Shown: in pieces, positions 1 to 64,000 of the stretch
How the letters are laid out: every line of letters begins with the position of its first letter
Position numbering within the stretch: position 1 is the first letter of the stretch
Source of the DNA: an uncultured Gammaproteobacteria bacterium
GTDB lineage: Bacteria; Patescibacteriota; Patescibacteriia; PEXW01
Direction of reading: 5' to 3'
NCBI GenBank assembly: GCA_964486505.1
Contig: CAZAMC010000002.1
Location: 193,656 to 257,655 of the forward strand
Length of the DNA: 64,000 bases
Position numbers and translations under genes: made by a program
Notes under the pieces: model-generated
Databases searched by the model: none
Seen by the model: the letters and a program-made list of their open reading frames with translations, nothing else
What the model was told of the DNA's origin: nothing

Positions 1-657
1 GGTCCGGAGATCGGCGTCGCCTCCACGAAAGCGTACACGGGGCAGGGGATTCTGCTGAACCTCCTGGCGCTCTACCTGCGGCAGCTGCGAGGGATACCAC
101 GGGAGCCGTGGATGGAGCGGTACGTGCACGCGCTGCGTTCTATTCCTGACCTCATTGGCCAGATTCTCGTCGAGGAGTCTGCTCACGTGCAGCAGCTTGC
201 CGAGAAGTACGTCGGCAATCCGAACTTCTACTTCCTGGGACGCGGTGTCAATTTGGCAACTGCTCTTGAGGGAGCGCTGAAGCTCAAGGAAGTGTCGTAC
301 ATCCACGCCGAAGGCTACCCGTCCGGCGAGATGAAGCACGGCCCACTCGCGCTCATTGACCCGGGCTTTCCATCGGTGTTCATCGTGCCGCGGCAAGATG
401 ATTGCTACGACAAGATTGTCTCGAACATGATGGAGATTAAGGCTCGGGGTGGGCCGATCATCGCCGTGGCCACGCAGGGCGACACAGGCATTGCGGACAT
501 TGCCGATGACGTCATGTACGTTCCGGCCGTCCCGTACTACCTCACGCCGCTCCTGTCGATCATCCCGCTGCAGCTCTTCGCGTACCACGCGGCCGTGCTG
601 CGGGGGCAGGATCCTGACCAGCCGCGAAACTTGGCGAAAGCCGTGGTGGTTGAGTAG
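1..657 (+). CDS. glmS: glutamine--fructose-6-phosphate aminotransferase, C-terminal SIS domain (5' partial; gene starts upstream of window)
   Basis: Reading frame is open from base 1. SIS-domain motifs (GVASTKAYT, GYPSGEMKHGPLALID) and the characteristic family C-terminus (...LAKAVVVE, compare KSVTVE) are present. Confidence 0.85.
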   Translation, partial: GPEIGVASTKAYTGQGILLNLLALYLRQLRGIPREPWMERYVHALRSIPDLIGQILVEESAHVQQLAEKYVGNPNFYFLGRGVNLATALEGALKLKEVSYIHAEGYPSGEMKHGPLALIDPGFPSVFIVPRQDDCYDKIVSNMMEIKARGGPIIAVATQGDTGIADIADDVMYVPAVPYYLTPLLSIIPLQLFAYHAAVLRGQDPDQPRNLAKAVVVE

Positions 658-754
658 TCTGTTCTTTGGAAGCACCCTCTCTCTTCGGGAGGGTGTTTTT
701 TGACATATTTTTCTGCACTCGGTACTGTACAGGCGACAAGCGGACGGTCTCCCC

Positions 755-1879
755 ATGACCCCTTCCCGCTGGCTTTTTGTCACCACCCTCGCAACCGCTA
801 CCGGCATAAGCATTGCTGATACGCACGCCCCTCTTGGCGGCCAGCTTGGCTGCGCGATCTTGCTTGTCGCTGCTCTCGTCCGCTGGCGCGGGGGCGTTCG
901 CGCAGGGTTGTGGAGCCTGCTCGTCATCAGCGCCGGGGTGTACTACGCCAGTAGTGCTCTGCCGTGGTCGCCGCCTCAACCTGCGTGGCTGGTTCACAGT
1001 CGCTCAGCGTTCGTGCACGCGCTGACCCTGGCCATGCCCGAGCGCGAAGCGCACCTGGGTGCGGGTATGCTCTTGGGTGTCACCGATGGTATCGAAAAGT
1101 CCTTGCAAACCGCTTTTCGGACGGCGGGTGTCACGCACTTGCTCGCCGTTTCCGGTGCCAACCTCTCGCTCGTGCTCGCGGCATTCACCACTACGGGCGT
1201 GCTCGTGCGTTCGCGCCGGGGTGTGTTCGGTCTTACCATTGTCCTCGCGCCGACATTCGCCCTCTTCACAAATGCTGAACCCTCCATTCTTCGGGCGGCG
1301 GCCATGGCCATCCTGGGTACGGTGATGGTGGCGTGTGGTCGCCGCGCTGCGCCGGTTAATCTTCTGGCCGCTGCGAGTGTGGGCGTATTACTCCTTGACC
1401 CGACGCTGTTGTGGGGGAGTGTTGGATTTCAGTTATCTATCGCCGCGACGTTTGGGCTGGTTACGTTAAGCCAGCCCTTCACTACCCTCGCCGGCCGACT
1501 GCACCTGCCCGGCCGAACGCTCATTGCGCCCACGTTTGCGGCAACGGTAACCACGTTGCCCGTAATTCTCTTGGCCTTTGGGCGCGCGTCGCTGGTGAGC
1601 CCCCTCGCAAATCTCGCTATCGGCCCGCTCGTCCCCATCATCATGGTGCTCGTCGTGAGTATTGGTGTGGTCACGCTCGCTCTGCCGGTTCTTGGTACAA
1701 TCCTGGGTGTTGTGGGTTGGGCACTGCTCCGCTCGGTTCAATGGCTGGCAGTCACCGCCGCCCAGTTTCCCGCCGCAAGCGTGACCCTGGTCCCGCCTTT
1801 GGCCCTCGCACTTGCAGGTGTCGCAACGTTAGGAACACTTGTTCTCATCCGTCACTATGCCCCGAAGATCTTCGCGTAA
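755..1879 (+). CDS. ComEC/Rec2-family competence membrane domain protein
   Basis: Polytopic membrane ORF with the ComEC competence-domain motif (GVTHLLAVSGANLSLV). It is followed directly by an ORF encoding the ComEC-type MBL domain. Confidence 0.55.
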   Translation: MTPSRWLFVTTLATATGISIADTHAPLGGQLGCAILLVAALVRWRGGVRAGLWSLLVISAGVYYASSALPWSPPQPAWLVHSRSAFVHALTLAMPEREAHLGAGMLLGVTDGIEKSLQTAFRTAGVTHLLAVSGANLSLVLAAFTTTGVLVRSRRGVFGLTIVLAPTFALFTNAEPSILRAAAMAILGTVMVACGRRAAPVNLLAAASVGVLLLDPTLLWGSVGFQLSIAATFGLVTLSQPFTTLAGRLHLPGRTLIAPTFAATVTTLPVILLAFGRASLVSPLANLAIGPLVPIIMVLVVSIGVVTLALPVLGTILGVVGWALLRSVQWLAVTAAQFPAASVTLVPPLALALAGVATLGTLVLIRHYAPKIFA

Positions 1880-2720
1880 ATTCTTCATCATGAGTGCTGC
1901 GGCTTTGGTCTGCGTCCTCGCCGGCCTGGGCGGGTGGTGGTTGAATCAGTCACCCACGACGCTGCAGGTATGGTTTGCCGACGTCGGGCAAGGCGATGGC
2001 ATTATTCTCCGCACACCCAGCCAGCACATCATTGTTGTTGACGGTGGCCCGCAGGCCGACTTTGTACGGGAAGTAGATGATCACGTACCAGTGAGCGATC
2101 GGACAATTGACGTGGTTGTGGCGACGCATGCGGATGCCGACCACGTGGCGGGACTAACGAACCTCGTTGCGAGCGGCCGTGTGCGTACCGTGCTCATGAA
2201 TCGTGATGCCTCGGTGACCACCAAGACGTACAAGCGCTTGCTGGATGCCATAGCCGAACAGCACGTGACGGTCATTGAAGCTCGCGCCGGCCAGACCTGG
2301 GCGTTCGGCGAGGTGCAGGTTCAGGTGCTCTGGCCAACGGCGGAAGGTCTGGCCACCGGCAAGACGACGAACGAACGCTCGGTAGTACTCAAAGTAACGT
2401 ACGGCAACCAAGATGTGCTCCTCACTGGGGATGCGCCCGATTCGGTTGAGGCCCAACTCACCAGGCAGTGGGGGAGCGCACTGGATGTGGAAGTTCTCAA
2501 AGTTGGCCACCACGGCAGTAGCCATTCTTCAACAGCGGATTTTCTCCGAGTGGTGACGCCCGAGCTCGCGGTTATTTCTGCTGGAGCGAAGAATCGGTAT
2601 GGCCATCCTGGCGCGCGAGTGCTTGCCGACCTCGCGGCAGTCAACGCCACCGTCCTCCGAACCGATGAACGCGGTGACGTCCTAGTGGCCTGCACCGTGC
2701 ACGCCTGCACTGTGGAATAG
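1839..2720 (+). CDS. ComEC-associated MBL-fold metallo-hydrolase domain protein
   Basis: N-terminal TM helix, then VWFADVGQGDGIIL / HADADHVAG / KVGHHGS motifs typical of the ComEC C-terminal beta-lactamase-fold domain. It overlaps the upstream ORF by 41 nt in a different frame. Confidence 0.65.
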   Translation: MFSSVTMPRRSSRKFFIMSAAALVCVLAGLGGWWLNQSPTTLQVWFADVGQGDGIILRTPSQHIIVVDGGPQADFVREVDDHVPVSDRTIDVVVATHADADHVAGLTNLVASGRVRTVLMNRDASVTTKTYKRLLDAIAEQHVTVIEARAGQTWAFGEVQVQVLWPTAEGLATGKTTNERSVVLKVTYGNQDVLLTGDAPDSVEAQLTRQWGSALDVEVLKVGHHGSSHSSTADFLRVVTPELAVISAGAKNRYGHPGARVLADLAAVNATVLRTDERGDVLVACTVHACTVE

Positions 2721-2764
2721 AAAGAAGCTCCACGGGTTCGGTGGAGCTTCTTTAAAGTGCTGCG

Positions 2765-3682
2765 TTAGGCATTCGCCATCGCGCGGCCGGTAACGTCGAC
2801 CAGGTTCTGGACGACGCGGCCAAGGTTGCCGCTGTTCTCAGCCGCGATGCGCTGGTTGTCTAGCGTAATGAGCTCGAGAACCAGGGCGCGCACCTGATCA
2901 GGCGGGGGAACGATGTCCTGTTCCGCCTTGAGGATGAGGATGGCGCGCCTCGTGTACGCATCAGTGGCAATAACTGCCGCCTGCGCTTCGAGCAAGGCAT
3001 TCGCCTTTAGCTGGAGGTGCTTCTTCATCGCATCGTTGGGGTCAATGTCCCCCACGGTGATGCGAGTGACGTACAACCCCCAGAGCGCTGCTTGCTCTCG
3101 CGCCAGCTTGGTGAGCTGTTCTTGGAGCGTACTCCGGGACGCGGCGATTGCGTCGCGACTTGCGGGTGGCAAACCCAGGCCATCAATGCTCAGGCCCAGG
3201 AGCTCCTCGACGGAGTACGTGGGCACCAGCGTGCGCAAGCCGCTGCGAATGAGCGGCGGAATGCGGTTGATGACGTCCTGTTCGCGAACCTGCGAGTAGG
3301 CGAGGAGCAGGTGGCCCGATTGCCAGCCGAGGAAGCGCAGCCACGACCGTTTACCATCCGGATCCTTCCGGGCGATGGTGTAGTAGCCAACGACTCCCCG
3401 GACAACGACTTCCACCCCATTGGTGGTCATAATTGTCTCGCGGCGGAAAGCCGGCTCGAGCTGATCACTGAGGATGTAGAATTCTTCCTCACGAATGTCG
3501 TACTCTTCGTAGTCGAAGAGCCACTTCGGCCAGCGTGGCATCCAGACAAGACCTTCACACAGGCGAATTGGCAGACGTCTGCCGAAGATCTTCAGCAGCC
3601 ACTGTTTGCCCGCTGGGACGCTTCGTAAGCCCCAGGCAACGAGCAAGGCGATGAACGTAAGTAGAATGAGCAGGAAACCCAT
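2765..3682 (-). CDS. SPFH/band-7 (stomatin/HflKC-like) membrane protein
   Basis: N-terminal hydrophobic anchor followed by an SPFH-like core and a helical C-terminus. Confidence 0.6.
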   Translation of the reverse strand: MGFLLILLTFIALLVAWGLRSVPAGKQWLLKIFGRRLPIRLCEGLVWMPRWPKWLFDYEEYDIREEEFYILSDQLEPAFRRETIMTTNGVEVVVRGVVGYYTIARKDPDGKRSWLRFLGWQSGHLLLAYSQVREQDVINRIPPLIRSGLRTLVPTYSVEELLGLSIDGLGLPPASRDAIAASRSTLQEQLTKLAREQAALWGLYVTRITVGDIDPNDAMKKHLQLKANALLEAQAAVIATDAYTRRAILILKAEQDIVPPPDQVRALVLELITLDNQRIAAENSGNLGRVVQNLVDVTGRAMANA

Positions 3683-3792
3683 GACATTCCTCCTTGAATG
3701 TTGATTTCATTGGTAACGGCTGACCCTACCACCCCATGTATTTCGCGTCAAGGCAAGTGCGTGTCGACTGGCAAATCTTTTTGGTTAGGTCT

Positions 3793-3820
3793 TGACAAAA
3801 GCACCTTCCCGTGCTACCAT
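3793..3820 (+). promoter_or_regulatory. candidate sigma70-type promoter (TTGACA-16-TACCAT) upstream of the 3923..6866 gene cluster
   Basis: Near-consensus -35 hexamer and a plausible -10 about 100 nt upstream of the first ATG, which has an AAGGAG RBS. Confidence 0.3.
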
Positions 3821-3922
3821 GCGGCGTTATGGCCATGGGCTCCTCCTGTGGTTATGGCTCCACCCCCAAGGTGGATGATCGTTGACAACAACATAGTAGC
3901 TATAAACAGAAGGAGCCAAATA

Positions 3923-4882
3923 ATGGCACAGAGAAAAGACAACGAGCCAAAGCCGTCACGGTTTGGGCTCGGAAAGAAAGAGTGGCTGTTCATCGACGGA
4001 AGCCTCGCTGTACGCCTGTGGTTTTTTTCACCACGGGGGAACGGCGAAATTACCGGATCGGTCTACGGCCAAAACCTCCCGACGACTCAGTTGGCGACTG
4101 CTGGTCTCACCCTGGTGGAAGTTCTGAACATTGATCAGAGGCTTTCCCCACGACTCGAGGCCACGTGCACCACACCCACGGGTGACGTACTCACGCTCAG
4201 CCAGGACATCCCGGCCGAGCAACCCGCGAACTCCGAGCAGATTGAGGTGAAGTGGCGCGACTACCGGGACGGCGAAACGCTGTGCTTGGAAGTCGCCGCT
4301 CGCGTCCTCAGTATTGCTGGTCGGGTGCTCCCGCCCGTACCCGTTACGTTCACGTTGAACAATGAACTCCCCGATCCGGTACCAACGGATGCGAAGGGCA
4401 TTGCGCCGACGACGTTCCGGGCACTGGAGTACAATCGAACGTACACGCTGACGGTGGCAACCCCATCCAGCGGTACCCGTTCGGTACCCATAACTATTAA
4501 GCCGGCCCGCGCCGTTGCTTACGACATCCACGAATCCGTGGTGCCGGTAGCAGACGGCCAGCCGACGCACTTCACTCTCAAGATCACGGTGTGGGACGAC
4601 GTCAAAGTCGTGCCGCTCCGGGGCCTGAAGGTGAATGGGTATGCTTGTGGGGAGCCGCAGTCAGCCGAGACAAATGACCGTGGCATTGCGGAACTCACGT
4701 TCCCCATGGACACGCGCGGCAGCGAAACCCGCTACCGCATCCTGGTTGAAGATGGCAAAGAGAAGGAAAGCTTCTTCCGCCATCCGACACCCAATCAGCC
4801 AATTGCGACAGAGACGCAAGCGCCACGGACTTTCCGTGAAGCTTTCCGTTCTGCCCGCAACAAGCAAGTCGGGAAGGAGTAG
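3923..4882 (+). CDS. hypothetical protein with beta-sandwich (Ig/transthyretin-like) C-terminal domain
   Basis: AAGGAG lies 7 nt upstream of ATG 3923; the ORF-track start at 3698 runs through the promoter region. The C-terminal segment (LKVNGYACGEP...TNDRGIAELTFP) resembles carboxypeptidase-regulatory-like beta-sandwich domains. No obvious signal peptide. Confidence 0.5.
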   Translation: MAQRKDNEPKPSRFGLGKKEWLFIDGSLAVRLWFFSPRGNGEITGSVYGQNLPTTQLATAGLTLVEVLNIDQRLSPRLEATCTTPTGDVLTLSQDIPAEQPANSEQIEVKWRDYRDGETLCLEVAARVLSIAGRVLPPVPVTFTLNNELPDPVPTDAKGIAPTTFRALEYNRTYTLTVATPSSGTRSVPITIKPARAVAYDIHESVVPVADGQPTHFTLKITVWDDVKVVPLRGLKVNGYACGEPQSAETNDRGIAELTFPMDTRGSETRYRILVEDGKEKESFFRHPTPNQPIATETQAPRTFREAFRSARNKQVGKE

Positions 4883-4887
4883 AAATC

Positions 4888-5874
4888 ATGTTTTTCTGGA
4901 TTGATTTTTCTTCGTGGTGGATGTCGATTCTCAGCATTCTGGGAATTGGTATCCTCGCCTGTATCGCGTGGTTGGTCCTGTACATTGGGTACCGGCTTAT
5001 CACCGATAATTTCCGCCGCCCCCAGCGCCTGCGCATGGATCGGCCGAACGTAAATGCTCCGGACACAACCCGCATGGGTTTTCTCGGCCGGAGTACGGTT
5101 TTCCTGGGTAGTATGCTCGGGGGGATGTGGGGTTGGTGGCTGCAGTCGAACAACCGGCGCGCACGGGTAATCCTGCTCGTGTTGACGTTGGCGACAGTTG
5201 CCTTCATGTTCCTGTACCTTCCGTACGCGTACCACCACGCACAGCCCAATGGTTTGCGCGATGCGGTGTTCACCGAAACCTTCGGACAGAAGCCGCTCTC
5301 GCAGAAGTCCTTGTCACGCTCGGCGTACATTCCCAATCCGGACGAATTCTACGGTTACACTTCGGCAACAGCCGAGGGTGGAACGAAAGAAAAGACTGGA
5401 AATGGGGAGAAGCCGGCTAGTCCAGTAACCGCGAGTGATGCACAGTCGGGGAACATCTACTCTGGCTCCAGCATCCTCTGGTTATTCTTCTGGATGTTTG
5501 CATTCATGCCGTTTGCCTGGGCCTGCGCCATCCTGTATGCGGTTCTCTCACTCCGTGAGGAAACCTGGAACGTCGCTCGGGCAATGGTTATGAAACTGCG
5601 TGATTGGGTAAGCAATATGGGCGAGTCCGGCATTCGCGGAACGCGGAGCGTCGGCGGTGCGCAGGGAGGCCTTACCTTCAGTACGCCACTTGTTATGACG
5701 TCATCTGGCGCGGTCGCTGCCGAAGCTGACAAGCCGAAAGCAGAAGTGCCGTGGGCCAAGATCATGCAGTGGGTTAAGCGGAACAGCGGCGAGATTGTCG
5801 CCGGCCTGTTCGTTATTGATGAACTGTTAGAACTCGGCGCCGTGCGTAAAAAGCATCGGACGCCGAAAGACTGA
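4888..5874 (+). CDS. hypothetical polytopic membrane protein
   Basis: About four hydrophobic helices. Starts 6 nt after the upstream stop, consistent with co-transcription. Confidence 0.5.
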   Translation: MFFWIDFSSWWMSILSILGIGILACIAWLVLYIGYRLITDNFRRPQRLRMDRPNVNAPDTTRMGFLGRSTVFLGSMLGGMWGWWLQSNNRRARVILLVLTLATVAFMFLYLPYAYHHAQPNGLRDAVFTETFGQKPLSQKSLSRSAYIPNPDEFYGYTSATAEGGTKEKTGNGEKPASPVTASDAQSGNIYSGSSILWLFFWMFAFMPFAWACAILYAVLSLREETWNVARAMVMKLRDWVSNMGESGIRGTRSVGGAQGGLTFSTPLVMTSSGAVAAEADKPKAEVPWAKIMQWVKRNSGEIVAGLFVIDELLELGAVRKKHRTPKD

Positions 5875-5885
5875 AGGAGTGAGAA

Positions 5886-6866
5886 ATGTTGACATTGTGG
5901 AATATCATAAAGAAAATCCCGGGTACGGTAGCGATCGTCATCGCCACTATCCTGGGAGTCGTCATCCTCTCAATTATGTTTCCGGAGCGCAGTCAGCTCC
6001 TGGCGATGCTGGCCGTCGTAACGCTGGTACCGCTGGTTGCTTTCCGCATCCGGAAGGAAGCCGGTTTCATCGTCACCGCTCTGGTGGTGGTCGCGCTGGC
6101 TTTCTGGGGCCCCAGCATGGTTCGGGAATTCAACCGGGCCAGTAATCCGAATGGCACCTTTGCAAGCTTCTTCGCGAAAGCGAAGGAGCAAACGTTGGGG
6201 GCGATTGGCTTGTACAAGCCGGGCGCCATTGGTCAGGCTTCGCTGCTTTCAGGGGTTATGGCCTCTGACGCGAAGCTGAGCGCCAATATTGAGAAGCAAA
6301 TAATTCATACGGGGTCGACCATTGACGATACGCAGATGACCCTCAAGCATGAGCAGATCGACAGTATGTTCTCAGCGGCGGGCGCTATCAAGACCAATCA
6401 AGAGGTCTTCGGCAGAATCCTCGCGGCTGGCGGCATGAATGCGGTATTGATGAAGTCTTCCGCCGAACCGGACACAATCCAGGTCGACGTGAAGGATTCG
6501 TCGCCCAAATCGGTATCGATACCGAAGGGGCACGATGCAATGCTCACCGTGCGTTTTGCACGGTATAACTGCGGCGCTGGGTACTACGGCGCTTCGGGGT
6601 GCGGGGTAACACCGGTACTCTCGGAGAGCACATACCCGACCGCGTTCGTTGCGCCAAACTTGTCGGCTTGGGCCACGCTCTACCGCATTAACGGTGGCGA
6701 GTGGCACGTCCTGCAGGATGGCGTGAACACCTACATCAAAGGTAATCTCGAAAGCGACACGGAAGTGGAGTTCGTCGTCAACGACAGAACTACCACCTTC
6801 GACAACAACATCGGCGACTGCGTCATCGGGTACCAAAACATCCCGATGGGCTACGCATCGCTGTAG
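5886..6866 (+). CDS. hypothetical membrane-anchored protein with beta-rich extracytoplasmic domain
   Basis: Three N-terminal hydrophobic helices, then a soluble Cys/Gly/Tyr-containing domain. Tightly spaced with upstream genes. Confidence 0.5.
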   Translation: MLTLWNIIKKIPGTVAIVIATILGVVILSIMFPERSQLLAMLAVVTLVPLVAFRIRKEAGFIVTALVVVALAFWGPSMVREFNRASNPNGTFASFFAKAKEQTLGAIGLYKPGAIGQASLLSGVMASDAKLSANIEKQIIHTGSTIDDTQMTLKHEQIDSMFSAAGAIKTNQEVFGRILAAGGMNAVLMKSSAEPDTIQVDVKDSSPKSVSIPKGHDAMLTVRFARYNCGAGYYGASGCGVTPVLSESTYPTAFVAPNLSAWATLYRINGGEWHVLQDGVNTYIKGNLESDTEVEFVVNDRTTTFDNNIGDCVIGYQNIPMGYASL

Positions 6867-6982
6867 TACAACCTTGTTATTTCCGGGGCAGTCTCGAATG
6901 AGACTGCCCTTTCTTTTTTCTCAGAAATGTGCTAGAATACATTGGTAAACAAAACGTGCTCTCACCTTTACCATTTTTGCGT

Positions 6983-9340
6983 ATGCGCACTCGTACGCTG
7001 AACCTATCGTTTGCCACCGCCATTACTCTGGCGGCGTTTTTGTTTCTTCCGAACGTGTCGCATGCCGTGTATGGCAGCGTGAGCACCTTCTTGGGGAAAA
7101 TCTACGCGGGTGATAGTGGTACTCGCACCGAAGCGCTCCTGGATTTTCCCGAAGATGTAGAAGTGACCAGTGATGGAACGTTCTACATTGCCGACACCTA
7201 CAACAATGTGATTCGCAAAGTGTCGCCTGCCGGCACAGTCTCCACGTACGCTGGAACAGGTGAGTACGGGAATAAGGATGGCACCGCTACCACGGCAACT
7301 TTCGCCTTGCCGCGGGGCCTTGCATTTGATGGCAGCGGGAACTTATACGTTGCTGACTCGGCGAATAACCGAATTAGAAAAATTAGCCCAAGCGGTGCGG
7401 TGTCCACGTTGGTGCGCACCGGCCTCGCCAACCCCCAAGGCGTTGTCGTGAATGGTTCAACTCTCTACATTGCCGATACCGACGGCAATGCCATTCGGAA
7501 GGTTCCAACTGCGGGCGGCAAGCTGGTAACCGTCTCTACCCAAGTGAAGAAGCCGAAGAAGATTACGCTTACTGCGGCAGGGAACCTGTACGTCGCGGAT
7601 AGTGGCACCTACCGGGTGCTGGAGGTGAACGTCAATACGGGCGTGGCCTCTGTCATTGCCGGTTCGGGCTCGGCCGGTTACTGGGAGGGTGTGGGGAGTG
7701 AAGCGCTCTTCCGCAATGTGTACGGCGTTACACGGGATGGCGATACGCTGTACGTGTCGGATGGTGACGGGCTAACCGACTACGTGCGTGCTATCAACCT
7801 CGTTACCCACGAGACGCGACTGGTTGCCCAGGATTCTCGCATGCTCGAAGTGAACGTGCCGTGTGGCCTGCGCGTGTTCAATGGTCAGGTATACGTGGCG
7901 AATGCTGGAATCAGCACAATTCATCGGTTCAACCCGAGTAACGAACTGGATAAGGAGCAGTACATTGGCTCCACGCGGTTTGGGGACGTAAACGGCGTAG
8001 CGGCGAACGTCTTGCTCGGTCGGCCCTCGGCCATGGCGATAACCGCCGATGGCGCCACCATGTACACTATTGTGAATAACCACATCCGGCGTATTACGTT
8101 GGCCACGGGGGCAACGGAGACGATTATTGGTGACATCATTGATGGGTATGGTGAAGGTCCGGCCGACCAAGCATCACCGCGCGTGCGCTTCAGTTCGCCC
8201 GCGTCCCTGGTTTTGAGCCCCGATGGAACAGCGCTCTACGTGGCGGACCGGTGGAACAACCGCATTCGCAAAGTGGATCTTACGGTAACGCCGGTGGTCG
8301 CTTCGCTCATTTCAGGTTCGGGCATCACAAATGCAACCGGCGCCATGAACAACGGCTACCAGGAAGGGGCGCAGTGCGTCACCGAATCGTTGGCCCAGGC
8401 CGGGTGTGCGTACTTCCGGGGGCCGCAGGGGATTGCAGTTTCACCCGACGGCGCCACACTGTACGTGGCTGACTCAGGGAACAACCGCATCCGGAGCGTT
8501 CGCGTCAGTGATGGCGTTACCTCGCTTATCGCTGGCTCCTCCGCTGGCTTTGCCGACGGCACCGGGAGTGCAGCGAAGTTCCGAGCACCCTCTCGGCTCG
8601 CACTTTCGCTGGATGGCGCCACGTTGTACGTGGCTGACACGGGTAACCATCGCATTCGGGCAATCACCCTGGAAACGGGGAAGGTTGCAACCCTTGCGGG
8701 CAGCAAGCAAGGCCATGAAGAAGGCCAAGGCATTTTTGCGGCCTTGTCGCTCCCCGTGGGTCTGGCCATGGGGCCCGGCAATCAGCTGTACATTTCCAGT
8801 GTGGGTTCAAATCGGGTAACCGTGGTAAACACGAAGACGGGTTTGATGACGCTGGTATCGGGCTCGGCAGAGCGTGGGTACCGCAACGGCACGTGGTTGC
8901 AGGCCCGCTTCAATTCCTTGGCTAGCTTGGCGCTCACGCCCGATGGCACTGCGCTGTACGTGGCCGATAGTTGGAACGACATCATCCGGAAGGTGGACGT
9001 GGTGGGTGGGCCGAAGTTTAGCCAAGCCGCCCCTGTGTACAGCCGTTTCTTGGTGGCCAAGTTGAAGCAGGCCAAGACATCAACCCAGACAGCATACCTT
9101 GACATCTTCGGTAAAAATTTCCGCAATGGTGTGCAGGTACAAATTGGTTCGTACAAGCTCAAGACTTTCAAGAAGTCTGGGACCAACATCAACATGCTCA
9201 TCCCATGGGGGAAGATGAAGCCCGGTTACTACGACGTGAAGATTACGAACCGCGATACGCAGTTCACCATTAAGCGGGGGGCTTTTGCCATCACTGACAG
9301 TAAGGGGAATATTCCCAAGACGTACTACCGCATTCGATAA
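6983..9340 (+). CDS. secreted NHL-repeat protein with C-terminal Ig-like domain
   Basis: Signal peptide (MRTRTLNLSFATAITLAAFLFLPNVSHA). At least six NHL-type repeats (YVADSANNRIRKI, YIADTYNNVIRKV, YVADRWNNRIRKV, YVADSGNNRIRSV, YVADTGNHRIRAI, YVADSWNDIIRKV). ATG at 6983 is chosen over the upstream in-frame ORF start. Confidence 0.75.
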   Translation: MRTRTLNLSFATAITLAAFLFLPNVSHAVYGSVSTFLGKIYAGDSGTRTEALLDFPEDVEVTSDGTFYIADTYNNVIRKVSPAGTVSTYAGTGEYGNKDGTATTATFALPRGLAFDGSGNLYVADSANNRIRKISPSGAVSTLVRTGLANPQGVVVNGSTLYIADTDGNAIRKVPTAGGKLVTVSTQVKKPKKITLTAAGNLYVADSGTYRVLEVNVNTGVASVIAGSGSAGYWEGVGSEALFRNVYGVTRDGDTLYVSDGDGLTDYVRAINLVTHETRLVAQDSRMLEVNVPCGLRVFNGQVYVANAGISTIHRFNPSNELDKEQYIGSTRFGDVNGVAANVLLGRPSAMAITADGATMYTIVNNHIRRITLATGATETIIGDIIDGYGEGPADQASPRVRFSSPASLVLSPDGTALYVADRWNNRIRKVDLTVTPVVASLISGSGITNATGAMNNGYQEGAQCVTESLAQAGCAYFRGPQGIAVSPDGATLYVADSGNNRIRSVRVSDGVTSLIAGSSAGFADGTGSAAKFRAPSRLALSLDGATLYVADTGNHRIRAITLETGKVATLAGSKQGHEEGQGIFAALSLPVGLAMGPGNQLYISSVGSNRVTVVNTKTGLMTLVSGSAERGYRNGTWLQARFNSLASLALTPDGTALYVADSWNDIIRKVDVVGGPKFSQAAPVYSRFLVAKLKQAKTSTQTAYLDIFGKNFRNGVQVQIGSYKLKTFKKSGTNINMLIPWGKMKPGYYDVKITNRDTQFTIKRGAFAITDSKGNIPKTYYRIR

Positions 9341-9355
9341 CGATGCAACACAAAG

Positions 9356-9379
9356 GCCCCTCACTATAGAGGGGCTTTT
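9356..9379 (+). terminator. intrinsic terminator of the NHL-repeat gene
   Basis: GCCCCTC-ACTATA-GAGGGGC hairpin followed by TTTT, 16 nt after the stop. Confidence 0.55.
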
Positions 9380-9380
9380 G

Positions 9381-9401
9381 TGGCGGACCCGAAGGGAATC
9401 G
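9381..9401 (-). repeat. 21-nt direct copy of the 3' end of tRNA-Asp (with a degenerate T-arm remnant up to about 9450)
   Basis: tggcggacccgaagggaatcg at 9381-9401 is identical to 9491-9511. Adjacent sequence retains GGCCGATTCCCTTC in place of GGTTCGATTCCCTTC. Confidence 0.5.
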
Positions 9402-9490
9402 GCCTCCGGCCCGGCTTGCTCTCGATGGGTCGCAAGCTTCGATTCCCTTCAGACAAACGACCAGTCAGCACGGTGTGCTGCCTGTTCGTC

Positions 9491-9566
9491 TGGCGGACCC
9501 GAAGGGAATCGAACCCTCGGTCTCCTCCGTGACAGGGAGGCGTGTTAACCGCTACACTACGGGTCC
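9491..9566 (-). tRNA. tRNA-Asp (anticodon GTC), CCA encoded
   Basis: Cloverleaf on minus strand: GGACCCG/TA/GTGT-AGCGGTTA-ACAC/G/CCTCC-CTGTCAC-GGAGG/AGACC/GAGGG-TTCGATT-CCCTT/CGGGTCC/G/CCA. Confidence 0.85.
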
Positions 9567-9631
9567 AATACTAGCTGGCCGATTGTAACACGCGGTTCGC
9601 CGTCTGCCAATACCCACGGTATACTTCACCA

Positions 9632-9985
9632 ATGCAACATATCAAGAGCGCTCACGCTCCATGGACACGCAAGCCAGGCTATAGCAAGAAAGTTCTCGCG
9701 ACCCCAGAAACGCTCAAAAAGCCAGGCCTCCTCGTGCAGGAGTTGGAGATTGCCCCAGGGCAAGTAGCTGAAAGCCACTACCACAAGCAGCAAGTGGAGA
9801 TTTTCTACTTTCTCAATACCGTTGGGGAATTTTGGGTGAATGGTGAACGGGTTCCACTTGCAGCGGGGGATATTCTCATGGTTGAACCCCATGACAAACA
9901 CGAAGTTCGCAACACAAGCACCAAGCCGTTTCGGTACGTGGCATTCAAGTACAATTGGATTGAAGACGATTACTTTGAGGATTAG
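9632..9985 (+). CDS. cupin-domain protein
   Basis: 117 aa with cupin-2-like motif pattern (ESHYHKQQVEIFYFLNTVGEFWVNGE...AAGDILMVEPHDKHEVRN). Confidence 0.65.
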   Translation: MQHIKSAHAPWTRKPGYSKKVLATPETLKKPGLLVQELEIAPGQVAESHYHKQQVEIFYFLNTVGEFWVNGERVPLAAGDILMVEPHDKHEVRNTSTKPFRYVAFKYNWIEDDYFED

Positions 9986-11590
9986 CTATTCTGCCTGCAT
10001 GAGCCGGAAGTCGGGTGATGTGAGCAGCACGGTGCCAGGAATAGGCTCCATATCACGCTGCAGTTTTTCCAGCACCCACGACCCCGCAGTTATGGCCTCG
10101 GGCATTTTTTCCAGGCGAGTTTGCGCTTCGTTTCCCAGGTAGAACACCACTGTTGGTTCGTGATCGAGTAGGATGTTCTTGAGGTAGAGAACCTCGGGTT
10201 TTTCTCGCTGCAGCATTGCGCGCGCCTCAGGCAGGAGTGGCTCGCTGCGGTTTAGCCGAAGTTCTGCGCGTTGGCCGCCCACGGCCACCAGGCTGGCCCA
10301 GGCAACGAACGCAATGAGCCCGCCGCGCCAGACCCAGGGTCGCGTTCTTGCCCACCAGGCTACGCCCAGTACCAGTGCGAAGGCTAAGAGCGCCGTCCCG
10401 AACTTGCCGCCCGCAGTCCCCAGTCCGGCGGCGTAGTGCGCCGGATTGAGCCACCGCAATGCGCTGTCGTCAGGAATGACTGTGGGCAGGCGGCGGACAA
10501 AAACGAAGACTGCCCAGCCTAGTAGTAGCGTTGGCCAGAGCCGTGGTGCGCCGCGGAACATGCGCGGCAGCCAGAGCCCGATAATGAGTGCCACAATTGG
10601 GTACAGCGGCAAGAGGTACCAGTCGGTTTTACTTGCCGTAATCGACAGCGCGCCAGCCGTAATGAGAATGAAGAGCAAGAGTAAAGAGAGTACATCGTCG
10701 CGCTTCCGGATTGCCCGAACCGCCGCCCACCCCAGCGCGGGCAGGCCAAAGGCGAGAAGTGGGAATGCGCGCTTCCAGGCCACGCTCCAGTACCACCCTG
10801 GGCCGGCTTGGAAGCCGTAGAGGTTTTCCGTGGTGCGCGTGGCAATGTCTTCGCCAAAGTACTCGGCCACAAATGCCCCGCCGCGCAGGATGAGCTGGCT
10901 ACCGATCCACGGGAGAACGACCAGGGCGCCGAGACCCAGGGCTTGCCACCAGACGCGGGCCGGGTAAAACCGGAATCGGCGAGTGAGCGCGAGGTGGAGC
11001 AGAATGGTGATGCCTGCAAATCCCGCCGCCGTAAATTTCGTCAGGAAGGTTAAGCCCAATGCGACGGCGGTGAGTAAAAGCCAGCGGGGTTTCGCCCAGC
11101 TGCGCCAGTATGACCACAGCGCGAGCACCGTGAAGAACGTAAGTAGCCCATCAGTTTCACCCGTGCGGAAGGCGTGGTAGAAGAGGTACTTGCCACTCAG
11201 GAAGGCCAGCGGCGCTGCCCAGAGCGGCCAGGTTTTCTTCGTGGCTTGCCACGCCCACCAGCCCAAAAGCAGTGTTGTGCCCACGCCCGCCAGCGCAGAC
11301 CAGAAGCGAATAGTGAATTCCGACTCGCCGAAGAGCATAACCACCGGTGCACTCATCCAGAAGCGGAGTGGGGGTTTGCGGTAGTAGGGTTCGTTATTCC
11401 ACGTGAGTTCCAGCCAGTTACCGGATTTCACCATCTCGTGCGTCACCTGAGCATGGATTGCCTCGTCCCACTTTTCCAGCGGGTTGGCCCCCAGGCGACA
11501 GAAGAATACAACCCCGGCCAGGATGGTAATCGCGGTTAGGGAAATCCACGTTGAGCGGGGGAGTTGCATAGCAGCATTGTAGCATCGCAT
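9986..11590 (-). CDS. GT39-family (ArnT/PMT-like) polytopic glycosyltransferase
   Basis: Multi-TM protein with the N-terminal loop motif of dolichyl/undecaprenyl-phosphate sugar transferases (GANPLEKWDEAIHAQV...YYRKPPLRFW). An alternative ATG lies 21 nt in. Its stop abuts the cupin gene stop. Confidence 0.65.
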   Translation of the reverse strand: MRCYNAAMQLPRSTWISLTAITILAGVVFFCRLGANPLEKWDEAIHAQVTHEMVKSGNWLELTWNNEPYYRKPPLRFWMSAPVVMLFGESEFTIRFWSALAGVGTTLLLGWWAWQATKKTWPLWAAPLAFLSGKYLFYHAFRTGETDGLLTFFTVLALWSYWRSWAKPRWLLLTAVALGLTFLTKFTAAGFAGITILLHLALTRRFRFYPARVWWQALGLGALVVLPWIGSQLILRGGAFVAEYFGEDIATRTTENLYGFQAGPGWYWSVAWKRAFPLLAFGLPALGWAAVRAIRKRDDVLSLLLLFILITAGALSITASKTDWYLLPLYPIVALIIGLWLPRMFRGAPRLWPTLLLGWAVFVFVRRLPTVIPDDSALRWLNPAHYAAGLGTAGGKFGTALLAFALVLGVAWWARTRPWVWRGGLIAFVAWASLVAVGGQRAELRLNRSEPLLPEARAMLQREKPEVLYLKNILLDHEPTVVFYLGNEAQTRLEKMPEAITAGSWVLEKLQRDMEPIPGTVLLTSPDFRLMQAE

Positions 11591-11640
11591 AGAACAAAAA
11601 CACCCCGCTACACGGGGTGACGTGAGGAAACCGCTGACTC

Positions 11641-11982
11641 TTACTTCACCTGGTCAACAATCGCCTTGAACGCTTCGGGGTGGAATTCGGCGAGCAGGGC
11701 CAGAATTTTCCGGTCAACTTCTACCTTCTTCACCTTCAGGGCGTGCATGAAAGTGGAGTAGGTCATGCCGTTTAAGCGGGCGGCGGCATTGATTTTAATC
11801 TGCCACAAGCCGCGGGCGTCGCGTTTCTTCAAACGACGGTGGATGTAGGCGTAGCGGCCGGCTTTGCGGACGGCTACCTTCGCCAGCTTCACGCTCGACT
11901 TCCGCTTCCAACGAAAACCCTTCGCTCGGGAGAGCAGGCTCTTGCGGTGCTTAATGTGGCTGGTGCCGCGCTTTACTCGCAT
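11641..11982 (-). CDS. rplT: 50S ribosomal protein L20
   Basis: MRVKRGTSHIKHRK...AAARLNGMTYSTFMHALK is a canonical L20 sequence. Confidence 0.9.
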   Translation of the reverse strand: MRVKRGTSHIKHRKSLLSRAKGFRWKRKSSVKLAKVAVRKAGRYAYIHRRLKKRDARGLWQIKINAAARLNGMTYSTFMHALKVKKVEVDRKILALLAEFHPEAFKAIVDQVK

Positions 11983-11988
11983 AGGGGT

Positions 11989-12186
11989 TTAGGCGTGGGG
12001 GGTGAGCTCGCGGATGGCGCGGAGGTTCGTCTTGTGCGCAGCCTTATCCCGCCGTTTTCCACGGGTAATGTTGCCCGATTCACGGGCGTTAAAGTGATCC
12101 TGCCCAGCGGCGCGCCGGAGGATCTTGCCGTTGCCACTGCGCCGAAAGCGCTTGGCTGTCGCCTTGTGAGTCTTCAATTTCGGCAT
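11989..12186 (-). CDS. rpmI: 50S ribosomal protein L35
   Basis: MPKLKTHKATAKRFRRSGNGKILRR is a canonical L35 sequence. Confidence 0.9.
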   Translation of the reverse strand: MPKLKTHKATAKRFRRSGNGKILRRAAGQDHFNARESGNITRGKRRDKAAHKTNLRAIRELTPHA

Positions 12187-12219
12187 AGGTTTGGAATCTA
12201 CCTTTATTCTTGGCCTGCG

Positions 12220-12735
12220 TCAAGCCTTCTTCTTGCGGACCAGCATCGTTAGCCGGCCACCCAGAGCACTGGCCGGGGAATCCACGACCACATTTTCCCC
12301 CAGGCTGGTGACAAAATCCATCATAATTTTTCGGGCTAGGTCCATACGGGCACGTTCCCGGCCGCGGAGGATCATCTCCAGCTTCACCCGGTCGCCCTGT
12401 TCGAAGAACTTCATGGTTTGGTCCCGTCGCATGCCCAGGTCGTGGGCGCCGATTTTCAGGGATAAGCGAATACCTTTAATTTCCGAAACCTTCATCTTCG
12501 CCTTCTGTTTACGCTCCGCCTTCTCCTGCTGGTAGAGGTACGACCCCCAGTCAATGATCTTGCAGATGGGGGGCGTGGCCCGCGGGTTCACTTCTACGAG
12601 ATCGAGCTCTTGGTCTTTGGCTAGCTGAAGAGCCCGTTCGGTAGGCATTTGGCCCAGGAACTTGCCATCCGCATCAATGACCTGCACTTCCGGAAGTCGT
12701 ATCTGGAAGTTGATGCGGAAACGTTTGGTACTTAT
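12220..12735 (-). CDS. infC: translation initiation factor IF-3, predicted non-canonical AUA start
   Basis: IF-3 core (EVQVIDADGKFLGQMPTERALQLAKDQELDLVEV...). The in-frame upstream extension reads STKRFRINFQIRLPEVQVID, matching the conserved IF-3 N-terminus. It starts at ATA (12733-12735) five codons after an in-frame TAA, with no ATG/GTG available upstream of the ORF-track GTG. Confidence 0.75.
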   Translation of the reverse strand: MSTKRFRINFQIRLPEVQVIDADGKFLGQMPTERALQLAKDQELDLVEVNPRATPPICKIIDWGSYLYQQEKAERKQKAKMKVSEIKGIRLSLKIGAHDLGMRRDQTMKFFEQGDRVKLEMILRGRERARMDLARKIMMDFVTSLGENVVVDSPASALGGRLTMLVRKKKA

Positions 12736-12811
12736 ACGCGTGCGGGGTTAGGAAACGAGATGGGGGTAGTATAGCAGAATGTCTATGTTCCTGGACAAGC
12801 TCGGCGCACCC

Positions 12812-12837
12812 AAAAACCCGTCAGCGACGGGTTTTTG
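12812..12837. terminator. bidirectional intrinsic terminator (A5-CCCGTC-AGC-GACGGG-T5) between tmRNA 3' end and infC
   Basis: Perfect 6-bp GC-rich stem flanked by A-run and T-run. Confidence 0.55.
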
Positions 12838-12838
12838 G

Positions 12839-13241
12839 GTGGAGATGAGGGGTCTTGCACCCCTGTCTAGAATGCGGCAGGCCGGTGGTCTACAGGTGTA
12901 GGGCGTTCACGGGTGTTTCGATCTGGTCGCATGGAGCGCCCAAGCCCGACCAGGTCTAGTGGAAGTGAATTTCGGTTGCGCTGTTACCACCCCGACGCAG
13001 CCTACGCCTGGAATATAACACTCGCGATTCCCGCGCCAGGTCACGGGGCGAATGGGCTATCGGTTTTTAGGCGAGAGCCGGAGCAAAGCTGGGCATTGCG
13101 AACGCGTTAGCGAACGCAGTCTTCACTTTGCTGACAATGCTATTGGCAGTTGTCAATTTGTCCAGCAGTTTTACGCCGTGCTGAACGCGGGCGACCCGCA
13201 CACCAACCGTAATGCACTCTATCAACTTCTGGACATCCCCG
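12839..13241 (-). ncRNA. ssrA: tmRNA (SsrA), about 403 nt
   Basis: Directly downstream of smpB on the same strand. The 5' end GGGGATG pairs with the 3' CATCTCC including a G3:U70 wobble, the AlaRS identity element, followed by discriminator A and CC. A T-arm-like GGGG-TGCAAGA-CCCC precedes the acceptor. An internal tag reading frame ends ...GCT AAC GCG TTC GCA ATG CCC AGC TTT GCT CCG GCT CTC GCC TAA (ANAFAMPSFAPALA*) at 13068-13112. Confidence 0.7.
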
Positions 13242-13278
13242 CTGCGTTCTCCATGATTGGAGGCCCCAGCGTGGAGGT

Positions 13279-13731
13279 TCAGTTCTTCTGCCGCATCGCC
13301 CGGGCAACGTCACGGGCGACTTCTCTTTTCTTTATCGAGGCGCGCTTGTCGTGCGCTTTCTTCCCCCGGGCCAGGGCGACGCTCACTTTCACCAGCCCTC
13401 GCTTCGTGAAGAATTTTAGCGGGATGAGCGTGCAACCCGCACTGTGCATTTTGCCAATTAGGCCTGCAATCTCGCTACGCTTGAGCAGGAGTCGACGATC
13501 GCGTTCGGGATTGTACCCTGTCTGCACCGTGGCCGCGGGCTTGTAGGGGCCAATGAACGCGTGGACGAGCCACAGGCTACTGTCACGCAGGCTCACGTAC
13601 GCTCCCTGCAGGTTCACGCTCCCGCCCTTCACACTCTTCACTTCCGGTCCGCTGAGGGCAATACCCGCATCGTACGTTTCCAGAACGTCGTAGTTAAATG
13701 TCGCTTTTTTGTTGCGGGCGAGCTGGGGCAT
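13279..13731 (-). CDS. smpB: SsrA-binding protein SmpB
   Basis: KKATFNYDVLETYDAGIALSGPEVKSVK...LIPLKFFTKRGLVKVSVALARGKK is a canonical SmpB sequence. Confidence 0.9.
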   Translation of the reverse strand: MPQLARNKKATFNYDVLETYDAGIALSGPEVKSVKGGSVNLQGAYVSLRDSSLWLVHAFIGPYKPAATVQTGYNPERDRRLLLKRSEIAGLIGKMHSAGCTLIPLKFFTKRGLVKVSVALARGKKAHDKRASIKKREVARDVARAMRQKN

Positions 13732-13805
13732 ACGGGGAGTATAGAGAAGATAGCGGCCCGTGTCCTGGTGGGAGCACGGGCCGGATGTTTATTACAGTGC
13801 GGTAC

Positions 13806-14246
13806 TTAGGCAAGCACCGCAACGCGTTCGGGCAAGTATACGCCCACACTTTTTTCGTTGATGCTCACCACGACGGCGTCAAATTCCATGGGTACGTTCG
13901 CGAAACCGTACGCCATGCCGTACGTCGTGTACACGTGGGCCGCAACGTCGCTGAGTTTCTTCGCCCCATGGAGGTCGGCATGGCGCTGCCGGGCGATGAG
14001 GATGAGCTGCGCCGCAACCTTATCGGCATCGACCCAGTCGTGCAGCATGAGCTGGCTCCGCGGGCCCAGGTACATGGAGGCAACGCGTTTGAGGGCGCGC
14101 TTCGCCTGGTCGCTGCTAAGCTGACTGCCATCCTGGCGCATCCACTCGAGGTTGCTGACCTCGGGGAGGACGCAGGCGAGGTTCGCTTCAATGCGTTGTT
14201 TAATCACCGTAAGGTGTTCGCCGACTGTTCGAACAGGATTACTCAA
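13806..14246 (-). CDS. hypothetical protein
   Basis: 146-aa ORF with no motif I can assign. Divergent from argS. Confidence 0.35.
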   Translation of the reverse strand: MSNPVRTVGEHLTVIKQRIEANLACVLPEVSNLEWMRQDGSQLSSDQAKRALKRVASMYLGPRSQLMLHDWVDADKVAAQLILIARQRHADLHGAKKLSDVAAHVYTTYGMAYGFANVPMEFDAVVVSINEKSVGVYLPERVAVLA

Positions 14247-14362
14247 TGAGCAACTCCTTTAGTAAAAGGTTAGGACTCTTGGGGGTTAGTTTGATTACAG
14301 AAGGTAGCAGAATGCCATGTATTCGTCAATACCCAGTGGGCGTTGCGTGGTATACTCTGCGT

Positions 14363-15988
14363 ATGAATGTGCGTCGAGAACTGCAGGATGTAGTTGCCGC
14401 CACTACCGGAGATGTCCAGCCAAAAATCGAACGCACGCCGCGTCCGGAGTTTGGCGACTACGCCACCAACGTCGCCCTGAGTGTGGCGCAGCAATCGGGG
14501 GCAATGCCGCGCGATACCGCCCACGCCCTTGCTTTAAAAATTGCTGCGCAGAAGTCTCCAACCATCGCAAAGGTCGAAGTCGCCGGCCCGGGCTTCCTGA
14601 ACCTAACGCTCGCTGATACTTGGCTCGTCGCTCAGGCAAAGGCGGTTGCTAAGACTGTCGCGCCTTTGGCGAAGAGCGATGCCTATAAAGGCCAGCGCGC
14701 ACACCTAGAATTCATTTCCGCCAATCCTACGGGTCCACTCACGCTCGCAAACGCCCGCGGTGGTTTTCTCGGTGATGTGCTGGGGAATGTCTTGGAGCGG
14801 GTGGGGTACAAGGTATACCGGGAGTACTACGTCAATGACCGCGGCGTGCAGGTAAGTGTACTGGCCGAGTCTGTGCTGCGCCGGTATTTCCAGCAGCAGG
14901 GGATTACTATCGACTATCCCGCGACGTGCTACCAGGGCGTGTACGTGGATGAACTGGCCCGCAAACTCAAGTTGCCGAATTACAAGATGACAGACGTGGC
15001 GAAGCTCGGTGAGATTCGGGACAAGATTAAGGACAAGGTCGTGGCAACGATGCTGAAGGAAATTCAGCGCGTCGTTACCAAGGTGATGGGCATTGCTTTT
15101 GATAATTGGTTGTCAGAGAAAACTCTGGTTACGCCCGGCATTCTGGAAAAACTCCTCGCCGCTCTGCGCGAAAAAGGCTTAGTGTACGAGAAAGACGGCG
15201 CGACCTGGCTGGCAACAACGAAGTACGGTGATGATAAAGATCGCGTACTCACCAAAGCCGACGGTGAGATGACCTACTTCCTGCCCGATATCGTTAACCA
15301 CTGGTTGAAATTCACCAAGCACAAGGCCAATGTGGCCATTAACATCCTGGGCGCTGATCACCACGGGTACACTGGCCGCATGCACGCCGCGTTGATGGGT
15401 TTGGGCATTGAAGATTCTACCCATGTGTTCCGGCCCATCATTATCCAGTTCGTCCGACTGCTGCGCGATGGCCAGGAAGTGAAGATGTCGAAGCGCCGAG
15501 GCACGTACATTGAAGCTGAAGAGGTAGTGCAGGAAGTTGGCCTAGATGCGGCGCGGTTCTTCTTCCTCATGTACGACGTGAATACACACATGGACTTCAA
15601 CTTGGATCTGGCAAAAGAGCGGAGTGAGAAGAATCCGGTCTACTACGTGCAGTACGCGCATGCCCGCTTGTGCAGTATTCTGGCGAAGACGAAAGGCGCG
15701 CGTGTAGCAAAAGGAGATTCACCATTGCATCCGGTGAGTCGCAAGCTTATACTGGAGCTCCTCCGCTGGCCGGAAGTACTCGAAGACGTGAGCCGCGACT
15801 ACGGCTGCCAGCGCATCCCGCAGTACGCCCTCGATTTGGCTCGAACCTTCCACGATTTCTACACGCAGGTGCGCGTTATCGACAACGATACCGTGCAGCC
15901 ATTGCCACTCACGCTCGTCCACGCTACAAAGAATGTGCTGGCAGACGTTCTGGCAACACTGGGGATTACAGCGCCCGTAAAAATGTAA
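14363..15988 (+). CDS. argS: arginine--tRNA ligase
   Basis: Class I motifs (SANPTGPLTLANARGG; DHHGYTGRMHA; KMSKRRG) and C-terminal DALR-like region. ATG 14363 (MNVRRELQD...) is chosen; the ORF-track start at 14246 gives an unlikely N-terminal extension. Confidence 0.9.
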   Translation: MNVRRELQDVVAATTGDVQPKIERTPRPEFGDYATNVALSVAQQSGAMPRDTAHALALKIAAQKSPTIAKVEVAGPGFLNLTLADTWLVAQAKAVAKTVAPLAKSDAYKGQRAHLEFISANPTGPLTLANARGGFLGDVLGNVLERVGYKVYREYYVNDRGVQVSVLAESVLRRYFQQQGITIDYPATCYQGVYVDELARKLKLPNYKMTDVAKLGEIRDKIKDKVVATMLKEIQRVVTKVMGIAFDNWLSEKTLVTPGILEKLLAALREKGLVYEKDGATWLATTKYGDDKDRVLTKADGEMTYFLPDIVNHWLKFTKHKANVAINILGADHHGYTGRMHAALMGLGIEDSTHVFRPIIIQFVRLLRDGQEVKMSKRRGTYIEAEEVVQEVGLDAARFFFLMYDVNTHMDFNLDLAKERSEKNPVYYVQYAHARLCSILAKTKGARVAKGDSPLHPVSRKLILELLRWPEVLEDVSRDYGCQRIPQYALDLARTFHDFYTQVRVIDNDTVQPLPLTLVHATKNVLADVLATLGITAPVKM

Positions 15989-16011
15989 ATTTCGTCGCTC
16001 ACTCGCTTCTC

Positions 16012-17154
16012 ATGCGCATCGGCATTGACTGCAGAACAATCCTCAATCCCCAGTCGGGGGAGCGTGCGGGCGTGGGGCACTACGTTGACGGTCTGGTTAC
16101 CGCGCTCATCGACCACTATCCGGAAGATGAGTTTGTGTTGTATTTCGATTACCGGGCGCGCGACATCTCGGGATTTGCCCGCCCGAACGTGCGCGTAAAA
16201 CACTTTCCCTTCTCGCAGTACGGCAAGTACTTGTCATTCGGGTACTCGCACATGCTCATAACCGCGTACTTGCTGAAGGAAGGATTAGACGTGCTGCACG
16301 TCCCGGCCGGTTCCATTCCGTTCACGTACCCCAAGAAGGTGGTGTACACCGTGCACGACCTAGCGATTTTCAAGCACCCGGAGTGGTTCCCGTCTTCATT
16401 CATTTCGCGGAACGTCTTGGTACCGCAGACCATTCGGAAAGCCGATGCGATTGTTGCCGTGTCGTCCAGCACCGCCCGCGACCTGAAGCACCTTTTCAAC
16501 GTACCGCAGAAGAAAGTTTCTATCATCCACCACGGGTACGACGTGAAGAAAATTCCCCTCAAGCGTCGGGCGCAGGAAACCATTGAGAAGTTCAAACTCC
16601 CGAAACGCTTCTTGTTCTTCGTGGGCACCATTGAGCCGCGAAAGAATGTGGAGGTGCTCCTGCAGGCATTCATGCACTTGCGGGAGACGCAGCCAAATCT
16701 GGAAGACGTGGCGCTCGTCATCGCTGGCCAACTTGGGTACCACGGCGACAAGGTCATGCAGACTATTATGGCGCTCAAAGCCAAGCGCGCTATTCGGTAC
16801 TTGGGGTACGTGACTCACAACGAAAAGGTTGAGCTCATGCGGCATGCCAGCGCCTTCGTGTTCCCCAGTATGTACGAAGGGTTTGGCCTGCCCGTACTGG
16901 AGGCCATGGCCCTGGGTACGCCCGTGATAACCAGCAAGGTATCGTCCATGCCGGAAATTGCAGGCCGCGCAGCGCTCTTCGTGGACCCCTCCAGCCCTAA
17001 GGACATTGCTCGGGCCATGCGCGAGGTCCTTACCAAAGACGGCGTGGCAAAGCGTTTGCACGAACTCGGCCCCAAGCAAGCAGCGCAGTTCTCCTGGCAG
17101 CATTGTGCGGAGGAGACGATGGCGGTGTACCGGAGGGTTGCAGGCAAGAAGTAA
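16012..17154 (+). CDS. glycosyltransferase family 4 (GT-B, group 1)
   Basis: C-terminal EGFGLPVLEAMALGTPVITS motif of group-1 glycosyltransferases. The ATG at 16012 follows the argS stop; the long ORF-track start at 15670 overlaps argS. Confidence 0.7.
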   Translation: MRIGIDCRTILNPQSGERAGVGHYVDGLVTALIDHYPEDEFVLYFDYRARDISGFARPNVRVKHFPFSQYGKYLSFGYSHMLITAYLLKEGLDVLHVPAGSIPFTYPKKVVYTVHDLAIFKHPEWFPSSFISRNVLVPQTIRKADAIVAVSSSTARDLKHLFNVPQKKVSIIHHGYDVKKIPLKRRAQETIEKFKLPKRFLFFVGTIEPRKNVEVLLQAFMHLRETQPNLEDVALVIAGQLGYHGDKVMQTIMALKAKRAIRYLGYVTHNEKVELMRHASAFVFPSMYEGFGLPVLEAMALGTPVITSKVSSMPEIAGRAALFVDPSSPKDIARAMREVLTKDGVAKRLHELGPKQAAQFSWQHCAEETMAVYRRVAGKK

Positions 17155-17162
17155 AAAATAAA

Positions 17163-17188
17163 CATGCGCTCTCGTGCGAGAGCGCATG
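17163..17188. terminator. hairpin terminator between convergent GT4 and dcd-like genes
   Basis: 12-bp stem CATGCGCTCTCG/CGAGAGCGCATG with an A-run on the plus-strand 5' side, which is a T-run for the minus-strand gene. Confidence 0.5.
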
Positions 17189-17191
17189 TGC

Positions 17192-17935
17192 TTACTGTAC
17201 GTCCACTGGAATGTAGGGCGGCACTTCGAGGTACCGGTTGAAGAGGCCGATATCCCGATCGCGGAAGAGCTTGGGGATCATGTCGTCTGGTTTCCACGTG
17301 GCGATCATGTGCTCGACATCGTCGGTCGTCTGGTACTTCCCATCCTCTTGGGCGTAGGTTTGCCCTTCCAAAGGGTCGACTTGGTAGAAGATGAGTTGCG
17401 CCACGCGCATGCCCGCGGGGAGGACAACGGAAAGTTCCTTCATGTGGTTGGTCATTTCCATAGTCCACCGGTTGATGTAGCCCAGGTCACCCCAGCCGGC
17501 GCACTTACACACCGTAATGCCGATGCGACCCATGGAACTGCGCGCGCGCATTTCCGTGGACACGCAGTTGCGGCCGCCGATGAACTCCAGGGTGTGGGCG
17601 AGAATGGTTTCGCCCGGCCCAATGACAATGATTCGGTCATCCGGATGAATGTGTTCCAGCCGACCGTTATCCACCATCCAGTCGCCAGCCCGCACGGCAG
17701 TTTGGGGATCGCCCCAGTACTTCCGGACCGACGTTTCGCTGAACGGTTCCAGCAGGGCGCGGGTACCTTTGAACTCGCGTTCGCGGTAGAAGTGCGTACC
17801 AAGCCGGCAGTCGTAGGAGGTGGTATTCAGACTCCGGACTTCGAAGGGGTGAATGATGATGTTCCCTTCGGCCATGTGGCGCCGTACCTGGTCCCGCGTG
17901 AGGAGTGACCGCAGGGGAGCAGTTTTCTCTGACAT
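17192..17935 (-). CDS. dcd: dCTP deaminase/dUTPase-superfamily protein
   Basis: Motifs resembling dCTP deaminase (IIVIGPGETILAHTLEFIGG, CRLGTHFY). It is longer than typical Dcd, so the assignment is to the superfamily only. Confidence 0.55.
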   Translation of the reverse strand: MSEKTAPLRSLLTRDQVRRHMAEGNIIIHPFEVRSLNTTSYDCRLGTHFYREREFKGTRALLEPFSETSVRKYWGDPQTAVRAGDWMVDNGRLEHIHPDDRIIVIGPGETILAHTLEFIGGRNCVSTEMRARSSMGRIGITVCKCAGWGDLGYINRWTMEMTNHMKELSVVLPAGMRVAQLIFYQVDPLEGQTYAQEDGKYQTTDDVEHMIATWKPDDMIPKLFRDRDIGLFNRYLEVPPYIPVDVQ

Positions 17936-18064
17936 GGTATTCTCCTTTTATTCACGTGCAATTTTCTGTCGGCACCTTAGCGCGCGGTAGGCGTTTGGTC
18001 AATTGCATGTCTTGCCAGCGAACGTCATTTATCGTACACTCACCCCCGCACAGTCATCTTGTCT

Positions 18065-21000
18065 ATGGCGAAGAAACCGCACACTGCGAAGGACGCAACC
18101 GCACCATCGAGCGAACGTCCAGCGACGCCCTTCCCCGCCCTCGAGGAAGCGGTTTTGCAATTGTGGAAAGACGAGAAGGTTTTTCAGAAATCATTACAGC
18201 AGACGAAAGCCGGTACACCATTCGTATTTTTCGAAGGGCCGCCCACGGCGAACGGGAAACCAGGCATCCACCACGTTCTGGCGCGCGCGTACAAAGACGT
18301 CATCGTGCGGTACAAGACGATGCAAGGCTACTTCGTGGAGCGAAAAGCCGGCTGGGACACGCACGGTCTGCCGGTGGAGCTGCAAGTAGAAAAGGCCTTG
18401 AAGATATCGGGGAAGCAGCAAATAGAGAATCTTGTCCCTGGTGATGTGCAGGCGAGCATTGAGAAATTCAATGCCGCGTGCAAGAAGAGCGTCATGGAGT
18501 ACCGGAAAGATTGGGAGCACCTTACCAGCCGAATTGGTTTTTGGCTGGACCTCAAGCATCCGTACATTACCTACGATCCCGAATACATCGAGAGCGTGTG
18601 GTGGGTTTTCCAGCAGGTGTGGGAGAAAGGTTTGGTGTACAAGGGGCACAAGGTGGTGCCCCACTGCCCACGCTGCGAGACCGCCCTCTCCTCGCACGAG
18701 GTGGCCCAAGGCTACAAGAACGTTACGGATACGTCGGTGTACGTTAAGTTCAAGGTAACGCAGAGCACTGTGCCAACGTTGCAGAATCTCTTAAGCAAAG
18801 GTGAAGAGGTCTTCGTGCTCTCGTGGACGACCACGCCGTGGACATTGCCGGGTAACGTGGCCTTAGCTATTGGCAAAGACATGGCGTATCAATTGGTGAA
18901 GCATGACGGTGCGTACCTCATCCTGGCGAAAGAACGTATGGCGGTTCTGGGTGATGATGCAAAAGTTCTGGAAGATCTTACAGGTGAGCAGCTCATTGGC
19001 ACAGCCTACGAGCCGCTGTTCCCCGGCGCGGTGAAGAAGGGGAACTCTCCCACAGCCTGGACAGTCCTGCCTGCCGATTTCGTGACCACAACGGATGGTA
19101 CGGGGGTGGTGCACACGGCCGTGATGTACGGTGAAGATGACTACAAGCTTGGCGAAGAAGCAGGGTTGCCGAAAGTGCACACTGTGGATCCGACCGGGAA
19201 GTTTTTGCCAAGCGTCGCCAAGTGGGCGGGGAAGTTCGTGAAAGACCCGGGCGTGGAAACGGACATTATCACCGATCTCAAGGAACGGGGGTTGCTGCAC
19301 AAGGTGGAGCAGTTTGCGCACGATTACCCCTTCTGCTGGCGTTGCAGCACCCCTTTGCTCTACTACGCCAAAGATAGCTGGTTCATCCGGATGTCGGACG
19401 TGCGATCGAAGCTCATTGAGAACAACCGAACTATCAACTGGGTGCCCGCGTACCTAAAGGAAGGGCGTTTTGGGGAGTGGCTGAAAGACGTCAAAGATTG
19501 GGCCATCTCCCGGGAGCGCTACTGGGGCACGCCCTTGCCCATCTGGGAATGTGCGCAGTGCAAAGCGCAGAAGGTGGTGGGAAGTTTTGCAGATTTGCAG
19601 CTGCCAGAAAAGCAGGTAGACGTTCTCATGCTGCGTCATGGTTTCTCGAAAAAGAACAAACCCTCGATTATCCAGGGCAATGTTGAAGAGAGCCACCTGC
19701 ACGGCCTGACGCCCGAAGGAGCAGCGCAGGTGAAGAAGACTGCGCAGAAGCTAAAAGGGAAAATTGACGTTATTGTTGCCTCTGATTTTGAACGGACACG
19801 GGAGACCGCGCAGATCGTTAGTGACGTCACGGGTGCGCCAGTCACGTACGACCCAGACTTGCGAGAAATTCAAACGCCCGACTGGGAAGGACAGCTCGTG
19901 GTGGAGGTTCGTAAAAGCCTGCCCGATCCTTTACCCATGAGCCACCACCTTGGTGGGGGCGAGAACTACTATCAGGTTCGTGAGCGGATGCAGCGAGCTG
20001 TGCAACAGGCAATCCGCACGCACGCAGGAAAACGCGTGCTGATTGTCTCGCACGGTGACCCGCTGTGGATTTTGAAGTGGTCGTACTCGAACGTGCCGGA
20101 AAGCCAGTACCCCGAAACACCGTACCCGAAGAAGGGCGAGGCAGAGCATTTACGGGTGCCGTTGCAATTCGATCCGCACCGGCCGTTCATCGACGACGTC
20201 ACGTTGACGTGCGAGAAGTGTGACGGCACTATGCACCGCGTACCCGAGGTGCTGGATGTGTGGTTTGATTCTGGGGCCATGCCGTTTGCCCAGTGGCACT
20301 ACCCGTTTGCGGAGAAAGCCCGGGTAGACGAGGGTACGAATTTTCCGGCGGACTATATTTCCGAAGCAATCGATCAAACCCGCGGGTGGTTCTACACGCT
20401 CCTCGCCATCTCTACCTTGCTCGGCAAAGGGGCACCGTATAAGAACGTCATTTCCCTTGGCCACATCCTGGATGCCAAGGGCCAGAAGATGAGCAAGTCC
20501 AAGGGCAATGTGGTGGTGCCCGCTGACGTCATAAACCGCTACGGTGCCGATGCGCTGCGCCTGCACCTCTTCACCATGAGCCAGGCCGGCGACCCGAAGA
20601 ACTTCGACGTGCAGGGTGTGGACGACGTGGTGAAGAAGACGCTGCTCATTTACTGGAACATCGTAACGTTCTATCAAACCCACGCGGGCGAGCACGTGCA
20701 TGTTGTTCCAGAGAAACCTAGCCACATCATGGACCAGTGGATACTGGCCCGGTTGAGTCAGGTGACCGGTGTGGTAACGGCGAAACTGGATGGATACGAC
20801 CCGACTACGGCAGCGCGCACCTTGCAAGAATTCATCACCGATCTTTCTACCTGGTACGTCCGCCGGAGCCGAGACCGCATGCGGCACGGTAAGCACACCT
20901 CAACCGAAGCAGCCGCTGTGCTCCGGCACGTCATCCGCACCACGGCCGGGCTCCTGGCCCCATTTGCCCCATTCGTCAGCGAACACGTGCACCAGCAACT

Positions 21001-21589
21001 CCGGCACATCGATGAACCCGTGAGCATTCACCTCATGCCCTGGCCAACTGCCGTCGCTGCCGATACCGCGGTCCTGGACGATATGCAGCGGGTACGAGAT
21101 GCAGTAGAACTCGGCCATGCAATTCGGAAGGAACAGAATCTCAAAGTTCGCCAGCCGCTTGCGAGCGTATTCGTTAACCATGAGCTCCAGCCCGACCTCC
21201 AGCAGGTGCTGCGGGAAGAGCTGAACGTAGAGGCGTGCACTGTAGACAAAGCTATGCCCCCCGGGTGGGTAGGCAAGGCCAAAGGCGCGCTCATGGTGGC
21301 GCTCAATACCACCATTGATGAAGATCTTCGTCATAAAGGTTTGGTCCGGGAGCTGGCCCGTCACGTGAACGACTTGCGGAAGGCAGCGGGGCTCACGGTA
21401 AAAGACGTGGTCGACGTGGAATGGATGACCGACGACCCAACGTTGCAGCATGCGTTTACCGAGCACGCCGCTGAGTTGCGCGAATTCACGAAAGCCCGGA
21501 GCATAAAGGCCAGCAGCGTGCTGCAGGTGACCCACAAGAAGGAGCTCATCATCGGCGATGCTCGGGTAACCATTGGCATTACCGCATGA
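18065..21589 (+). CDS. ileS: isoleucine--tRNA ligase carrying an embedded histidine-phosphatase (SixA/PGAM-like) domain
   Basis: HIGH-region PPTANGKPGIHH, KMSKSKGN, the WAISRERYWGTPLP and DVWFDSG motifs, and a long C-terminal anticodon-binding region. About 160 aa between the CxxC...CxxC zinc knuckle halves read LRHGFS...HGLTPEGAAQ...ASDFERTRETAQ...VLIVSHGDPLWIL. Confidence 0.85.
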   Translation: MAKKPHTAKDATAPSSERPATPFPALEEAVLQLWKDEKVFQKSLQQTKAGTPFVFFEGPPTANGKPGIHHVLARAYKDVIVRYKTMQGYFVERKAGWDTHGLPVELQVEKALKISGKQQIENLVPGDVQASIEKFNAACKKSVMEYRKDWEHLTSRIGFWLDLKHPYITYDPEYIESVWWVFQQVWEKGLVYKGHKVVPHCPRCETALSSHEVAQGYKNVTDTSVYVKFKVTQSTVPTLQNLLSKGEEVFVLSWTTTPWTLPGNVALAIGKDMAYQLVKHDGAYLILAKERMAVLGDDAKVLEDLTGEQLIGTAYEPLFPGAVKKGNSPTAWTVLPADFVTTTDGTGVVHTAVMYGEDDYKLGEEAGLPKVHTVDPTGKFLPSVAKWAGKFVKDPGVETDIITDLKERGLLHKVEQFAHDYPFCWRCSTPLLYYAKDSWFIRMSDVRSKLIENNRTINWVPAYLKEGRFGEWLKDVKDWAISRERYWGTPLPIWECAQCKAQKVVGSFADLQLPEKQVDVLMLRHGFSKKNKPSIIQGNVEESHLHGLTPEGAAQVKKTAQKLKGKIDVIVASDFERTRETAQIVSDVTGAPVTYDPDLREIQTPDWEGQLVVEVRKSLPDPLPMSHHLGGGENYYQVRERMQRAVQQAIRTHAGKRVLIVSHGDPLWILKWSYSNVPESQYPETPYPKKGEAEHLRVPLQFDPHRPFIDDVTLTCEKCDGTMHRVPEVLDVWFDSGAMPFAQWHYPFAEKARVDEGTNFPADYISEAIDQTRGWFYTLLAISTLLGKGAPYKNVISLGHILDAKGQKMSKSKGNVVVPADVINRYGADALRLHLFTMSQAGDPKNFDVQGVDDVVKKTLLIYWNIVTFYQTHAGEHVHVVPEKPSHIMDQWILARLSQVTGVVTAKLDGYDPTTAARTLQEFITDLSTWYVRRSRDRMRHGKHTSTEAAAVLRHVIRTTAGLLAPFAPFVSEHVHQQLRHIDEPVSIHLMPWPTAVAADTAVLDDMQRVRDAVELGHAIRKEQNLKVRQPLASVFVNHELQPDLQQVLREELNVEACTVDKAMPPGWVGKAKGALMVALNTTIDEDLRHKGLVRELARHVNDLRKAAGLTVKDVVDVEWMTDDPTLQHAFTEHAAELREFTKARSIKASSVLQVTHKKELIIGDARVTIGITA

Positions 21590-22347
21590 GCCTACACGAC
21601 GTAACGGGCATCGTGCTGCGCCGGCGTGACGTGCGGGAAGACAGTCGACTCTATACCATCTTCACCCACGAGCGCGGGAAGCTGGAGGTTTTTGGTCGTG
21701 GCATCCGAAAAGGCCGGGCGAAATTGGGTGGGCACCTAGAACCGGGTGCCACGGTACGGGTAACGTTGGCCCGTGGAAAAACCGGCGAAACGATTACCGC
21801 CGTCGAACGCAGTCATTACCCCGCGGCCACCATGGCAAACTTGGGGCGCCTTGCCAGCCTGGGATTTTTTCTCAGTTTAGTGGATGCGGTAACAAAACCC
21901 GAGTCGGCTGATCCGGCGTTGGCTTCGTTTGCGCAGGAAGCTATTAGCACCTTGGAACATTTACCGGCTGATCCGGCTGAGCAATCTCGGTTTCGCATGT
22001 GGGTAGCCTGGCGCGTTTTGGATTGCAGCGGCCATAGTCCCGAGCTCACGCACTGTGTACACTGCCGAAAATCATTGGCCGACAACGTGCGCTACTCTGC
22101 CCAGCTCGGCGGCTGGCTGGATGCCTCCTGCTACACTGCCGACGCCAGCGCCCTCGTCGTTGGCCCGGCTGTCCGCGAGGTCGTGCGCCAGTTCGTGCGT
22201 GGTGCCTGGGAGGAGTTACCCGCTATTCCCCCCGAACGTCCAGTCGAAAAGGATGCGGCCGCTGTGACGCGCGCCGCCCTGGATCACGTTCTGGAGCGCC
22301 GCCTACCAGCCGAGCGCTTCGTGCAGTTCACGCGCAGTCTCAGTTGA
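21586..22347 (+). CDS. recO: DNA repair protein RecO
   Basis: N-terminal OB-fold region (GIVLRRRDVREDSRLYTIFT...GKLEVFGRG) and a CxxC zinc motif (CVHCRK). ATGA overlap with the ileS stop. Confidence 0.7.
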   Translation: MSLHDVTGIVLRRRDVREDSRLYTIFTHERGKLEVFGRGIRKGRAKLGGHLEPGATVRVTLARGKTGETITAVERSHYPAATMANLGRLASLGFFLSLVDAVTKPESADPALASFAQEAISTLEHLPADPAEQSRFRMWVAWRVLDCSGHSPELTHCVHCRKSLADNVRYSAQLGGWLDASCYTADASALVVGPAVREVVRQFVRGAWEELPAIPPERPVEKDAAAVTRAALDHVLERRLPAERFVQFTRSLS

Positions 22348-24434
22348 GCAATCGAGCGGCGCAGCGTATACTTGCTAGTACCATGCCGAAAGCAAAAGCC
22401 ACCGATAGCGAGGGGACCCGTCGGGTTCCCGTCCGACGCGTTCGTGGGAAAGAAGCCGAAGCCCTTCCCGAACCAGAACCCAACGAACCGGATACGAAGC
22501 CGGAAGCCGAAACCGTCGAGGTCGAGCCGGCGGGTGAGTCCTTACCGGTGCGTTCCCGGCGCGCAACGCAGAGCTTGCGGGATAACGTCCTCAGCGAAAT
22601 TTACCGCGAAGAAGGGGAGACCCCGACCGATACCGACGTGACACGTATCCAGCGGAAGCAAAAAAAATCCCGTAAACTCCTCATCAGCTTCATCGTGCTG
22701 GGAGTGCTAGCGGTCGCAGCGGCTGCCGGGTATTTCATTTTTAGCCGGCAGAGCCGCTTCAGCGAACAGGTGACACTCACGGCGTCAGCAGCGTCGGAAG
22801 TTGCATCTGGCGATGACCTCACCGTGAGCGTGCAGGTGAAGAACGAAGAAGGTATTGCTCTGCGGAATGCCGAGCTCACCTATACGGCGCCCGAGGGTTT
22901 TACGTTCCGGACGAGTACGCCCTCGCCCTCGAATGAGTTTAACAATGCGTGGGGCCTGGGGACGGTTCAGGAACACGGCGGTACGACGGTGAGCATTAGC
23001 GGGCGGCTGCTTGGTGAGCAGAGTCAGGAAAAAGTATTCTCGTTCATGCTCACGTACACGCCCGCGAATTTTAATACTGAGTTCCAAAAATCTGTGGAGG
23101 TGCGGGTGGTCATTAATAAGACCGTCTTGCACATAACGCCCGAAGTGCCTTTGCGCATTCCACCGAAGACCCCCACCGTCATTCCAGTAACTGTGGAGAA
23201 TACGGGGAGTGACAGTCTGGACGCGGTTCGACTGGTGGCCGAGTACCCTGAAGGATTCACCTATAGCAGCGCCGAGCCAAAAGCGTCGGAGAAAGATACG
23301 GTGTGGGACTTGGGTACGCTGAAGGCTGGGCAAAAAGTGACGGTAAAAATTACCGGCGCTCTCGACCAACCAGTTGGGTCGACACCCGAGTTTAAATTCC
23401 GTGCTGGACGGGTGGCTGCTGCTGGCTTCCAGGCGCAGACGGAAGTAAGTGGGATTGGCACGGTGGTGCAGTCTGGAATGGCCCTGAAGGTTGTGGTTAC
23501 CAATCCGGGCAGCGGCGCAGCCATTGGTTGGGGCGAAACGCTCAACTACGTCATTACCTACACCAACGAGAGTGACGCGGAAATGCGTGACGTCAGCATA
23601 ACGATGGAGTTTAGTCAGAAAAACGTTGAGAGCGTTGATGTGGACATTCTGGATTTGGACAACCGCTCAGACTTGAGCAAGGGCAAGCTGGCAGGGCGCA
23701 CCCTTACGTGGACGAAGAAGGAAGTACCGGCGCTCGCCGCTGTTGCTGGCGGAAAGTCGGGTGACCTTTTGCTCCGTATTCCGCTGCGGTCGGGCCCGAA
23801 CATTCGTTCACAAGCCGACCGGAACTTTGCCATTACGAGTGCGGCCCGGCTCACCGTGGGGAGTGTTGATGGCTTAGATCAGAAGAGCATTGAAACCCAA
23901 GCCACACCCGTAACCACGAAAGTGACATCCAAGCTGAATGTGGAACCCGAAGGGCGGTACTACAGCGACGAGCAAATTCCGGTTGGCACGGGCCCGCTCC
24001 CTCCGCAAGTCGGCCAGGCCACCACGTATGAGCTGGGCTGGGTGTTAGCGAATCCGACGAATGAGGTCACCCAAGTTGTTGTGAGTGCTACGCTGCCCGA
24101 TGGTGTAACGTGGGCTGGGAAGCAGTCGGTAACGGCTGGCCAAGCTGTGGCGTACGAGGCGACCACGCGGGAGGTGACCTGGCGTGTGAATCGCGTGCCG
24201 CCGGGTACGGGAACCCTGTTCGCGAGTCTAGAGGCGAAATTCGAGGTGAGCGTTACTCCTACCGCTACGGATCTGGGGAAGCTCCTCATTCTCCTCAACC
24301 AAACGGTGGTGACTGCCCGAGACGAGTTCACGACCCAAGACCTACGGGTGGAGAAGGCCATCATCACCAGTGACTTGCCAAACGACGTTGCCGCGCAGGG
24401 GAAAGGCTTAGTCGTCGCCGCGCCGGCGGTGTAG
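22344..24434 (+). CDS. membrane-anchored surface protein with DUF11-type (conserved repeat domain) repeats
   Basis: Charged disordered N-terminus, one TM helix (LLISFIVLGVLAVAAAAGYFIF), then repeated about 100-aa beta-rich modules (e.g. VENTGSDSLDAVRLVAEYPEGFTYSS...WDLGTLKAGQKVTVKITGAL). 4-nt overlap with recO. Confidence 0.5.
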   Translation: MSNRAAQRILASTMPKAKATDSEGTRRVPVRRVRGKEAEALPEPEPNEPDTKPEAETVEVEPAGESLPVRSRRATQSLRDNVLSEIYREEGETPTDTDVTRIQRKQKKSRKLLISFIVLGVLAVAAAAGYFIFSRQSRFSEQVTLTASAASEVASGDDLTVSVQVKNEEGIALRNAELTYTAPEGFTFRTSTPSPSNEFNNAWGLGTVQEHGGTTVSISGRLLGEQSQEKVFSFMLTYTPANFNTEFQKSVEVRVVINKTVLHITPEVPLRIPPKTPTVIPVTVENTGSDSLDAVRLVAEYPEGFTYSSAEPKASEKDTVWDLGTLKAGQKVTVKITGALDQPVGSTPEFKFRAGRVAAAGFQAQTEVSGIGTVVQSGMALKVVVTNPGSGAAIGWGETLNYVITYTNESDAEMRDVSITMEFSQKNVESVDVDILDLDNRSDLSKGKLAGRTLTWTKKEVPALAAVAGGKSGDLLLRIPLRSGPNIRSQADRNFAITSAARLTVGSVDGLDQKSIETQATPVTTKVTSKLNVEPEGRYYSDEQIPVGTGPLPPQVGQATTYELGWVLANPTNEVTQVVVSATLPDGVTWAGKQSVTAGQAVAYEATTREVTWRVNRVPPGTGTLFASLEAKFEVSVTPTATDLGKLLILLNQTVVTARDEFTTQDLRVEKAIITSDLPNDVAAQGKGLVVAAPAV

Positions 24435-24483
24435 CCGCAGCCCACATTTTCAGGGGGCTAGGTGGTATACTGAATACACCACT

Positions 24484-24873
24484 ATGGCCGACTCCCTCGC
24501 TCGCAATGCCACGCGTTTCGTCCTCCATGAATTCGTGGTGGACGTATTGCTTTTCCCGCTGTGGTGGTATGGGAAGGGGTTCATTCGGGTTGGCCGTTTC
24601 ACCCTCAGCCGGATAGCCGAGTTTGCCAACCGCAGTCGGTGGAGCCCTAAAGTGTGGTTCCAGAATTTGTTCGTGCCCATGTACGGCGACTACTCGCGTA
24701 GTGGCCGGGCGATTAGTTTCTTCATCCGTTTGTTCGTGGCTCTCGGTCTTACTGTGGCGCTGGTTATTGCCGTGGTCGCGTACCTCCTCTACTTCGTTGG
24801 GTATCTCGTGGCGCCTGTTGCGGTGGTGTACTTCTTCTTGCGTCAACTCGTCAGCCTACCCTGGCCGTCGTAA
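24484..24873 (+). CDS. hypothetical small membrane protein
   Basis: 129 aa, two hydrophobic helices. Extended -10 (TGGTATACT) about 20 nt upstream. Stop is 3 nt before the Clp ATPase start. Confidence 0.4.
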   Translation: MADSLARNATRFVLHEFVVDVLLFPLWWYGKGFIRVGRFTLSRIAEFANRSRWSPKVWFQNLFVPMYGDYSRSGRAISFFIRLFVALGLTVALVIAVVAYLLYFVGYLVAPVAVVYFFLRQLVSLPWPS

Positions 24874-24876
24874 CGC

Positions 24877-27609
24877 ATGGCAAAACTCCCGCCCAATCCT
24901 TCGATCATCCTCTCCTGCCCAACCTGTGTGGCCGGTGTGGCGGCGTGTCCTGGATGCAACGGCCGACGATCCGCGATGTGGCTCATGGGCCAGATTTTCG
25001 TGTGGGACCGGAAGATTGACCGTTGGCACATTGCCGAAGAACGTTTGCAGCGGGGGCTTCACCGCGCGTTTAATGCGTTGCTCATTATCTTTGGCCTCGT
25101 TGGCATCGGCCTTCTGGTGTGGCAGGTCATGGAGCGCAACGTCGCGTTTGAGTTCTCGAGCGTCCGAGACTTCCTGGGTACGCGGACCGGCTGGCACCTG
25201 GTTATCGCCCTCTCTTTGCTCGGTGACCTCATCGTTACCGCGCGCCTGGTGAAAGGCCGGCAAGAGCGCGTGCTTGTGGCGCACCGGGATAGCGAACTCC
25301 TCGCCGTGCCTGCGCCCACCCTGAGCTGGCCAGACCTGGTCCGGGAGCAGAACCGTTTCCAAGATGTGTCTGGGGCTTTCCTAGAGCCCGCGCACCGCGC
25401 CATTGAAGGCGCATGGTCGCTCGCGGAGCGCTTGCAACATCGCAGCGTTGAACCGCTCCACCTATTTGCCGCGCTGTTCGCCCTGCACGATACCCAGGTG
25501 GTTTTCGGTCGGCTGGGCATACAAAGCCAAGGCTTGAGCGAACGCGTAACGCGCGCGCTCTCCCGGCTCCCCCAAGCCAGTGCGCCGCCTACGGTCAGTG
25601 GCCCCTTTGTGGGTGCGCTCCTGCGTGCCTACCAGGAAGCAGTCTTTGCTTCCAAGCCCGTTGTGGATGTTCCTGAACTCATCGTGTCGGTCGGGCACGA
25701 CGCGCAGGTGAGCGAAATTCTGGCTGACCTCGCCATTGATGAGCAGAAGCTAAGAAACGTAGTGGCGTGGATTAGCATTACCCGCCGGCTCTCTCGGGGG
25801 TACCAGCGCTGGCGTCGGCAAGCGCGCTTCCGCGGCAAGGGCGGGATGAACCGAGCGTTCACGGCCATTGCTACGCCCATGTTGGACCAGTTTAGCCACG
25901 ACCTCACGCAGCTGGCGCGAAACGGATCGCTGGCGCACTGCATTGGTCGGGAGAAGGAATTTGAAGAAATCTTCCGTGTGTTCGAGGGCGGCCGGGCCAA
26001 CCCGCTACTCGTCGGCTTGCCGGGCGTGGGCAAGACTTCCATTATCGATGGTCTGGCGTACCGCATGGTGGCCGATGACGTGCCACTGGTCTTGCAAGAC
26101 AAGCGCTTGGTGAGTTTGTCCGTTGCGTCCATTGTTGGCACTGCGGGTCGGCAGGGTGAGCTGGAAGAACGCTTCAACATCATCCTTTCCGAAATTTCCC
26201 GGTCCGGGAATATCGTGCTGTACATCGACAATGTCCAGAATTTGTCTGGCCTCACTACCGAGGGCGGCAGCCGTTTGGACTTAGCTGAAATGCTGGCACA
26301 GGCGCTGGGCCACCAGGCTTTCCTGTGCATTGCCACCACGAATCCGCTCGACGAGCACCGTTACGTGGAGCGATCCAGCTTGCAGTCCGTTTTCCAGCGC
26401 GTACCGGTGAACGAAGTAGACACCAACGGGGGCATCCAAATTCTGGAAGGGAAAGCGGGAACAATTGAGTATAAGCAGTCGGTGCTATTCAGCTACGACG
26501 CCATAGAAAAGGCGGTCACGCTGTCGCAGCGCTACATCCACGATCGCTACTTGCCCGAGAAGGCCGTTAGCCTTGCCGAAGAAGCGGCGGTGTACGTGCA
26601 CAAGACGCGCGGGAAGGGGAGCGTGGTTACTGGCGAGGACGTAGCCGCAATTGTTGCCGAGCGAACGAGCATTCCCGTCACGCAGGTCACGCAAGCCGAA
26701 ACCGAAAAACTGCTCAAACTGGAAGACCGCATCCACGAACGGGTCATTGGTCAAGATGAAGCCGTGAAAGCCGTTTCGGCCGCCTTGCGCCGGGCCCGCG
26801 CTGAACTTCGGGACGCCCGGCGTCCGATTGCGAACTTCTTGTTTCTCGGGCCTACGGGTGTAGGGAAGACCGAACTTGCGAAAGCGGTGGCCGAGGTGTA
26901 CTTCGGCGATGAGAAGAACATGATTCGCCTCGACATGTCTGAGTACCAGGTGCAATCCAGCCTAGGCCGGCTCATTGGCACGCCCGATGGTGAGGGGGGC
27001 TACCTTACTGAGGCCATTCGGAAGAATCCATTTTCTTTGCTCCTGCTGGACGAATTAGAGAAAGCGCACCCTGACATTCTCAACGTATTCTTGCAGGTCA
27101 TGGATGATGGCCGGCTTACCGACAGCACGGGCCGCACCGTGGACTTCACCAACGTCATTCTCATTGCCACCTCGAATGCCGGCACGCCCATCATCCAGGC
27201 CGGCATGAACGCCGGCGAGAGCCTGGAGAGCATCAAGCAGCGCCTGGTGACGCAAGAGCTGGCCCAGCACTTCCGGCCAGAATTCCTCAACCGCTTCGAC
27301 GGCATCATTGTGTTTAAGCCCCTCGACTTCCCGCAGGTCATTGCCATTACTAAGCTCATGCTCGCGCAGCTGGGGGAGATCCTGAAAGGCAAAGGCGTGC
27401 AGCTGCGGGTGAGCGAAGCCGCCGTAATGGAGCTCGCGCAAGTTGGTTTTGACCCGCAGTTCGGCGCCCGACCGCTGCGCCGTGCGCTCCAAGAGCACGT
27501 GGACAACGCCTTGGCGAATGCACTGCTCACCGGCCAGCTGGCGCGGCGGGACGTAGCCGTGCTGGAACCCGGCGGAAAAGTTCGGGTAGAGAAGGCGAGC
27601 GAAGTGTAA
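24877..27609 (+). CDS. ClpA/ClpC-family double-ring AAA+ ATPase with N-terminal zinc-ribbon and transmembrane segment
   Basis: Two Walker A sites (GLPGVGKTSI; GPTGVGKTELAKAV), Clp_N-like repeats and a short inter-domain linker with no long ClpB-type M-domain. The N-terminus has CPTCVAGVAACPGCNGR followed by a hydrophobic helix (ALLIIFGLVGIGLLVW). Confidence 0.8.
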   Translation: MAKLPPNPSIILSCPTCVAGVAACPGCNGRRSAMWLMGQIFVWDRKIDRWHIAEERLQRGLHRAFNALLIIFGLVGIGLLVWQVMERNVAFEFSSVRDFLGTRTGWHLVIALSLLGDLIVTARLVKGRQERVLVAHRDSELLAVPAPTLSWPDLVREQNRFQDVSGAFLEPAHRAIEGAWSLAERLQHRSVEPLHLFAALFALHDTQVVFGRLGIQSQGLSERVTRALSRLPQASAPPTVSGPFVGALLRAYQEAVFASKPVVDVPELIVSVGHDAQVSEILADLAIDEQKLRNVVAWISITRRLSRGYQRWRRQARFRGKGGMNRAFTAIATPMLDQFSHDLTQLARNGSLAHCIGREKEFEEIFRVFEGGRANPLLVGLPGVGKTSIIDGLAYRMVADDVPLVLQDKRLVSLSVASIVGTAGRQGELEERFNIILSEISRSGNIVLYIDNVQNLSGLTTEGGSRLDLAEMLAQALGHQAFLCIATTNPLDEHRYVERSSLQSVFQRVPVNEVDTNGGIQILEGKAGTIEYKQSVLFSYDAIEKAVTLSQRYIHDRYLPEKAVSLAEEAAVYVHKTRGKGSVVTGEDVAAIVAERTSIPVTQVTQAETEKLLKLEDRIHERVIGQDEAVKAVSAALRRARAELRDARRPIANFLFLGPTGVGKTELAKAVAEVYFGDEKNMIRLDMSEYQVQSSLGRLIGTPDGEGGYLTEAIRKNPFSLLLLDELEKAHPDILNVFLQVMDDGRLTDSTGRTVDFTNVILIATSNAGTPIIQAGMNAGESLESIKQRLVTQELAQHFRPEFLNRFDGIIVFKPLDFPQVIAITKLMLAQLGEILKGKGVQLRVSEAAVMELAQVGFDPQFGARPLRRALQEHVDNALANALLTGQLARRDVAVLEPGGKVRVEKASEV

Positions 27610-27707
27610 GGCACGTTTTTTACGAAGCTGCTCCGCATTGACGAGCGGGGGTTTTTTGCGTAGGGTAGGCCCACGAAATGGTTCTTGAACAATGAAAGGA
27701 GCAGATT

Positions 27708-28904
27708 GTGCGAAGTACGCATTTTCTCGGTGACCGCACCGTTTGCACGGTCAGTTACCAGCAGCAACGGCTAGACGTTACGGTTCGGCCATTCTGTGGC
27801 ACGCGCGCGTACGTCATTGAAGAGTCAGCGGCTGAGCCGCAACTCGTTGGCCAGTGCACGATGCCCCGATGGCCCGCTCAGGTTGAATCGCGCGCCCGGG
27901 TTCACCACCAGCGCCTGTCGCTACGTGCCGATAACGTACTGTACCCGGTCTACGACGATGTCTACGGTCTGCATCGGACGCTGAGCCATGTGCTGGATCG
28001 GTATGAAATGAACGAGGTGCCCCGGTTGACGACGGCTCTGGAGTACTGCCAGATCCTGCATAGCGTGCTCCTCGGTTTGCGGAAAGACAACTTCCAAGAA
28101 CTCATCGGCCGCATCGAAGCCCTTGTGGATCAGGTGGTGCACGCTATTGGCCTGCAGGTGAAAAATGAGGAGAAGGACGAAGCACTAGAGCGGATCATCA
28201 TCACGCGGAAAGGCGTGGACTCGCTCAACCGCGTGAATAGCAGCGCTGCCTGCTTGCGCATGCTCACCGCGGTGGGCAACCTCATCCACCGTGAAGCGCA
28301 GGTGTCGGACATTAGCGAAGTGTACGCGGGTCGACGACAAGCGGTTCGGCTGGCCTTAGCCATGTTGGAAACGCAGGTGCTGATTGTGGAAGATTTCCTC
28401 ACCCAGATCCTGGCAAATTGGCAGATCGTGCGAGTGCGGCGCCGGGAACTCACCGCGGCGCAGCTGGATCAATTCGCCAAGACACTGAGCCTCATTTGGG
28501 TGAAGCCGTTCAGCGTCACGTTCCAGCACGTGGTGAGAGAGTTCACCACCGCCGCCCAGCACATTCGGGTTGGACGCTTGGACCAGGCTCAACCTTTGCT
28601 GGCCACCTCTGCTGCGAGCTTGCGACTCCGCAAACTCCGCGTGCAGCTGGAGGCTGTGCACTACCGCGTATCGAGCGCCACGTATGATCCGCACATGCGT
28701 AAGCGTGCAGATCAGATTGCGCAGGTTGCGCTTTCTGAATTGTCACCGCTCGTGCAAGAGTTGCAGGCAGTGAACACGCTGGGGATGGTTGACTTTTCCA
28801 GTGCGGTAACCCTGTCAACACTCGCAGACGTGCAGGCCGCTCTGGCTGAAGGGAACTGTGCGGTCGCGGCCGACAACTTCCGTTTAGCCCTCCGCGATCT
28901 CTAA
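27708..28904 (+). CDS. hypothetical alpha-helical protein (GTG start)
   Basis: AAAGGAGC lies 6 nt upstream of GTG 27708. 398 aa, Leu/Ala/Arg/Gln-rich, no recognisable motif. Immediately downstream of the Clp ATPase. Confidence 0.4.
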   Translation: MRSTHFLGDRTVCTVSYQQQRLDVTVRPFCGTRAYVIEESAAEPQLVGQCTMPRWPAQVESRARVHHQRLSLRADNVLYPVYDDVYGLHRTLSHVLDRYEMNEVPRLTTALEYCQILHSVLLGLRKDNFQELIGRIEALVDQVVHAIGLQVKNEEKDEALERIIITRKGVDSLNRVNSSAACLRMLTAVGNLIHREAQVSDISEVYAGRRQAVRLALAMLETQVLIVEDFLTQILANWQIVRVRRRELTAAQLDQFAKTLSLIWVKPFSVTFQHVVREFTTAAQHIRVGRLDQAQPLLATSAASLRLRKLRVQLEAVHYRVSSATYDPHMRKRADQIAQVALSELSPLVQELQAVNTLGMVDFSSAVTLSTLADVQAALAEGNCAVAADNFRLALRDL

Positions 28905-28914
28905 AAATCGGCGC

Positions 28915-28943
28915 TTGACAACCAGTTTGGAAGCCGGTAATCT
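28915..28943 (+). promoter_or_regulatory. candidate promoter TTGACA-17-TAATCT upstream of the tRNA pair
   Basis: Consensus -35 and a good -10 about 100 nt upstream of the first tRNA. Confidence 0.35.
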
Positions 28944-29047
28944 CGTCCCACGCCAGCGGAAGAAGAGAAATTTTTACCGAGTACGGTTTTTTTGAGGGAA
29001 ACAAATTCGGTGAAGAGCAGTATTGGAACCGCTGGCCCAAAAATACT

Positions 29048-29125
29048 GCGGCTGTAGCTCAGGGGTAGAGCCTGGGGGATTCTCCATAGCCCTCACTGTC
29101 GGTGGTTCAATTCCATCCAGCCGCA
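29048..29125 (+). tRNA. tRNA-like gene with atypical anticodon arm (identity uncertain; possibly pseudo-tRNA)
   Basis: Normal acceptor stem (GCGGCTG/CAGCCGC), D-arm (GCTC-AGGGGTA-GAGC) and T-arm (GGTGG-TTCAATT-CCATC) with discriminator A. The segment between them is 6 nt longer than canonical. The best fold is an 8-bp anticodon stem with one mismatch and loop TCTCCAT, read as UCC/Gly but with C33. Confidence 0.5.
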
Positions 29126-29135
29126 AAAAATACAC

Positions 29136-29209
29136 CGCAGGGTAGCTTAGAAGGTGCAAAGCGTTGGCTTCATACGCCAAAGACGCTGGTTCAAGTCCAG
29201 TCCCTGCAA
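29136..29209 (+). tRNA. initiator tRNA-fMet (anticodon CAT)
   Basis: C1:A72 mismatch at the top of the acceptor stem. Three consecutive G:C pairs at the bottom of the anticodon stem (TTGGC/GCCAA). Loop TTCATAC, T-loop GGTTCAAGTCC. CCA not encoded. Confidence 0.8.
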
Positions 29210-29217
29210 TTCTTTCT

Positions 29218-29252
29218 GCGGACGTCTTGTCACGAGACGTCCGCTTTTCTTG
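29218..29252 (+). terminator. intrinsic terminator after the tRNA pair
   Basis: GCGGACGTCT-TGTCAC-GAGACGTCCGC stem-loop followed by TTTTCTTG. Confidence 0.6.
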
Positions 29253-29287
29253 TCCAAAGACGCAAAAAACCGTACACTGCAAGCACT

Positions 29288-30628
29288 ATGCCGGTCACCA
29301 TGGACACCCTGGTTTCGTTCGCCAAGCGTCGCGGTTTCATTTTCCCCACCGCCGAAGTGTATGGCGGTTTGGGTGGCTTTTGGGACTTTGGTCCCTTGGG
29401 CGTGGAGCTCAAGAATAATATCAAACGGGAATGGTGGAAGCGCTTCGTGCAGCAGCGCAACGATGTGGTAGGCTTGGATTCGGCAATCGTTACCAATCCG
29501 AAAGTTTTTGAAAAGAGCGGCCACTTGGTAAATTTTCACGATGCACTCGTAGAGTGCAAGAAATGTCACCAGCGCTTTAAGGCGGATGATGTTGCCAAGG
29601 CGTGCTCCAATTGTGGAGGTACAGAGTTCACGAAACCAGCGAATTTCAATTTAATGTTCAAGACGTTCATCGGTTCTACCGAGGAGAGCGTCTCCACCGC
29701 GTACCTCCGCCCGGAAACGGCACAGGGGATTTTCGTGAACTTCCAGAATGTGCGGCAGAGCATGCGCCTGAAACTCCCTTTCGGCATTGGCCAGATTGGC
29801 AAAGCCTTCCGCAACGAGATTACCCCAGGCAACTTCATTTTTCGTTCCCGCGAATTTGAGCAAATGGAGCTGGAGTTTTTCTGCAAGCCAGGGGAGGATG
29901 ACACGTGGTTTGACTACTGGCGCCAAGAGAGCATGCAGTGGTTTCTAGATCTCGGCATGAAGAAGGCCAACATTCGCTTCACTGGCCAACCCAAGTCCGA
30001 ATTGGCGCACTACTCCAAGGCGACAACGGACATTGAGTACCACTTCCCATTTTCCGGCGGAGCCGGACCCCGCTCCGCGGGAGAGAAGGGCTGGGCTGAA
30101 CTCATGGGCGTGGCGAATCGGACAGACTTCGATTTGAAGGCGCACGGCCAGACCTTCCGGGATGAAGAAGCGAAAGGGGACATCACGCCCTTCTGCATTG
30201 AGCCATCCGCAGGTGTAGACCGCGCAGCACTGGCTTTCTTGATTGATGCCTACGAAGAAGTGGAAGGCGGCCGTACCACCACCACCGAAGCGAACAAGGA
30301 GAAAGAAGTTGTCTTACGGCTTAGCAAGCGGCTTGCACCGATTAAAGTTGCTATCCTGCCCCTCTCTAAGAAAGAGCCCTTGGCTACCAAAGCTAAGGAA
30401 GTTCAGGCTTTGTTGCAGAAGGACTTCGTCACCTGGTACGACGATACGCAGTCCATTGGCCGCCGCTACCGTCGGCAGGACGAAATTGGCACGCCCTACT
30501 GTGTGACTGTGGACTTCGAGACCGTCGAGAAAGACAACGCTGTCACCGTCCGCGACCGGGATACCATGGCGCAGGAGCGGATTGCAATCACTGAACTTCA
30601 CTCGTACATAACGAAGCAATTCTCTTAG
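29288..30628 (+). CDS. glyQS: glycine--tRNA ligase (alpha2 homodimeric type)
   Basis: VYGGLGGFWDFGPLG, class II motifs and a C-terminal anticodon-binding domain. ATG 29288 is used because the longer ORF-track start overlaps the tRNAs. Confidence 0.85.
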   Translation: MPVTMDTLVSFAKRRGFIFPTAEVYGGLGGFWDFGPLGVELKNNIKREWWKRFVQQRNDVVGLDSAIVTNPKVFEKSGHLVNFHDALVECKKCHQRFKADDVAKACSNCGGTEFTKPANFNLMFKTFIGSTEESVSTAYLRPETAQGIFVNFQNVRQSMRLKLPFGIGQIGKAFRNEITPGNFIFRSREFEQMELEFFCKPGEDDTWFDYWRQESMQWFLDLGMKKANIRFTGQPKSELAHYSKATTDIEYHFPFSGGAGPRSAGEKGWAELMGVANRTDFDLKAHGQTFRDEEAKGDITPFCIEPSAGVDRAALAFLIDAYEEVEGGRTTTTEANKEKEVVLRLSKRLAPIKVAILPLSKKEPLATKAKEVQALLQKDFVTWYDDTQSIGRRYRRQDEIGTPYCVTVDFETVEKDNAVTVRDRDTMAQERIAITELHSYITKQFS

Positions 30629-30725
30629 TGTCATTGTGAGAAGCGCAGCGACGAAGCAACCCCTCAGTTTCAGCGGGATTGCCACGCTCCCTCCGGTCGC
30701 TCGCAATGACGGCAGATAAAAACCT

Positions 30726-31652
30726 ATGACCAAGACCCTCCGCACCGGCATCCTCCTCGCCCTCGGCACAGCCGCCATCTCGGGTTTGTCGAACTTCGTG
30801 GCCAAGGTGAGTGTCACGGTGGTAAAGGACGCCACGCTCTTCACGTTCCTGAAGAACGCCATTGTCGGCGTGCTCGTTGTAGGCTTGGTGATGCTGTTCG
30901 TGCAGTGGAAAGAGTTGCGCGAGCTGAAGCGCGCAGACTGGCTCAAGCTTGCTGCCATTGCCGTCATTGGCGGGAGCGTGCCGTTCCTCCTCTTTTTCAA
31001 TGGTTTGCAGCAGACGACGGCCGTGCACGCTAATCTCATCCACAAGACTTTGTTCGTGTGGGTGGCGATTCTGGCGTGGGTGAGCCTAAAGGAAAAGGTT
31101 ACGCGCTGGCACGTAGCGGCGCTCGCCCTTCTCCTCACGGGCACGTTTGCCCTGGGCGGTTTGCAAGGTTTTCACTTGGGGGCGGGGGAGTGGATGGTGC
31201 TTGGCGCTACGTTGCTCTGGGCGGTGGAGAATGTTCTGGCAAAGAAAGCGCTTGCGCAGCTCTCAACCCTCACGGTTGTGGCAGCACGCATGTTCCTGGG
31301 TTCGCTCGTGCTTCTCGGCGTTGTTCTAGTGCAAGGGAAAATGAGCCTGGTGAGCACGCTCACCTTTGATCAGTGGGGCTGGGTGGTGTTACCGAGTTTG
31401 CTGCTGTTTGGCTACGTGCTCACCTGGTACAGCGCGCTCAAGCGCGCGCCCGCGACGTTGGTCGCAAGCCTCTTGGTTCCCTCCGTATTCATCACGGCTT
31501 TGCTCTCGGGCACGTTTCACAAAGGGCCAATTACGGGTCAGCAGTGGCTTTCGGGCGCCATCGTAACCCTGGGTGTAGCGCTTTTCATTTGGGCGTCTCG
31601 CCGTAGTGCTGCGCATGTCCACACTCCAAACCCCGAGCAGGATCCGGCCTGA
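30726..31652 (+). CDS. EamA/DMT-family transporter
   Basis: Ten-helix membrane protein with duplicated EamA-like halves. Confidence 0.65.
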   Translation: MTKTLRTGILLALGTAAISGLSNFVAKVSVTVVKDATLFTFLKNAIVGVLVVGLVMLFVQWKELRELKRADWLKLAAIAVIGGSVPFLLFFNGLQQTTAVHANLIHKTLFVWVAILAWVSLKEKVTRWHVAALALLLTGTFALGGLQGFHLGAGEWMVLGATLLWAVENVLAKKALAQLSTLTVVAARMFLGSLVLLGVVLVQGKMSLVSTLTFDQWGWVVLPSLLLFGYVLTWYSALKRAPATLVASLLVPSVFITALLSGTFHKGPITGQQWLSGAIVTLGVALFIWASRRSAAHVHTPNPEQDPA

Positions 31653-32379
31653 CGGCGTTCGCCGTGCAGCTCGGTACGGCTTCGGGCCGAACCGCTTGCA
31701 CCTGTGCGGACCGGATGCGAACCGCGAAGTGTACGCGTACCTGGAGGCCGGGGTTACCGACCCGGGCTTACAGTACCTGCTGAAAGGCTTCACCACGCTC
31801 TACCCGTACCTGGAAGAAATTGCTCGGTCTAATCACATAGCTGACCCGTTTGACGACCGCGTGGTGGAGGCGTACTGGGTGGGGAACGCGCTCCTCGAAA
31901 CCATCCCGCCTCAGGTGTACTACAAACACCTGCGGGATAACCTTGATTTGAAGCGGAAGTACGGGTTTAAGGAATTTGAAGAACTCGTCGCGAAACTCGG
32001 CAAGGGTGCGCGCATGCACCACAACGTGCACGTGCTGAACGCGTACAAGCGCACGGGCCACGACGCTAAGCTCCACACCTTAGAGAGCATGGATTCGTGC
32101 CGGGTGAGCTGGGGTGAGGTTGTTACCGTGGAGGGGCCTTCGGTAACGGTAAAGCGTCAGCCGCTGGTGCAACAGGACAGGAAGTTGCGCTTGGGTGATC
32201 CGGTCGAGCACAAACTGCGCCGACGCCTGGAAGAAGATGGTTCACTGGATGACCTGGCGCCCGGCGACGTGGTGACCATGCACTGGGGTGTGGTGTGTGA
32301 AGTCATCCCCAAACCCAGCGTCCGGCACCTGGCCCACTACACCAACCTCGCCATGCAGCTGAGTAACCAAACGCTCTAG
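31606..32379 (+). CDS. hypothetical protein (start uncertain; overlaps end of upstream gene)
   Basis: 257-aa soluble ORF with no motif assigned. Immediately upstream of the hydrogenase maturation protease candidate. Confidence 0.35.
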   Translation: MLRMSTLQTPSRIRPDGVRRAARYGFGPNRLHLCGPDANREVYAYLEAGVTDPGLQYLLKGFTTLYPYLEEIARSNHIADPFDDRVVEAYWVGNALLETIPPQVYYKHLRDNLDLKRKYGFKEFEELVAKLGKGARMHHNVHVLNAYKRTGHDAKLHTLESMDSCRVSWGEVVTVEGPSVTVKRQPLVQQDRKLRLGDPVEHKLRRRLEEDGSLDDLAPGDVVTMHWGVVCEVIPKPSVRHLAHYTNLAMQLSNQTL

Positions 32380-32381
32380 CT

Positions 32382-32762
32382 ATGGATATCTGGGTCTTTG
32401 GGAACCTTGATGTGCAGGAGGACAGTTTGCCGCTGCGCATCCTGCCTCAGCTGCAGCGCCAGCGACCGGACCTCACCTTCAAAACCCGTGACCCACTGGA
32501 GGAGTGGGACGAGGTGCCCGACCCGTTCATTATCGTGGATACCGTAAAGGGATTGCGCACGGTGGCGGTCTTCACAGACCTGAGTGCTTTCGCCGATGCG
32601 CCGCGCGTGACCATGCACGACCTCGACTTGCTCGCGCAGCTGCAGCTCTTGCAGAAGCTTGGCAAGCTCAAACGCCTCACTCTGGTTGGCGTGCCGCCGG
32701 AGCTTGGGCCAGACGAAGCGGTTACGCAGATCGCAGCTTCGCTCCCGCCAGTTTCAGCGTGA
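32382..32762 (+). CDS. putative [NiFe]-hydrogenase maturation endopeptidase (HycI/FrhD-like)
   Basis: N-terminal IWVFGNLDVQEDSLPLRI resembles the GxGNxxxxDDGxGxRV motif of hydrogenase maturation proteases. Convergent with the hydrogenase large subunit, whose C-terminus has a cleavable extension. Confidence 0.45.
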   Translation: MDIWVFGNLDVQEDSLPLRILPQLQRQRPDLTFKTRDPLEEWDEVPDPFIIVDTVKGLRTVAVFTDLSAFADAPRVTMHDLDLLAQLQLLQKLGKLKRLTLVGVPPELGPDEAVTQIAASLPPVSA

Positions 32763-34035
32763 GGAAGTGCGAAGCGCAGCTCATGCACGGGTCGTAGGCC
32801 CGGATGATTTTTTCTAGTTCGTGCTGGATTTGGTCAGCGGTTGGGTCCGCCGGCAAGAGGTCTTCCACCATGCGGGCCATGTCCTGCTCGATGTTAATTT
32901 GGTTCTGGCCGGTGGGCACGATGATGTCGCCAGTGATGATTTTGCCGTCCTGGCCAATGGTTACCTTGTGGTAGAGCGTGCCGCGGGGCGCCTCTACAAC
33001 GCCGACACCCGTCCCCGAGGGTCGCGCTGGGGGCACGAGCGGTTCTTTGGTGAACTTGGTATTCTGGAGCACCTCAATCGATTCATCCACGCAGTGCAGG
33101 ATTTCTATAGCCTGGGCCAGGTTGTTGTCGAATATGTTCGTGGAGGGGAAGCGTCCAAACACTTCGGGGATGCTCGCCTTGGTTTTGGCATTGAGGGTGT
33201 CTTTCGCCAGGTTCAAGCGGGCGAGCGCGCCCACCATGTAGGACCGGCCTTTGAATGAGTAGCCCGACGCTTGGGAGTAGGGGATGACGACGTGCTCCAG
33301 GTGGTCGCGGTAGTCGGACTCCGAAATGTAGTCACCATCGTCGCTCACAATGTGGCCGTCGAGGTAGCTGAAGGGGTTGGCCACCAGTGCCATGAAGTGG
33401 GTCTTGCGGTCAAAACGGAAATCGCATTTCGCAAACCGTTCAATAGTTCGTAGCACGGCTGGGCGAACGTGTTCTAGTTTGTGGATGAGTTCTTCCACCT
33501 GCGCCGGGGTGGGCACGTTGAGGAATCCACCGATCATGGGTGTGATGGCGTGCACGCTCCGGCCAGCAATGACAATGGAGAGGGCATTGCCTGCTGCCTT
33601 AATATCAAACGCATCGTGCAGGATTTGGTGCTGCTCGGGGTCATTCTCATCGAAGCTCAAGAAGTTGTCCTTGCCCCACATGTCCGGCAGAGCGAAGAGG
33701 TACAGGTGCAGGGCGTGGTCGCGGATGTTCAAGCCCGCCATGGTGAGCTTCTTCATCTGCATGCTCTGCGCTGTAGGCACAATACCTAAGGCATGTTCGC
33801 ATGCCTCGATGCTGCAAATCAGGTGTGCGTTAGAGCATGTACCACAAATGCGCGCGAGCAAAGCTGGCACCATCTTGTACGGCTTCCCGCGGATCGCCTG
33901 CGTGTAAAAGCGTTTCGATTCGGTTATGCCAAAGGTGCAGGACTGCACCTTGCCACCACGTACTTGCACGTCGAGCACGGCAGCGCCTTCAACCTTGGTG
34001 AGTTCTTTGGTGAGGGAGAGGTCGACGGTGTGCAT
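32722..34035 (-). CDS. [NiFe]-hydrogenase large subunit (group 3-like, 437 aa)
   Basis: N-terminal RICGTCSNAH and C-terminal DPCMSCASH nickel-binding motifs, followed by a 14-aa C-terminal extension. Confidence 0.8.
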   Translation of the reverse strand: MHTVDLSLTKELTKVEGAAVLDVQVRGGKVQSCTFGITESKRFYTQAIRGKPYKMVPALLARICGTCSNAHLICSIEACEHALGIVPTAQSMQMKKLTMAGLNIRDHALHLYLFALPDMWGKDNFLSFDENDPEQHQILHDAFDIKAAGNALSIVIAGRSVHAITPMIGGFLNVPTPAQVEELIHKLEHVRPAVLRTIERFAKCDFRFDRKTHFMALVANPFSYLDGHIVSDDGDYISESDYRDHLEHVVIPYSQASGYSFKGRSYMVGALARLNLAKDTLNAKTKASIPEVFGRFPSTNIFDNNLAQAIEILHCVDESIEVLQNTKFTKEPLVPPARPSGTGVGVVEAPRGTLYHKVTIGQDGKIITGDIIVPTGQNQINIEQDMARMVEDLLPADPTADQIQHELEKIIRAYDPCMSCASHFLTLKLAGAKLRSA

Positions 34036-34038
34036 AGG

Positions 34039-34545
34039 CTAGGTGACGATGCCAAACTTCTTGAGGGCGGTGTCGAGCAGGGCCAGGAACTTCTTTTCGT
34101 CCATTGGGCAGCCCGGCACTTGAGCATCGACCGTGACCACGTCCGCGAGCTTCTGGCCTTTGGGGAGGAAGTCGAACTTCTCGATGAGGGGCTGAATGGC
34201 CGCCTGTTGCTCGGGGGTAAAGGTGTTGCGCTGGGTAGAGGGCAGGCCTGTGCAGGCGCAGGCGCCAATGGCCACCAGCATGGTGGAGAGCTTGCGAATT
34301 TCTTTTACCTTTTCCACATGCCGAGGGGAGTTGAGTGCGCCCTCCACAAAGGCTACGTCCATCTGGTCTAGGACGTTGTTGGACTGCAGCACACGTGCAT
34401 GGCGGAAGTCGATGAGCTTCTTCCATTCCTGCCAGCGGTCATTCATGAGCTCGGTGAGAATGACGGTGCTGTCTTCGCAGCAGCTAAACGTAAACCACCC
34501 AACACGGAGCTTCTTCTGCGGGGTCGGCGCGGGGGTGTTTGGCAT
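34039..34545 (-). CDS. [NiFe]-hydrogenase small subunit (group 3-like)
   Basis: Proximal-cluster cysteine pattern (FSCCEDS ... AIGACACTG ... GCPMD), similar to NuoB-like small subunits. 3 nt upstream of the large-subunit gene. Confidence 0.7.
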   Translation of the reverse strand: MPNTPAPTPQKKLRVGWFTFSCCEDSTVILTELMNDRWQEWKKLIDFRHARVLQSNNVLDQMDVAFVEGALNSPRHVEKVKEIRKLSTMLVAIGACACTGLPSTQRNTFTPEQQAAIQPLIEKFDFLPKGQKLADVVTVDAQVPGCPMDEKKFLALLDTALKKFGIVT

Positions 34546-34608
34546 GTACGTAGTATAGCAGTCGGTGCCTGGAACAGAAAACCGGATTCACTCGAATCCG
34601 GTTGTCAT

Positions 34609-35061
34609 TCACCAATGTGCAACGATGTCCCATACGTGGTACGTACCTTTGCAGCCCGAACCCTCGGTGCGGAGGCGTAAATCAAGGCTGAAGCCGCGAG
34701 CCTGAAGCTGGTCGCGAAGCGCTGCAGCGTGTCCGCGCAGGCAGGTAAGCGGTAAGTGCTTGCGATTATCGATTGCCCGTTGAATCGCATCTCGATCATC
34801 TTCAAGCCAGTCGTACTCGGCGTCGTTGGGGAGCGCTAGCAAATCATCGCGGAACGTGTGGGAAACTGTCCACACAACCGCTTCACGACGACCCGCCTGG
34901 GCTGCTGCTTGGAGCTTACTATCAACCTGCGCCAGTTCTTCCTGGTCTCGCGCCTCTCGCTCCCGTAGCCAGGTTTCGCGTTTTTCTCTCTCCGCATCGT
35001 GATGCTGCTGGGTTTGCCTGCGCAAGTCGTCGGCGTTTGGGGTACCTGTGTTTTCAGTCAA
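34609..35061 (-). CDS. hypothetical protein
   Basis: 150-aa charged ORF upstream of, and on the same strand as, the hydrogenase genes. No motif assigned. Confidence 0.3.
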   Translation of the reverse strand: MTENTGTPNADDLRRQTQQHHDAEREKRETWLREREARDQEELAQVDSKLQAAAQAGRREAVVWTVSHTFRDDLLALPNDAEYDWLEDDRDAIQRAIDNRKHLPLTCLRGHAAALRDQLQARGFSLDLRLRTEGSGCKGTYHVWDIVAHW

Positions 35062-35149
35062 AACATCCTCCTTGTAAAGAACTTCAAAAAATTCTACTCC
35101 TGGTAATGTTGCATGTCAACGCCGTATGCGAGCATGGTACACTTTTGCT

Positions 35150-36010
35150 ATGCCCCTCATCGACACGCACTGCCACCTGAATTTCAACGCCTACAAAGAC
35201 GACCTCGACGCGGTCATCCAGCGTACCTTGGCGGCGGGGATGCGCGTCATTAACGTGGGCTCTCAGAATTCCACCAGCCAACGGGCCGTGGACCTGGCGC
35301 AAAAGTACCCGGGGCAACTGTTTGCCAGCGTTGCGCTTCACCCGTTGCACTTGCACGAAGTGTACGTGGATGAAGTGGAAATTCCGTTCAAGACGCGGGA
35401 AGAACAGTTTGACTACGCGTACTACGCGCGCCTCGCCCGGCAACCTGGAGTTGTAGCAATTGGCGAGTGTGGCCTCGATTACTTCCGGGTACCGGATGGC
35501 ATGGACGAGCGCGCCTTCAAACAGAAACAGAAAGATGTGTTCCTCCAACACATCCAGTTGGCGCAAGAAGTGAGCAAGCCGCTCATCCTGCATACGCGGG
35601 CAAGTAAGCGCCAGCCTCAAGGCGCGTACCTGGACTTACTCGAGGTCCTCACGCATGGGGGCTACACCCGCGGCGTCGTGCATTGCTATACAGGCGACCT
35701 CGACACGGCCCGCAAATTTCTGGACGCCGGTTTTCTACTGTCCTTCACCGGCATCATCACTTTCCCGAATGCGCAGGAGCTCCTCTCGGTGGTGAAGTAC
35801 GCGCCGCTGGACAGGATTATGGTAGAAACTGACGCCCCGTACTTGGCGCCGCAGCAGTACCGGGGAAAGCGCAACGAGCCGCTGTACGTGCGGCACGTAG
35901 CCGAGAAGATTGCCGAGGTGAAGGGCATCAGCTACGACAGCGTCGAGGAGCAGACCACGGCGAATGCGGAACAATTTTTCGGGATAGCAAAAGAAAGCCG
36001 CACTCGGTAA
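35150..36010 (+). CDS. tatD: TatD-family metal-dependent hydrolase
   Basis: MPLIDTHCHLNF..., internal ...GECGLDY..., C-terminal ...VETDAPYL motifs. An alternative ATG lies at 35126. Confidence 0.8.
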   Translation: MPLIDTHCHLNFNAYKDDLDAVIQRTLAAGMRVINVGSQNSTSQRAVDLAQKYPGQLFASVALHPLHLHEVYVDEVEIPFKTREEQFDYAYYARLARQPGVVAIGECGLDYFRVPDGMDERAFKQKQKDVFLQHIQLAQEVSKPLILHTRASKRQPQGAYLDLLEVLTHGGYTRGVVHCYTGDLDTARKFLDAGFLLSFTGIITFPNAQELLSVVKYAPLDRIMVETDAPYLAPQQYRGKRNEPLYVRHVAEKIAEVKGISYDSVEEQTTANAEQFFGIAKESRTR

Positions 36011-36379
36011 GGAGTGCGGCGTGGTGTTCGCGTGTACCACCTAGCGGTGGTGGAGGCCGCCAATCGGGCCGTGATTTCTGCGGACCCTCTTGTAGGTCCG
36101 ATCGGCGTAACCGCGGCTGCTGTTCCCGGTACCGTCTTGGTCCGGTATGGTCTGGAATTTGATAGGTCGCCCCTGCTTATCCCTAGCCGGCTGGCTGCTG
36201 GGGATGGGTAGGGGGTTGTGAGGATCAAATCCGGAACCACTCATAAACGAACTCCGTTTCTGGCGCCCATCATGGACGCGGTTTGAAGGTGAGGTTTATC
36301 TTAAGGTTCAACGGTATCGCAAAAGCCGAAAAAGTCAACCCCGCTTTCCCCGGGGGTGGGGGTAAGGTAGAATGGCAGT

Positions 36380-37444
36380 ATGGAAATTATCGCTATTGTT
36401 CTCACGGTCCTCGTCCTCGTTGGCATTGGCTTGCTGTATGCCCGCCTAGCGAAGGCCGGCCCTGGCGGCGCAGACCCGCAGACGCACGAGAAGCTCATCC
36501 GCATGGAGGAACGCCTGCAGCAGCTCAATGAGAAGAGCACCGAGCAGACGCGTGTACTGGATGCAAAGCTCGGTGAGTCCACCAAAGCTCTCCAGCAGCA
36601 GTTCGGCCAGTCAACGAAGATTGTGCAGGACGTTACGGAGAAGCTTACCAAGCTGGATGAGACGAACCGGCAAGTGCTCAATTTCAGTGATCAACTCCGC
36701 AACCTGCAAGATATCCTGCAGAACCCCAAGCAGCGGGGGATTTTGGGGGAGTACTTCCTCGATAGCCTGCTTAAGAATGTGCTGCCGCCGGGTAGCTACC
36801 ACATGCAGTACAAGTTCAAGGATGGGGAGATTGTGGATGCCGTGGTGAAGATCAAAGACCGGCTGGTGCCCATAGACTCCAAGTTCAGCCTGGAGAACTA
36901 CAACCGCATGGCCGCCACGCACGTGGAGAGCGAGAAGAAAATTTTGGAGAAAGCGTTCGTGAATGACCTCAAGGTCCGCATTCAAGAGACGGCCAAGTAC
37001 ATTCGGCCGAGTGAGAACACCATGGACTTCGCGTTCATGTTCATTCCGTCCGAAGCAATCTACTACGACCTGCTCGTGAACAAAGTTGGCGCCGTGACGG
37101 AGGAAACCGAAAACCTCATCCAGCGCGCGGCGAACAAGTACCACGTCATTATCGTCTCACCCACATCTTTCCTGGCGTACCTGCAGACAGTCCTGGAAGG
37201 TTTGCGGGCCATGCAAATTGAAGAGTCGGCCAAAGAAATCCGCAAGAACGTGGAGCAACTCGGCAAACATATCTCAAGCTACGACGTGTACTTGCAGAAA
37301 CTGGGGAACCACCTGGGCACCACGGTGAACACCTACAACGCCGCGTACAAGGAATTCAAGAAAGTTGATAAAGACGTGCTAAAGATTGCCAACGTTGGCG
37401 GCAGCGTTGAAGCAATTGAGTTAGAGAAACCGAAAGGGGAGTAA
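36380..37444 (+). CDS. rmuC: DNA recombination protein RmuC
   Basis: N-terminal TM helix, coiled-coil, and the RmuC core (GILGEYFLDSLLKNVLPPGSYHMQYKF...VPIDSKFSLENY). Confidence 0.75.
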   Translation: MEIIAIVLTVLVLVGIGLLYARLAKAGPGGADPQTHEKLIRMEERLQQLNEKSTEQTRVLDAKLGESTKALQQQFGQSTKIVQDVTEKLTKLDETNRQVLNFSDQLRNLQDILQNPKQRGILGEYFLDSLLKNVLPPGSYHMQYKFKDGEIVDAVVKIKDRLVPIDSKFSLENYNRMAATHVESEKKILEKAFVNDLKVRIQETAKYIRPSENTMDFAFMFIPSEAIYYDLLVNKVGAVTEETENLIQRAANKYHVIIVSPTSFLAYLQTVLEGLRAMQIEESAKEIRKNVEQLGKHISSYDVYLQKLGNHLGTTVNTYNAAYKEFKKVDKDVLKIANVGGSVEAIELEKPKGE

Positions 37445-37446
37445 GT

Positions 37447-38076
37447 ATGGATGCACCAACGCAAGTCCCGCCCCAACCTTTGGGGTTTCCGCCGAAGCAG
37501 CATTGGCAGCGGGTAACGATTATTGTTGTAACCATCCTGCTGAGCGTTGCCTACATTGTTACCAGTGATGCCTCGACGCGGCTGGTGGACCAATCCTGCG
37601 TACGAGCATCAGACTGCCCAGGTGAGCAACTCTGTAAAGTGCATCCCGAAGATGTGGAAGCCCTGCCCACGGAGCCCGCGGGTCACATTGTTATCCCGAC
37701 GCTCGTCCTTCGGGAGGGCGCGCGGGGCTTCTGTACTCCGAATAGCGGGATTGCACTGTACATCGGCGCGTCGGGGAGTGGGAGCGCGCAGTACACGGCC
37801 GATGGGCGCGTCATCGTTGAGTCGCTCGCGGTTGATAACTTTCAAGCGGGCTCTCCACAGAAGGTCATGTTCCATTTCGCGCTCTTCGTGAGCGTGTGTG
37901 TACTTTTCCTCATCGCGCTGGTTAAAACCATAATTGCTTTGGTGCGGTTTACCCGAGCGGCCAAAAAATCTGAAGCTCCACTAAGCCTGGATCGAAAAGT
38001 CTATCGGTCTGCTGCGGTGCGGACGGGCCTGTACGCAGTGGGGGTTGCGCTCGTCATCTTGCTTGGGATTTTGTAA
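37447..38076 (+). CDS. hypothetical membrane/secreted protein
   Basis: N-terminal and C-terminal hydrophobic helices around a Cys-containing domain. 2 nt after rmuC. Confidence 0.4.
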   Translation: MDAPTQVPPQPLGFPPKQHWQRVTIIVVTILLSVAYIVTSDASTRLVDQSCVRASDCPGEQLCKVHPEDVEALPTEPAGHIVIPTLVLREGARGFCTPNSGIALYIGASGSGSAQYTADGRVIVESLAVDNFQAGSPQKVMFHFALFVSVCVLFLIALVKTIIALVRFTRAAKKSEAPLSLDRKVYRSAAVRTGLYAVGVALVILLGIL

Positions 38077-38091
38077 GCGCGGACGCAAGTA

Positions 38092-38121
38092 CTTGTCAAA
38101 AGTGTTTTTTTGTGTTACAAT
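38092..38121 (+). promoter_or_regulatory. candidate promoter TTGTCA-18-TACAAT
   Basis: Good -35/-10 20 nt upstream of ATG 38141. Confidence 0.4.
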
Positions 38122-38140
38122 ACAGTTAGTAAAAATAAAC

Positions 38141-40012
38141 ATGCACAAATTCCTCAAGAAGAAATTGTCCTGGTACCGCCAGTGGCATGAGACCTGGATC
38201 CACGGCCCATCGCACTGGGTGGTTTTTGCATGCGCCGTGGCCACCGCATCAGCACTCATCACGTACGTGGCACAAACCGACGGGGCGCCCGCACTCGTGC
38301 CTTTGGCGCAGGCGCAGGTCGCGGGTACGACCTACTACGTGGACGGCGAAAATGGGAATGACGCGAACAACGGCTTGTCGCAGCCAGCGGCGTGGAAGAC
38401 CCTGGCCAAGGCCAGCACGGTCTACCAGGGCGGCGACACCCTGAATATTCACCCCGGGGAGTACCGAGAAGTGTTGACGATCAAGAACGGTCCCAGTGCA
38501 GCACGGCCCACGGTAATCAACGGCGTCGGCAGCCGAGAGCAGGTGAAAATTCTCGGCAGCGAGCCCGTCACCGGCTGGTCGCAGTACAATGCCAATGTCT
38601 GGGTGGCAGATTTTTCATCCACGGTGACCCGGTGCGAGCGGATGGACGGCACGAGTGTCTACAACAAACCCAACGTGACCCCCGACTGCTGGTCTGACCG
38701 GAGCGACTGGTTTACCCGGGCGAGCTATGCCAATGGTAGTTTTTCGAGTGTGAGGGAAAATCCCGCTTCGGTTAACGCGCCCGGCGAGTACTACTACGAT
38801 AGTGTCGCCCGAAAAATTTACCTCTGGCCTTTCGGAAGTGATAACCCGAACGCACACACGATCGAGTGCTCCGCCCGCCGACCGCTGAGCCTGTACCCGA
38901 TGAATTTTACCCTGCAGAACGTGACCATCATGCACAGCTCGCTGAATCCGCTGTCGCTGGGTGACGGCAATGCCAGCATTCGCAATAATGATTTTGGGTA
39001 CAATTCCGGTGAAGGCTCCTGCTCAGAGAATCCCGCCTCGATTTTTTCCGGCCGCCAAAATTTCTTAAAACCCGGAATCAGCATCGTCGGCAACAAAATT
39101 CATGATCAAGGCAGTGACAAAGGTCCGAGTTTGATTACGCATGGCGGCCACCGGGGGTCGGGCATCGTGCTGTACAGCGTTCGCGACACCCTCATCGAGG
39201 GCAACGAATTCTACAATCATGAAATCGGCGTCTTCATTAAAGCGGGGAATACCGAGCCGAACTACACCAACGTCACCATCCGCGACAATATCGTGCACGA
39301 TGTCCAGAATGGGATTGGGTTTGGCTTGCAGACGTACGCTAGCTCCACCGCCTACGCCGGCATTATTGAGGGGAATCTGGTGTACGACATGCACTATTCC
39401 AGTGCCCTTAACTTGGACTACTTTGCCATTTGGACAGCTCGGGCTAATGGGACCGTCCGCGTCCGTCACAACACGGTCTACAATACCGCCGGCGTGTACA
39501 TTGCTAAGGATGAGCCAGCCACGGATGCGAATGAAGTGCGCGGCAACATCATCGCCCAATCAATGCCGTACCAGGATGGCGCGGCGCACCTCCGCATGGA
39601 GAACAACTCGGCTGCGAACACCCTTTCCGACTACAACCTCTTCCACGACTCCCGGCAGTACTTTGGCGAGACGGACACAACGGGTCGGTGGGTGGCGCCG
39701 TCGCCCTCGTTCTACAACACCTTTGCCAGCTGGAAGTCGGGAACCGGCAAGGACCAGCACAGCATTGAAGCGAACCCGCTCTTCGTTTCGGCTGCGGCCC
39801 GTGATTTTCGCCTGCAAGCGGGCAGCCCGGCTATTGACGCGGGGGCGTTCATTGCGGGGTACCACTGTGCGCAGTCAGATGACGTGGACTCGAATCAATC
39901 CAACTGCCGGCACTGGCGCGGCGCCGCACCGGACTTGGGCGCCCTGGAGTACGGAGTAGTGAGTAGCGATACTACTGCGCCAGCCCGTGTCATAAACCTG
40001 TATGCACAGTAA
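38141..40012 (+). CDS. surface-anchored right-handed parallel beta-helix (pectate-lyase-fold) protein
   Basis: Beta-helix repeat signatures throughout (e.g. ...TIRDNIVHDVQNGIGFG...EGNLVYDMHYS). The N-terminal module KKKLSWYRQWHETWIHGPSHWVVFACAVA precedes a hydrophobic helix. Ends ...INLYAQ*. Confidence 0.6.
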   Translation: MHKFLKKKLSWYRQWHETWIHGPSHWVVFACAVATASALITYVAQTDGAPALVPLAQAQVAGTTYYVDGENGNDANNGLSQPAAWKTLAKASTVYQGGDTLNIHPGEYREVLTIKNGPSAARPTVINGVGSREQVKILGSEPVTGWSQYNANVWVADFSSTVTRCERMDGTSVYNKPNVTPDCWSDRSDWFTRASYANGSFSSVRENPASVNAPGEYYYDSVARKIYLWPFGSDNPNAHTIECSARRPLSLYPMNFTLQNVTIMHSSLNPLSLGDGNASIRNNDFGYNSGEGSCSENPASIFSGRQNFLKPGISIVGNKIHDQGSDKGPSLITHGGHRGSGIVLYSVRDTLIEGNEFYNHEIGVFIKAGNTEPNYTNVTIRDNIVHDVQNGIGFGLQTYASSTAYAGIIEGNLVYDMHYSSALNLDYFAIWTARANGTVRVRHNTVYNTAGVYIAKDEPATDANEVRGNIIAQSMPYQDGAAHLRMENNSAANTLSDYNLFHDSRQYFGETDTTGRWVAPSPSFYNTFASWKSGTGKDQHSIEANPLFVSAAARDFRLQAGSPAIDAGAFIAGYHCAQSDDVDSNQSNCRHWRGAAPDLGALEYGVVSSDTTAPARVINLYAQ

Positions 40013-41480
40013 AACACTGCTCAGTAATTTTCGATGGTACCACCAGTGGCATGAGACCTGGATCCACGGCCCATCGCACTGGGTGGTTTTTGCATCGGCA
40101 GTCGCCGTCATTTCGGCGGTGTTCATGTACGTGGTGCAGAGCGGATCGGGGGGCGGGATTGTGGAGCCGGCGAGCGCGCAATTCACCATAGCCGCTGCAA
40201 CGAACATCGCCACCTGCCGGGACAACGGTTGCACGCTCACCATCCCGCGGCAGAAAGTGTTCATGTCCCTCACCGATCCGAACACGGTGTGGGTGATGTT
40301 CGAGAAGAGTTCGGGTAATTTCATGAAAACCACAGACGGGGGCGCAACCTGGAGTACGCCTATTACTATTCGGAGCTGGATCGACTACCACGCGTCGCTC
40401 TCCGGCGACAGCACCGGGAACATCTATGTCACTGATCCCGGATCGGGAAACGTGTACTTCCGGAAGGTGCGCACACCGGCGGTGGCAGCGGGAGACATGA
40501 ACTCCGCGCTCACCCTTTCGTCTGCCTATACCCCGGCGGGCGTCGCGACACGATCCAATGTCCTCGCGCAGGATGCAAACAACATCTGGGTATTCTACCG
40601 AACGAGCATTAATGCTACGGGCAATGTGCGGTACTTCCATTCCACAGATGGTGGCGCCACGTTTCCAAACGAAGGGTGGGTAACGAACGCCGGTACCGAT
40701 AACGTCCGCATTGGGTCATTGCTCATCAACGGCCAGCCCGCCGTGTTCATTTGGTACAGTGACGACTCTTCGAACGTCGGGTGGGGGTACAAGTACTTCA
40801 TTTGGGATGGCTCGCAGTTTGTAGCGAATGCCGACTCTTCCATTGTTTGGGGCTCGAAAATTTACCGTCGGGAGTACGCAATGAGTTTTGTGAACAATGA
40901 ATTGCACGTCGTGTACCCAGACAACAACAAGCACCTCATTCATTCGTGGAAGGAGTACAACAACGGCACTGGCAGTTGGTCGCAATCCAATCTCGAAACC
41001 CTCGCCGTTGAGCCACGTGATTGGCACCCTTCGTTGACCCGCCATGGGAATGACCTCTACCTGTTCTACATTAAGCAGGAGTCTTCTACGGCCGGGAATA
41101 ACAACGTGTACTACCGGAAGTGGGACACCACGGCGCACACCTGGACGTCTGCAATACCCGTTACTACGAACGGCGTTGATAACCGCTTCCCCAGTGGGCC
41201 GGCGGTAGCAAACCCAACCGCAGACTACATACCGATCATATGGTCTGCGCCGACAGCGCAGGTTATGTACGAGAAAATCGCTACCACACCCGCCCCCGCG
41301 TGCACCGAATCCTGGTCGTGCACAGGGTGGTCTGCCTGCAGTGCAGGGGGCTCGCAGACGCGAACGTGCACGGACACCAACGCCTGCGGCACGACGACAA
41401 ACAAACCAGCGGAGAGCCAAGCCTGCACGCCCGCAGATAGCCTTGCGCCCGACCCCATTAGCGACTTGTATGCGCAGTAG
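40002..41480 (+). CDS. surface-anchored BNR/sialidase-like repeat protein
   Basis: BNR motifs (TTDGGATWS, STDGGATFP). Same N-terminal module (WYHQWHETWIHGPSHWVVFASAVA). Cys-rich C-terminal region ending ...SDLYAQ*. Start overlaps the upstream stop. Confidence 0.6.
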   Translation: MHSKTLLSNFRWYHQWHETWIHGPSHWVVFASAVAVISAVFMYVVQSGSGGGIVEPASAQFTIAAATNIATCRDNGCTLTIPRQKVFMSLTDPNTVWVMFEKSSGNFMKTTDGGATWSTPITIRSWIDYHASLSGDSTGNIYVTDPGSGNVYFRKVRTPAVAAGDMNSALTLSSAYTPAGVATRSNVLAQDANNIWVFYRTSINATGNVRYFHSTDGGATFPNEGWVTNAGTDNVRIGSLLINGQPAVFIWYSDDSSNVGWGYKYFIWDGSQFVANADSSIVWGSKIYRREYAMSFVNNELHVVYPDNNKHLIHSWKEYNNGTGSWSQSNLETLAVEPRDWHPSLTRHGNDLYLFYIKQESSTAGNNNVYYRKWDTTAHTWTSAIPVTTNGVDNRFPSGPAVANPTADYIPIIWSAPTAQVMYEKIATTPAPACTESWSCTGWSACSAGGSQTRTCTDTNACGTTTNKPAESQACTPADSLAPDPISDLYAQ

Positions 41481-43128
41481 AGGACATTTCCACCAGTACC
41501 TCCTTACCGCCGTAACGGTGTGTGCCGTTGCCGGGCTAACGTTGGCTTTGCAATCGCAGGCTGCGACGACCCTCAGTGCATGCGGAACGCTAAGCCAAGC
41601 GAATGAGACGTACATTCTTGCCCAGGATGTAACCGCATCGGGAACGTGTTTCACGGTGACCGCGGGGAACGTCACCCTCGATCTCAACGGTCACACTATC
41701 ACCTACGGTACGGGTGGGGCGGCGCAAGTGTACGGGGTACAGATTGGTTCCAGCAACGATAATCTTCGCGTGACAAATGGTGCCATCCGGCAGTCGCCGA
41801 GCGCTGGGTCATTCTCCCACGCAATTTACGCAAGCTCAGGTTCGAATGATCGGTTCGACCACCTGACGCTGGAAGTGTACACCGACTCCAGCGCCGCGAT
41901 TGTAACGTGGTGGGGCCTTGGCCACCAGATTGATTACAATAGTATTACAAGCCACGTGCAAACCATTCAAAACCGCCACCAGAATCAGGGGTATAGCATT
42001 CAACTGTGGAATGGCGGGTCGTTTGACGTGCACCACAATACGCTCGTGGGTGGTCCGCAAGGTGGCATCTACTACTACCACAGCGACAACACCCGCGTGT
42101 ACAGCAATGACATTCGGCATGGCGGCCAAAGCATAGGGTATAGTAACAACTTCTGCATTGGTGCCTCGGGCGCGAATTCGGAAGTGTACGACAACACCTG
42201 CCACCCGGTGCAGGGCAGAGGTATCCATCTCTCGGGGAACAATTCCACAGTGCGGAACAATACCTTTGACGTTATTGAATTGGCGAATAACGCCGAGTAC
42301 GGTGGTTGTCAGATTGGCGGGACGTACGGTATTCAAATTGAAAATCCGGCAACCAACCTGCAAGTGTTGAACAACACCGTTATTGCCCGAGCCGACGCGT
42401 GCGCCGCGCAAGCATTCCGTGCCTCGGGTTTGGGGGCGGGGAACAACTGTCGGGTGTCTGGGAATACGTTTACGGCTGTGCGGCAAGGTGCCGGGACGGG
42501 CGTTGCGAACAGCGTGTCGGTCGATAGCATTGCTGCAGGACTCACAATCGAGAGTAACACGCTCACCGCAGACTCAGCAGTGTTTCACGTTGACTGGGAT
42601 GGCGCTACCGGCGTGCGCCTGCAAGGGAATACGATGGTGAAGGGGAATAACCCCTCGGCGACCTACGCGTTGGTGAACTTTGGCAACGGTGGTGCGTACC
42701 CTTCGCTTGGCCATATCCTGCAGGACTCGACGTACGGCAACGGTGCCGACGACGCGAGTTACCGCGTGCGCGCCGCAGCATTCGAGTACTTCGTGCAGTG
42801 GACGTTGAACGTCACTGCAACAGACGGACACGGAACGACCCTACGCGATGCAACGGTAACGATTACCGATAGCACCGGGGTAACCGTGTATACCGGATCC
42901 ACAAGCGCAGCGGGCACGGCCGCGGCAGTACTCCGGGAGTACCGACGCTACAACCAGAGCGGCGTTAATTACGTCCAGTCGTACAACCCCTACACGGTGA
43001 CCGTGTCGAAGGGCGGGTATGGTTCCTCAGTCTCCACCGTAACCGTCGACAAGGTAGCCAACCTGACCGCGCAGCTTACCGGTGACGCAACCCCGCCGGC
43101 AGCCGTAACTGACCTCCACGTCCAGTAG
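41470..43128 (+). CDS. secreted parallel beta-helix protein
   Basis: Classical signal-peptide-like N-terminus (MRSRGHFHQYLLTAVTVCAVAGLTLALQSQA) and beta-helix repeat signatures (NGHTITYGTGGAAQVYGVQIG...). Ends ...TDLHVQ*. ATG 41470 overlaps the upstream stop in the same geometry as the previous junction. Confidence 0.55.
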   Translation: MRSRGHFHQYLLTAVTVCAVAGLTLALQSQAATTLSACGTLSQANETYILAQDVTASGTCFTVTAGNVTLDLNGHTITYGTGGAAQVYGVQIGSSNDNLRVTNGAIRQSPSAGSFSHAIYASSGSNDRFDHLTLEVYTDSSAAIVTWWGLGHQIDYNSITSHVQTIQNRHQNQGYSIQLWNGGSFDVHHNTLVGGPQGGIYYYHSDNTRVYSNDIRHGGQSIGYSNNFCIGASGANSEVYDNTCHPVQGRGIHLSGNNSTVRNNTFDVIELANNAEYGGCQIGGTYGIQIENPATNLQVLNNTVIARADACAAQAFRASGLGAGNNCRVSGNTFTAVRQGAGTGVANSVSVDSIAAGLTIESNTLTADSAVFHVDWDGATGVRLQGNTMVKGNNPSATYALVNFGNGGAYPSLGHILQDSTYGNGADDASYRVRAAAFEYFVQWTLNVTATDGHGTTLRDATVTITDSTGVTVYTGSTSAAGTAAAVLREYRRYNQSGVNYVQSYNPYTVTVSKGGYGSSVSTVTVDKVANLTAQLTGDATPPAAVTDLHVQ

Positions 43129-43160
43129 AAAAACCATTGGGCCCGGTGTACACTGGATGC

Positions 43161-43973
43161 ATGCTCAGCGTCCAGCATCTTCGTAAAGTTTTCGGGTCCG
43201 TCACGGCGGTTGACGACGTGTCGTTTGATGCGCATGGCGGGGAGATTTTTGGTTTGCTGGGCCCCAACGGCGCGGGCAAGACCACAACTATCAGGGTGAT
43301 TGCCACCATTTTAGGACCAACCTCCGGAACCGCAACTATCTTGGGTCATGATATTGTTCGTGACGCCGAAGCCGTTCGGCGCAACATTGGCGTTCTAACT
43401 GCCGAGATTGGCTTGTACGACCGGTTCACTGCCCGCGAGAACATGCGGTACTTTGGCCACCTCTACGGTTTAGGCGGTCCATCGCTAGAAAAGCGCATTG
43501 AGGAGCTAATCCAAGCCCTGGACATGAAACGTTTCGCTGATCGTCGGGCCGGTACGTTTTCCACGGGCATGAAGCAGAAAGTGGCCATTGCCCGATCAAT
43601 CATCCATGATCCACCCGTAGTCATTTTTGACGAGCCAACTGCCGGGCTGGATGTCTTGGCGAGCCAGACCGTGATTGCGTACATGCAGGATGCGAAGGCG
43701 AAAGGCAAGCTGGTTGTTCTCTCTACCCACGACATGGCCCACGCCCAAGCACTCTGCGACCGGGTGGCGATTATTCACCGCAGCAAGCTCCTCACGTTGG
43801 ATACCACCGCGAATCTCCTCCAGAAAACTCACTCCAATTCACTCGAGCACGCGTTCCTCAATATCGTTGGGACGGGTGCGGCTCAGCAAACCGAGCGCGA
43901 ACGCGAAGAACAGCACTTAGCGAACGTGGAGAAGAGCAAGCGCCGCCGCTTGGGTTTCCGCTTCCGGTTATGA
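43161..43973 (+). CDS. ABC transporter ATP-binding protein
   Basis: Walker A (GPNGAGKTTT), signature (FSTGMKQKVAIA), Walker B (VVIFDEPTAGLD) and H-loop. Confidence 0.8.
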   Translation: MLSVQHLRKVFGSVTAVDDVSFDAHGGEIFGLLGPNGAGKTTTIRVIATILGPTSGTATILGHDIVRDAEAVRRNIGVLTAEIGLYDRFTARENMRYFGHLYGLGGPSLEKRIEELIQALDMKRFADRRAGTFSTGMKQKVAIARSIIHDPPVVIFDEPTAGLDVLASQTVIAYMQDAKAKGKLVVLSTHDMAHAQALCDRVAIIHRSKLLTLDTTANLLQKTHSNSLEHAFLNIVGTGAAQQTEREREEQHLANVEKSKRRRLGFRFRL

Positions 43974-45154
43974 GCACTATCTACACCGTCTTCAAGAAGG
44001 AAATCATCGATAGTATCCGTGATAAGCGGACGCTGTGGACAGCCGTACTCATGCCCATCTTCCTCATGCCGGCAATTCTGGTGGGCAGCATGAAGTTCCA
44101 AGAGTACCAGGTAAAAAAGACGGAGGCGAAGCCGGCCCTGGTGGCTGTACTGCCCGCCGATGCGGCCCCATCCTTGGTCGACTTCCTTAATAGCCAGCCA
44201 AAGTTTGAGGTGAAAGCAGTGGCCAATGTGGCGGCGAGCATTGATGACGGGACAATCAACATCGCCCTGGAAGTGCCAAAGAATTTCGAGGCCCAGTTAC
44301 AGGCGGGCCAGCCCGTGAAGGTAACGGTCCAGCAGAAGAGCTCGAATATCGATTCTTCGACCGCGCTGAGTAAGGTGCAGGCGGCACTCGGGCTTTTCAA
44401 CCAGCAGCGCGCAGCCGTTATCCTTCAGCAGCAAGGGATTGACCCCCAAAGTCTTGCCGCCATCGTGCCGACGCTGGTAGATATCGCTACCCCGGAAGAG
44501 CGCGGCGGTTTTATTGCGGGTTTACTCCTGCCGATGTTCATCGTGCTCTTCGCTATTGTGGGCGGCATGTACATTGCTATCGACGTTTCGGCCGGAGAGA
44601 AAGAGCGCAAGACTTTGGAGGCACTAGTGCTTGCTCCGGTTTCTCGGCTCAAACTCGTGATGGGCAAGTACTTTGCGGTTGCTGCTACTGCCAGTGCGTC
44701 TATCATCCTGTCACTCACGTCACTTACCGTGGCTTTCCAAATGTTCCCGCCCAGCTTTGGCACCGAAGCGGTAACCATTAACCTCACCCCACCGACGCTC
44801 GCCATCATGCTCGTCATCGGCGTCATTCTCTCGGTGATGTTCGCGGGGCTCCTGCTCTCGGTGGCAATTTTCGCCAAGAGCTACAAGGAGGCGGTGAACT
44901 ACATTAGCCCGTTCTACCTTCTTGCCATTTTGCCGGTGGCAATCTTCGCGCAAATTCCAGGGCTCAAACCCACTCTGGTGATGTTTCTGATTCCCGGAGT
45001 GAATGCCACCTTCGTTATGAAGGACGCGCTCGTGGGAACCTATGACCTGATGAAAATTTTTGTCACCCTGGGTTCACTGCTCGTGTACGCCACCATTGCC
45101 ATCCTGGCGGCGGGGAAGATTTTCTCCAAGGAGAGCATTCTGTTCCGGGATTAG
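43970..45154 (+). CDS. ABC-2 family permease
   Basis: N-terminal TM helix, large extracytoplasmic loop, then five C-terminal helices. ATGA overlap with the ATPase gene. Confidence 0.65.
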   Translation: MSTIYTVFKKEIIDSIRDKRTLWTAVLMPIFLMPAILVGSMKFQEYQVKKTEAKPALVAVLPADAAPSLVDFLNSQPKFEVKAVANVAASIDDGTINIALEVPKNFEAQLQAGQPVKVTVQQKSSNIDSSTALSKVQAALGLFNQQRAAVILQQQGIDPQSLAAIVPTLVDIATPEERGGFIAGLLLPMFIVLFAIVGGMYIAIDVSAGEKERKTLEALVLAPVSRLKLVMGKYFAVAATASASIILSLTSLTVAFQMFPPSFGTEAVTINLTPPTLAIMLVIGVILSVMFAGLLLSVAIFAKSYKEAVNYISPFYLLAILPVAIFAQIPGLKPTLVMFLIPGVNATFVMKDALVGTYDLMKIFVTLGSLLVYATIAILAAGKIFSKESILFRD

Positions 45155-45190
45155 CAAAAGCCCTCCGCAGGTGGGAGGGCGTATGAAGGT

Positions 45191-45904
45191 TCAAGGGTGA
45201 AGCTCAGGAGCAATCCGGAGCAGGTTTTCGACATGGACCTTGAGGAAGTCCAGGGCACTGGTGTAGAAGCGGATCCGGTGACGATTGACGATGGACGTGC
45301 CGGCGATGTTCGCCAGAAAGCGCGGGTGGCCTTGGCGCATCTGGGCTTCCAAGCCAATTGTTGCAGCGTACAGGGCCAGTAGGAAAGCTCGGTCGTGGTT
45401 CGGCGTTTCGGCCGCCCCGAGGATTTCACCGCACCGGCCTATGGTAAGGGTGAGGATGCGGCGCGGATTCGCCAGATCAGTGTCTGAGCTCTGGTACAGC
45501 CGATCCTCAAAAGTATGCTGGACCAGGGTTCGGTGGCGCCAGGTATGCGCGCGATCAAGCGTGTACTTCATCGGTACTTCGATGCGCAGGGGGTTGTCCG
45601 GGGCAAAGGGGACGGTTTCCAAGGTGAGCCCGGGGAAGTGAGTTTCCGGCTGGACGAAGCCCACGTGCCGGGTGAGCTCCGGCATAGTGGCAACACCCGA
45701 CCGCTTGGCCGCCTGGAGACGCTCCCGGTACTTCTGGCGCACGTCCCGGGGGCCATCGTCGCTGGGGGCAGTGTGCCCCATGAGCGCGCGGATGACCTGG
45801 AGGTGGGTGGGGGTGAGGTCACTAATGCCTAGCTGGGCGCCCTGCTGGGCAATGGTAATGAACGCTTCCATGCTCTCTCCGTAGGGTTTGGTGTGTATTC
45901 TCAA
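45191..45904 (-). CDS. hypothetical protein
   Basis: 237-aa soluble ORF with no motif assigned. Confidence 0.35.
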   Translation of the reverse strand: MRIHTKPYGESMEAFITIAQQGAQLGISDLTPTHLQVIRALMGHTAPSDDGPRDVRQKYRERLQAAKRSGVATMPELTRHVGFVQPETHFPGLTLETVPFAPDNPLRIEVPMKYTLDRAHTWRHRTLVQHTFEDRLYQSSDTDLANPRRILTLTIGRCGEILGAAETPNHDRAFLLALYAATIGLEAQMRQGHPRFLANIAGTSIVNRHRIRFYTSALDFLKVHVENLLRIAPELHP

Positions 45905-46020
45905 GCTTCGTAGCGTACGTCTAGGCTACCCCAAAGTCAACGGGGGTTGACAATGCCGTGCTTTTGCGTATGCTAGTACACTCAAACAGCAAAATAGACC
46001 GTTGAATTGAAAGGATACAC

Positions 46021-47160
46021 ATGGACGATGCAACACGCACTGGTCGTAATCTTGATCTTCCGCGGGTAGTTTCTTACACTGCAGAAGAAGCTCTGACTAA
46101 TGGATCTATGCCAAACGGTAACCTCATTCAGTTTCTTCTCGATCGGAACTCTCAGCAGAGTGCCGAGTTCTGCAGCCCAGACAACACGCTCTGGCGCCAC
46201 CAGTACCGGGAGCGACACCCTACGGAAATCGCCGCCCTCAAGTGCATGGATGGCCGGCTCAACCTTTCGGTTATCACCAAGACGCCGCCGGGCATTATTC
46301 AGCCGTACCGCAATATTGGGGGAATGTTCGACTTCGGCTGGCCGTACTTCGGTGAGCTGATCAACGACTGGGTAGACTACGCCGTGAGTCAGGGCCGGGA
46401 TTGCCTGTTGCTCATCACCGATCACTTTTCGAAAGGTGATAAGCACCGAGGCTGTCGGGGGTTCCGCTACGACGATAGTGCTTCGCGCGAGCATACGCTC
46501 AAGCTCAAGCGAGAGGCCGAGCGCATTTACGGCGCTCGTCACGTGGTGGTGTACCCCGTGCAGGTCACGATTGAAACCGATGAGGATGCGTTAATCATCC
46601 GTAATGGTGATGACGAACTCAACCTCGCCGTGAGTAGCAAGCTCACAACCGATGATCTGCGGCAGAAGATCCGTGAACTTTTCCCGGACATGAAGCCCGA
46701 GATGGTCGAGGATTTCCTGCCGTTACTCGAGGGGAATATTCGCCATATTCAGGAGGTGCGTGCCATGAACCGGCCACTCGTTGATACGGAGCACCGCGAA
46801 CGCATTCTGGTGATTGGTCGGGGTGTAGACTGGCTGCACATTCCGAATGTTGCACTCATCATTGGTCCGTACAGCTTTAACCTCGGTGGGCCAATTGCCA
46901 CGGCGGGGAAGATTCTGCTCGACAACCTGGAGAGCGGCAGGATACCCAAAGATGGCGGGGTGCTCATCATGGCTTCGGCGGCGTGTCGGAACATGAACGG
47001 ACACCATCGAGCGCAGGCGGAGCGCAAGGCGCAGTCCATGCTGGATTTTTCCTTGCAGACCATCGCCGCGGACGTTCCGCAACTTACGCCGCATATCCAG
47101 CACATCGCTGGGATTACCGACCTCAACACCCGTCGGTTCATCCCCATCGAACTCACGTAG
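46021..47160 (+). CDS. hypothetical protein (Cys/His motifs CMDGR ... HRGCRG)
   Basis: 379-aa soluble ORF. Motifs faintly reminiscent of beta-class carbonic anhydrase metal ligands but with atypical spacing. Confidence 0.4.
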   Translation: MDDATRTGRNLDLPRVVSYTAEEALTNGSMPNGNLIQFLLDRNSQQSAEFCSPDNTLWRHQYRERHPTEIAALKCMDGRLNLSVITKTPPGIIQPYRNIGGMFDFGWPYFGELINDWVDYAVSQGRDCLLLITDHFSKGDKHRGCRGFRYDDSASREHTLKLKREAERIYGARHVVVYPVQVTIETDEDALIIRNGDDELNLAVSSKLTTDDLRQKIRELFPDMKPEMVEDFLPLLEGNIRHIQEVRAMNRPLVDTEHRERILVIGRGVDWLHIPNVALIIGPYSFNLGGPIATAGKILLDNLESGRIPKDGGVLIMASAACRNMNGHHRAQAERKAQSMLDFSLQTIAADVPQLTPHIQHIAGITDLNTRRFIPIELT

Positions 47161-47168
47161 CACTTTCC

Positions 47169-47198
47169 GCACCCGATTATCCAGTCGGGTGCGTTTTT
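47169..47198 (+). terminator. intrinsic terminator
   Basis: GCACCCGA-TTATCCAG-TCGGGTGC followed by GTTTTT, 9 nt after the stop. Confidence 0.5.
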
Positions 47199-47567
47199 CC
47201 ACACCGGAAGTTTTTGGGTTCACCGGCTGATTCGAAAAAAGTGTGGATAACGTAGGGGAATGGCCCTGGACGATTGTGGTGGAGCTTGTGACTACCGGGC
47301 AAGGGAGTACAATAGAAGCATGGAATCCCAGTTTACTCCCTGCCGACGCAATCCCAACGACTGAATCACTATCCCGCTGTGCCCCAGCGGGATTTTTACA
47401 AAGCTCACGAACAATCAGCTCAACCCTATAGGTAAAAAAGGAGGTTTGCCTTCACGCACGAACACTCACCATACAAGTCCGTCGTTGTCGAAGAAGATGG
47501 GAATGAGGTCATTATCAACGGTATTCGTTGCCGAAAGTTGCGACACCCGACGAAGAGTCGGCTCTAC

Positions 47568-47939
47568 ATGGTCAACGGCATACCGTTTGAGACGTACGAG
47601 GAACAGGTTATTGCCGAACTCCTCGTTGCCATGAAGGTGCCATTCTACCATCACCTGGAGATTTCTTTTTCGGATAAGCCGAACTCCAGCCAGAGTGTAC
47701 TCTGGTGTCCCGACTTCATTTTTAAGCAACCGTTTCGCTGGGTCGGCGATACGTGCAATGGCTCGGTCATCATTGGCATTGAAGCCAAGCGTCGTCACAT
47801 CAAAGGGAAACCTTTGCAGAAATCAAGAGCGTTGTGCACTTTCTACGGGATCCCCATCTTGCTCATGAATGGGGACCACCTGGCGGAATACCAGGAGGCT
47901 GGACGACTGCCGCTGAAACCACTCACTCGCGCCGCGTAA
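47568..47939 (+). CDS. small PD-(D/E)xK-like putative endonuclease-fold protein (DUF559/Vsr-like)
   Basis: CPDFIF ... VIIGIEAKRRH spacing fits the PD-(D/E)xK motif. An alternative TTG start lies at 47538. Confidence 0.3.
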   Translation: MVNGIPFETYEEQVIAELLVAMKVPFYHHLEISFSDKPNSSQSVLWCPDFIFKQPFRWVGDTCNGSVIIGIEAKRRHIKGKPLQKSRALCTFYGIPILLMNGDHLAEYQEAGRLPLKPLTRAA

Positions 47940-47947
47940 TTCTTCGA

Positions 47948-47975
47948 GCCCGCCGCACACCACCGGCGGGCTTTT
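47948..47975 (+). terminator. intrinsic terminator
   Basis: GCCCGCCG-CACACCAC-CGGCGGGC followed by TTTTCTTG. Confidence 0.5.
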
Positions 47976-48271
47976 CTTGCTGCACCGGTGCTGGCACTTC
48001 CGGCGACCCATATTCTTGACGCCGAACGTACACCGTAGTACGCTTGTTTGTAATTGGAATTTATGAACTACCAACTCCACAACTGGCACCAGCAAAAAAC
48101 CGCTTCCATTGCGGTGGACTTTGGCATGCCGCGTTACGATGCGGTCGCGAAGGCTTTGCCTGTGCCTAGTTGGGATGAGGTGATGTAAAGGTCCAACCTT
48201 TCAATCAATCAGCATCTCGGCTAGCCAGAGGCCGAGATTTTTTGGATTGATCATTGAAAGGAGAATAGAAT

Positions 48272-49450
48272 ATGGAACAGAAATTCATAGCGCGGAACCT
48301 GCGGTTGTACGCGTGGTTCCAGCTGCTGCGTGAACCGTTGTTCTGGGGGCCGGTGCTCATCACCTACATCCAGCAGGTGGGGCGCATGAGCTTGTCGCAG
48401 ATCTACGTGATGGAGTCTCTGGTAGTCATCGCCGTCATGCTGCTGCAGATTCCGGGGGGCGCCATCGCTGACCGCCTGGGCCGCAAACGGACGCTGCTCA
48501 TCGGGACCAGCATTTTGGTGCTGGATAGTGTCCTCTTCGGGATGGGGGATGGCCCGGTCTGGATGTGGGCCGCGAACCTGGCGTGGGCGCTAGGCTACTC
48601 CCTTGTGTCCGGTGCTGATACAGCCTTGCTCTACGATACGCTGGTGGTCGCGGGCCGAACGGCTGACTTCAAACGCATCGAAGGCCGAACCATTGCATAT
48701 CGGCTGGTGCTCATGGCCCTCACCTCGTTGAGCGTCGGCTACGTAGCGAACGTCAACCTGCGCTTGCCCGTGCTGCTCGGGATCCCCAGCATGTTGGCGG
48801 TGGTGGGCATTGTGGCTGGAATGGCAGAGCCGCCGCGCACGAAGTCCACGGTGAAGCACTGGGAACTCATGAAACTCTCCGTGCTGTTCGTTGCCAACAA
48901 CCGGAAGGTGAAGTGGATCATTGCCTACGGGGTGCTCCTCACCGTGGTGGGCAAGGTGTGGTTTTTCACCTACAACCCGTACTTCGAGCTGGTGGACTTA
49001 CCGCTCGCGCTGTACGGCTGGGTGTTCTTCGGGCTCAATCTCGTAGCCGCGGTTTTCAGCGGCGGTGCGGCGTGGCTGGCAAAGCGTGTGTCGGCGCGCG
49101 CGAGTATTGTGGGCATGGTGGCAATCACGGGCGTGCCGATTCTGGCCATGGCGGCAATTGTTGCACCGCCTATGGTTGTGCTCGTGCTGTTGCAGAACGT
49201 CGTGCGCGGTTACTTGAAACCGTTCATGGGCCAGTTCTTGCACGACCACCTTGCCTCGGAGAGCCGGGCCACCGTGGCGTCGGTGCAGTCGGCAGCGGAA
49301 GGTTTTGGGCAGGTGGTGTTCCTGGGGATTTTCGGCCTCGTCCTTCAGGTTGCCAGTTTGCCCCTGAGCTTGCTGCTGCTGGGCGTGGCGACGTTGCTCA
49401 TCGGTGGGTACTTGCTCGTGCAGTACCGAACACTGTTTGCGCCGGTGTAA
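48272..49450 (+). CDS. MFS transporter
   Basis: 12-helix topology with the MFS loop motif (GAIADRLGRKRTLLIG). Confidence 0.7.
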   Translation: MEQKFIARNLRLYAWFQLLREPLFWGPVLITYIQQVGRMSLSQIYVMESLVVIAVMLLQIPGGAIADRLGRKRTLLIGTSILVLDSVLFGMGDGPVWMWAANLAWALGYSLVSGADTALLYDTLVVAGRTADFKRIEGRTIAYRLVLMALTSLSVGYVANVNLRLPVLLGIPSMLAVVGIVAGMAEPPRTKSTVKHWELMKLSVLFVANNRKVKWIIAYGVLLTVVGKVWFFTYNPYFELVDLPLALYGWVFFGLNLVAAVFSGGAAWLAKRVSARASIVGMVAITGVPILAMAAIVAPPMVVLVLLQNVVRGYLKPFMGQFLHDHLASESRATVASVQSAAEGFGQVVFLGIFGLVLQVASLPLSLLLLGVATLLIGGYLLVQYRTLFAPV

Positions 49451-49458
49451 CGCCTGCA

Positions 49459-49485
49459 CCAGGGCTGCCCATGTGGCAGCCCTGG
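49459..49485 (+). terminator. intrinsic terminator
   Basis: CCAGGGCTGCC-CATGT-GGCAGCCCTGG hairpin directly after the MFS stop. Confidence 0.5.
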
Positions 49486-49560
49486 TTGCTTGACCCCCGC
49501 ATAGCCCCTTGCTAGAGTGCGCGGAAACCCACATTCCCTGAAACCGTACAAGGAGGTTAC

Positions 49561-50241
49561 ATGCAAGTACGGAAACTGTTCATTTTCATTGGAGTGTTCC
49601 TGGTTGCGCTCGGCAGTTTTGCCGGAGACGCCTTTGGCCAGCGGAATACTGGCCGCCCGGACACCGGACCTTTTGAGTTCATGCTCGGGTGGCAGCGGGC
49701 GGGTGACATAACCCTGGCCCCGCCCTTGCAGCAACCCATGGTGGTGGAGCGGGCCGGAAGCTTCGTTGGCAGCTTTGGCTACCGGCCGCAGGAGTACGTC
49801 ACGTTCTCCCTGGGCTTGGTGAATAGCCCCAACGCGGCGAGCTCGCTTACTGTTGATCGGCCGCGTATGACGGCGGATGAGAATACTTTTTTCATCGGCG
49901 GTTCGCTCGCCACGGGCTTTATGCAGCCACAGCCGAAGAGCCGGCTCTCCATGCGCTTTCGAGGCGGCGGGACGTTTGGCCTGACCTCCAGCGACCTGCA
50001 GCTACAGGCCGTGAGCACTGTTGGCCTGGTGAGCGAGAAGCACTACGCGAGCACCAAAGAACATACGTTGTTCATGGCGCTCGACGCTGGGTTCCGCGAC
50101 CTCTTCGGCCGCGCCACGGGCGTGTTCTTCCTCTCACTCCAGTACAGCCGGCGCTTCGTGAATTTCGATGGCTTGCCCTTGGGCACCGATGCCCAGGTGA
50201 GCCACGACACCTTCCGCATTGGCATTGGCCTGGCACCCTAA
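49561..50241 (+). CDS. secreted hypothetical protein
   Basis: Signal peptide (MQVRKLFIFIGVFLVALGSFAGDAFG). Strong CAAGGAGG RBS and a TTGACC-17-TAGAGT promoter upstream. Alternating-polarity beta-rich sequence. Confidence 0.45.
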   Translation: MQVRKLFIFIGVFLVALGSFAGDAFGQRNTGRPDTGPFEFMLGWQRAGDITLAPPLQQPMVVERAGSFVGSFGYRPQEYVTFSLGLVNSPNAASSLTVDRPRMTADENTFFIGGSLATGFMQPQPKSRLSMRFRGGGTFGLTSSDLQLQAVSTVGLVSEKHYASTKEHTLFMALDAGFRDLFGRATGVFFLSLQYSRRFVNFDGLPLGTDAQVSHDTFRIGIGLAP

Positions 50242-50258
50242 GCTTCTGCACCTTGCAG

Positions 50259-50287
50259 CCCCAGTCTTTTTCAAGACTGGGGTTTTG
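50259..50287 (+). terminator. intrinsic terminator, copy 1 of an identical pair
   Basis: CCCCAGTCTT-TTTC-AAGACTGGGG followed by TTTTG. Confidence 0.55.
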
Positions 50288-50412
50288 CTTTGGGCCTTGA
50301 CATATTTCATGACGCGTGCTAACTTACCCGGTCACCTGAACAATACACAAGTGTGCTCAGACTGCCATGAAGGCAGTAGCACGCGCGTTGAACCTTGAGA
50401 AGGAGTGGAATC

Positions 50413-50706
50413 ATGAGTAACAGTGACTACGCCATCAACCATTGCGGGATCACCGCCCAGATTCAGGACGCCATGAGCACCGACGATTTCCAGGAGAAAG
50501 TCATGGAGCGCGTCGGCGAGAAGCTCACGACTCTGCAGGACGGCCAGGAGATGCCGGTCAGTGAGTATCCCGCTGTGGAGCTGGTGGCCAACGTCATCGC
50601 CAGCAAGGTCGCCGAGAGCGGCGCCCGCCAGGTCACTGCCGACCTGGGCCTCGATCTGGATCGCATGATCCGGCTTGCCGGCTCGGAGCACATCTCCGGG
50701 TGCTAG
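50413..50706 (+). CDS. hypothetical small protein
   Basis: AAGGAG lies 7 nt upstream of ATG 50413. 97 aa, acidic. Confidence 0.35.
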   Translation: MSNSDYAINHCGITAQIQDAMSTDDFQEKVMERVGEKLTTLQDGQEMPVSEYPAVELVANVIASKVAESGARQVTADLGLDLDRMIRLAGSEHISGC

Positions 50707-50776
50707 GCGGCTAACCCATGAACTCCGGGCGGCACGGTACCTCTACCGGCCGCCCAAAATTTTTTCTGGAGGCAAC

Positions 50777-51430
50777 ATGTTCTTCGAAAATCGAGCTCAT
50801 GCGGGGCAGCGCCTCGTGGATGTGCTGCGCGAGCAGAAACGTGATCTTCACGGCTACAGCGTGCTCGGCATTGCTCGCGGGGGTGTGACGGTTGGAGCGG
50901 AAATCGCTTCGGCCTTCGGCCTGCCGCTCCGCGCGTTCTGTGTGGACGACTTCACCGTGCCGGAAGGCCGCCTCCTCGTTACCTCGGTAGGGAGCGGGGC
51001 ACTCATCAGCTTTGATGGTGAGAAGAAGGAGTTCGTCACGCAGTTTGCTTCGGATGTCCGGCACCTTCCGGTTGCCGATGCCGACGTGCACCTCACTGCC
51101 GTCCTGCAGCGCACCGCGATGTTCAACAGCGGCCGACCGCTGCTCACCACGGACCGCATTCTCCTCTGTGACGACGGACTCGTCAGTGGGGAAACCGCGT
51201 TCCTCGGTGCACAAGCGCTGAAGGCCAATGGCGTGCGGAGCATTCTCCTGGCCATCCCCGTGGTGCCCAAGTGGTTCCCGGACGAGCCCAAAGACTTCGA
51301 GTTCGTCACCTGGCGGGTTACGACCATGAAGAAGCCCACGAGCGGCATCTTCTACTACTCGTTCCCCGACGTGCCGGATGCCGATGTCATATCAGCAGTT
51401 CATTCGTGTGCAGGCGTGCTTACTTTGTAA
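50777..51430 (+). CDS. phosphoribosyltransferase-domain protein
   Basis: PRPP-binding-type motif ILLCDDGLVSGET. ATG 50777 preceded by GGAGG. Confidence 0.55.
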   Translation: MFFENRAHAGQRLVDVLREQKRDLHGYSVLGIARGGVTVGAEIASAFGLPLRAFCVDDFTVPEGRLLVTSVGSGALISFDGEKKEFVTQFASDVRHLPVADADVHLTAVLQRTAMFNSGRPLLTTDRILLCDDGLVSGETAFLGAQALKANGVRSILLAIPVVPKWFPDEPKDFEFVTWRVTTMKKPTSGIFYYSFPDVPDADVISAVHSCAGVLTL

Positions 51431-51506
51431 GCGCGCCTGTTTTTATGTCCTTGACGAGCATGTAGGGACGAGTAAGCTGTAGCCAAAATCAACATGGAGG
51501 TTTGCA

Positions 51507-51743
51507 ATGCAATTTACTGCCCACTGGCGAGAGAAAGTCTTTGATACGTTCGGAGATTTCGAGTGCATCAACCCGCAGGAACCCTTGACGCTCGAAGCCG
51601 ATACGCTGGAAGCCGCGAAAGTCGAAGCGGTCTCTCGTACTCAAGCAATGGTGAATGAAAAACGGAACGGGGTGACCAACGGCTACTTCATCCCGCACGT
51701 GCAGTTCCTTCGCGATGCGCAAGGCGTGGACCACGCCTGCTAG
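51507..51743 (+). CDS. hypothetical small protein
   Basis: 78 aa. GGAGG lies 7 nt upstream. Followed by a hairpin CCCCAGC-TCCTGTG-GCTGGGG-TTT. Confidence 0.3.
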   Translation: MQFTAHWREKVFDTFGDFECINPQEPLTLEADTLEAAKVEAVSRTQAMVNEKRNGVTNGYFIPHVQFLRDAQGVDHAC

Positions 51744-51844
51744 CTATGAACCCCAGCTCCTGTGGCTGGGGTTTCTCCTTGACGGTGGCAGAAAGCGAGA
51801 GTAGGGTACGAGGAAATCGCTCACGCAAACCAACAGGAGGCGCA

Positions 51845-52069
51845 ATGTTCCATCGGTGGTTCCTGACACTCGTCATTGCTGTGCTGGTGCTCATTCCAAC
51901 CTGGATCTTCCTGCTCGCTAAGTCCTTACTGAATCCGGAAGGATTTTGGCAGACCTTGGTCACGTACGGGTTGGGCTTCTATTTCCTGGCCGGCATCCAG
52001 TTCATTATGCTCGTTGTCGGTTTCTTCCTCATTGGCATGGTGTGGGCATCTACCCCGCAACGGCGATGA
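51845..52069 (+). CDS. hypothetical small membrane protein
   Basis: AGGAGG RBS. 74 aa with two hydrophobic helices. Confidence 0.3.
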   Translation: MFHRWFLTLVIAVLVLIPTWIFLLAKSLLNPEGFWQTLVTYGLGFYFLAGIQFIMLVVGFFLIGMVWASTPQRR

Positions 52070-52077
52070 GCACTATG

Positions 52078-52104
52078 CCCCAGTCTTTTTCAAGACTGGG
52101 GTTT
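52078..52104 (+). terminator. intrinsic terminator, copy 2 (identical to 50259..50287)
   Basis: Same 24-nt hairpin with identical flanks (GCCCCAGTCTTTTTCAAGACTGGGGTTT). Confidence 0.55.
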
Positions 52105-52172
52105 GACTATGCGCAAAAATTCCAGTACACTGCCCTGCGACGATTGGCAAACGTCCTCTTCGGAAGGGGAGT

Positions 52173-53984
52173 TTGCGCCATTTGCTTTCTCTTATGTCTC
52201 AACACACCGCTACTACACTCCGCATTTACTGGCAGCACGTCAAACGGTACCCCTGGGCAACCGGCACAGCGCTGGCCGCAATGATCCTGGCTTCCATTTC
52301 GGGCGTCGTGCAGCCGCTGTTTTTCAAGAAGTTTTTTGACACGCTCTCACAAGCGGGTGTAGACCGGGCCAGCACCGCCCAGGACTTGCTGCGGACCCTG
52401 CTCTTCATTGGCGCGTTGGAATTCTTTGGGTGGGCCATGTACCGCGTATCAACCTTTACCTCTATCCACGTTCAGGGGAAGGTCATGTATGACCTCAGTA
52501 CGATGTGCTTTGCCAAGCTGCACCGGCACGCCGTGAGTTTCTTCGCCAATAATTTTGTGGGTTCGCTGGTGAAGAAGGTTAAGTGGTTCTCCCGCGCCTT
52601 CGAGAAAGTCTCGGACGATATTTTCTGGCGCATCATTCCCATGATCGTGAGTTTGGTAGCAATCTGCGGCGTGCTGTTCCAGCGTAACGCCACGCTGGGC
52701 TTGGTCATTTTTGGCTGGCTCGTGCTATTCCTGAGTGCCCAGGCCTTCTTCATCCGCTACAAGTTGAAGTACGACTTGGCGCGCTCGGCCGCCGAAACCA
52801 AGTCCACGGCCGTACTCGCCGACACCATTACGAACTACAGCACCATAACGTTGTTCGGCGGCTTCCTGCGGGAAGTGCAGCGCTTCGGCCGGGCCATGGG
52901 TGAACAACGCCGGCTGTTCATGAAGAGTTGGAACATCAGTGGCATCTTCGACGCCATCCAGGGTTTCCTCATGGTGTCGTTAGAAATCGGGGGGTTTGTG
53001 CTGGTCATTCACTTGTGGAAGCAGGGAGTGCTCACGCTCGGCGACTTCGTGCTTTTCCAGTCCTACGTGCTGGTGCTCTTCAACCGCTTGTGGGACTTCG
53101 GCCGGGTGGCACGGGATGTGTATGAGAGCTTAGCGGACGCGGACGAGATGACCGTCATTTTGCAAACGCCCTTGGAAGTTACTGATGCGCGCAATGCCCA
53201 GCCGCTGGTTGTGCGCAAAGGCATGGTGCACTTCGACAAAGTAGATTTCAACTACCAGCAGACGCGGCGCGTGCTGCACCGCTTTAGCCTGGACATTGCC
53301 CCGCGGGAGCACGTGGCGCTCGTGGGCCCTTCGGGAGCGGGCAAATCGACAGTGGTGAAAGTGTTGCTGCGCTTGCACGACCTCTCGGGTGGCCATATTA
53401 AAATAGACGGGCAGGATATTTCCCGCGTCACGCAGGAGAGTGTACGCATGCACATTAGCGTGGTGCCGCAGGATACAGTGCTTTTCCACCGCACGCTTAT
53501 GGAGAACATTCGCTACGGCAAACCGGACGCCACCGATGATGAGGTCATCGAGGCGGCGAAGGCCGCCCACTGCCACGAGTTCATCCAGACGTTTACCGAC
53601 AAGTACGGCACGTACGTCGGGGAGCGCGGGGTGAAGCTCTCGGGTGGGGAGCGCCAGCGCGTGGCCATTGCCCGCGCCATGCTGGCGAATGCGCCCATCC
53701 TCATCCTGGATGAAGCAACGTCCAGCTTGGACTCGGAATCCGAGCAGCTGGTGCAAGCTGCCTTAGCCAAGCTCATGGCGGGTAAGACCGTTTTGGCCAT
53801 TGCGCACCGGCTCTCCACTATCCGCGCCATGGACCGCATTGTGGTCATGGATGCGGGACGCATCATCGAGCAGGGGACGCACGATGAGCTCCTCAAAAAT
53901 CCTGCCAATACGTACAGCAAGCTCTGGAACCTGCAAGTGGCCGGTACCGGGGTGCTGCCAAAGGTAGAAGTTGAAGAGGAATAA
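52173..53984 (+). CDS. ABC exporter, fused TMD-NBD half transporter (MsbA/LmrA-like)
   Basis: Six N-terminal TM helices. C-terminal NBD with Walker A (GPSGAGKST), signature (LSGGERQRVAIARA) and Walker B (ILILDEATSSLD). Confidence 0.8.
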   Translation: MRHLLSLMSQHTATTLRIYWQHVKRYPWATGTALAAMILASISGVVQPLFFKKFFDTLSQAGVDRASTAQDLLRTLLFIGALEFFGWAMYRVSTFTSIHVQGKVMYDLSTMCFAKLHRHAVSFFANNFVGSLVKKVKWFSRAFEKVSDDIFWRIIPMIVSLVAICGVLFQRNATLGLVIFGWLVLFLSAQAFFIRYKLKYDLARSAAETKSTAVLADTITNYSTITLFGGFLREVQRFGRAMGEQRRLFMKSWNISGIFDAIQGFLMVSLEIGGFVLVIHLWKQGVLTLGDFVLFQSYVLVLFNRLWDFGRVARDVYESLADADEMTVILQTPLEVTDARNAQPLVVRKGMVHFDKVDFNYQQTRRVLHRFSLDIAPREHVALVGPSGAGKSTVVKVLLRLHDLSGGHIKIDGQDISRVTQESVRMHISVVPQDTVLFHRTLMENIRYGKPDATDDEVIEAAKAAHCHEFIQTFTDKYGTYVGERGVKLSGGERQRVAIARAMLANAPILILDEATSSLDSESEQLVQAALAKLMAGKTVLAIAHRLSTIRAMDRIVVMDAGRIIEQGTHDELLKNPANTYSKLWNLQVAGTGVLPKVEVEEE

Positions 53985-54029
53985 CCCTCATTCGCACATG
54001 CGGCCCCAGCAGAAACTCGCTGGGGTTGT

Positions 54030-54686
54030 TTGTTTCGCATGAACTCCTATACTACTGGCGTCGTTTTAACAGACTACCTCATGCCTACCTACGATTTTAA
54101 AAAAATACTCAAGCCCTACCTGCAGGCCAAAGTTGGGAAGCCGGAAATTGTGAACATCCCCGCGTTCAAGTTCCTCATCGTCACCGGTACGGGTGACCCA
54201 AGCAAGCCCGGGTTCCAGCAAGCCTGCGGCGCGCTCTACAGCACCCACTACACCGTTAAATTTACACTGAAGAAAAAGCAGGTGGGCCCCGACTACACCC
54301 TGGCGCCCATGGACGGCTTGTGGTGGATGCCGGGCGGGAAGTGGGACAATACGGCGCGGGACAAGTGGCAGTACCAGGTGATGATCATGCAACCCCCGCA
54401 CATCACCGCGGCCATGGTTGCAGACGCCATCAAAACCCTTAAGGCCAAGAAGCCGAACCCCTACCTCTCCAAGGTAAAGCTCGTCACGTTCAAAGAGGGG
54501 AAAGCCGCACAAATCCTGCACGTTGGGCCATATTCCACCGAAGCGAAGTCGCTGGCAATCATGGATGCATTTGTAAAGCAGAGTGGGCTGAAGTACCGCG
54601 GTAAGCACCACGAGATCTACTTCGGCGACCCCCGGAAGACGGCGCCGAGTAAGTTGAAAACAATACTCCGACACCCTGTGAAGTAA
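54030..54686 (+). CDS. GyrI-like small-molecule-binding domain protein
   Basis: Pattern typical of GyrI/effector-binding domains (IPAFKFLIVTGTGD..., ...KLVTFKEGKAAQILHVGPY). Start may be an internal ATG. Confidence 0.5.
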   Translation: MFRMNSYTTGVVLTDYLMPTYDFKKILKPYLQAKVGKPEIVNIPAFKFLIVTGTGDPSKPGFQQACGALYSTHYTVKFTLKKKQVGPDYTLAPMDGLWWMPGGKWDNTARDKWQYQVMIMQPPHITAAMVADAIKTLKAKKPNPYLSKVKLVTFKEGKAAQILHVGPYSTEAKSLAIMDAFVKQSGLKYRGKHHEIYFGDPRKTAPSKLKTILRHPVK

Positions 54687-54691
54687 TTTTT

Positions 54692-55156
54692 ATGACCCAC
54701 CTCATCCTCTTCGATTCGCAGTTTGGCAACACGCAGAAGATTGCCGAAGCCATTGGGAAAGGTATCGCTGGTGACGTACAGGTTCGACCGGTGAAAGATA
54801 CCGGCAATATTGCCTGGAGTGAGCTCAAGTTGTTGGTCGTCGGCTCGCCTACACAAGGCGGCAGGGCCACGCCTATGCTCCAAAAGGTTTTCGATACAAT
54901 TCCAGCGCATGGTCTGCAGGGTGTCCGTGTTGCAGCTTTCGACACCCGCTTTGCCATCGAGAAGCAGAACTTCGCGCTCAAGCTGCTCATGAAGACCATT
55001 GCCTACGCCGCTGAGAAAATTGCCAAGACGCTGGAAGGGAAAGGTGGGACCCTCGTTACCAAGCCCGAAGCGTTCATTGTCACAAGCAAAGAAGGCCCGC
55101 TCGCAGCCGGGGAGTTGGAACGCGCCGAACAATGGGGGAAGCATCTCGTTCAGTAA
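54692..55156 (+). CDS. flavodoxin-like protein
   Basis: LILFDSQFGNTQKIAEAI N-terminal FMN-binding-type motif. Confidence 0.55.
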   Translation: MTHLILFDSQFGNTQKIAEAIGKGIAGDVQVRPVKDTGNIAWSELKLLVVGSPTQGGRATPMLQKVFDTIPAHGLQGVRVAAFDTRFAIEKQNFALKLLMKTIAYAAEKIAKTLEGKGGTLVTKPEAFIVTSKEGPLAAGELERAEQWGKHLVQ

Positions 55157-55165
55157 TATATCGCT

Positions 55166-55675
55166 ATGGAAAAAGAAATTGAGAAGGAAATTGAAAAAGC
55201 TATAGAGGGCCAGGTTGAGAAGAAGGTAGAGGAGAAAGTGAAGAAAGCGTTCAAGCCCAAAGGTCCGGCCGCTCGGCGCGTTGGGTACGTGTTCAGCATC
55301 GCCTTCAATATTCTATTCCTGTGGATTGCAAACAACCTGCTCAACTGGCAGGTACAGTGGGTCACGCGAGAGTGGGATCAGGTGCTCACCTGGGTCAATA
55401 TTTCCGCGGCGCTCAACATTGTGGTGTACGCGGGTTTCCTGTGCTACGACAAGCGGACCTTCTACTACGTGGCACGCATCCCGCTGGACGTCATTGCGAT
55501 CATCGTCTCCATCCAGATGTACCGCGTGTTCCCGTTCGCTTTCGAGCATCTGTGGGGCTGGAGTTGGCTCAATGCGGTCATGCCGTGGCTTATCCTGCTG
55601 GGCATTGCTGGTATTGCTGTAGCCTTCAGCATTCGGACGGCGAAGTTTTGCAAAGGGAAAAATATTTACGATTAA
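55166..55675 (+). CDS. hypothetical membrane protein with EKEIEK-repeat N-terminus
   Basis: Charged repetitive N-terminus (MEKEIEKEIEKAIEGQVEKKVEEKVKK) followed by four hydrophobic helices. Confidence 0.4.
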   Translation: MEKEIEKEIEKAIEGQVEKKVEEKVKKAFKPKGPAARRVGYVFSIAFNILFLWIANNLLNWQVQWVTREWDQVLTWVNISAALNIVVYAGFLCYDKRTFYYVARIPLDVIAIIVSIQMYRVFPFAFEHLWGWSWLNAVMPWLILLGIAGIAVAFSIRTAKFCKGKNIYD

Positions 55676-55686
55676 CCGACACGCCT

Positions 55687-56169
55687 ATGAGCACTTACGA
55701 CCCGAAAGTAGATTGCTGCCAGGAATTTGATCCGGCGCCTTGGCAGGATAAGGAAATTACCTGGAACCGCAAACTCTTCGTCAAAGACCACGTGGTAAAT
55801 TTCTTGCACATTCCGCTAAACTTCGGGAAGGTCGTTACCCGCAACATGGCGCTCATTGGTAAGGCAGGGGCACGCTCGCCGTACCAGCTCATGCTCACCG
55901 ATGAGAAATCCTTGTGGAGCTCAGACATCTACATCGACGTGGCCAAAGACGTGCCGGGCGTAACCATGGCGACGCTCACGGGCACCTTCCTGACCAAGGT
56001 GTTCGAAGGCCCGTACAAGAACATGGGCCTCTGGGCAAAGGAAATGCTGGCGTACGTGAAAGCAAAGGGTAGAGAGCAGAAGAAGCTGTACTTCTCCTAC
56101 ACCACCTGCCCCAAGTGTGCTACAAAGTACGGGAAGAACTACGTTGTCCTCATCTCGCAAATTGCATAA
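55687..56169 (+). CDS. hypothetical protein
   Basis: ATG 55687 follows the upstream stop. The ORF-track start at 55321 overlaps the previous gene in another frame. Confidence 0.35.
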   Translation: MSTYDPKVDCCQEFDPAPWQDKEITWNRKLFVKDHVVNFLHIPLNFGKVVTRNMALIGKAGARSPYQLMLTDEKSLWSSDIYIDVAKDVPGVTMATLTGTFLTKVFEGPYKNMGLWAKEMLAYVKAKGREQKKLYFSYTTCPKCATKYGKNYVVLISQIA

Positions 56170-56173
56170 CTCT

Positions 56174-56359
56174 ATGTTTGATCTCCACATTAGCAAGCGC
56201 ACCAGTGAGGCTTTCTACGGTCTGGGTTTCGTCGGGGCGCTCATCTACTTCATCTCAACAGCCACCGGGTTCTGGGACGGCGTTCTCGGCGTGCTCCAGG
56301 CAATTGTTTGGCCCGTGTTCTTTGTCTACGAAGCACTGCAATTCTTCTACACTCGTTAA
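56174..56359 (+). CDS. hypothetical small membrane protein
   Basis: 61 aa with one hydrophobic helix. Starts 5 nt after the upstream stop. Confidence 0.3.
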   Translation: MFDLHISKRTSEAFYGLGFVGALIYFISTATGFWDGVLGVLQAIVWPVFFVYEALQFFYTR

Positions 56360-56376
56360 GCTAACGTACGCGCTTT

Positions 56377-56985
56377 ATGGCAAAAGTTGAGATCGGCAAA
56401 GCCTTCCGCTACGGCTGGGAAACCCTCCAGAAAGATTTCTGGTACTTCGTCGGCATATCGGTGCTCTACGCGGTGATCACCAGCTTGCCCAGTGGCAAGG
56501 ATGGCAATGGCGGCTGGGGCGCACTGGGTATTTTCATTAGCGCCTGGCTTACCGGCGGCTTGTACCGCTTGCTGCTGGACTACAAAGCCGGCAAGAAGCA
56601 GGAGTTCACGATGCTCTTCACCCAGTTCAAGCAGTTCTGGCGCATCCTGCTGGGCGAATTGCTGGTCTTGCTCATCATCATTGGCGGGCTCATCCTGCTC
56701 ATTGTGCCGGGCTTCATCTGGGCCATTAAGTACCAGTTCACCATCCTGCTCATTGTGGACAAGGACATGGAAATTATGGATGCCTTGCGGGCGAGCGGGA
56801 AGATGACCGAGGGCATGAAGGGCAGACTCTTCGTTTTCGGTCTGGCCGCCTTGGGGGTCATTCTCCTGGGTGCCATCTGCTTGGGCGTGGGTGTGTTCGT
56901 GGCCATCCCGGTGGTGTGGTTAGCGTACGTGCACCTCTACCGCAGTTTGTGCGTTCCAACTGCAGCTGCTTCGGCAAAGAAATAG
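56377..56985 (+). CDS. hypothetical polytopic membrane protein
   Basis: About four helices. No motif assigned. Confidence 0.4.
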   Translation: MAKVEIGKAFRYGWETLQKDFWYFVGISVLYAVITSLPSGKDGNGGWGALGIFISAWLTGGLYRLLLDYKAGKKQEFTMLFTQFKQFWRILLGELLVLLIIIGGLILLIVPGFIWAIKYQFTILLIVDKDMEIMDALRASGKMTEGMKGRLFVFGLAALGVILLGAICLGVGVFVAIPVVWLAYVHLYRSLCVPTAAASAKK

Positions 56986-57088
56986 TCATCCCGCTTTTCG
57001 CAATAACCCGCCAGCAAGCGGGTTTTTGTATTTTCCCTCAAGCGCTGCCCCCAAGTGTTGTGCTTTTTTGCAGATGCCGTAGCATTAC

Positions 57089-57523
57089 GTGCATAAAAAG
57101 AAAACTCGTTGCTTGAAACTTTACGTGAAGGAAGGAGGCACCGCCTTGAAAGTGCTTGGCAAACACCTCTTGGCCGAGCTCACTGGCTGCAATGTGGCCG
57201 TGCTGGATGACCAGGAGAAACTCGAGAGTATCTTCAAAACCGCTGCCGAGAAAGCGGGTGCGACCGTGGTGAACGCCACGGCCCACCGCTACTCCCCGCA
57301 TGGCGTGTCGGTGGTGGTGGTTATCTCCGAGTCGCATGTGTCTGTCCACACCTGGCCGGAGTACGGCTTTGCGTCGGTAGATATCTACACCTGCGGCGAG
57401 AAAGTTGATCCCCACCAGGGGCTGGACTACATCGTGCAGGAGCTCGGCGCCAGCGGCGTACATGTGCAGGAGATTGCGCGGGGCATTCCTTCTTCCACCG
57501 AGGAGAAGCTTGCTCACAAGTAG
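57089..57523 (+). CDS. speH: S-adenosylmethionine decarboxylase proenzyme (small bacterial/archaeal type)
   Basis: LGKHLLAEL N-terminus and the self-processing ESHVSVHTWPE motif, in which the serine becomes the pyruvoyl group. Confidence 0.7.
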   Translation: MHKKKTRCLKLYVKEGGTALKVLGKHLLAELTGCNVAVLDDQEKLESIFKTAAEKAGATVVNATAHRYSPHGVSVVVVISESHVSVHTWPEYGFASVDIYTCGEKVDPHQGLDYIVQELGASGVHVQEIARGIPSSTEEKLAHK

Positions 57524-57543
57524 CTGGTGGTTCATTCGTAAAA

Positions 57544-57578
57544 GGCTTGGACGAATTCGTTCAAGCCTTTTACTTTTT
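57544..57578 (+). terminator. intrinsic terminator after speH
   Basis: Long imperfect palindrome GGCTTGGACGAATTCGTTCAAGCC followed by TTTTACTTTTT. Confidence 0.5.
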
Positions 57579-57660
57579 CCAACCCCGCCCCTCTGTTTAC
57601 CCATTTTTTCCCGAGCGATATACTAGTACGTATTCTAGTTAGTTCAATAATACCAAGTGT

Positions 57661-58149
57661 ATGCGCAACATCTTCCAGCAGCAGAATGGCATGAACATTA
57701 TTGGTCAAGGTGGCAAGATCATCTTGTTCATGCTGCCGTCTCTAATTGCGGCAATCTGGGTGGCCAGTCAGGGCTACGCGTTCGCCAACTTCCCAGAGAG
57801 CGTCAGTTTCCTGAAGTACGTCGGGTTCGTTGTACTGGCAGTTGGGGTACTCTTCTGGGGCACGGCAATCATCCAGCTCCTCACGGGTTTTCCCAAAGGT
57901 AAGCTCATTACCACTGGCGCCTACGGCATCGCGCGCAATCCCATCTACTCCAGCGCTACGTTTTTCATCTTGCCGGGCATTGCCCTGGCAACGCTCGCGT
58001 GGGTCTACCTGGTATCATCGGTGTGCCTGTACGTGGGGGTGCGGCTGTTCATTGGCAAGGAGGAACGGCAGCTTACCGAAGTGTTCGGTCAAGCGTACCA
58101 GGACTACCTCACCAAAGTAGATAGGCTCATCCCATTCAAGCGACCGTAA
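57661..58149 (+). CDS. ICMT/PEMT-family membrane methyltransferase
   Basis: C-terminal TTGAYGIARNPIYSS...EERQLTEVFGQAYQDY motif of the isoprenylcysteine carboxyl methyltransferase family. Confidence 0.6.
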   Translation: MRNIFQQQNGMNIIGQGGKIILFMLPSLIAAIWVASQGYAFANFPESVSFLKYVGFVVLAVGVLFWGTAIIQLLTGFPKGKLITTGAYGIARNPIYSSATFFILPGIALATLAWVYLVSSVCLYVGVRLFIGKEERQLTEVFGQAYQDYLTKVDRLIPFKRP

Positions 58150-58240
58150 CGCTTTTCTTTTCCCCCAACCCCGCCTTCCGCGTCAGTAGGGGACACAAAA
58201 AATAATGACCCGACTCACATGAGTCGGGTCACATGTACAT

Positions 58241-58468
58241 TTACGTAGTCGCATTGCCCTTCTTCGTGCACACGACGCTAACCTTCAGTTCCCAACGTGC
58301 ACCGCAGCGAGAACAAGAAAAGGTCGTTTTGCCATCGCCGAATACGACTGGCTTGCCACAGTGGCAAGCCCCGGAGGGGATAGGCGTGAAGAGGTGGCCT
58401 ATTTCAAGAATTAACCTCTCGCCATACGTTTGAACCACTTTTCTTAAGGAGTCAGTTTTGCTTGCCAT
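58241..58468 (-). CDS. small zinc-ribbon protein (CxC...CxxC)
   Basis: 75-aa minus-strand ORF with CHCGKPVVFGDGKTTFSCSRCG. It is followed on its own strand by an 11-bp hairpin (58206..58231) and a T-run. Confidence 0.3.
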   Translation of the reverse strand: MASKTDSLRKVVQTYGERLILEIGHLFTPIPSGACHCGKPVVFGDGKTTFSCSRCGARWELKVSVVCTKKGNATT

Positions 58469-58721
58469 TTAAGTCTCTCTTAGTGACGTGTTTTGATTTA
58501 GTGGTCTACTTTATTTGGGGACGTTGCTTTTGTCAATGCGGGGTAGAGGGGTGGGGGAATGACCGCTGCTGCGGTTGAACGCCTATCCCAGTTCTTGACG
58601 CTGCGTAAGCGAATTGGTAGAGTTTCGTACTTATGCTTTCTATACCACAGGGGCGTAAGATGGCTGCGTTGCGGCCATGAACATTGACAATTCAACACTG
58701 TAGATACAGACGGAGGTATTT

Positions 58722-59462
58722 GTGAAAGTTGCAGTCATTAGCGATATCCACGGGAACCTCACAGCGTTGCAAGCCGTGCTGAACGATCAGCGCGTTCTTG
58801 GCGTTGATGAGGTGTACTGCTTAGGCGATATCGTTGGCTACGGACCGCGCCCACGAGAGTGCCTCGGGATAGTCCAGGCATGTGCGAAAGGTATTGTTCG
58901 CGGCAACCATGAAGAAGCCACAGCTGACATTGAAACGTGGCAATCGGAGTTGAATGACTACGCTGTTGCTGGCATTCGCTACTCCGCGCAGCAATTGCGT
59001 CCGCAAGATTCTGTGTACGTGAAAGCATTACCGGAGACGCTGGTTCTCCCGGCGCTGGGCATCGCCTGCGCGCACGGGGCGTTCGTGCCGCCGTACCTAT
59101 GGCGGTACACGGAAACCGAAGAAGATGTGAAGGCGCAGTTTGCCCATCTCCCAGCACGCATCGGGTGCATCGGGCACACGCACATTCCATTCGTCTTCGG
59201 GAGCACAGCCGGTTTGTTCGAGACATTGCCAGACGCGCTACCGCTCGGAGAAGGCCAGCAGTTCCTCATTAACGTTGGGAGCGTTGGCCAACCGCGTGAT
59301 GGCGACTGCCGTGCGAGCTACGGCGTTTTCACCTTCAGCGATGGGAATGCGCCGACGTTCGATTTACGGCGGGTGTTCTACGACATCGCGCAGGTAGCAG
59401 CCGATATTCGGCAAGCCGGATTACCAACATTCCTTGCAGAACGATTGTTCCAAGGGCAGTGA
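58722..59462 (+). CDS. metallophosphoesterase (calcineurin-like)
   Basis: VISDIHGN, GDIVGYG, GNHE, GHTH motifs. GTG start with a GGAGG RBS. Confidence 0.7.
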   Translation: MKVAVISDIHGNLTALQAVLNDQRVLGVDEVYCLGDIVGYGPRPRECLGIVQACAKGIVRGNHEEATADIETWQSELNDYAVAGIRYSAQQLRPQDSVYVKALPETLVLPALGIACAHGAFVPPYLWRYTETEEDVKAQFAHLPARIGCIGHTHIPFVFGSTAGLFETLPDALPLGEGQQFLINVGSVGQPRDGDCRASYGVFTFSDGNAPTFDLRRVFYDIAQVAADIRQAGLPTFLAERLFQGQ

Positions 59463-59471
59463 GGAGTACAC

Positions 59472-60260
59472 ATGCGTATTGGAAATTACGAAATACTCAA
59501 GCAGATTGGCGAGGGTGGCTTTGCGCGAACGTACGTAGCGCGCCACGTCGTCCTCGGCGAGCTTGCGTGTCTGAAGCAGAACCTCGATATTAGTCGGGAA
59601 GACGAGGCGTTGCTGCTCAAAGAGGCAAAGCTCCTCTGGCACATCCACCACTACTCCCTCCCCACGCTTCGGGATTTCCTGAAGTGCAAGGACGGGAGCT
59701 ACGTGCTGGTCATGACCTTCATCGAGGGGAAAGACTTGTTCAAGGTAGTAGCGGAAGACTTCCCGCGTGGTTTGGATCCCGAGCACGTGTGCTGGATCAT
59801 GCAGCGTTTGCTGAACGCCCTGCACTACCTGCACTTCCACGGCGTCATCCACGGCGACGTGAAGCCGCAGAACATTATGATTCGGCCCGACGAGCACAAC
59901 GCTGTGCTCGTGGACTACGGTTTGGCCACGCTCAAGCCCAAACACCGGACGCACACCGAAGGGTATACCCCGGCGTTCGCTGCGCCCGAGCAGCTGGAGG
60001 GCCAGCCGCCGATTCCCGAGACGGACTTGTACTGCCTGGGGGAATCCATGATCTACGCGCTCGGCGGGAATCCCGCAGCAGTGACGTACCCTAAGCACGT
60101 TCCACGGCAACTCCAGACCTTCATCAACCGATTGGTTGTCCGCGATCCGCTAAAACGGCCGCGGAGTGCGGAGGCACTCGTCATGCAGCTCTCCGACTTG
60201 CGGCAAGAGATTTTCGGCCGCCGGCGGAGTGAGAAGACACTTGAACTTGCAATGAAGTAA
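59472..60260 (+). CDS. Hanks-type Ser/Thr protein kinase
   Basis: Gly-rich loop IGEGGFARTY, the catalytic loop HGDVKPQNIM, DYGLA and APE motifs. Confidence 0.75.
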   Translation: MRIGNYEILKQIGEGGFARTYVARHVVLGELACLKQNLDISREDEALLLKEAKLLWHIHHYSLPTLRDFLKCKDGSYVLVMTFIEGKDLFKVVAEDFPRGLDPEHVCWIMQRLLNALHYLHFHGVIHGDVKPQNIMIRPDEHNAVLVDYGLATLKPKHRTHTEGYTPAFAAPEQLEGQPPIPETDLYCLGESMIYALGGNPAAVTYPKHVPRQLQTFINRLVVRDPLKRPRSAEALVMQLSDLRQEIFGRRRSEKTLELAMK

Positions 60261-60293
60261 ACACCCACACCACAAGTATAGGAGGTAAGTACT

Positions 60294-61277
60294 ATGTATG
60301 GTTGGTCATCTGACGATGGCCGTGCCTCAACTGGCATGGACAGCGACCGTGGCTACGATTACGGCTCTGCTCGTAAAGCGTACGCAGACGACGCTGCAAG
60401 CCCATCCGCTCGGCGCTCTGCTTCGGCTCGCGCCAAGTCGTACAAATCGCGCATCGGCCGTACCGAAGCGCCGGTCGGCAAGGATATTCAGACGGACAGC
60501 ACTCACCCTATCGTGGTGTGCACAGACGTCACCGGCTCGATGCGGGAAACCCCGGGCATCATGTTCGAGAAGCTCCCGCTCCTCGGCAAGGAAGTGGAAC
60601 GCTACGCGCCGGCGTACGCCACGAGCTTCGTCGCGTTCGGCGACGTCGACGACAGCTACCCGCTCCAAGTGCGTGACTTCGCCTCTGGCGAAGCGCTGGA
60701 CGAGCACATCGCCGCGCTTTACCCCGAAGGTCAGGGTGGCGACGATCCCGAAGACCCCGAGCTGGTAGCCTACTACCTGCTCAACCACTGCAAGATGCCG
60801 AACGCAGTGAAGCCGGTCTGCTTCTTCATCACGGACGCCACTTGCCACAGGCAGGTGCAGCCGGAAGACGTGAAGAATTTCACGGGCGATACGGTGCAAT
60901 CCGCGCTCGATTCGGCCTCGCTCTTCAAGCAGCTGGCGAAGAAGTTCTCGGTGTACGTCATTCTCCGGAACTACTCGCCCGGCAGCTCCACGGTAGAATT
61001 CTGGAGCGACATGGTTGGCGCGCAGCGCGTGAAGCCCCTCGAAGAACCGCGCGACATCGTCGAGTTGCTCATCGGCCTCTACGCCGCGGAGCTGGGCGAG
61101 CTGAAGGACTTCGAACTTCGCTCGTCACGACGTCACAGCGACAAGCCGGACCGGGTGAGTCGCGTCATCAAGTCTGTCCATTCCGGTGGCCTCGCCACGG
61201 GTGCATCCGGCAGCAAAGCGAAGCCCGCCGGAACCAAGCGGAGCACTTCGATTCGCAGTAAGAAGCTCACCGACTGA
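60294..61277 (+). CDS. vWA-domain protein
   Basis: MIDAS-like IVVCTDVTGSM after a disordered basic N-terminus. Basic C-terminal tail. Confidence 0.55.
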   Translation: MYGWSSDDGRASTGMDSDRGYDYGSARKAYADDAASPSARRSASARAKSYKSRIGRTEAPVGKDIQTDSTHPIVVCTDVTGSMRETPGIMFEKLPLLGKEVERYAPAYATSFVAFGDVDDSYPLQVRDFASGEALDEHIAALYPEGQGGDDPEDPELVAYYLLNHCKMPNAVKPVCFFITDATCHRQVQPEDVKNFTGDTVQSALDSASLFKQLAKKFSVYVILRNYSPGSSTVEFWSDMVGAQRVKPLEEPRDIVELLIGLYAAELGELKDFELRSSRRHSDKPDRVSRVIKSVHSGGLATGASGSKAKPAGTKRSTSIRSKKLTD

Positions 61278-61291
61278 GCGAAGGAGCAGCA

Positions 61292-62308
61292 ATGAAAGTC
61301 ATAACCACGATTCCGCCCTACGCGCCGTTCCTACCGGCAATCGCGAAGGTGCCCATCGTGTCTGGGTTCCGCCTGAACACGGTGATGCCCGTGAGCGGTT
61401 CGCTCAGCGATATGCTCAAACGGTTGAAGAGCATCGTCGGCCGGAAGCAGCTCTGGATAGACCTGAAGTGTCGCCAGATCCGCATTAGCCGCGGTGACTA
61501 CTTCAAGGCGCCCACTGAGCCGCGCACCTACACCATCGGCGGGACGACCTACGTCCTCGACCCCTCGCAACCGCGGGCCTTTGGCCACATTGTGAGCCCG
61601 CCGTGGGCGACCATCAAGATTGATCGGAAGATCAAGCTCGATGTGTCTCGTGGGCCAGTGAAGTGCTGGTTCCAGGATGGCAAGGAGTCTGCCAGCATCG
61701 TGGAGGTCATCAACGGTGATGAGCTCATCATGCTGGATGGCCCGCAGCGTATTGTCGGTGGTGGTGAGTCTATCAACATCACCGATCCCAGCTTGGAGGT
61801 AGAAGGGTACCTAACCGACCTGGACGTGCAGTACGTCGAGGCCGCGAGAGCGCTCGGCATCCACACCTACATGCTGTCCTACGTCGAGCAGGATAGTGAC
61901 ATCACCGACCTGCTCGCGCTGGATCCCGACGCGCACATCCTGGCGAAGATCGAGTCGCGGAAGGGCTTGCAGTGGGTGCAGGATTCGTACTCGAAGCACA
62001 AGTCTGCCAAGGTGCGGCTCATGGCTGCCCGCGGCGACTTGTTCGTTGAGGTGGGTCGTCCAGACCGTATCCTCAACCCGCTGAAGGATGTGGTGGCCGC
62101 CGATGCAGGTGCTGTGCTCGCGTCGAGGATTTTCAACTCCCTCGTCAGCAGCCCGCACCCGTCGTGTGCAGACGTTACGGACATCGCCTGCATGCTGGAG
62201 ATGGGGTACCGCCACTTCATGATCGGCGACGACATTTGCTTCCACGAGGAGTCTCTGCTGCTTGCCCTGGACATCCTCCAGGCAATTGACCGGGACTACC
62301 GACGGTAG
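61292..62308 (+). CDS. pyruvate-kinase-like/HpcH-type TIM-barrel protein
   Basis: ILAKIESRKGL ... LMAARGDLFVEVG resembles the PK/HpcH (PEP/pyruvate-binding) barrel motifs KIEN...G and MVARGDLG. No PK C-terminal domain. Confidence 0.4.
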   Translation: MKVITTIPPYAPFLPAIAKVPIVSGFRLNTVMPVSGSLSDMLKRLKSIVGRKQLWIDLKCRQIRISRGDYFKAPTEPRTYTIGGTTYVLDPSQPRAFGHIVSPPWATIKIDRKIKLDVSRGPVKCWFQDGKESASIVEVINGDELIMLDGPQRIVGGGESINITDPSLEVEGYLTDLDVQYVEAARALGIHTYMLSYVEQDSDITDLLALDPDAHILAKIESRKGLQWVQDSYSKHKSAKVRLMAARGDLFVEVGRPDRILNPLKDVVAADAGAVLASRIFNSLVSSPHPSCADVTDIACMLEMGYRHFMIGDDICFHEESLLLALDILQAIDRDYRR

Positions 62309-62333
62309 CACACGTTCGCATGCACTTTTTTAA

Positions 62334-62361
62334 GGCGACTCTCAACAGAGAGTCGCCTTTT
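62334..62361 (+). terminator. intrinsic terminator
   Basis: GGCGACTCTC-AACA-GAGAGTCGCC followed by TTTTCTTTT. Confidence 0.6.
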
Positions 62362-62520
62362 CTTTTCCCCCAATCCCAACCCCGCCCCCGGGGGCTTGCC
62401 TCGACTCGCCGAGGGCGTCCCGAGGCGAGGCGGGCAGAGGGGTGGAGCAGAATACATTAGACCTTTCTTTACAATCCCTCGGAAGAGTGGGATGTTTGGG
62501 TTAGCCTAATCAGTAGTCCT

Positions 62521-63733
62521 TATGTTACAAGACAATATATACGGTCGGTGCGCTCGTACTGTGAACGCAAATGGCCAGAACATCTATGTTGATCTGGACT
62601 TATTTTTTGTCCGTCTTTTACTTTTTGAAAAGTACACACTTGAATCTTTAAGACTAAAAGAACTTCCATTTTTGGCCAGTACCATTTCGATTGATGGCCT
62701 CTTGGAGCTTCTAGAATCTGGTTCATTAAAATTTCACTGGGAACCAATAAGTGTCGCCGATATTGCCCAGTTGAAGTCCGCAAATAGAATAGCTATCCAT
62801 GACGGACTACCAAGTTATACTTATTCTATTAGTGCGGTAGAACTAGTTGACTTAGAGCACGCTGTAGATAAGTGTCTGAAAGTATTAAAGACAATTCCAA
62901 ACATTACTCACCGGCAATTAAAACGTCTAAAACGAGCAGTAAGTAATAACATTGTTTACCACCGTCCTGATGCGATGAAAGGCATACTTGAATCTTTTTG
63001 GGTAGACTTAAAAAATGAAGACTTCGTAAAATCATCTATAATAAATGAGGCTGGAAAAGCACAACCGTCGGACAATTTTTTTATTAATATTGAAAAGGTA
63101 AATAACAATGACATCATTGTTAGGACAAATATTTGCTCATGGCTGGGGATCGACATCAATGCAGGGTTTAAAGTTGTCCAAAGCGCGATACTGCGAATCG
63201 GTGGGTTGAATGAGCGTCTTTCACAAATGAAAGATTTTGATTCAGTTATTGGATTTCATTCAGAAAAAGACTTTGAATTATACGATCGTAAATTTCATCC
63301 AATAAGTCGAGAGATTTCAGAACAAAAAGCAGTTAAAGAACTTGGGAGGTTGATAAATTTGAAAGAATTGCCCGACGTTAATAGTTTATTTCAAAGAGGG
63401 TCATTAGATATAAAAAAATTACTAAAAGTAAGAGAAAGCCATGAATGTCGTGATTTCCGGCGATGGCTTTGGGCACAGGCAAATTTATCCGATGAAGAAA
63501 TTTTAGAACGATTTTCAGGTATAAAGGGAAAACTAGGTAATAAACTTACATCCCTTCCTAGCAGGGTCATCCGCTTCGTTGTCGGTGGTGCAGTAGGTAT
63601 GTTTGGTTTAGCTCCCGGTGCAGCAGTAACAGCTGTAGATCAGTTTGTTCTAGATCAGGTTTTTAAAAAGGATGGCGTACGTGCCTTTGTTGATAACCTT
63701 TATCCTTCATTATGGAGGACTGATGGAAGTTAA
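62521..63733 (+). CDS. hypothetical protein encoded in AT-rich island
   Basis: 403-aa ORF in sequence far more AT-rich than the rest of the window. No motif assigned. Confidence 0.5.
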
Positions 63734-63740
63734 GTGTTTA

Positions 63741-63768
63741 TTGACAAAAAAGTATAAAATGCTAGCAT
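63741..63768 (+). promoter_or_regulatory. candidate promoter TTGACA-16-TAGCAT
   Basis: Consensus -35 with a plausible -10 placing the transcription start near 63775. Confidence 0.3.
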
Positions 63769-63774
63769 AAAAAT

Positions 63775-63861
63775 GTGTCTGTGAGGGACATCCCGTAACC
63801 GGCTAAGATATCCTACGCTGGAAAAGCAGACACAGAAAAAAGCCCCTAACCGGGCTTTTTT
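63775..63861 (+). ncRNA. candidate small RNA (about 87 nt) with own promoter and intrinsic terminator
   Basis: An 8-bp closing helix (UGUGUCUG...CAGACACA) encloses about 45 nt with an internal GGGA-CA-UCCC hairpin. It is followed by an AGCCC-CUAACC-GGGCU-U6 terminator. No ORF of meaningful length. Confidence 0.25.
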
Positions 63862-64000
63862 GCGTACTTTTTCTTTTGTTCAGCGCTGCGTCTTTCTCTA
63901 ATGCTATAGAAATGCGGCGAGCTTAAGGGAAATTGACGAATTATAACAATGATATGTCTTTTCATGCCATCGACAATGCCGTGTAATTCAGTGAAAGTAA

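Follow-up and report, generated by a model that had tools for sequence, protein, structure and literature searches.

Few enzymes are as conserved or as well studied as the aminoacyl-tRNA synthetases, whose accessory domains (for editing, tRNA binding or signalling) have each opened new biology. In the solved structures of type-2 isoleucyl-tRNA synthetases (IleRSs), i.e. the mupirocin-resistant, eukaryote-like type represented by Priestia megaterium IleRS2 (8C8V and 8C8W) and Thermus thermophilus IleRS (1ILE), the CxxC pairs of the zinc knuckle are separated by ∼25-45 residues, whereas the IleRS described here has 216 residues between them, including a complete second enzyme, a branch-1 histidine phosphatase (HP). 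An IleRS with an N-acetyltransferase (NF040702, 'ileS_w_GNAT') is likewise a curated variant whose polypeptide includes an additional enzyme domain, but that domain is of another enzyme class and lies in the CP1 region rather than in the knuckle, as judged from the NF040702 profile positions that align to ordinary IleRS (∼17-290 and ∼450-1055); our protein scores 313 bits with this model, compared with a cutoff of 1999.

The closest described relatives of the insert are the small branch-1 phosphatases, for which we compared PhoE/YhfR (1EBB and 1H2E), GpgP Rv2419c (4PZ9), a PspA-type phosphoserine phosphatase (4IJ5), CobC (6E4B) and Rv3214 (2A6P). They have the same fold as the insert (TM 0.72-0.82), the same catalytic residues and a similar size including a short cap segment, at 20-30% identity. 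PhoE, GpgP, PspA and CobC are free-standing metabolite enzymes, whereas the phosphatase described here is nested in, or found beside, IleRS or ValRS and has a motif of its own, SHGDPLW. A precedent for the fusion of a CobC-like histidine phosphatase to a nucleic-acid-handling enzyme is the mycobacterial bifunctional RNase H/acid phosphatase of the RnhC/Rv2228c type (NF005567), which is the best NCBIfam model for the insert (83 bits, phosphatase half), although this score is far below the cutoff of 326 and the RnhC fusion to RNase H is end-to-end, not nested. To our knowledge, the physiological role of the RnhC/Rv2228c phosphatase half is also unsettled.

Phosphorylation that blocks aminoacylation, whether pyrophosphorylation of tRNA CCA ends or phosphorylation of a synthetase, is reversed or prevented by the small alarmone hydrolase antitoxins of toxSAS systems and by HipB-type control of the Hip kinases that phosphorylate synthetases (PMC11782079, PMC11559606, PMC6581861). 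These proteins belong to unrelated families and form no part of the synthetase; their likeness to the insert is an analogy of proposed function only. We found no description of an IleRS-phosphatase fusion in the searchable literature, including a 2026 survey of ∼118,000 IleRS sequences, which agrees with the preliminary description of this locus, where none was known.

The ileS gene and its product

The window, i.e. the whole stretch of 64,000 nucleotides that was analysed, holds one IleRS-like gene and one HP. The gene, ileS, is at 18065..21589 (features are on the plus strand unless stated otherwise), within a reading frame that is uninterrupted over 18059-21589. It has 1176 codons when counted from TTG 18059 and 1174 when counted from ATG 18065, which is where a database protein of 1174 aa with 100% identity (P0121) starts; the frame had previously been described as uninterrupted, correctly, and as 1175 codons long, which fits neither start.

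The whole protein passes the cutoff of the ileS equivalog model TIGR00392 (885.4 bits compared with 621.4), with a match that is split into two stretches by a gap at aa 514/704. Pfam places two tRNA-synt_1 stretches on either side of a His_Phos_1 match, and the alignment to solved IleRS structures ends at aa 514 and restarts at aa 704. The best-matching structures are those of IleRS2 (8C8V/8C8W); an AF2 model of the protein gave a TM of 0.83 with 8c8v, and of 0.83-0.91 over the solved type-2 IleRSs (all normalised to the target), to which homology is full-length (E ∼1e-235).

The domain order, the HIGH-type and KMSKS signatures, CP1 editing, both Cys4 clusters and DUF5915 are as in type-2 IleRS. 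Both class I signatures of the synthetic site are present: GKPGIHH, of the HIGH type, at aa 66-72 (18254..18274; H69 nearly invariant and H70 invariant in alignment A1) and KMSKS at aa 810-814 (20486..20500; K808, S810 and K811 invariant in A1). The CP1 editing domain is represented by aa 218-424, to which the isolated editing-domain structures 1WK8 and 1UDZ align. The halves of the zinc site at its base or hinge are CPRC (18665..18676) and CWRC (19334..19345), the Cys residues of both being invariant in A1; we take CPRC to be a zinc site from the T. thermophilus IleRS structure. The anticodon-binding domain (PF08264) is at 20732..21163, and the C-terminus is the type-2 domain PF19302, i.e. 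DUF5915 (aa 1053-1174; 21215..21580), not the type-1 zinc-binding domain. Judged from its sequence, the gene product is a complete type-2 IleRS, and isoleucine-specific charging of tRNA-Ile is predicted.

The upstream neighbour of ileS is a dCTP-deaminase-like gene on the minus strand (17192..17935), identified by PF22769 DCD on the syntenic gene of the closest insert-less orthologous locus, L001. Downstream, the start of recO (21586..22347) overlaps the ileS stop by 4 nt, and the ileS-recO pair is conserved, with RecO_N/RecO_C matches in the syntenic gene of each of L001-L004 and L010. No regulatory RNA, and no T-box, was detected 5' of ileS at Rfam gathering thresholds. Automatic annotation often calls such proteins merely 'class I tRNA ligase family protein', so that ileS may go unrecognised in genomes of Patescibacteria.

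Position and boundaries of the insert

Alignment with the DNA of L001 revealed a precise in-frame indel in a locus that is otherwise 75-85% identical, and defined an inserted cassette of 555 nt (185 codons) at 19611..20165. The preliminary description had put the insert at 19620-20105, which is the right location but slightly too narrow. The boundaries read ...ADLQLPEKQVDV... and ...HLRVPLQ|FDPHRP. All of the motifs quoted previously were found in frame, i.e. WAISRERYWGTPLP at aa 481-494, ECAQC at 497-501, LRHGFS at 525-530, HGLTPEGAAQ at 548-557, ASDFERTRETAQ at 574-585, VLIVSHGDPLWIL at 660-672, CEKC at 718-721 and DVWFDSG at 733-739.

The zinc knuckle of the host enzyme in which the insert lies consists of CAQC (C498 and C501; 19550..19561), which corresponds to T. 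thermophilus Cys461/464 by offset to 1ILE, and CEKC (C718 and C721; 20210..20221). The 216 residues between these two pairs compare with 31 in the closest insert-less orthologue. The insert had been thought to replace the usual zinc-binding peptide; however, C498 is kept in 99% and C501 in 98% of 81 insert-bearing proteins and CEKC is 99% conserved, and since all four Cys are thus 98-99% conserved, the knuckle is retained. We saw no break in base composition across the insert and found no direct or inverted repeats flanking it.

The nested phosphatase domain

The insert is an autonomous branch-1 histidine phosphatase, similar to PhoE, GpgP, PspA and CobC, that lies in frame between the CxxC halves of the knuckle. 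TIGR00392, PF00300, the structure alignments and the Cys conservation all bear out the preliminary description of an IleRS with an in-frame branch-1 phosphatase between the knuckle halves. Of the two families that it had suggested searching, tRNA-synt_1 matched as described above and His_Phos_1 (PF00300) matched with E=1.9e-34 and 119.5 bits (cutoff 21.7) over model positions 2-170 of 194. The domain covers aa 523-688 (19625..20122). When the insert was modelled alone with AF2 it gave a confident autonomous fold (pLDDT 91.9), the question for which modelling had been suggested, with the alpha/beta architecture of the superfamily and TM values of 0.76-0.82 to GpgP, PhoE and PspA.

The catalytic core (R526, H527, R579, E603 and H665) is 98-100% conserved across the family. 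The phosphate-binding Arg and the nucleophilic His lie in R526-H527-G528 (19634..19642), and R526 and H527 are kept in 202/202 single knuckle copies. The second phosphate-binding Arg, R579 (19793..19795), is part of an SDFERTRETA motif, and this position is Arg in all 366 HP copies examined. The general acid is E603 (19865..19867), part of an LREI motif; this residue is Glu in 175 of the 202 single knuckle copies, the listed exceptions all being Asp. The second catalytic His, H665 (20051..20053), lies in the family-typical SHGDPLW motif and is His in 201/202. In hosts with multiple copies or other insertion sites the catalytic R/H/R/H set is kept in 17/17 copies, with Glu or Asp as the acid. 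The nested phosphatase is therefore apparently catalytically intact and is predicted to be active.

By sequence and fold, the closest relatives of the domain are metabolite phosphatases of ∼200 aa, not RNA or protein phosphatases. The earlier assignment to a SixA-like type was not upheld: TIGR00249 gave 23.2 bits compared with a cutoff of 74.5 and matched only in its N-terminal part (model positions 3-68), no SixA structure was among the top 50 Foldseek neighbours of the insert, and SixA has a compact cap-less fold of ∼155 aa, whereas the domain here has ∼166-185 aa and a cap segment. Three other assignments were rejected on their scores, i.e. cofactor-dependent phosphoglycerate mutase (TIGR01258, 21.3 compared with 81.7; the archaeal model NF038349, 59.6 compared with 225), the alpha-ribazole phosphatase CobC (TIGR03162, 69.3 bits compared with an equivalog cutoff of 162.9) and membership of the PspA family (61 bits compared with 350). 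The phosphoglycerate mutase structures also gave lower TM values (0.58-0.63) on normalisation to the target, a consequence of their greater length.

Distribution and genomic context

The phosphatase is a Patescibacteria-wide subfamily with a typical SHGDPLW motif, found only with IleRS and, once, with ValRS. The survey of related genomes proposed in the preliminary description showed the insert in 81/120 full-length relatives. At least 199 GTDB species genomes, by name nearly all Patescibacteria/Parcubacteria, carry one motif variant; this number is a lower bound, since the scan, by tight alignment, sampled only the [VI]SHGDPLW[ILF] variant. The IleN-HP-IleC architecture was present in 73 of the 80 GTDB loci that were fetched, although the resulting fused-to-free ratio of 73:7 is biased by the choice of motif. 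Because the same architecture recurs in hundreds of independent genomes, the insert is not an assembly chimera, as had been argued from the intact frame. A single member of the family has a UniProt entry so far (A0A2M6WD80), where it is named just 'Isoleucine--tRNA ligase'.

Nested copies of the HP module mostly lie in this knuckle, but the module also occurs at two or more further IleRS insertion sites, in tandem arrays of 2-4, and in one ValRS; these sites were derived from local HMM coordinates and the raw sequence, as the MAFFT alignment merged nearby sites. No host other than IleRS and ValRS was seen among 145 representatives (best 150 matches). Free-standing HP-HP tandems occur besides the tandem inserts.

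Free-standing copies of the phosphatase are 54-63% identical to the nested ones. The nearest of them adjoin an insert-less ileS in nine of the ten informative cases, and in the GTDB set all six copies with flanks lie directly 5' of an insert-less ileS. Overlaps of stop and start codons such as ATGA are common between the two genes. Three more copies are 0.2-1.7 kb upstream of ileS (L004, L006 and L010). The ileS genes downstream of free copies pass the ileS equivalog cutoff despite belonging to divergent IleRS lineages. On one 5.6-kb contig (L008) no ileS was within reach of the free-standing HP; another (L009) ends before any ileS could appear, and L077 is too short. The argS-ileS interval of L001, the closest genome with an empty allele, has no HP gene, which implies that IleRS functions without one.

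The order argS-(x)-ileS-recO is conserved in Patescibacteria and could by itself explain the adjacency of the free-standing copies. The argS-ileS interval also holds nucleotide-metabolism genes (dcd and NUDIX), which is equally compatible with a metabolic role. The only kinase-like genes that we saw near ileS are small Zeta_toxin/AAA_33 P-loop proteins at one Moranbacteria locus. The features that tell most about the module, i.e. its fused or split relation to ileS, its variety of insertion sites and copy numbers, and the gain, loss and exchange of cassettes described below, lay beyond the view of the preliminary description.

Gain, loss and exchange of the cassette

Among close relatives, filled alleles of one orthologous locus alternate with empty ones, and a cassette can be replaced by another or transferred. 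The filled protein of the window and an empty one (P0126) are sisters with 99% bootstrap, and the filled/empty pattern needs at least five state changes in 300/300 replicates. Paralogy does not account for this pattern: synteny (GT4-dcd-ileS-recO) marks the loci as orthologues, and only one IleRS and one HP occur in the window. Independent random deletions are an unlikely source of the empty alleles, because six of the seven in the clade of our protein have one homologous 5-residue linker in common, and are further disfavoured by two isolated filled alleles inside otherwise empty clades.

Exchange of one cassette for another was seen in the sole pair examined as DNA, L002 and L003, which are 87-100% identical over 7.4 kb and ∼50% identical across the insert, with breakpoints in the conserved IleRS sequence that flanks the insertion site. 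Fast evolution of the insert does not explain the difference, since its synonymous divergence is ∼5 times that of the flanks (dS 2.3 compared with 0.475). The same combination as in L002 was found in L013, which comes from another assembler; L015 was misaligned in this comparison and was left out. The type of cassette found in our protein (Q-type) is also carried by hosts with uniformly empty alleles among their nearest relatives (81%), and by another host in which the body is just 49% identical and the insert 66%.

The insert is under purifying selection, judged from a nonsynonymous divergence that is no higher than that of the host enzyme: between the window and L002 its dN is 0.185 compared with 0.252 for the body, with synonymous sites saturated. 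Within the clade of our protein the insert is 83-85% identical and the body 76-78%.

Discussion

On balance we favour an explanation in which a phosphatase nested in IleRS serves as an accessory enzyme coupled to it and may free tRNA-Ile or IleRS of an inhibitory phosphate. Its central part is probably correct, i.e. that the domain is a tethered, accessory, non-essential phosphomonoesterase working with IleRS, which would react through the usual phospho-His527 intermediate. Selection would favour proximity to, and 1:1 expression with, IleRS over a precise geometry.

The strongest competitor, which we consider rather unlikely, is that the domain is a housekeeping metabolite or nucleotide phosphatase (a nucleotidase, or a sugar-phosphate or phosphoserine phosphatase) with no functional link to isoleucylation. 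Its gene would have lain upstream of ileS in an ancestral Patescibacterium, and local rearrangements would have put copies into permissive ileS loops, where they were kept for guaranteed expression alone. The nearest relatives by sequence and fold are indeed small-molecule phosphatases, dcd and NUDIX genes share the argS-ileS interval, gene fusion is favoured in streamlined genomes, and the insert sits in surface loops, several different sites being tolerated. However, neutral capture should have reached argS and recO too, whereas the only hosts among the 145 representatives are IleRS and its closest paralogue ValRS, and the linkage persists over divergent IleRS lineages. Nor should a housekeeping enzyme be present in some and absent from other orthologues that are 76-83% identical, be swapped for an allele just 34-37% identical, or be missing from L001 with no compensating copy in the interval.

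It is improbable that the phosphatase hydrolyses AMP, PPi or a nucleotide by-product and so pulls aminoacylation or editing forward in energy-poor cells. Tethering to the producing enzyme would account for both the fusion and the translational coupling, the substrate of CobC is a nucleotide analogue, and PhoE-type enzymes accept nucleotides such as AMP. Against this, AMP and PPi are made by every aminoacyl-tRNA synthetase, yet only IleRS and ValRS are hosts; the destruction of AMP would be costly where nucleotides must be salvaged; we know of no pyrophosphatase activity in this branch of the histidine phosphatases; and presence/absence polymorphism and cassette swaps are hard to square with a kinetic helper.

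A non-catalytic module, i.e. a structural, dimerisation or allosteric ligand-sensing domain whose phosphate pocket is kept for binding, is very improbable. Many histidine phosphatases are dimers, which the free-standing HP-HP tandems and tandem inserts could mimic, and the domain lies in the connective-peptide region of the catalytic core; but ∼200 copies retain all of the catalytic residues, general acid included, whereas binding-only modules usually lose the nucleophile or the acid, and the several insertion sites disfavour a precise allosteric coupling. That the insert is an artefact or a selfish element (a chimeric assembly, an insertion that is turning ileS into a pseudogene, or a parasite of the intein or transposon kind) has hardly any probability left and is refuted as far as sequence can show. 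Its patchy occurrence at a single conserved position in an essential gene does resemble intein or homing behaviour; against this stand hundreds of independent assemblies (with one combination reproduced by two assemblers), an intact frame under purifying selection, an HP fold that fills the whole insert and leaves no space for a splicing or endonuclease domain, boundaries without a Cys/Ser...His-Asn splice motif, no intein family by Pfam, and neither flanking repeats nor a compositional break.

If the phosphatase is a tethered partner of IleRS, our tentative guess is that it relieves a block of isoleucylation by taking off a phosphate. A76 of tRNA-Ile, bearing a 3'(2')-phosphate or a pyrophosphate, would be the likeliest target, because this nucleotide-like end would suit a pocket of the small-molecule type; a phospho-Ser/Thr on IleRS itself would be the alternative. 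On this view, the activity may be a built-in repair or antidote function against kinase or pyrophosphokinase toxins. Pyrophosphate is added to the CCA end of tRNAs by toxSAS enzymes, which can be specific for particular tRNAs (PMC11559606; bioRxiv 10.1101/2021.04.30.441581), and Hip kinases inactivate aminoacyl-tRNA synthetases by phosphorylating them (PMC6581861, PMC8262856). It is conceivable, though doubtful, that the domain is a repair enzyme that takes off phosphate or pyrophosphate added by a toxin, either to the synthetase or to the 3' terminus of tRNA-Ile (and of tRNA-Val). Such a toxin, a toxSAS-like pyrophosphokinase or else a kinase of the Hip/Zeta kind, could come from a phage, the host or a competitor, and the gain, loss, amplification and exchange of the cassette would then record an arms race within a gene essential to translation.

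What appears to be new at this locus is a second and apparently catalytically intact enzyme, of an unrelated class, within the catalytic core of IleRS; it occurs in a major bacterial radiation that is uncultured, in at least about 200 of its species. Its existence in both fused and split form (a Rosetta-stone pattern) predicts that phosphatase and isoleucylation are functional partners, although biochemistry today offers no rationale for this. The locus also shows, cleanly and in nature, how a domain can be polymorphic between alleles, and be exchanged as a cassette, within a gene that is essential. Should the role prove metabolic, the locus would illustrate how epibionts with streamlined genomes accommodate unrelated enzymes within their essential genes. 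Should it prove to be one of repair or antidote, conflict over tRNA charging would gain a further, new layer, and this IleRS would be the first known case of an aminoacyl-tRNA synthetase with a built-in antidote domain.

Results

A complete phosphatase nested in an ordinary IleRS

The reading frame that contains ileS runs without interruption from 18059 to 21589 on the + strand, and P0121 (1174 aa), a database protein identical to its product, has the ATG at 18065 as its start. All of the motifs quoted in the preliminary description were found, in frame and at the positions reported for them. Pfam searches of the translated protein identified tRNA-synt_1 in two stretches (E=2e-121), His_Phos_1 at residues 523-688 (E=1.9e-34, 119.5 bits against a cutoff of 21.7), Anticodon_1, and DUF5915, the C-terminal domain of type-2 IleRS; the NCBIfam ileS equivalog model gave 885 bits against a cutoff of 621. 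The IleRS part is complete, with its signature motifs, editing domain, both Cys clusters, and anticodon-binding and C-terminal domains, i.e. the host is an ordinary type-2 IleRS. Alignment to the structures solved for the IleRS of P. megaterium (IleRS2, 8C8W) and T. thermophilus (1ILE) breaks off at residue 514 and restarts at residue 704; the extra segment therefore sits between CAQC (498-501) and CEKC (718-721), which bears out the proposal that the phosphatase lies between the two halves of the zinc knuckle. By alignment offset, C498 and C501 fall on Cys461 and Cys464 of the T. thermophilus enzyme, which we take to belong to one of its two Cys4 zinc sites. Base composition is continuous across the inserted segment (19611-20165).

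The AlphaFold2 model of the full-length protein had a mean pLDDT of 91.1 and a pTM of 0.81, the insert was also modeled with confidence, and the single lower 10-residue block near the insert junctions was 511-520 (pLDDT 76). The IleRS part of the model superposes on IleRS2 structures. Modeled alone, the insert gave a pLDDT of 91.9 and a pTM of 0.88, as expected of an autonomous fold. Its nearest solved structures are small-molecule phosphatases of ∼200 aa, namely glucosyl-3-phosphoglycerate phosphatase Rv2419c (TM 0.80-0.82), PspA-type phosphoserine phosphatase (TM 0.80), PhoE (TM 0.76, 30% identity), Rv3214 and CobC. The domain had been described as SixA/PGAM-type; the assignment to the PGAM superfamily stands, as a PhoE-like phosphatase, but the SixA part does not, since SixA is absent from the top 50 structural matches and its curated model scores the insert far under cutoff. 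The curated models for dPGM, CobC and PspA were likewise all far under cutoff. Within the branch-1 histidine phosphatase (HP) superfamily the guest is an ordinary member.

In 81 insert-bearing full-length relatives conservation is 100% at R526, H527, R579 and H665, 98% at E603 and 98-99% at the four cysteines of the knuckle. Of 202 single knuckle copies, 201-202 retain Arg-His-Arg-His and 175 have Glu as the general acid, the exceptions listed all being Asp. The catalytic set is also retained in every one of the 17 full-length-matched HP copies from hosts with multiple copies or other insertion sites. Between the window and L002, another locus carrying the insert, dN is lower for the insert (0.185) than for the IleRS body (0.252), with synonymous sites saturated, so that purifying selection on the insert is at least as strong as that on the surrounding essential enzyme. 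Judged from sequence and model, the nested phosphatase sits in a surface loop and is an autonomous enzyme, complete and apparently active. One relative, P0219 (1257 aa), has in addition to the HP module ∼13 extra residues within the second knuckle half (WPCDEPLLNLPLRAGGEKCHG).

Distribution and host range

A full-length search recovered dozens of IleRS proteins of 1117-1257 aa with PF00300 from NCBI, JGI, ENA and Logan assemblies, the named carriers being mostly Patescibacteria (Uhrbacteria, Komeilibacteria, Doudnabacteria and Parcubacteria). IleRS of similar length with an HP module thus recurs across assemblies in related genomes, and the distance between the Cys pairs is cleanly bimodal (206-235 aa in 81 sequences, 30-47 aa in 39). 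When every GTDB species, represented by one genome, was scanned for the motif variant [VI]SHGDPLW[ILF] alone, 199 loci were confirmed for that variant. The best 80 of these are nearly all under Patescibacteria/Parcubacteria lineage labels (Ryan-, Giovannoni-, Sung-, Nealson-, Colwell-, Harrison-, Azam- and Yanofskybacteria, Paceibacterota and Spechtbacterales). IleRS-HP is therefore a large family, neither a curiosity nor an artefact. Typical Patescibacteria IleRS-HP genes were also seen, among the scan loci L011-L090, in several bins labeled Gammaproteobacteria, WOR-3, Acutalibacteraceae, Pacearchaeota, Binatia, Baltobacteraceae or Verrucomicrobiae; these bins are probably mislabeled or contaminated rather than true hosts. 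The UniProt member A0A2M6WD80 is called only ‘Isoleucine--tRNA ligase’, and the NCBI name is often ‘class I tRNA ligase family protein’.

When the insert alone was compared by phmmer with 1.84 billion cluster representatives, 541 matches fell below 1e-10. Local HMMs divided the best 145 new representatives into 68 single HP proteins, 18 free HP-HP tandems (∼410 aa) and ∼60 IleRS-associated sequences, many of the last being fragments; no hosts beyond IleRS and ValRS were found among these 145. Two HP modules occupy the IleRS knuckle in P0260, P0267 and P0272, and the IleRS P0262 has three. Other IleRS proteins (P0269, P0271, P0275, P0293 and P0350) exemplify different sites. One such site comes after DxWxESGSMPYA and before FPADFI (approximately residues 751-763 of the window's protein), and another separates the ...STYA motif from ...LDQWI where the anticodon-binding domain begins (approximately 877-888). 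P0264, a ValRS fragment, contains four HP modules, and three of these occupy the position homologous to the IleRS knuckle. The RHG motif is present in all of the synthetases with two to four tandem modules.

Association with ileS in fused and split forms

The main new result is that the phosphatase is tied to IleRS whether it is fused or separate. In the best 80 GTDB loci HP is nested in IleRS in 73 and a free-standing gene (∼190-260 codons) in seven. In all six of the free-standing GTDB cases with enough flank, this gene directly precedes an ileS that lacks the insert and is read from the same strand, and in five of the six the HP stop and the ileS start overlap (e.g. ATGA) or are at most 3 nt apart. 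Three further free-standing genes, which came from the protein search, are located upstream of ileS at distances of 0.2-1.7 kb. The gene orders include argS-HP-ileS-recO (L010), HP, three small ORFs, ileS and recO (L004), and argS-HP-NUDIX-x-ileS (L006, from Moranbacteria); one contig stops after argS-HP-NUDIX, and one free-standing locus had no ileS within 3.5 kb. The downstream synthetases all exceed the ileS equivalog cutoff (684-905 bits), and their N-terminal signatures (GPITANNPMGVHH and GPPFATGKPHYGH, versus GPPTANGKPGIHH in the window) mark them as divergent IleRS lineages. Free-standing and nested HP are 54-63% identical, the same closeness as between nested copies, which indicates that the fused and split forms interconvert.

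In the Moranbacteria locus (8311-12612 of L006; NCBI GCA_013336285.1) HP and NUDIX precede an insert-less ileS. The end of this ileS overlaps by 4 nt the next gene, which encodes a P-loop kinase of the Zeta_toxin/AAA_33 type (169 aa); after it come another NUDIX and another kinase of this type, so that phosphatase, NUDIX hydrolases and kinases all surround ileS.

Gain, loss and replacement of the module

On a tree built from IleRS columns alone, ileS genes with the module (filled) and without it (empty) interleave, with at least 13 changes by parsimony. The window's filled gene and the empty P0126 are sisters (99% bootstrap), and their clade of 15 ingroup genes requires at least five changes in 300 of 300 replicates. 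GT4-dcd-ileS-recO synteny, at 75-85% DNA identity, links the window to the empty locus L001, and a precise 555-nt indel that keeps the frame (19611-20165) distinguishes the two; these filled and empty genes are orthologues, not paralogues. In this clade, six of the seven empty alleles have homologous linkers of five residues, all equally long (ELKVKEG, ELKAKKG, ELGVKKD, ELNVKKS or ELKVDKH, each then FDPHRP), so these six represent a single ‘empty-site’ allele and not separate deletions.

The module behaves as an exchangeable cassette, with examples of both gain and replacement. The relatives nearest in the body (81%) to P0136 and P0137 are all empty, yet these two carry a cassette of the window's type (RHGxSxKNxPxxIQG). 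P0155 is 49% identical to the window's protein over the body and 66% over the insert; by comparison, 72 other inserts share no more than 40% identity with the window's. Two filled loci from different samples, L002 and L003, are 87-100% identical in DNA over 7.4 kb versus ∼50% over the ∼600-nt insert (dS 0.475 for the body, ∼2.3 for the insert), with breakpoints within the conserved flanks WGTPLPIW...C..C and PHRPYIDD, and the L002 combination of body and insert recurs exactly in a GTDB MAG from another assembler. No repeats or other mobile-element signatures were found flanking the insert. The simplest mechanism would be homologous recombination, with conserved IleRS sequence serving as homology arms.

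Other features of the window

In the window, ileS overlaps recO (21586-22347, +) by 4 nt, as recO does the next gene (22344-24434, +; 696 aa), whose syntenic homologues give weak CLIPPER/NPCBM_assoc matches. The overlaps suggest that ileS, recO and the gene for a surface protein form one translationally coupled operon, which is conserved in L001-L004 and L010. A full-length tmRNA lies at 12837-13240 (-) (Rfam 81 bits, E=6e-30; not reported by ARAGORN), and by synteny with L001 smpB should be nearby. A tRNA-Gly(TCC) (29047-29126, +) adjoins a tRNA-Met(CAT) (29136-29209, +); the former has a length of 80 nt, its anticodon is placed at position 37 and its Rfam score is only 46.5 bits, so that it may have an unusual 5' part or an insertion.

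Discussion

Synthetases are known to host nested domains (PMC13114784). That survey, a 2026 survey of ∼118,000 IleRS sequences and the other full-text literature searched contain no mention of a phosphatase in IleRS, in keeping with the initial impression that such a fusion was undescribed. Two known architectures come closest to it. The best NCBIfam match for the insert is the mycobacterial RNase H/acid-phosphatase fusion, which is joined end to end rather than nested and for which the insert scores far below cutoff. NCBIfam also contains a curated IleRS with a different domain, an N-acetyltransferase (NF040702, ileS_w_GNAT); ordinary IleRS aligns to its positions ∼17-290 and ∼450-1055, so the GNAT domain seems to be in the CP1 region, apparently another site than that of HP. 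IleRS may therefore be a recurrent host for nested enzymes. Nested accessory domains in synthetases are already known; what is new is the phosphatase guest, its predicted functional partnership and its unusual population dynamics.

The phosphatase would act as a phosphomonoesterase via phospho-His527. ToxSAS enzymes pyrophosphorylate the tRNA 3'-CCA, blocking aminoacylation, and can be tRNA-specific, FaRel2 selecting tRNA-Gly and tRNA-Thr (PMC11559606; bioRxiv 10.1101/2021.04.30.441581), and Hip kinases phosphorylate synthetases, also blocking aminoacylation (PMC6581861, PMC8262856). By analogy, the guess to which we tentatively commit is that the IleRS-tethered phosphatase might strip an aminoacylation-blocking phosphate, of the toxSAS type on tRNA or of the Hip type on the synthetase. 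However, the nearest relatives of the insert are metabolite phosphatases, and genes of nucleotide metabolism (dcd, NUDIX) also lie between argS and ileS. Both observations speak against phosphate removal of this kind and would fit either a metabolic hitch-hiker, a reading nearly as likely as our guess, or a product-phosphatase role, which we regard as improbable. A non-catalytic role of the domain is unlikely given the conservation of its catalytic residues.

Whatever its substrate, selection would favour co-expression and proximity of HP with IleRS, and the several fusion sites, the variable copy number and the translationally coupled split form argue for tethering rather than exact geometry. 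Closely related empty alleles have no compensating gene in the interval. This dispensability, together with the polymorphism and the cassette turnover, points to an accessory, environment-dependent role.

Follow-up and report, generated by a model that had tools for sequence, protein, structure and literature searches.

A membrane-anchored Hsp100/Clp-like ATPase and its small membrane partner in Patescibacteria

Two adjacent genes in the window, a 64,000-nucleotide stretch of DNA, encode a small membrane protein and a membrane-anchored, Hsp100/Clp-like double-ring ATPase. We give about even odds (a probability of roughly 0.5) to the reading that the two products form a Patescibacteria-specific two-subunit membrane machine that is independent of ClpP, driven by its D2 ring and working without canonical substrate threading. 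Hsp100/Clp ATPases are textbook cases of substrate threading by pore-loop tyrosines. The family described here keeps the double-ring chassis and the D2 site and gains a membrane anchor and a small subunit, while the tyrosine loops, M-domain and ClpP loop and the catalytic residues of D1 are gone. A motor without gripping and threading parts probably works unlike any Clp ATPase studied so far, judging from its sequence.

Fold and family placement of the ATPase

We assign the 910-aa protein to the class I double-ring ATPases of the Hsp100/Clp group, with two tandem AAA+ modules (Table 1). Pfam detects AAA_2 (1e-53), ClpB_D2-small (5e-20) and AAA_lid_9 (9e-12). The AF2 model has a pLDDT of 93.4 and contains two long helices ahead of the N-domain, and in Foldseek it matches ClpC and ClpB protomers with TM scores of 0.85-0.89 and rmsd of 3.3-3.7 Å (ClpB TM about 0.88). 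The best PDB sequence match is B. subtilis ClpC (E = 3e-145), which is also the top fold match. The protein nevertheless scores below every NCBIfam cutoff for ClpB, ClpA, ClpV, ClpK and ClpG. ClpB is its best match, with 615.6 bits against a cutoff of 1232.1 for TIGR03346 and 512.4 against 1417 for PRK10865. The ClpA/ClpC models give 511.1 bits (TIGR02639, cutoff 993.15) and 402.5 bits (PRK11034, cutoff 1350), and ClpV/TssH, ClpK and ClpG give 476, 504 and 494 bits against cutoffs of 885, 1900 and 1900, respectively.

Clp_N repeats had been reported in the initial annotation. The N-domain does align to the N-domains of ClpA and ClpB, while Pfam Clp_N finds a single repeat at 19.6 bits, under the cutoff of 20.7. 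The TIGR02639 ClpA alignment begins at residue 173 and covers the domain, homologues carry a precomputed PF02861 match, and AF2 predicts an all-helical fold. By blastp the domain is 24.5% identical (E = 2e-6) to the N-domain of a ClpB encoded in a related locus, L052.

That locus contains the two-gene module and, 570 nt downstream, a fully canonical ClpB (KYRGEFE, IDELH, ERRFQ, M-domain, GYVGYEEGG, EKH), to which the window ATPase is 50% identical in D2 and 36% in D1. The presence of a canonical ClpB beside a family member argues that the anchored ATPase is a specialised paralog, and we rejected the idea of a "CPR version of ClpB" on the same ground. No M-domain is found in the ATPase: ClpC residues 402-459 lack a counterpart, with the query continuous across that position, the ClpB model match splits into two stretches, and AF2 models no inserted coiled coil. 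A ClpB-type, DnaK-dependent disaggregase merely tethered to the membrane would fit the best NCBIfam match, the ClpB-like length of the ClpP-loop region and the dnaJ gene two genes upstream in Uhrbacteria-type loci. We regard it as very unlikely, given the absence of the M-domain, which is the Hsp70-docking element, a score of about 615 bits that lies far under the 1232-bit ClpB cutoff, the missing pore-loop tyrosines and the true ClpB that coexists in L052.

Table 1 Features of the locus, in positions of the window
Feature	Position	Strand	Basis
Small membrane subunit gene (129 aa)	24484..24873	+	ORF translation
Small gene/ATPase junction, TAA-cgc-ATG	24871..24879	+	Sequence
Hsp100/Clp-like double-ring AAA+ ATPase gene, membrane-anchored (910 aa)	24877..27609	+	ORF translation, Pfam, AF2, Foldseek
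Cys4 knuckle (putative metal-binding), C14-x2-C17-x6-C24-x2-C27	24916..24957	+	Orthologue conservation
β-hairpin, residues 32-42, family motif ..YxW/FxW..	24970..25002	+	AF2 strands
Transmembrane helix 1, residues 64-85	25066..25131	+	Kyte-Doolittle peak 2.42; within AF2 helix 49-89
Transmembrane helix 2, residues 106-125	25192..25251	+	Kyte-Doolittle peak 1.84; AF2 helix 105-129
Divergent Clp N-domain, about residues 165-320	25369..25836	+	ClpA-model alignment, blastp, AF2
D1 ring module, degenerate	25879..26616	+	Residue-level alignment to B. subtilis ClpC
D1 Walker A GVGKTS, intact	26014-26040	+	Alignment to ClpC
D1 pore loop, K-Y-R to G424-R425-Q426	26146-26154	+	Alignment to ClpC
D1 Walker B, D-E to D451-N452	26227-26232	+	Alignment to ClpC
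D1 Arg fingers, R-R to S504-V505	26386-26391	+	Alignment to ClpC
D2 ring module	26623..27606	+	Alignment to ClpC, family table
D2 Walker A GPTGVGKTE	26848-26874	+	Present
D2 pore loop, GYVGY deleted, GTPDGEGGY instead	26977-27003	+	Alignment to ClpC, 5-residue deletion
D2 Walker B LLLLDELEKAH	27037-27069	+	Present
D2 ClpP-loop region, ClpB-like length, without [ILV]-G-[FL]	27169-27285	+	Alignment to ClpC
D2 sensor-2 GARPLRR	27463-27483	+	Present
Terminator-like hairpin, 6-bp GC-rich stem, 8-nt loop, U6 tail	27631..27657	+	22 nt past ATPase stop
398-aa neighbour gene, judged outside the module	27708..28904	+	ORF translation

Motifs kept and lost in the D1 and D2 rings

The two-ring architecture had been called canonical, a description that does not hold at the level of motifs. 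The D1 ring appears catalytically degenerate, and the substrate-gripping loops are absent from both rings, which weakens the label "unfoldase/disaggregase". Our family statistics rest on the best 150 representatives. Across 146 of these, the D1 ring has the Walker-B DE pair in 6%, an aromatic residue in the pore loop in 4%, the RR pair in 9% and GK[TS] in 48%. The D2 ring presents the opposite picture, with Walker A in 100% and Walker B in 99% of the representatives, and in the window copy an Arg finger (NRFD) is present as well. D2, with all its ATPase motifs intact, is thus expected to be catalytically competent and is presumed to be the sole motor of the ATPase. More widely, the Hsp100 chassis is strongly conserved, in D1-D2 stacking, the D2-small domain, the trans Arg finger and sensor-2.

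The roles of the ClpB substrate loops at Y251, Y653/V654 and E639-H641 have been described (PMC6546751): these pore-loop residues contact the substrate, and mutating them abolishes activity. None of the 146 representatives has GYVG in D2. The loop that stands in its place is Gly/Ser-rich and varies from 14 to 22 residues in length across the family, and is therefore not under selection. In the secondary loop (D2'), EKH is replaced by VQS in the window copy, and the loop is unconserved in the family. With the D1 KYR, D2 YV and D2' EKH elements of ClpB all lost or unconserved, the ATPase most likely does not act as a general unfoldase that threads its substrates processively, as far as motif loss can tell. 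In 33% of members the D2 loop is followed immediately by a Tyr or Phe (GG[YF]LTE), which could line the channel.

The ClpP-binding IGF/IGL loop was looked for in D2 and not found. The helix-loop-helix that docks ClpP is 6 residues shorter than that of ClpC, the VGF tripeptide aligns to AGM, and the relatives have EEI, DEI, EGI and others at this position. As the initial annotation had noted, no ClpP-like gene lies nearby: there is none among the ORFs of the 64-kb window, searched with an approximate ClpP sequence, and the window holds no second Clp paralog either. A ClpA/ClpC-like unfoldase that feeds a ClpP encoded elsewhere in the genome would agree with the public annotation of members as ClpC and with ClpC as the top PDB match in both sequence and fold. 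We nevertheless consider it highly improbable in view of the shortened docking region with its unconserved tripeptide, the lack of pore-loop tyrosines, the 511 bits against the ClpA cutoff of 993 and the ClpP search of the window, approximate as its query was.

The N-terminal extension

The first residues of the ATPase contain four cysteines, which read C14-P-T-C17-x6-C24-P-G-C27 in the window copy. Orthologues keep all four while the residues between them vary, and this supports both the extension and the start codon; the concern that a wrong start had been chosen, with the extension absent in orthologues, is thereby answered. The extension comprises this conserved Cys4 motif, a β-hairpin and two membrane helices. 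The motif had been called a zinc ribbon, a label that finds no support: relatives show a pair of DnaJ-type CxxCxGxG motifs, with the family consensus CxxCxGxG-x5-7-CxxCxGxG. The DnaJ zinc finger PF00684 is the best, sub-threshold Pfam match in six of the seven relatives tested and the second-best in the seventh, at 18-24 bits against a cutoff of 32.7 and covering only the final two repeats in the model, so that we take the likeness as resemblance rather than membership. The window copy itself gives no PF00684 match; most of the Gly positions are gone (CPTCVAGV...CPGCNGRR), and its Cys4 would be a degenerate form of the DnaJ-type pair. The cysteines are missing in 58 of 137 complete representatives (50 unfused, 8 fused), and a hydrophobic segment is found in 136 of the 137. 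The Cys motif is therefore dispensable and the membrane segment nearly universal.

Between the Cys motif and the membrane helices AF2 places a β-hairpin (strands 32-36 and 39-42, pLDDT 86-96), which is conserved in Uhr-, Dojka- and Saccharibacteria members, including those without the Cys motif. The membrane anchor that had been proposed is borne out, although hydropathy and AF2 find two helices instead of one. The second, with the family motif FWxSxL......YR, is predicted to bring the chain back to the cytoplasm. Such an anchor is indeed unusual among characterised Clp ATPases, while within Patescibacteria it is the standard of a large family.

The anchor bears on a competing explanation, in which the ATPase continues to thread, as an extractase of membrane proteins or a disaggregase close to the membrane. 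Its pore would face the bilayer as in FtsH and Msp1, and it would pull membrane or aggregated proteins through the channel by means of non-aromatic D2 loops rich in Gly, or of the GG[YF]LTE residue, and release them into the cytosol, with the small subunit and the Cys knuckle as substrate receptors. The two-helix anchor, which would put the N-domain/D1 face at the membrane, fits this, as do the fully conserved chassis and D2 ATPase motifs and the Tyr/Phe in a third of members. The CxxCxGxG region of DnaJ binds unfolded clients, and the DnaJ-type motifs of the relatives also agree with such a role. What counts against threading is that GYVG is absent from all representatives and a D1-loop aromatic is nearly so, that neither the length nor the sequence of the D2 loop is constant and the D2' loop is unconserved, and that a canonical ClpB coexists in L052. 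The residues lost are moreover the ClpB substrate contacts whose mutation abolishes activity (PMC6546751). We consider threading of this kind possible though doubtful.

The small membrane protein and its pairing with the ATPase

Translation confirmed all three ORFs of the initial annotation at their positions, as well as the 3-nt gap, in the same frame, between the 129-aa ORF and the ATPase. The junction has no space for a ribosome-binding site of the ATPase gene's own, which implies that the two genes are translationally coupled. The same spacing occurs in L008, L013, L015, L018, L019 and L054.

The N-terminal region of the 129-aa protein, predicted to be cytosolic, carries the conserved motifs FPxWWY (residues 24-29) and LFVPMYGDxSxxGR (residues 62-75). 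The protein had been described as a two-helix membrane protein. A membrane protein it is, and hydropathy shows one continuous hydrophobic stretch of ~40-50 residues, with a putative hairpin at about residues 78-119. Residues F63, P65, G74, R75, R82 and P111 are invariant in its family, which comprises 22 Patescibacteria proteins. No Pfam, NCBIfam or PADLOC family matches the 129-aa protein, and all 23 members of the alignment give only scattered chance matches to Pfam.

The small gene lies directly upstream of the ATPase gene, or is fused to it, in all 42 GTDB species-representative loci, which were picked by a single small-gene peptide pattern. A search from the ATPase side added two further loci with the small gene upstream (L052 and L054). 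True fusions are seen in L045 and L050, and an HMM built from the standalone small proteins finds the domain at the N-terminus of 8 of the 150 ATPase representatives (E = 5e-14 to 2e-5). The pattern of co-occurrence and fusion marks the 129-aa protein as the likely true partner of the ATPase, an obligate neighbour that has become its N-terminal domain in some lineages. The pair is found between ileS-recO and glyS in one clade and between dnaJ-tgt and rplU in another. A defence-system reading was dropped because these are conserved housekeeping contexts; PADLOC returned only generic AAA matches for the ATPase.

The downstream 398-aa gene

A dedicated module of three genes had been suggested, and its membership narrows to two: the small gene and the ATPase gene co-occur in related genomes, while co-occurrence with the 398-aa gene is limited to the closest clade. 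The claimed GTG start with a ribosome-binding site is present (GGAG 7 nt before the GTG), and the gap to the ATPase gene is 98 nt rather than 100. The terminator-like hairpin in this gap weakly suggests that the two-gene transcript ends ahead of the 398-aa gene; its folding z-score is not significant, with a stability no greater than that of shuffled sequence, nor is the region enriched in terminator-like sites.

The 398-aa protein, which had been called helical, is so in its C-terminal half, and its N-terminal region is β-rich. Its AF2 model has a pLDDT of 64, Foldseek against the PDB recognises no fold (best E = 0.47, TM < 0.35), and there is no match in Pfam, NCBIfam or PADLOC. It has only 7 close homologues, limited to loci of a Kerfeldbacteria-like clade, at variable distance from the ATPase gene and always just upstream of glyS. 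In several relatives the two genes are 0.3-5.5 kb apart with opposite-strand genes between them; purA/guaB and other genes intervene in L001, and an opposite-strand gene and a cupin gene in L002 and L008.

It is quite unlikely, in our judgement, that the 398-aa protein serves the anchored ATPase as a dedicated adaptor or substrate. In the window, L010, L011 and L013 the gene does directly follow the ATPase gene in the same orientation, with gaps of 56-230 nt, and the protein is conserved within the clade. Against this, no homologue is detected in 32 loci of Uhr-, Falkow-, Dojka- and Saccharibacteria, the gene is split from the ATPase gene in the three loci named above and missing within 4 kb in L004, it tracks glyS, and it is preceded by the terminator-like hairpin and has its own ribosome-binding site. 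We judge it to be a neighbour outside the module.

Distribution of the family

At least 146 representatives of clusters formed at 50% identity share the traits described here. All source names seen belong to Patescibacteria or its candidate phyla, save for a few titles that are generic or probably in error, and the two-gene unit is, on the relatives seen, a lineage-wide component of these CPR bacteria. Members from several candidate phyla have kept their length and the order of membrane segment, N-domain, D1 and D2. The N-terminal module comes in three variants, with a Cys motif, without one, or with the fused small domain.

The window, L008, L013, L015, L018 and L019 each have an intact ATPase gene. 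The gene is split in L001 by a 1-nt deletion in an A-run and interrupted in L003 by an in-frame TAG (G-to-T). We rejected a programmed event here, as both are single-base changes in assemblies of 1.4-1.8x coverage. These interruptions, together with the wide loss of D1 motifs, could be taken as signs of a decaying or non-functional Clp paralog under relaxed selection in reduced genomes. Such decay is hardly credible beside D2 motifs conserved at 99-100% over at least 146 clusters, a length and domain layout held across candidate phyla, an N-terminal module that varies in defined ways and the very high AF2 confidence, and the low coverage bears on both interruptions.

Members are publicly annotated as "ATP-dependent Clp protease ATP-binding subunit ClpC" or "AAA family ATPase", both of which are mis-annotations. 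We found no description of the family in the literature on ClpB/ClpC of Patescibacteria/CPR, membrane anchoring, chaperones and degenerate pore loops, and the clp genes mentioned in a TM7x transcriptome paper are those of the host only.

Proposed mechanism and significance

In the two-subunit machine that we favour, the small protein and the ATPase would be co-translated from adjacent genes and form a complex. By analogy, the ATPase would form a hexamer at the inner membrane face, held by 12 helices of its own and by the hairpins of its partner, with the N-domain/D1 face turned toward the bilayer. Such a membrane-facing pore shares its geometry with the extractases FtsH and Msp1 and might permit an atypical translocation. 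D1 would serve as a structural scaffold that at most binds nucleotide, and D2 alone would hydrolyse ATP. Cycles of ATP hydrolysis in D2 could then drive conformational changes in a partner or client embedded in the membrane, with the small subunit, or a complex that it organises, as the leading candidate. The Cys knuckle, where present, may be an accessory element for client binding or assembly.

This style of working would be nearer to Torsin or other non-threading AAA+ remodellers than to ClpB or ClpC. More specifically, and only tentatively, we propose a Patescibacteria counterpart of Torsin in working principle: a tethered, Hsp100-derived ATPase that has given up threading and whose only active ring, D2, acts on a small integral-membrane partner by switching or remodelling it. 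If so, the family would represent an unrecognised, lineage-wide machine for membrane homeostasis or the cell surface in ultrasmall, often epibiotic bacteria. As a natural experiment, it can show what an Hsp100 ring is capable of without threading. Its function is testable, since members occur in Saccharibacteria, as at loci L043 and L047, and some of these bacteria are cultivable and genetically tractable. For annotation pipelines, Clp-protease function should not be inferred for these genes.

Comparison with known systems

The ATPase shares with ClpB/Hsp104 the N-domain, the two AAA+ modules, the D2-small domain, the absence of a ClpP-docking loop and the length of the region after TSN. It differs from them in lacking the M-domain, the D1 Walker-B Glu, the Arg fingers and the KYR, D2 YV and EKH elements, in having a Cys4 knuckle, a two-helix anchor and an obligate small membrane partner, and in scoring half of the NCBIfam ClpB cutoff. 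Like ClpA, it has no long coiled-coil M-domain. Unlike ClpC and ClpA, it is membrane-anchored and has neither the [ILV]-G-[FL] ClpP loop nor pore-loop tyrosines, and the short M-domain of ClpC, which is the MecA site, is missing. With the Cys-rich region of DnaJ the family consensus has the CxxCxGxG pair in common, although there is one Cys4 centre here compared to two in DnaJ, and no J-domain.

In FtsH, Msp1/ATAD1 and Yme1, as predicted for the present ATPase, an N-terminal membrane anchor turns the entry face of the ring to the bilayer. These proteins are of the classic AAA type and have a single ring and aromatic pore loops, to which FtsH and Yme1 add a protease domain; the ATPase described here is a double-ring Hsp100 with neither such loops nor a protease domain. 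Torsin is a relative of the Clp/Hsp100 D2 clade without aromatic pore loops that is membrane-associated, needs membrane cofactors and has been judged unlikely to thread (PMC5425593). The absence of aromatic pore loops, the N-terminal hydrophobic segment and a membrane-protein cofactor, LAP1 or LULL1 in the case of Torsin, are thus shared, as an analogy in working and not in descent (PMC5425593). Torsin, a eukaryotic AAA+ protein of the ER and nuclear envelope, is single-ring and luminal and receives its Arg finger from the cofactor, whereas the Patescibacteria ATPase has two rings, is predicted to be cytosolic, carries its own D2 Arg finger (NRFD) and sensor-2, and is paired with a small membrane protein that has no AAA-like domain.

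Gene layout and genomic context

ORF calling bore out all three ORFs of the initial annotation. The small membrane protein gene and the ATPase gene share a frame, and their junction (window 24871-24879) reads TAA-cgc-ATG, a 3-nt gap too short to hold a separate ribosome-binding site for the ATPase. The 398-aa gene follows after 98 nt, with GGAG 7 nt 5' of its GTG start. The neighborhood is a housekeeping one (ileS, recO, the DUF11/CLIPPER gene, the three ORFs, tRNA-Gly, tRNA-Met, glyS and an EamA transporter), and homologues carry the names Patescibacteria, Kerfeldbacteria or Parcubacteria. Since the long GTG ORF of glyS overlaps both tRNAs, the true start probably lies at the ATG near 29288.

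Coordinates of features in the window and, where stated, in a relative
Feature	Position	Strand	Remarks
Isoleucyl-tRNA synthetase (IleRS)	18059-21589	+	1176 aa
DUF11/CLIPPER-repeat protein	22344-24434	+	696 aa, N-terminal membrane helix; upstream of module
Small membrane protein	24484-24873	+	129 aa
Hsp100-like ATPase	24877-27609	+	910 aa
398-aa protein	27708-28904	+	GTG start
tRNA-Gly(tcc), tRNA-Met(cat)	29047-29209	+	between 398-aa gene and glyS
Long GTG ORF (glyS)	29102-30628
DUF6390 protein	31606-32379	+	downstream of module
Small ORF	32382-32762	+	next to DUF6390 gene
NiFe-hydrogenase large subunit	32722-34035	-	downstream of module
Low-GC stretch	62001-64000		GC 0.435
ClpB of relative L052	8333-10906		857 aa; only a 171-aa ORF between family member and ClpB

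An in-frame stop plus one codon separates the small gene from the ATPase gene in the window and in several numbered loci of relatives (L008, L013, L015, L018, L019 and L054). Other lineages encode a genuine fusion of the two proteins, and read-through of the stop codon would give that fused product again. The DUF11/CLIPPER protein lies directly 5' of the module in the window, as in several relatives, and a few kb off in others; its upstream position is conserved in the Kerfeldbacteria-like clade (11 loci), not in other lineages. In Uhrbacteria-type loci (L020-L039) the module is preceded by dnaJ and tgt and followed by an MraY/WecA-like glycosyltransferase and rplU, a context that differs from that of the window and is equally housekeeping.

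The window IleRS carries an inserted histidine-phosphatase domain (PGAM-like, PF00300; residues 523-688, E = 1.9e-34) that splits its catalytic core into halves; the insertion recurs in the IleRS of L006, L008 and L009 and is absent from those of L001 and L004 (1007 and 996 aa). The genes downstream of the module suggest that this Patescibacteria genome contains a hydrogenase cluster. The low-GC stretch stands out against values of 0.54-0.62 in the rest of the window and could represent DNA that is foreign or non-coding.

Proposed partners of the ATPase

The family's conserved peptide located 42 loci, with one genome per GTDB species. In all 42, a pairing conditional on one peptide pattern for the small gene, an ATPase-matching ORF (E ~1e-61 down to 0) begins at most a few bases from the stop of the small gene, overlaps that gene or, in L045 and L050, forms a fusion with it. 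Informative locus titles name Kerfeld-, Uhr-, Falkow-, Dojka-/WS6- or Saccharibacteria or generic Patescibacteria/Parcubacteria; nine titles are uninformative or probably mislabeled. Two loci reached from the ATPase side (L052, L054) again have the small gene directly upstream. An HMM of the standalone small proteins matches the N-termini of 8 of 150 ATPase representatives (E = 5e-14 to 2e-5), a classic gene-fusion link. The partnership proposed for the small protein is upheld by these pairings and fusions, which indicate a true ATPase partner, an obligate or fused subunit. Pfam and NCBIfam searches found no annotation for its family.

The 398-aa protein, proposed as adaptor or substrate, is not an ATPase partner, and a three-gene module that includes it is unlikely. 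Its homologue does lie directly 3' of the ATPase gene in some loci, but its position varies: beyond an opposite-strand gene and a cupin gene in L008 and L002, and 5.5 kb away, past purA and guaB, in L001, with none within 4 kb in L004. Only seven close homologues exist among 5.8 billion sequences; a scan of the 42 loci placed homologues only in the closest clade and detected none in the other 32. They lie upstream of glyS wherever downstream sequence was read, and a terminator-like hairpin with a U-run 3' of the ATPase stop provides weak evidence. The predicted structure is mediocre (pLDDT 64), with no structural match in the PDB.

The N-terminal extension

The extension is genuine, as orthologues keep C14, C17, C24 and C27 while spacer residues vary. 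Transmembrane anchoring also stood, though not by a single helix: hydropathy and an AlphaFold2 model reveal two. The model has a short strand and a β-hairpin (residues 10-42) followed by long helices 49-89 and 105-129; apart from the hydrophobic cores of these helices (64-85 and 106-125), residues 1-200 contain no strongly hydrophobic segment. Two helices bring the chain back to the cytoplasm, which puts the Cys4 site on the same, intracellular side as the ATPase, the only sensible topology.

The N-terminus is complete in 137 representatives. Of these, 136 contain one or more strongly hydrophobic N-terminal segments, 79 have the Cys4 motif (consensus CxxCxGxG...CxxCxGxG), eight carry a different N-terminal domain, the small-protein fusion, and 50 have neither. 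Uhr-, Dojka- and Saccharibacteria members without the Cys motif retain the β-hairpin and both helices. Of seven relatives tested, six have Pfam DnaJ_CXXCXGXG as their best match and one has it as its second-best, all sub-threshold; a Pfam search gave no match to the degenerate Cys copy of the window protein.

The ATPase body and its family

The initial annotation described a canonical two-ring Clp protein; the Hsp100-like two-ring body holds, several of the canonical motifs do not. Pfam matches are AAA_2, ClpB_D2-small and AAA_lid_9, and the top NCBIfam matches (ClpB, ClpA, ClpK, ClpG, ClpV) each reach about half their curated cutoff or less. The AlphaFold2 model (pLDDT 93.4, pTM 0.87; 107-sequence family alignment) superposes its two-ring body on ClpC/ClpB protomers with TM 0.85-0.89 and rmsd 3.3-3.7 Å. 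Residue-level alignment to B. subtilis ClpC, read against ClpB cryo-EM work (PMC6546751), shows that this membrane-anchored protein has a degenerate first ring (D1) and an intact second ring (D2), and lacks an M-domain, a ClpP loop and aromatic pore loops.

Motif status of the ATPase and motif frequency in 146 representatives
Element	Canonical	Window protein	Frequency
D1 Walker A	GxxGxGK[TS]	intact, GVGKTS	48% (GK[TS])
D1 Walker B	D-E	D451-N452	6% (Glu)
D1 Arg fingers	R-R	S504-V505	9% (RR)
D1 pore loop	K-Y-R	G424-R425-Q426	4% (aromatic)
D2 Walker A		intact, GPTGVGKTE	100%
D2 Walker B		intact, LLLLDELEKAH	99%
D2 Arg finger		intact, NRFD
D2 sensor-2		intact, GARPLRR
D2 pore loop	GYVGY	gone, 5-residue deletion	0% (GYVG)
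D2' secondary loop	EKH	VQS
M-domain	ClpC residues 402-459	no counterpart
ClpP-docking segment	VGF	6 residues shorter; VGF aligned with AGM

Coupling to ClpP, as in a Clp protease, is unlikely given the altered docking segment; a search with a ClpP query, which covered the 64-kb window, found no ClpP-like ORF there. Coupling to DnaK is likewise improbable: the M-domain, the Hsp70-docking coiled coil, has no counterpart.

Exhaustive HMMER search yielded 150 or more cluster representatives (50% identity). Most are ~840-960 residues long, and ~80 align to the query from about residue 10-40 through the C-terminus; in the 146 of the motif statistics the D2 loop region is Gly/Ser-rich and 14-22 residues long. 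Members are publicly named 'AAA family ATPase' or 'ClpC'. The anchored ATPase is thus a large family, widespread in Patescibacteria and at present mis-annotated, and a previously undescribed variant of Hsp100; full-text search found no description of it in the literature. The module and its neighbors, of Patescibacteria type, also occur in MAGs titled 'uncultured Gammaproteobacteria' (L019, L020, L022, L025, L027, L028, L033). These are third-party-annotated records whose taxonomy is probably wrong.

In one Candidatus Kerfeldbacteria locus (L052, GCA_016182495.1), a ClpB with every canonical element (KYRGEFE, IDELH, ERRFQ, M-domain, GYVGYEEGG, EKH) lies 570 nt downstream of the pair formed by the small gene and a 921-aa family member. 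The window ATPase is 50% identical to this ClpB in D2, 36% in D1 and 24.5% in the N-domain. This coexistence implies that the motif losses are paralog-specific rather than general drift in reduced genomes, and the anchored ATPase is a specialized paralog. Decay to a pseudogene is unlikely. The gene is broken within the N-domain in two relatives, by a 1-nt deletion in an A-run (L001, 9990-10001) and by an in-frame TAG where others have GAA/GAG (L003, 920-922); both assemblies have ~1.4-1.8x coverage, so the breaks are probably sequencing errors, not biology.

Proposed mode of action

On evidence that is computational throughout, the ATPase would assemble as a hexamer on the inner side of the membrane, its N-domain/D1 side facing the bilayer, D1 serving as scaffold and D2 as the only motor. 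The main rival is an extractase that threads in an atypical way, with a geometry like that of FtsH or Msp1; it would suit an anchored protein with an intact D2, and we consider it less likely given the lost pore loops. Because all substrate-contacting elements of ClpB are lost or unconserved, D2-driven non-threading remodeling of a membrane partner or client seems the likeliest mode, with a probability of roughly one half. The model for such remodeling is Torsin (PMC5425593), a membrane-associated Clp/Hsp100 relative that lacks aromatic pore loops and is judged unlikely to thread.

Follow-up and report, generated by a model that had tools for sequence, protein, structure and literature searches.

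The window analysed here, a 64,000-nt stretch of DNA from a Patescibacteria (CPR) bacterium, contains three consecutive genes, g1, g2 and g3, which are predicted to form a single promoter-driven operon encoding three exported, glycan-active proteins (Table 1). The initial annotation had placed a strong promoter upstream of the array, and a sigma-70-type promoter is indeed found there; its sequence, CTTGCCAAAAGTnTTTTTTTGTGTTACAAT, is kept ahead of the first gene with a leader in five related loci (L001, L002, L006, L007 and L009). The repeated stop/start overlap described at the two junctions was confirmed as well, both overlaps being 11 nt long and in equal register, and the g2/g3 junction has the identical 11-nt overlap in L002 and L007 (2956 vs 2966 in L007). 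The overlaps are identical because the [Y/H]-A codons of the C-terminal tail (yAT GCn) contain the next ATG, and they would provide translational coupling. The ABC ATPase/ABC-2 permease pair reported after the array is present. It is probably co-transcribed with the array; no terminator-like site was found between g3 and the pair, and a hairpin terminator lies at 45160-45180.

Table 1. Features of the g1-g2-g3 array and of the gene pair that follows it
Feature	Coordinates	Strand	Description
Promoter, sigma-70-type	38093..38121	+	TTGTCA, 17-nt spacer, TG-extended TACAAT; score 10/12
g1	38141..40012	+	623 aa; predicted secreted right-handed beta-helix resembling GH120/GH136 (Pfam, profile search, Foldseek, AF2)
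g1 leader, aa 1-58	38141..38314	+	MHKFLKKKLS, Trp/His module, TM helix, spacer, AQA↓QV
Trp/His module, copy 1 (g1)	38171..38231	+	WYRQWHETWIHGPSHWVVFA; partner in 60/61-nt repeat
g1 tail	39965..40009	+	SDTTAPARVINLYAQ; pLDDT <50 over 603-623, disordered in model
Junction 1	40002..40012	+	ATGCACAGTAA; 11-nt overlap, g2 start ATG within g1 Tyr-Ala codons
g2	40002..41480	+	492 aa; predicted secreted beta-propeller, sialidase/GH145/PL42-like fold, Cys-rich stalk, tail (AF2, Foldseek)
g2 leader, aa 1-59	40002..40178	+	Ends ASA↓QF
Trp/His module, copy 2 (g2)	40035..40095	+	WYHQWHETWIHGPSHWVVFA; partner in 60/61-nt repeat
Cys-rich 42-aa module in g2	41301..41426	+	CTESWSCTGWSACSAGGSQTRTCTDTNACGTTTNKPAESQAC; resembles thrombospondin type-1 repeat
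g2 tail	41433..41477	+	ADSLAPDPISDLYAQ; last 10 residues mean pLDDT 44
Junction 2	41470..41480	+	ATGCGCAGTAG; 11-nt stop/start overlap
g3	41470..43128	+	552 aa; predicted secreted beta-helix, C-terminal beta-sandwich, tail (Pfam Beta_helix 7e-8, weak CarboxypepD_reg match)
g3 tail	43081..43125	+	GDATPPAAVTDLHVQ
ABC ATPase and ABC-2 permease	43161..45154	+	ATPase 43161-43973 (or from TTG at 43137), Pfam ABC_tran 1.6e-33; permease 43970-45154, ABC2_membrane_3 1.7e-27

The g1 product, which has an identical counterpart, P0023, on an NCBI contig, matched Pfam Beta_helix at 9e-12. In a profile search against the PDB, it matched the GH120 entry XylC (3vst) at 1.4e-34 and the GH136 lacto-N-biosidases/LnbX-type proteins at 1e-11 to 1e-19. 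Foldseek agreed with the profile search in returning 3vst as best match for the AF2 model (pLDDT 76). By profile similarity and fold, g1 is a GH120/GH136-like beta-helix. It had been read as a pectate-lyase-fold beta-helix; the beta-helix stands, and the pectate lyase gives way to GH120 XylC and GH136 LnbX as nearer relatives. A near-threshold 'choice-of-anchor Q' match lies just before the tail.

No Pfam match was obtained with g2 itself, PF13088 (BNR_2) being a pre-computed annotation on its orthologue P0002; g2 orthologues are 66-77% identical. Foldseek with the AF2 model (pLDDT 84) returned PLL lectins, GH145 (5muk/5mum/5mvh), PL42 (7esk) and sialidases at E-values of 1e-10 to 1e-8. The superposition on GH145 5muk gave TM scores of 0.55/0.69 at a sequence identity of only 10-16%, and lectins scored equally well. 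According to the model, g2 is a sialidase-fold beta-propeller on a Cys-rich stalk, with a putative CAZyme role. The Cys-rich module has no Pfam match and occurs in tandem copies in P0018-P0022, P0024 and P0034. Orthologues of g3 that bear the tail were found in L002, L003, L004 and L018, and the g3 copy of L007 is truncated where its contig stops.

The three proteins share a C-terminal tail of about 15 residues with the consensus D-T-T-P-P-x-x-V-x-[DN]-L-x-A-x-COOH. A shared C-terminal motif had been noticed on all three, with a length of 6 residues that proved too short. Within the window, only 3 of the 237 stop-to-stop ORFs of at least 100 aa, namely g1, g2 and g3, have this end. The similarity does extend beyond them: in 249 kb of fetched loci, 30 of 339 ORFs carry the tail (two of the 30 from duplicate contigs), always at the extreme C-terminus and never internally, usually in runs of 2-3 genes and over a GC range of 0.39-0.67. 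It was also found on single genes outside arrays (L005, L011 and L020). An exact-pattern scan of a metagenome collection returned only 5 true tails, and the breadth of the tail is thus a sampled one. Across the 30 ORFs, D1, P5, V/I8, D/N10, L11 and A13 are fixed while other positions vary, and the end point is always 3-4 residues past the Leu. The g1 tail and that of its L018 homologue are identical at 9/15 positions, the proteins overall being 40% identical.

In P0008, the beginning of a genuine Fn3 domain matches the tail, with position 2 of the fn3 HMM aligning at 'AISNLA'. Judging from this alignment, the tail corresponds to a linker between domains followed by the opening beta-strand of an Fn3 domain. 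A full Fn3 domain (PF00041, ~85 residues) was rejected, as g1-g3 gave no fn3 match and hold only the linker and about the first 9 profile positions. Homologous bodies carry other modules at the position of the tail: a dockerin in P0012, P0032 and P0037 (in P0016 a dockerin-like repeat by sequence reading only), a T9SS CTD (PF18962) in the distant homologues P0039-46, and a TM anchor in P0010 and P0034. In g1-g3, a dockerin (PF00404) was rejected for lack of a Pfam match. A sortase, exosortase, archaeosortase or T9SS signal was also rejected, since the proteins end 3-4 residues past the motif, have no hydrophobic stretch there and gave no Pfam/NCBIfam match.

The N-terminal module that had been ascribed to the three-gene array is present in g1 and g2; g3 begins with an ordinary-looking signal peptide (aa 1-31, ...LQSQA↓ATT). 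Both module copies encode WY(R/H)QWHETWIHGPSHWVVFA immediately ahead of a hydrophobic helix. The leader as a whole would be a clade-specific extended signal peptide or signal anchor of g1 and g2, with a basic start (KKK), a Trp/His-rich amphipathic helix (WYxQWHxxW[IV]HGP[SA]HW) that may lie on the cytoplasmic side, a membrane helix of 17-19 residues in the AF2 models, a Gly/Ser spacer and a putative AxA↓Q cleavage site. In the AF2 model of the g1 leader, helices span residues 2-8, 10-19 and 23-48, and residues 47-59 are disordered. The AxA↓Q site lines up with AYG↓AP or ALA↓AP, where the signal peptides of leaderless orthologues end. With a c-region of 12-17 residues, it is unusually far from the membrane helix for signal peptidase I, and the leader may therefore remain as an anchor. 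A Tat signal peptide was rejected by direct reading, as there is no RR in MHKFLKKKLSWYRQ... or MHSKTLLSNFRWYHQ..., and so was a lipoprotein signal: the g1 VFAC has an atypical Phe at -2, Ser replaces Cys in g2, and L006B and L006C lack the Cys.

The Trp/His module appears to be an N-terminal extension of a Sec-like signal peptide or anchor. Comparable extensions are known: ESPR in autotransporters and TPS proteins, YSIRK-G/S and KxYKxGKxW in Gram-positive surface proteins. Like these, the leader places a conserved aromatic-rich extension before a hydrophobic core, here a Sec-like one; it occurs in particular lineages only, on large proteins of the surface or the secretome whose bodies are unrelated and include beta-helices. 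It differs from them in its motif, WYxQWHxxWIHGPSHW with three invariant His, in the 12-17 residues between core and AxA, and in an extremely narrow distribution; the N-termini of g1 and g2 matched none of the corresponding profiles (PF13018, PF04650/TIGR01168, TIGR03715) in Pfam and NCBIfam at E<=0.01. A leader profile found 13 matches among 1.84 billion cluster representatives, all beginning at residue 1-8 of the matched protein. Within the clade, the leader heads at least 4 body types, in each case from residue 1: beta-helix (g1, P0036), propeller (g2, P0002, P0006, P0007) and two others (P0078, P0081, L001); in the L006 array it is present on 3/3 genes. The proposed export or anchoring module is modular on unrelated bodies, very narrowly distributed and placed ahead of an otherwise Sec-like signal peptide. 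No Pfam or NCBIfam model matched the leader or tail motif, in keeping with the earlier view that neither terminal motif, each found on unrelated bodies, has a known assignment.

The 60/61-nt identity between the N-terminal regions of g1 and g2 was borne out, and similarity extends at 82% over 109 nt; no further repeats linking the two genes were found. All 15 of the 15 shared non-Trp codons are identical in this pair. Other leader pairs, within and between genomes, share 40-55 of the 61 nt and ~50-60% of codons. Recent gene conversion between leader copies best accounts for the near-identity in the window, in agreement with the original reading. In sister genomes, promoter and leader stay the same and the bodies behind them are reassorted or deleted. 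The pre-segment MHxYLKKKLPWYRQ tracks the promoter-proximal position whatever the body, and the TM segment of the leader partly tracks the body. Homologous recombination in the leader would explain why sister genomes hold different bodies, or one gene fewer, while promoter and first leader segment are unchanged. These loci lend some support to the idea of a shufflable cassette. Recent assembly is another matter: the order g1-g2-g3 is also found in L018, there without the Trp/His leader. The array is therefore no recent cassette assembly, and its gene order appears to be old. A similar logic is known from the vsa/vsp families of Mycoplasma, variable surface-protein loci in which a conserved 5' leader is used in recombination. 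Here, too, promoter and leader-coding segment are common to genes with different bodies, and recombination in the leader would alter the content behind the promoter. In contrast to Mycoplasma, every gene is complete, the genes are co-transcribed, the changes lie between species rather than in phase variation, and a site-specific recombinase and inverted sites were not seen.

Two other roles for the repeated leader were weighed. The 61-nt identity could reflect a nucleotide-level element, either a structure or attenuator at the RNA level or a target of programmed, site-specific cassette shuffling; a terminator scan flags a 5-bp hairpin with a T-run within both module copies, and the differing bodies behind a constant leader in sister genomes would fit. 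However, synonymous sites vary freely between species and among the three L006 copies, the RNAalifold covariation term is only -0.22 kcal/mol with one compensatory pair, and no recombinase gene adjoins the array, only rmuC. Gene conversion is favoured because the other leader copies differ at synonymous sites, and we consider such an element very unlikely. Dedicated export of leader- or tail-bearing proteins through the adjacent ABC pair is highly improbable. The pair comes immediately after the array, no terminator intervening, and the same arrangement is found in L002, L009 and L019, but it is absent in L003, L004, L005, L006 and L018, so that there is no consistent linkage to tail-bearing genes, and the tail arrays of L013 and L014 likewise have no ABC neighbour. 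Moreover, the transporter belongs to the ABC-2 (NatAB-like) type, which is no protein exporter type, and not a fused type-I-secretion ABC. A type I secretion system was rejected on the same grounds, ATPase and ABC-2 permease (PF12698/PF12679) being separate and the g1-g3 substrates having N-terminal, Sec-like hydrophobic signals.

Unstructured alone, the tail has been kept by each gene family over long divergence. Its inferred function is most likely docking or retention: as a minimal tag, it would bind a partner at the surface through beta-strand addition and so hold the enzymes on the tiny cell. As in dockerin-cohesin systems, a short module unrelated to catalysis is found at the C-terminus of secreted carbohydrate-active enzymes, g1/g2 homologues elsewhere bear dockerins at the tail position, and genes for candidate membrane-anchored scaffolds adjoin the arrays in five loci. 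The tail differs in having 15 residues rather than ~70 and no Ca-binding repeats, and in a hypothetical mode of binding for which no cohesin-like partner was identified. The candidate scaffold is a TM-Fn3-FG-GAP protein encoded directly after the tail arrays of L003, L004, L018, L013 and L014; it was not found in the window, and it has its own A-strand. Donor-strand complementation or exchange (chaperone-usher, type V pili) and SpyTag/SpyCatcher likewise involve a terminal beta-strand peptide that is disordered alone, and the tail would similarly complete or extend an Ig/Fn3-like sheet of another protein. In contrast to those systems, no strand-lacking acceptor domain or pilus machinery was found here, and the mechanism is read from Fn3 A-strand homology. 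Like LPXTG, PEP-CTERM, PGF-CTERM, the T9SS CTD and 'choice-of-anchor' domains, the tail occupies the extreme C-terminus of secreted proteins, in g1 downstream of a choice-of-anchor Q-like domain that elsewhere precedes alternative anchors; unlike the sorting signals, it has no transmembrane helix, basic tail or 80-residue CTD.

A functionless tail, i.e. a vestige of linker and truncated Fn3 start that was spread by 3'-end insertion or duplication and tolerated, seems unlikely. In its favour, a copy of the rmuC C-terminus (..ELEKPKGE) forms the end of small ORFs that were inserted downstream of rmuC in L007 and L009, so that in this clade the mechanics of insertion can by themselves spread C-terminal codons, with no function involved. 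The stretch TGTATGCRCAGTAR common to both junctions of the window and the disorder of the tail in the g1 and g2 models also fit a vestige. Against it stand the positions kept fixed in 30 ORFs across that GC range while their neighbours vary, the greater conservation of the g1 tail (60%) than of the g1 body (40%), the constant end point and the tails on lone genes. It is distinctly unlikely that the tail is a site of covalent processing or attachment, by a transpeptidase or a SpyTag-like isopeptide via the invariant Asp/Asn, instead of a non-covalent docking strand. Split Ig-like domains do form isopeptides with a terminal strand (SpyTag/CnaB2), and the invariant [DN]-L and precisely placed C-terminus would suit such chemistry. 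However, [DN]-L is also a normal Fn3 A-strand signature, no sortase-like or other candidate enzyme was found in the loci examined, and the tail lacks the TM segment and basic stretch of sortase, exosortase and archaeosortase signals.

Taken together, the best explanation, to which we assign a probability of roughly 0.55, is an operon with translational coupling, an extended leader bearing a gene-conversion footprint and a retention tail. A more far-reaching model is speculative and rather unlikely: a 15-residue Fn3 A-strand peptide may serve CPR bacteria as a minimal 'dockerin', by which arrayed exoenzymes plug through beta-strand addition into an adjacently encoded, membrane-anchored Fn3/FG-GAP scaffold for cellulosome-like display, the shared leader and tail junctions doubling as homology tracts for swapping, converting and deleting bodies behind one promoter.

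Patescibacteria are mostly uncultured epibionts whose surface proteins are thought to mediate host attachment and feeding. The means by which CPR cells retain secreted enzymes on their surface are, to our knowledge, not known. In the sole genetically tractable member of the Patescibacteria, surface proteins that contain VCBS, dockerin and Fn3 domains are essential (PMC10633639). The present locus combines a rare Trp/His-rich leader with a short, widely conserved tail that is possibly a surface-retention tag. A terminal tag common to many enzyme bodies, together with a candidate adjacent scaffold gene, makes a concrete, testable hypothesis, and leader and tail are two simple sequence signatures by which the exoenzyme repertoire of CPR genomes could be found. 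The leader repeats would also be a clear natural example of how recombination within a signal-peptide coding region remodels an operon.

The array consists of three co-oriented genes, g1, g2 and g3, set among housekeeping genes in DNA of 57% GC from a Patescibacteria (CPR) bacterium. As the initial annotation had described, it is preceded by a promoter and followed directly by genes for an ABC ATPase and an ABC-2 permease; no terminator-like site was seen between g3 and this pair in the terminator scan. Both gene junctions are 11-nt overlaps (ATGCACAGTAA for g1/g2 and ATGCGCAGTAG for g2/g3), in which the next ATG sits within the [Y/H]-Ala codons (yAT GCn) of the tail, a C-terminal motif of about 15 residues. 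The repeated stop/start register reported previously was reproduced; it is the same at both junctions because the tail is common to both genes, and the overlaps are ordinary translational coupling. An identical g2/g3 overlap is present in the related loci L002 and L007, and short intergenic gaps take its place in relatives further off.

Features of the window and of related loci (L-numbers)
Feature	Location	Description
tmRNA gene	12837-13240	
Class I tRNA synthetase	18059-21589	1176 aa; His_Phos_1 domain at residues 523-688, inside the synthetase
DUF11 surface-type protein	22344-24434	696 aa
NiFe-hydrogenase large-subunit-like gene	32722-34035 (-)	
rmuC, C-terminal codons	37400-37444	compared with ORF ends in L007 and L009
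Membrane ORF after rmuC	37447-38076	209 aa
Promoter	38093-38121	TTGTCA-17-TACAAT, TG-extended
g1	38141-40012	623 aa; ORF listing and direct reading
Trp/His module copies (61-nt repeat)	38171-38231; 40035-40095	in g1; in g2
Hairpin (5 bp) and T-run	38205-38222; 40069-40086	codons GPSHWVVF; terminator scan
g2	40002-41480	492 aa; ORF listing and direct reading
Cys-rich module	41301-41426	g2 residues 434-475
g3	41470-43128	552 aa, counted from the ATG agreeing with orthologues
Hairpin terminator	45160-45180	downstream of the ABC pair
Small membrane ORF after rmuC	L007 843-1364	end copies the rmuC C-terminus (..ELEKPKGE / ..SEKSKGE)
Small membrane ORF after rmuC	L009 2941-3324	as for L007
TM-Fn3-TSP-FG-GAP protein	L003 15404-16996; L004 15450-17048; L018 13133-14725; L013 3-107; L014 14174-14785	directly after tail arrays

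The product of g1 matches Pfam Beta_helix. A profile of its homologues matches the GH120 xylosidase XylC (3vst, 1.4e-34) and GH136 lacto-N-biosidases, and the best fold matches of its AF2 model (pLDDT 76) agree. On these grounds g1 is predicted to be a beta-helix protein, as initially proposed, of a glycosidase-like kind and not a pectate lyase. Although g2 has no Pfam match, its AF2 model is a beta-propeller (pLDDT 84) with PLL lectins, GH145 enzymes, one PL42 lyase and sialidases as best structural matches, in keeping with its description as BNR/sialidase-like. According to Pfam, g3 encodes a second beta-helix protein with a C-terminal beta-sandwich. Before its tail, g2 carries a 42-residue Cys-rich module (CxExWxCxxWxxC...QxRxCxDxNxCGTT...P...Q.C) that resembles a thrombospondin type-1 repeat; at E<=1 no Pfam model matches it. 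The module also occurs in the proteins P0018-P0022, P0024 and P0034; many surface proteins of CPR and Micrarchaeota carry it, singly or in tandem, as a stalk preceding the tail. In the P0021 cluster, a 47-aa 'retron-type reverse transcriptase' was dismissed as an unrelated fragment.

The N-terminal leader of g1 and g2 comprises, according to AF2, two short helices (the Trp/His part), a membrane helix at about residues 23-48 and a disordered spacer terminating in AxA|Q. This site aligns, across the family, with the ordinary signal-peptide ends (AYG|AP or ALA|AP) of leaderless orthologues; therefore, the Trp/His module most plausibly extends a Sec-type signal peptide or anchor at its N-terminus. 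A profile built from five leaders and run against 1.84 billion cluster representatives gave 13 matches at E<=1e-3 (8 at E<=1e-10), all beginning at residue 1-8 of the matched protein. Written as a degenerate DNA pattern, the motif is matched by 2 of 185,579 species genomes. Within this narrow clade, profile search and loci place the leader on at least four different bodies: beta-helices (g1, P0036), propellers (g2, P0002, P0006, P0007) and two further types (P0078/L001; P0081). In the L006 array, all three genes carry it. Thus the idea of a modular N-terminal element is borne out. No Pfam or NCBIfam model matches the extension, which stands before an otherwise Sec-like signal peptide; its distribution is narrow. 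The weaker profile matches point to a less strict form, 'WYxxWHxxxxHxxxHW + TM', in low-GC CPR. The module may act in the control of targeting or translocation, may bind metal or may, as part of the leader, have a function after cleavage.

The two leader copies are identical at 60 of 61 nt, as first reported, and the similarity goes on at 82% over 109 nt; g1 and g2 share no further repeat. We compared ten leader copies over these 61 nt and at their shared non-Trp codons. In the window pair 15/15 shared codons are identical, whereas other copies agree at 40-55/61 nt and about half of these codons; the three copies within L006 fall in the same range as copies from different genomes. The synonymous divergence among the other copies indicates that the protein motif is the conserved level. 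A nucleotide-level element behind the identity is therefore less likely, even though both window copies contain a short hairpin followed by a T-run. RNAalifold found no covariation supporting this hairpin among nine leader copies and synonymous sites vary, so that an RNA structure or attenuator was rejected; the hairpin probably follows from the coding sequence itself. The identity in the window would be best explained by a recent, local gene conversion between the g1 and g2 copies, in line with the recombination suggested initially.

The history of the locus was also considered. Behind the same promoter downstream of rmuC, relatives carry varying gene content: g2 alone (L009), g2-g3 (L002, L007), three leader-bearing genes with other bodies (L006) or another body first (L001). 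The first leader segment, MHxYLKKKLPWYRQ, is promoter-proximal in every case, and the membrane segment goes partly with the body (17/24 shared between g2 of the window and of L002, and also 17/24 between L009 g2 and the beta-helix P0036). Such a mosaic would be the expected product of recombination inside the Trp/His module, one outcome of which would be deletion of g1 between the two repeats. A g1 recently inserted as compositionally foreign DNA was rejected: its GC3 (0.73) equals that of neighbouring genes, and in L018 a g1 homologue of 40% identity is followed by g2 and g3, with ordinary signal peptides. Since L018 keeps this order without the Trp/His leader, the order appears to be old, and the evidence favours an operon of long standing in which conversion and deletion came later. 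Just after rmuC, L007 and L009 contain unrelated small membrane ORFs whose ends copy the C-terminal codons of rmuC, which itself retains its end in slightly changed form. The pattern resembles insertion into the rmuC 3' end with target duplication. In the window, this slot holds a different membrane ORF.

The three products end in SDTTAPARVINLYAQ, ADSLAPDPISDLYAQ and GDATPPAAVTDLHVQ; none of the other stop-to-stop ORFs of >=100 aa in the window (237 in total) ends this way, which confirms the shared C-terminus. The consensus is D-[TAS]-[TIV]-[PAS]-P-x-x-[VI]-x-[DN]-L-x-[AVS]-x-COOH. Beyond these genes, in 249 kb (window and fetched loci) the tail closes 30 of 339 ORFs of >=150 aa, two of them from duplicate contigs, and lies inside none, so that its modularity also held. 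Tail genes usually stand in runs of two or three, on contigs of 0.39-0.67 GC. The g1 tail is identical at 9/15 positions to that of a homologue with 40% overall identity; each gene family seems to have retained it over long divergence. It is disordered in both AF2 models (g1, g2). In P0008, a true Fn3 domain begins GDTTAPAAISNLARS... (fn3 profile position 2 at 'AISNLA') and the protein itself terminates in GDITPPAAVTDLVAQ; because these match, the tail would correspond to a linker and the opening strand of such a domain.

At the tail position, homologous bodies of other lineages carry dockerins (P0012, P0016, P0032, P0037), T9SS C-terminal domains (P0039-46), another Cys-containing module or, in Micrarchaeota (P0010, P0034), a membrane anchor. 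This leads us to propose a docking or retention role in trans for the short tail, which would join an Ig/Fn3-like partner, most simply by beta-strand addition. Directly upstream of the g1 tail there is a near-threshold 'choice-of-anchor Q' match. Three g1 homologues from other contigs (P0033, P0035, P0038) share an unannotated module at this position (..C.LP.DQ.PC.CI...EL...IS.W..G.I....L...I..WK..), which may be another docking module. That the tail is a vestige spread by insertion mechanics finds some support in the ORFs of L007 and L009 that took over the last rmuC codons, but its position-specific conservation across lineages speaks against this. A covalent attachment site is less likely, as is export via the ABC pair. 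The pair recurs beside the array within the clade of the window (L002, L009, L019), is missing from other tail arrays and is not of the protein-exporter type; given this patchy linkage and wrong transporter type, a dedicated exporter is unlikely.

As partner of the proposed docking tag, a conserved membrane-anchored protein is a candidate (TM, Fn3, Cys-rich TSP module, FG-GAP/VCBS propeller, end ..GGPQVRVIEV). Upstream of the arrays in L003, L004 and L018 lies a paralogue of 1115 aa that shares the C-terminal propeller. The candidate is only a lead, because it brings an A-strand of its own and is absent from the window; an acceptor Fn3 without A-strand is unsupported, as the neighbouring 530-aa TM-Fn3-FG-GAP protein has an A-strand-like ..VLAADVFATA... 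In Saccharibacteria, surface proteins with VCBS, dockerin and Fn3 domains are essential, and host glycans are their presumed targets (PMC10633639).

Known signal or anchor families were rejected for both termini: neither motif is matched by Pfam or NCBIfam, signal-peptide families included, and the literature searched held nothing relevant on them or on CPR sorting signals. In kind, the leader would be an extended signal peptide and the tail a putative C-terminal docking or anchoring tag. The termini proposed as dedicated sorting motifs are modular, with sorting as their presumed function. The Micrarchaeota (DPANN archaea) proteins, which end in a membrane anchor and have no tail, are among the closest relatives of g1 (42% identity) and g2 (55%), which suggests that surface glycosidase genes have been exchanged between ultra-small bacteria and archaea.
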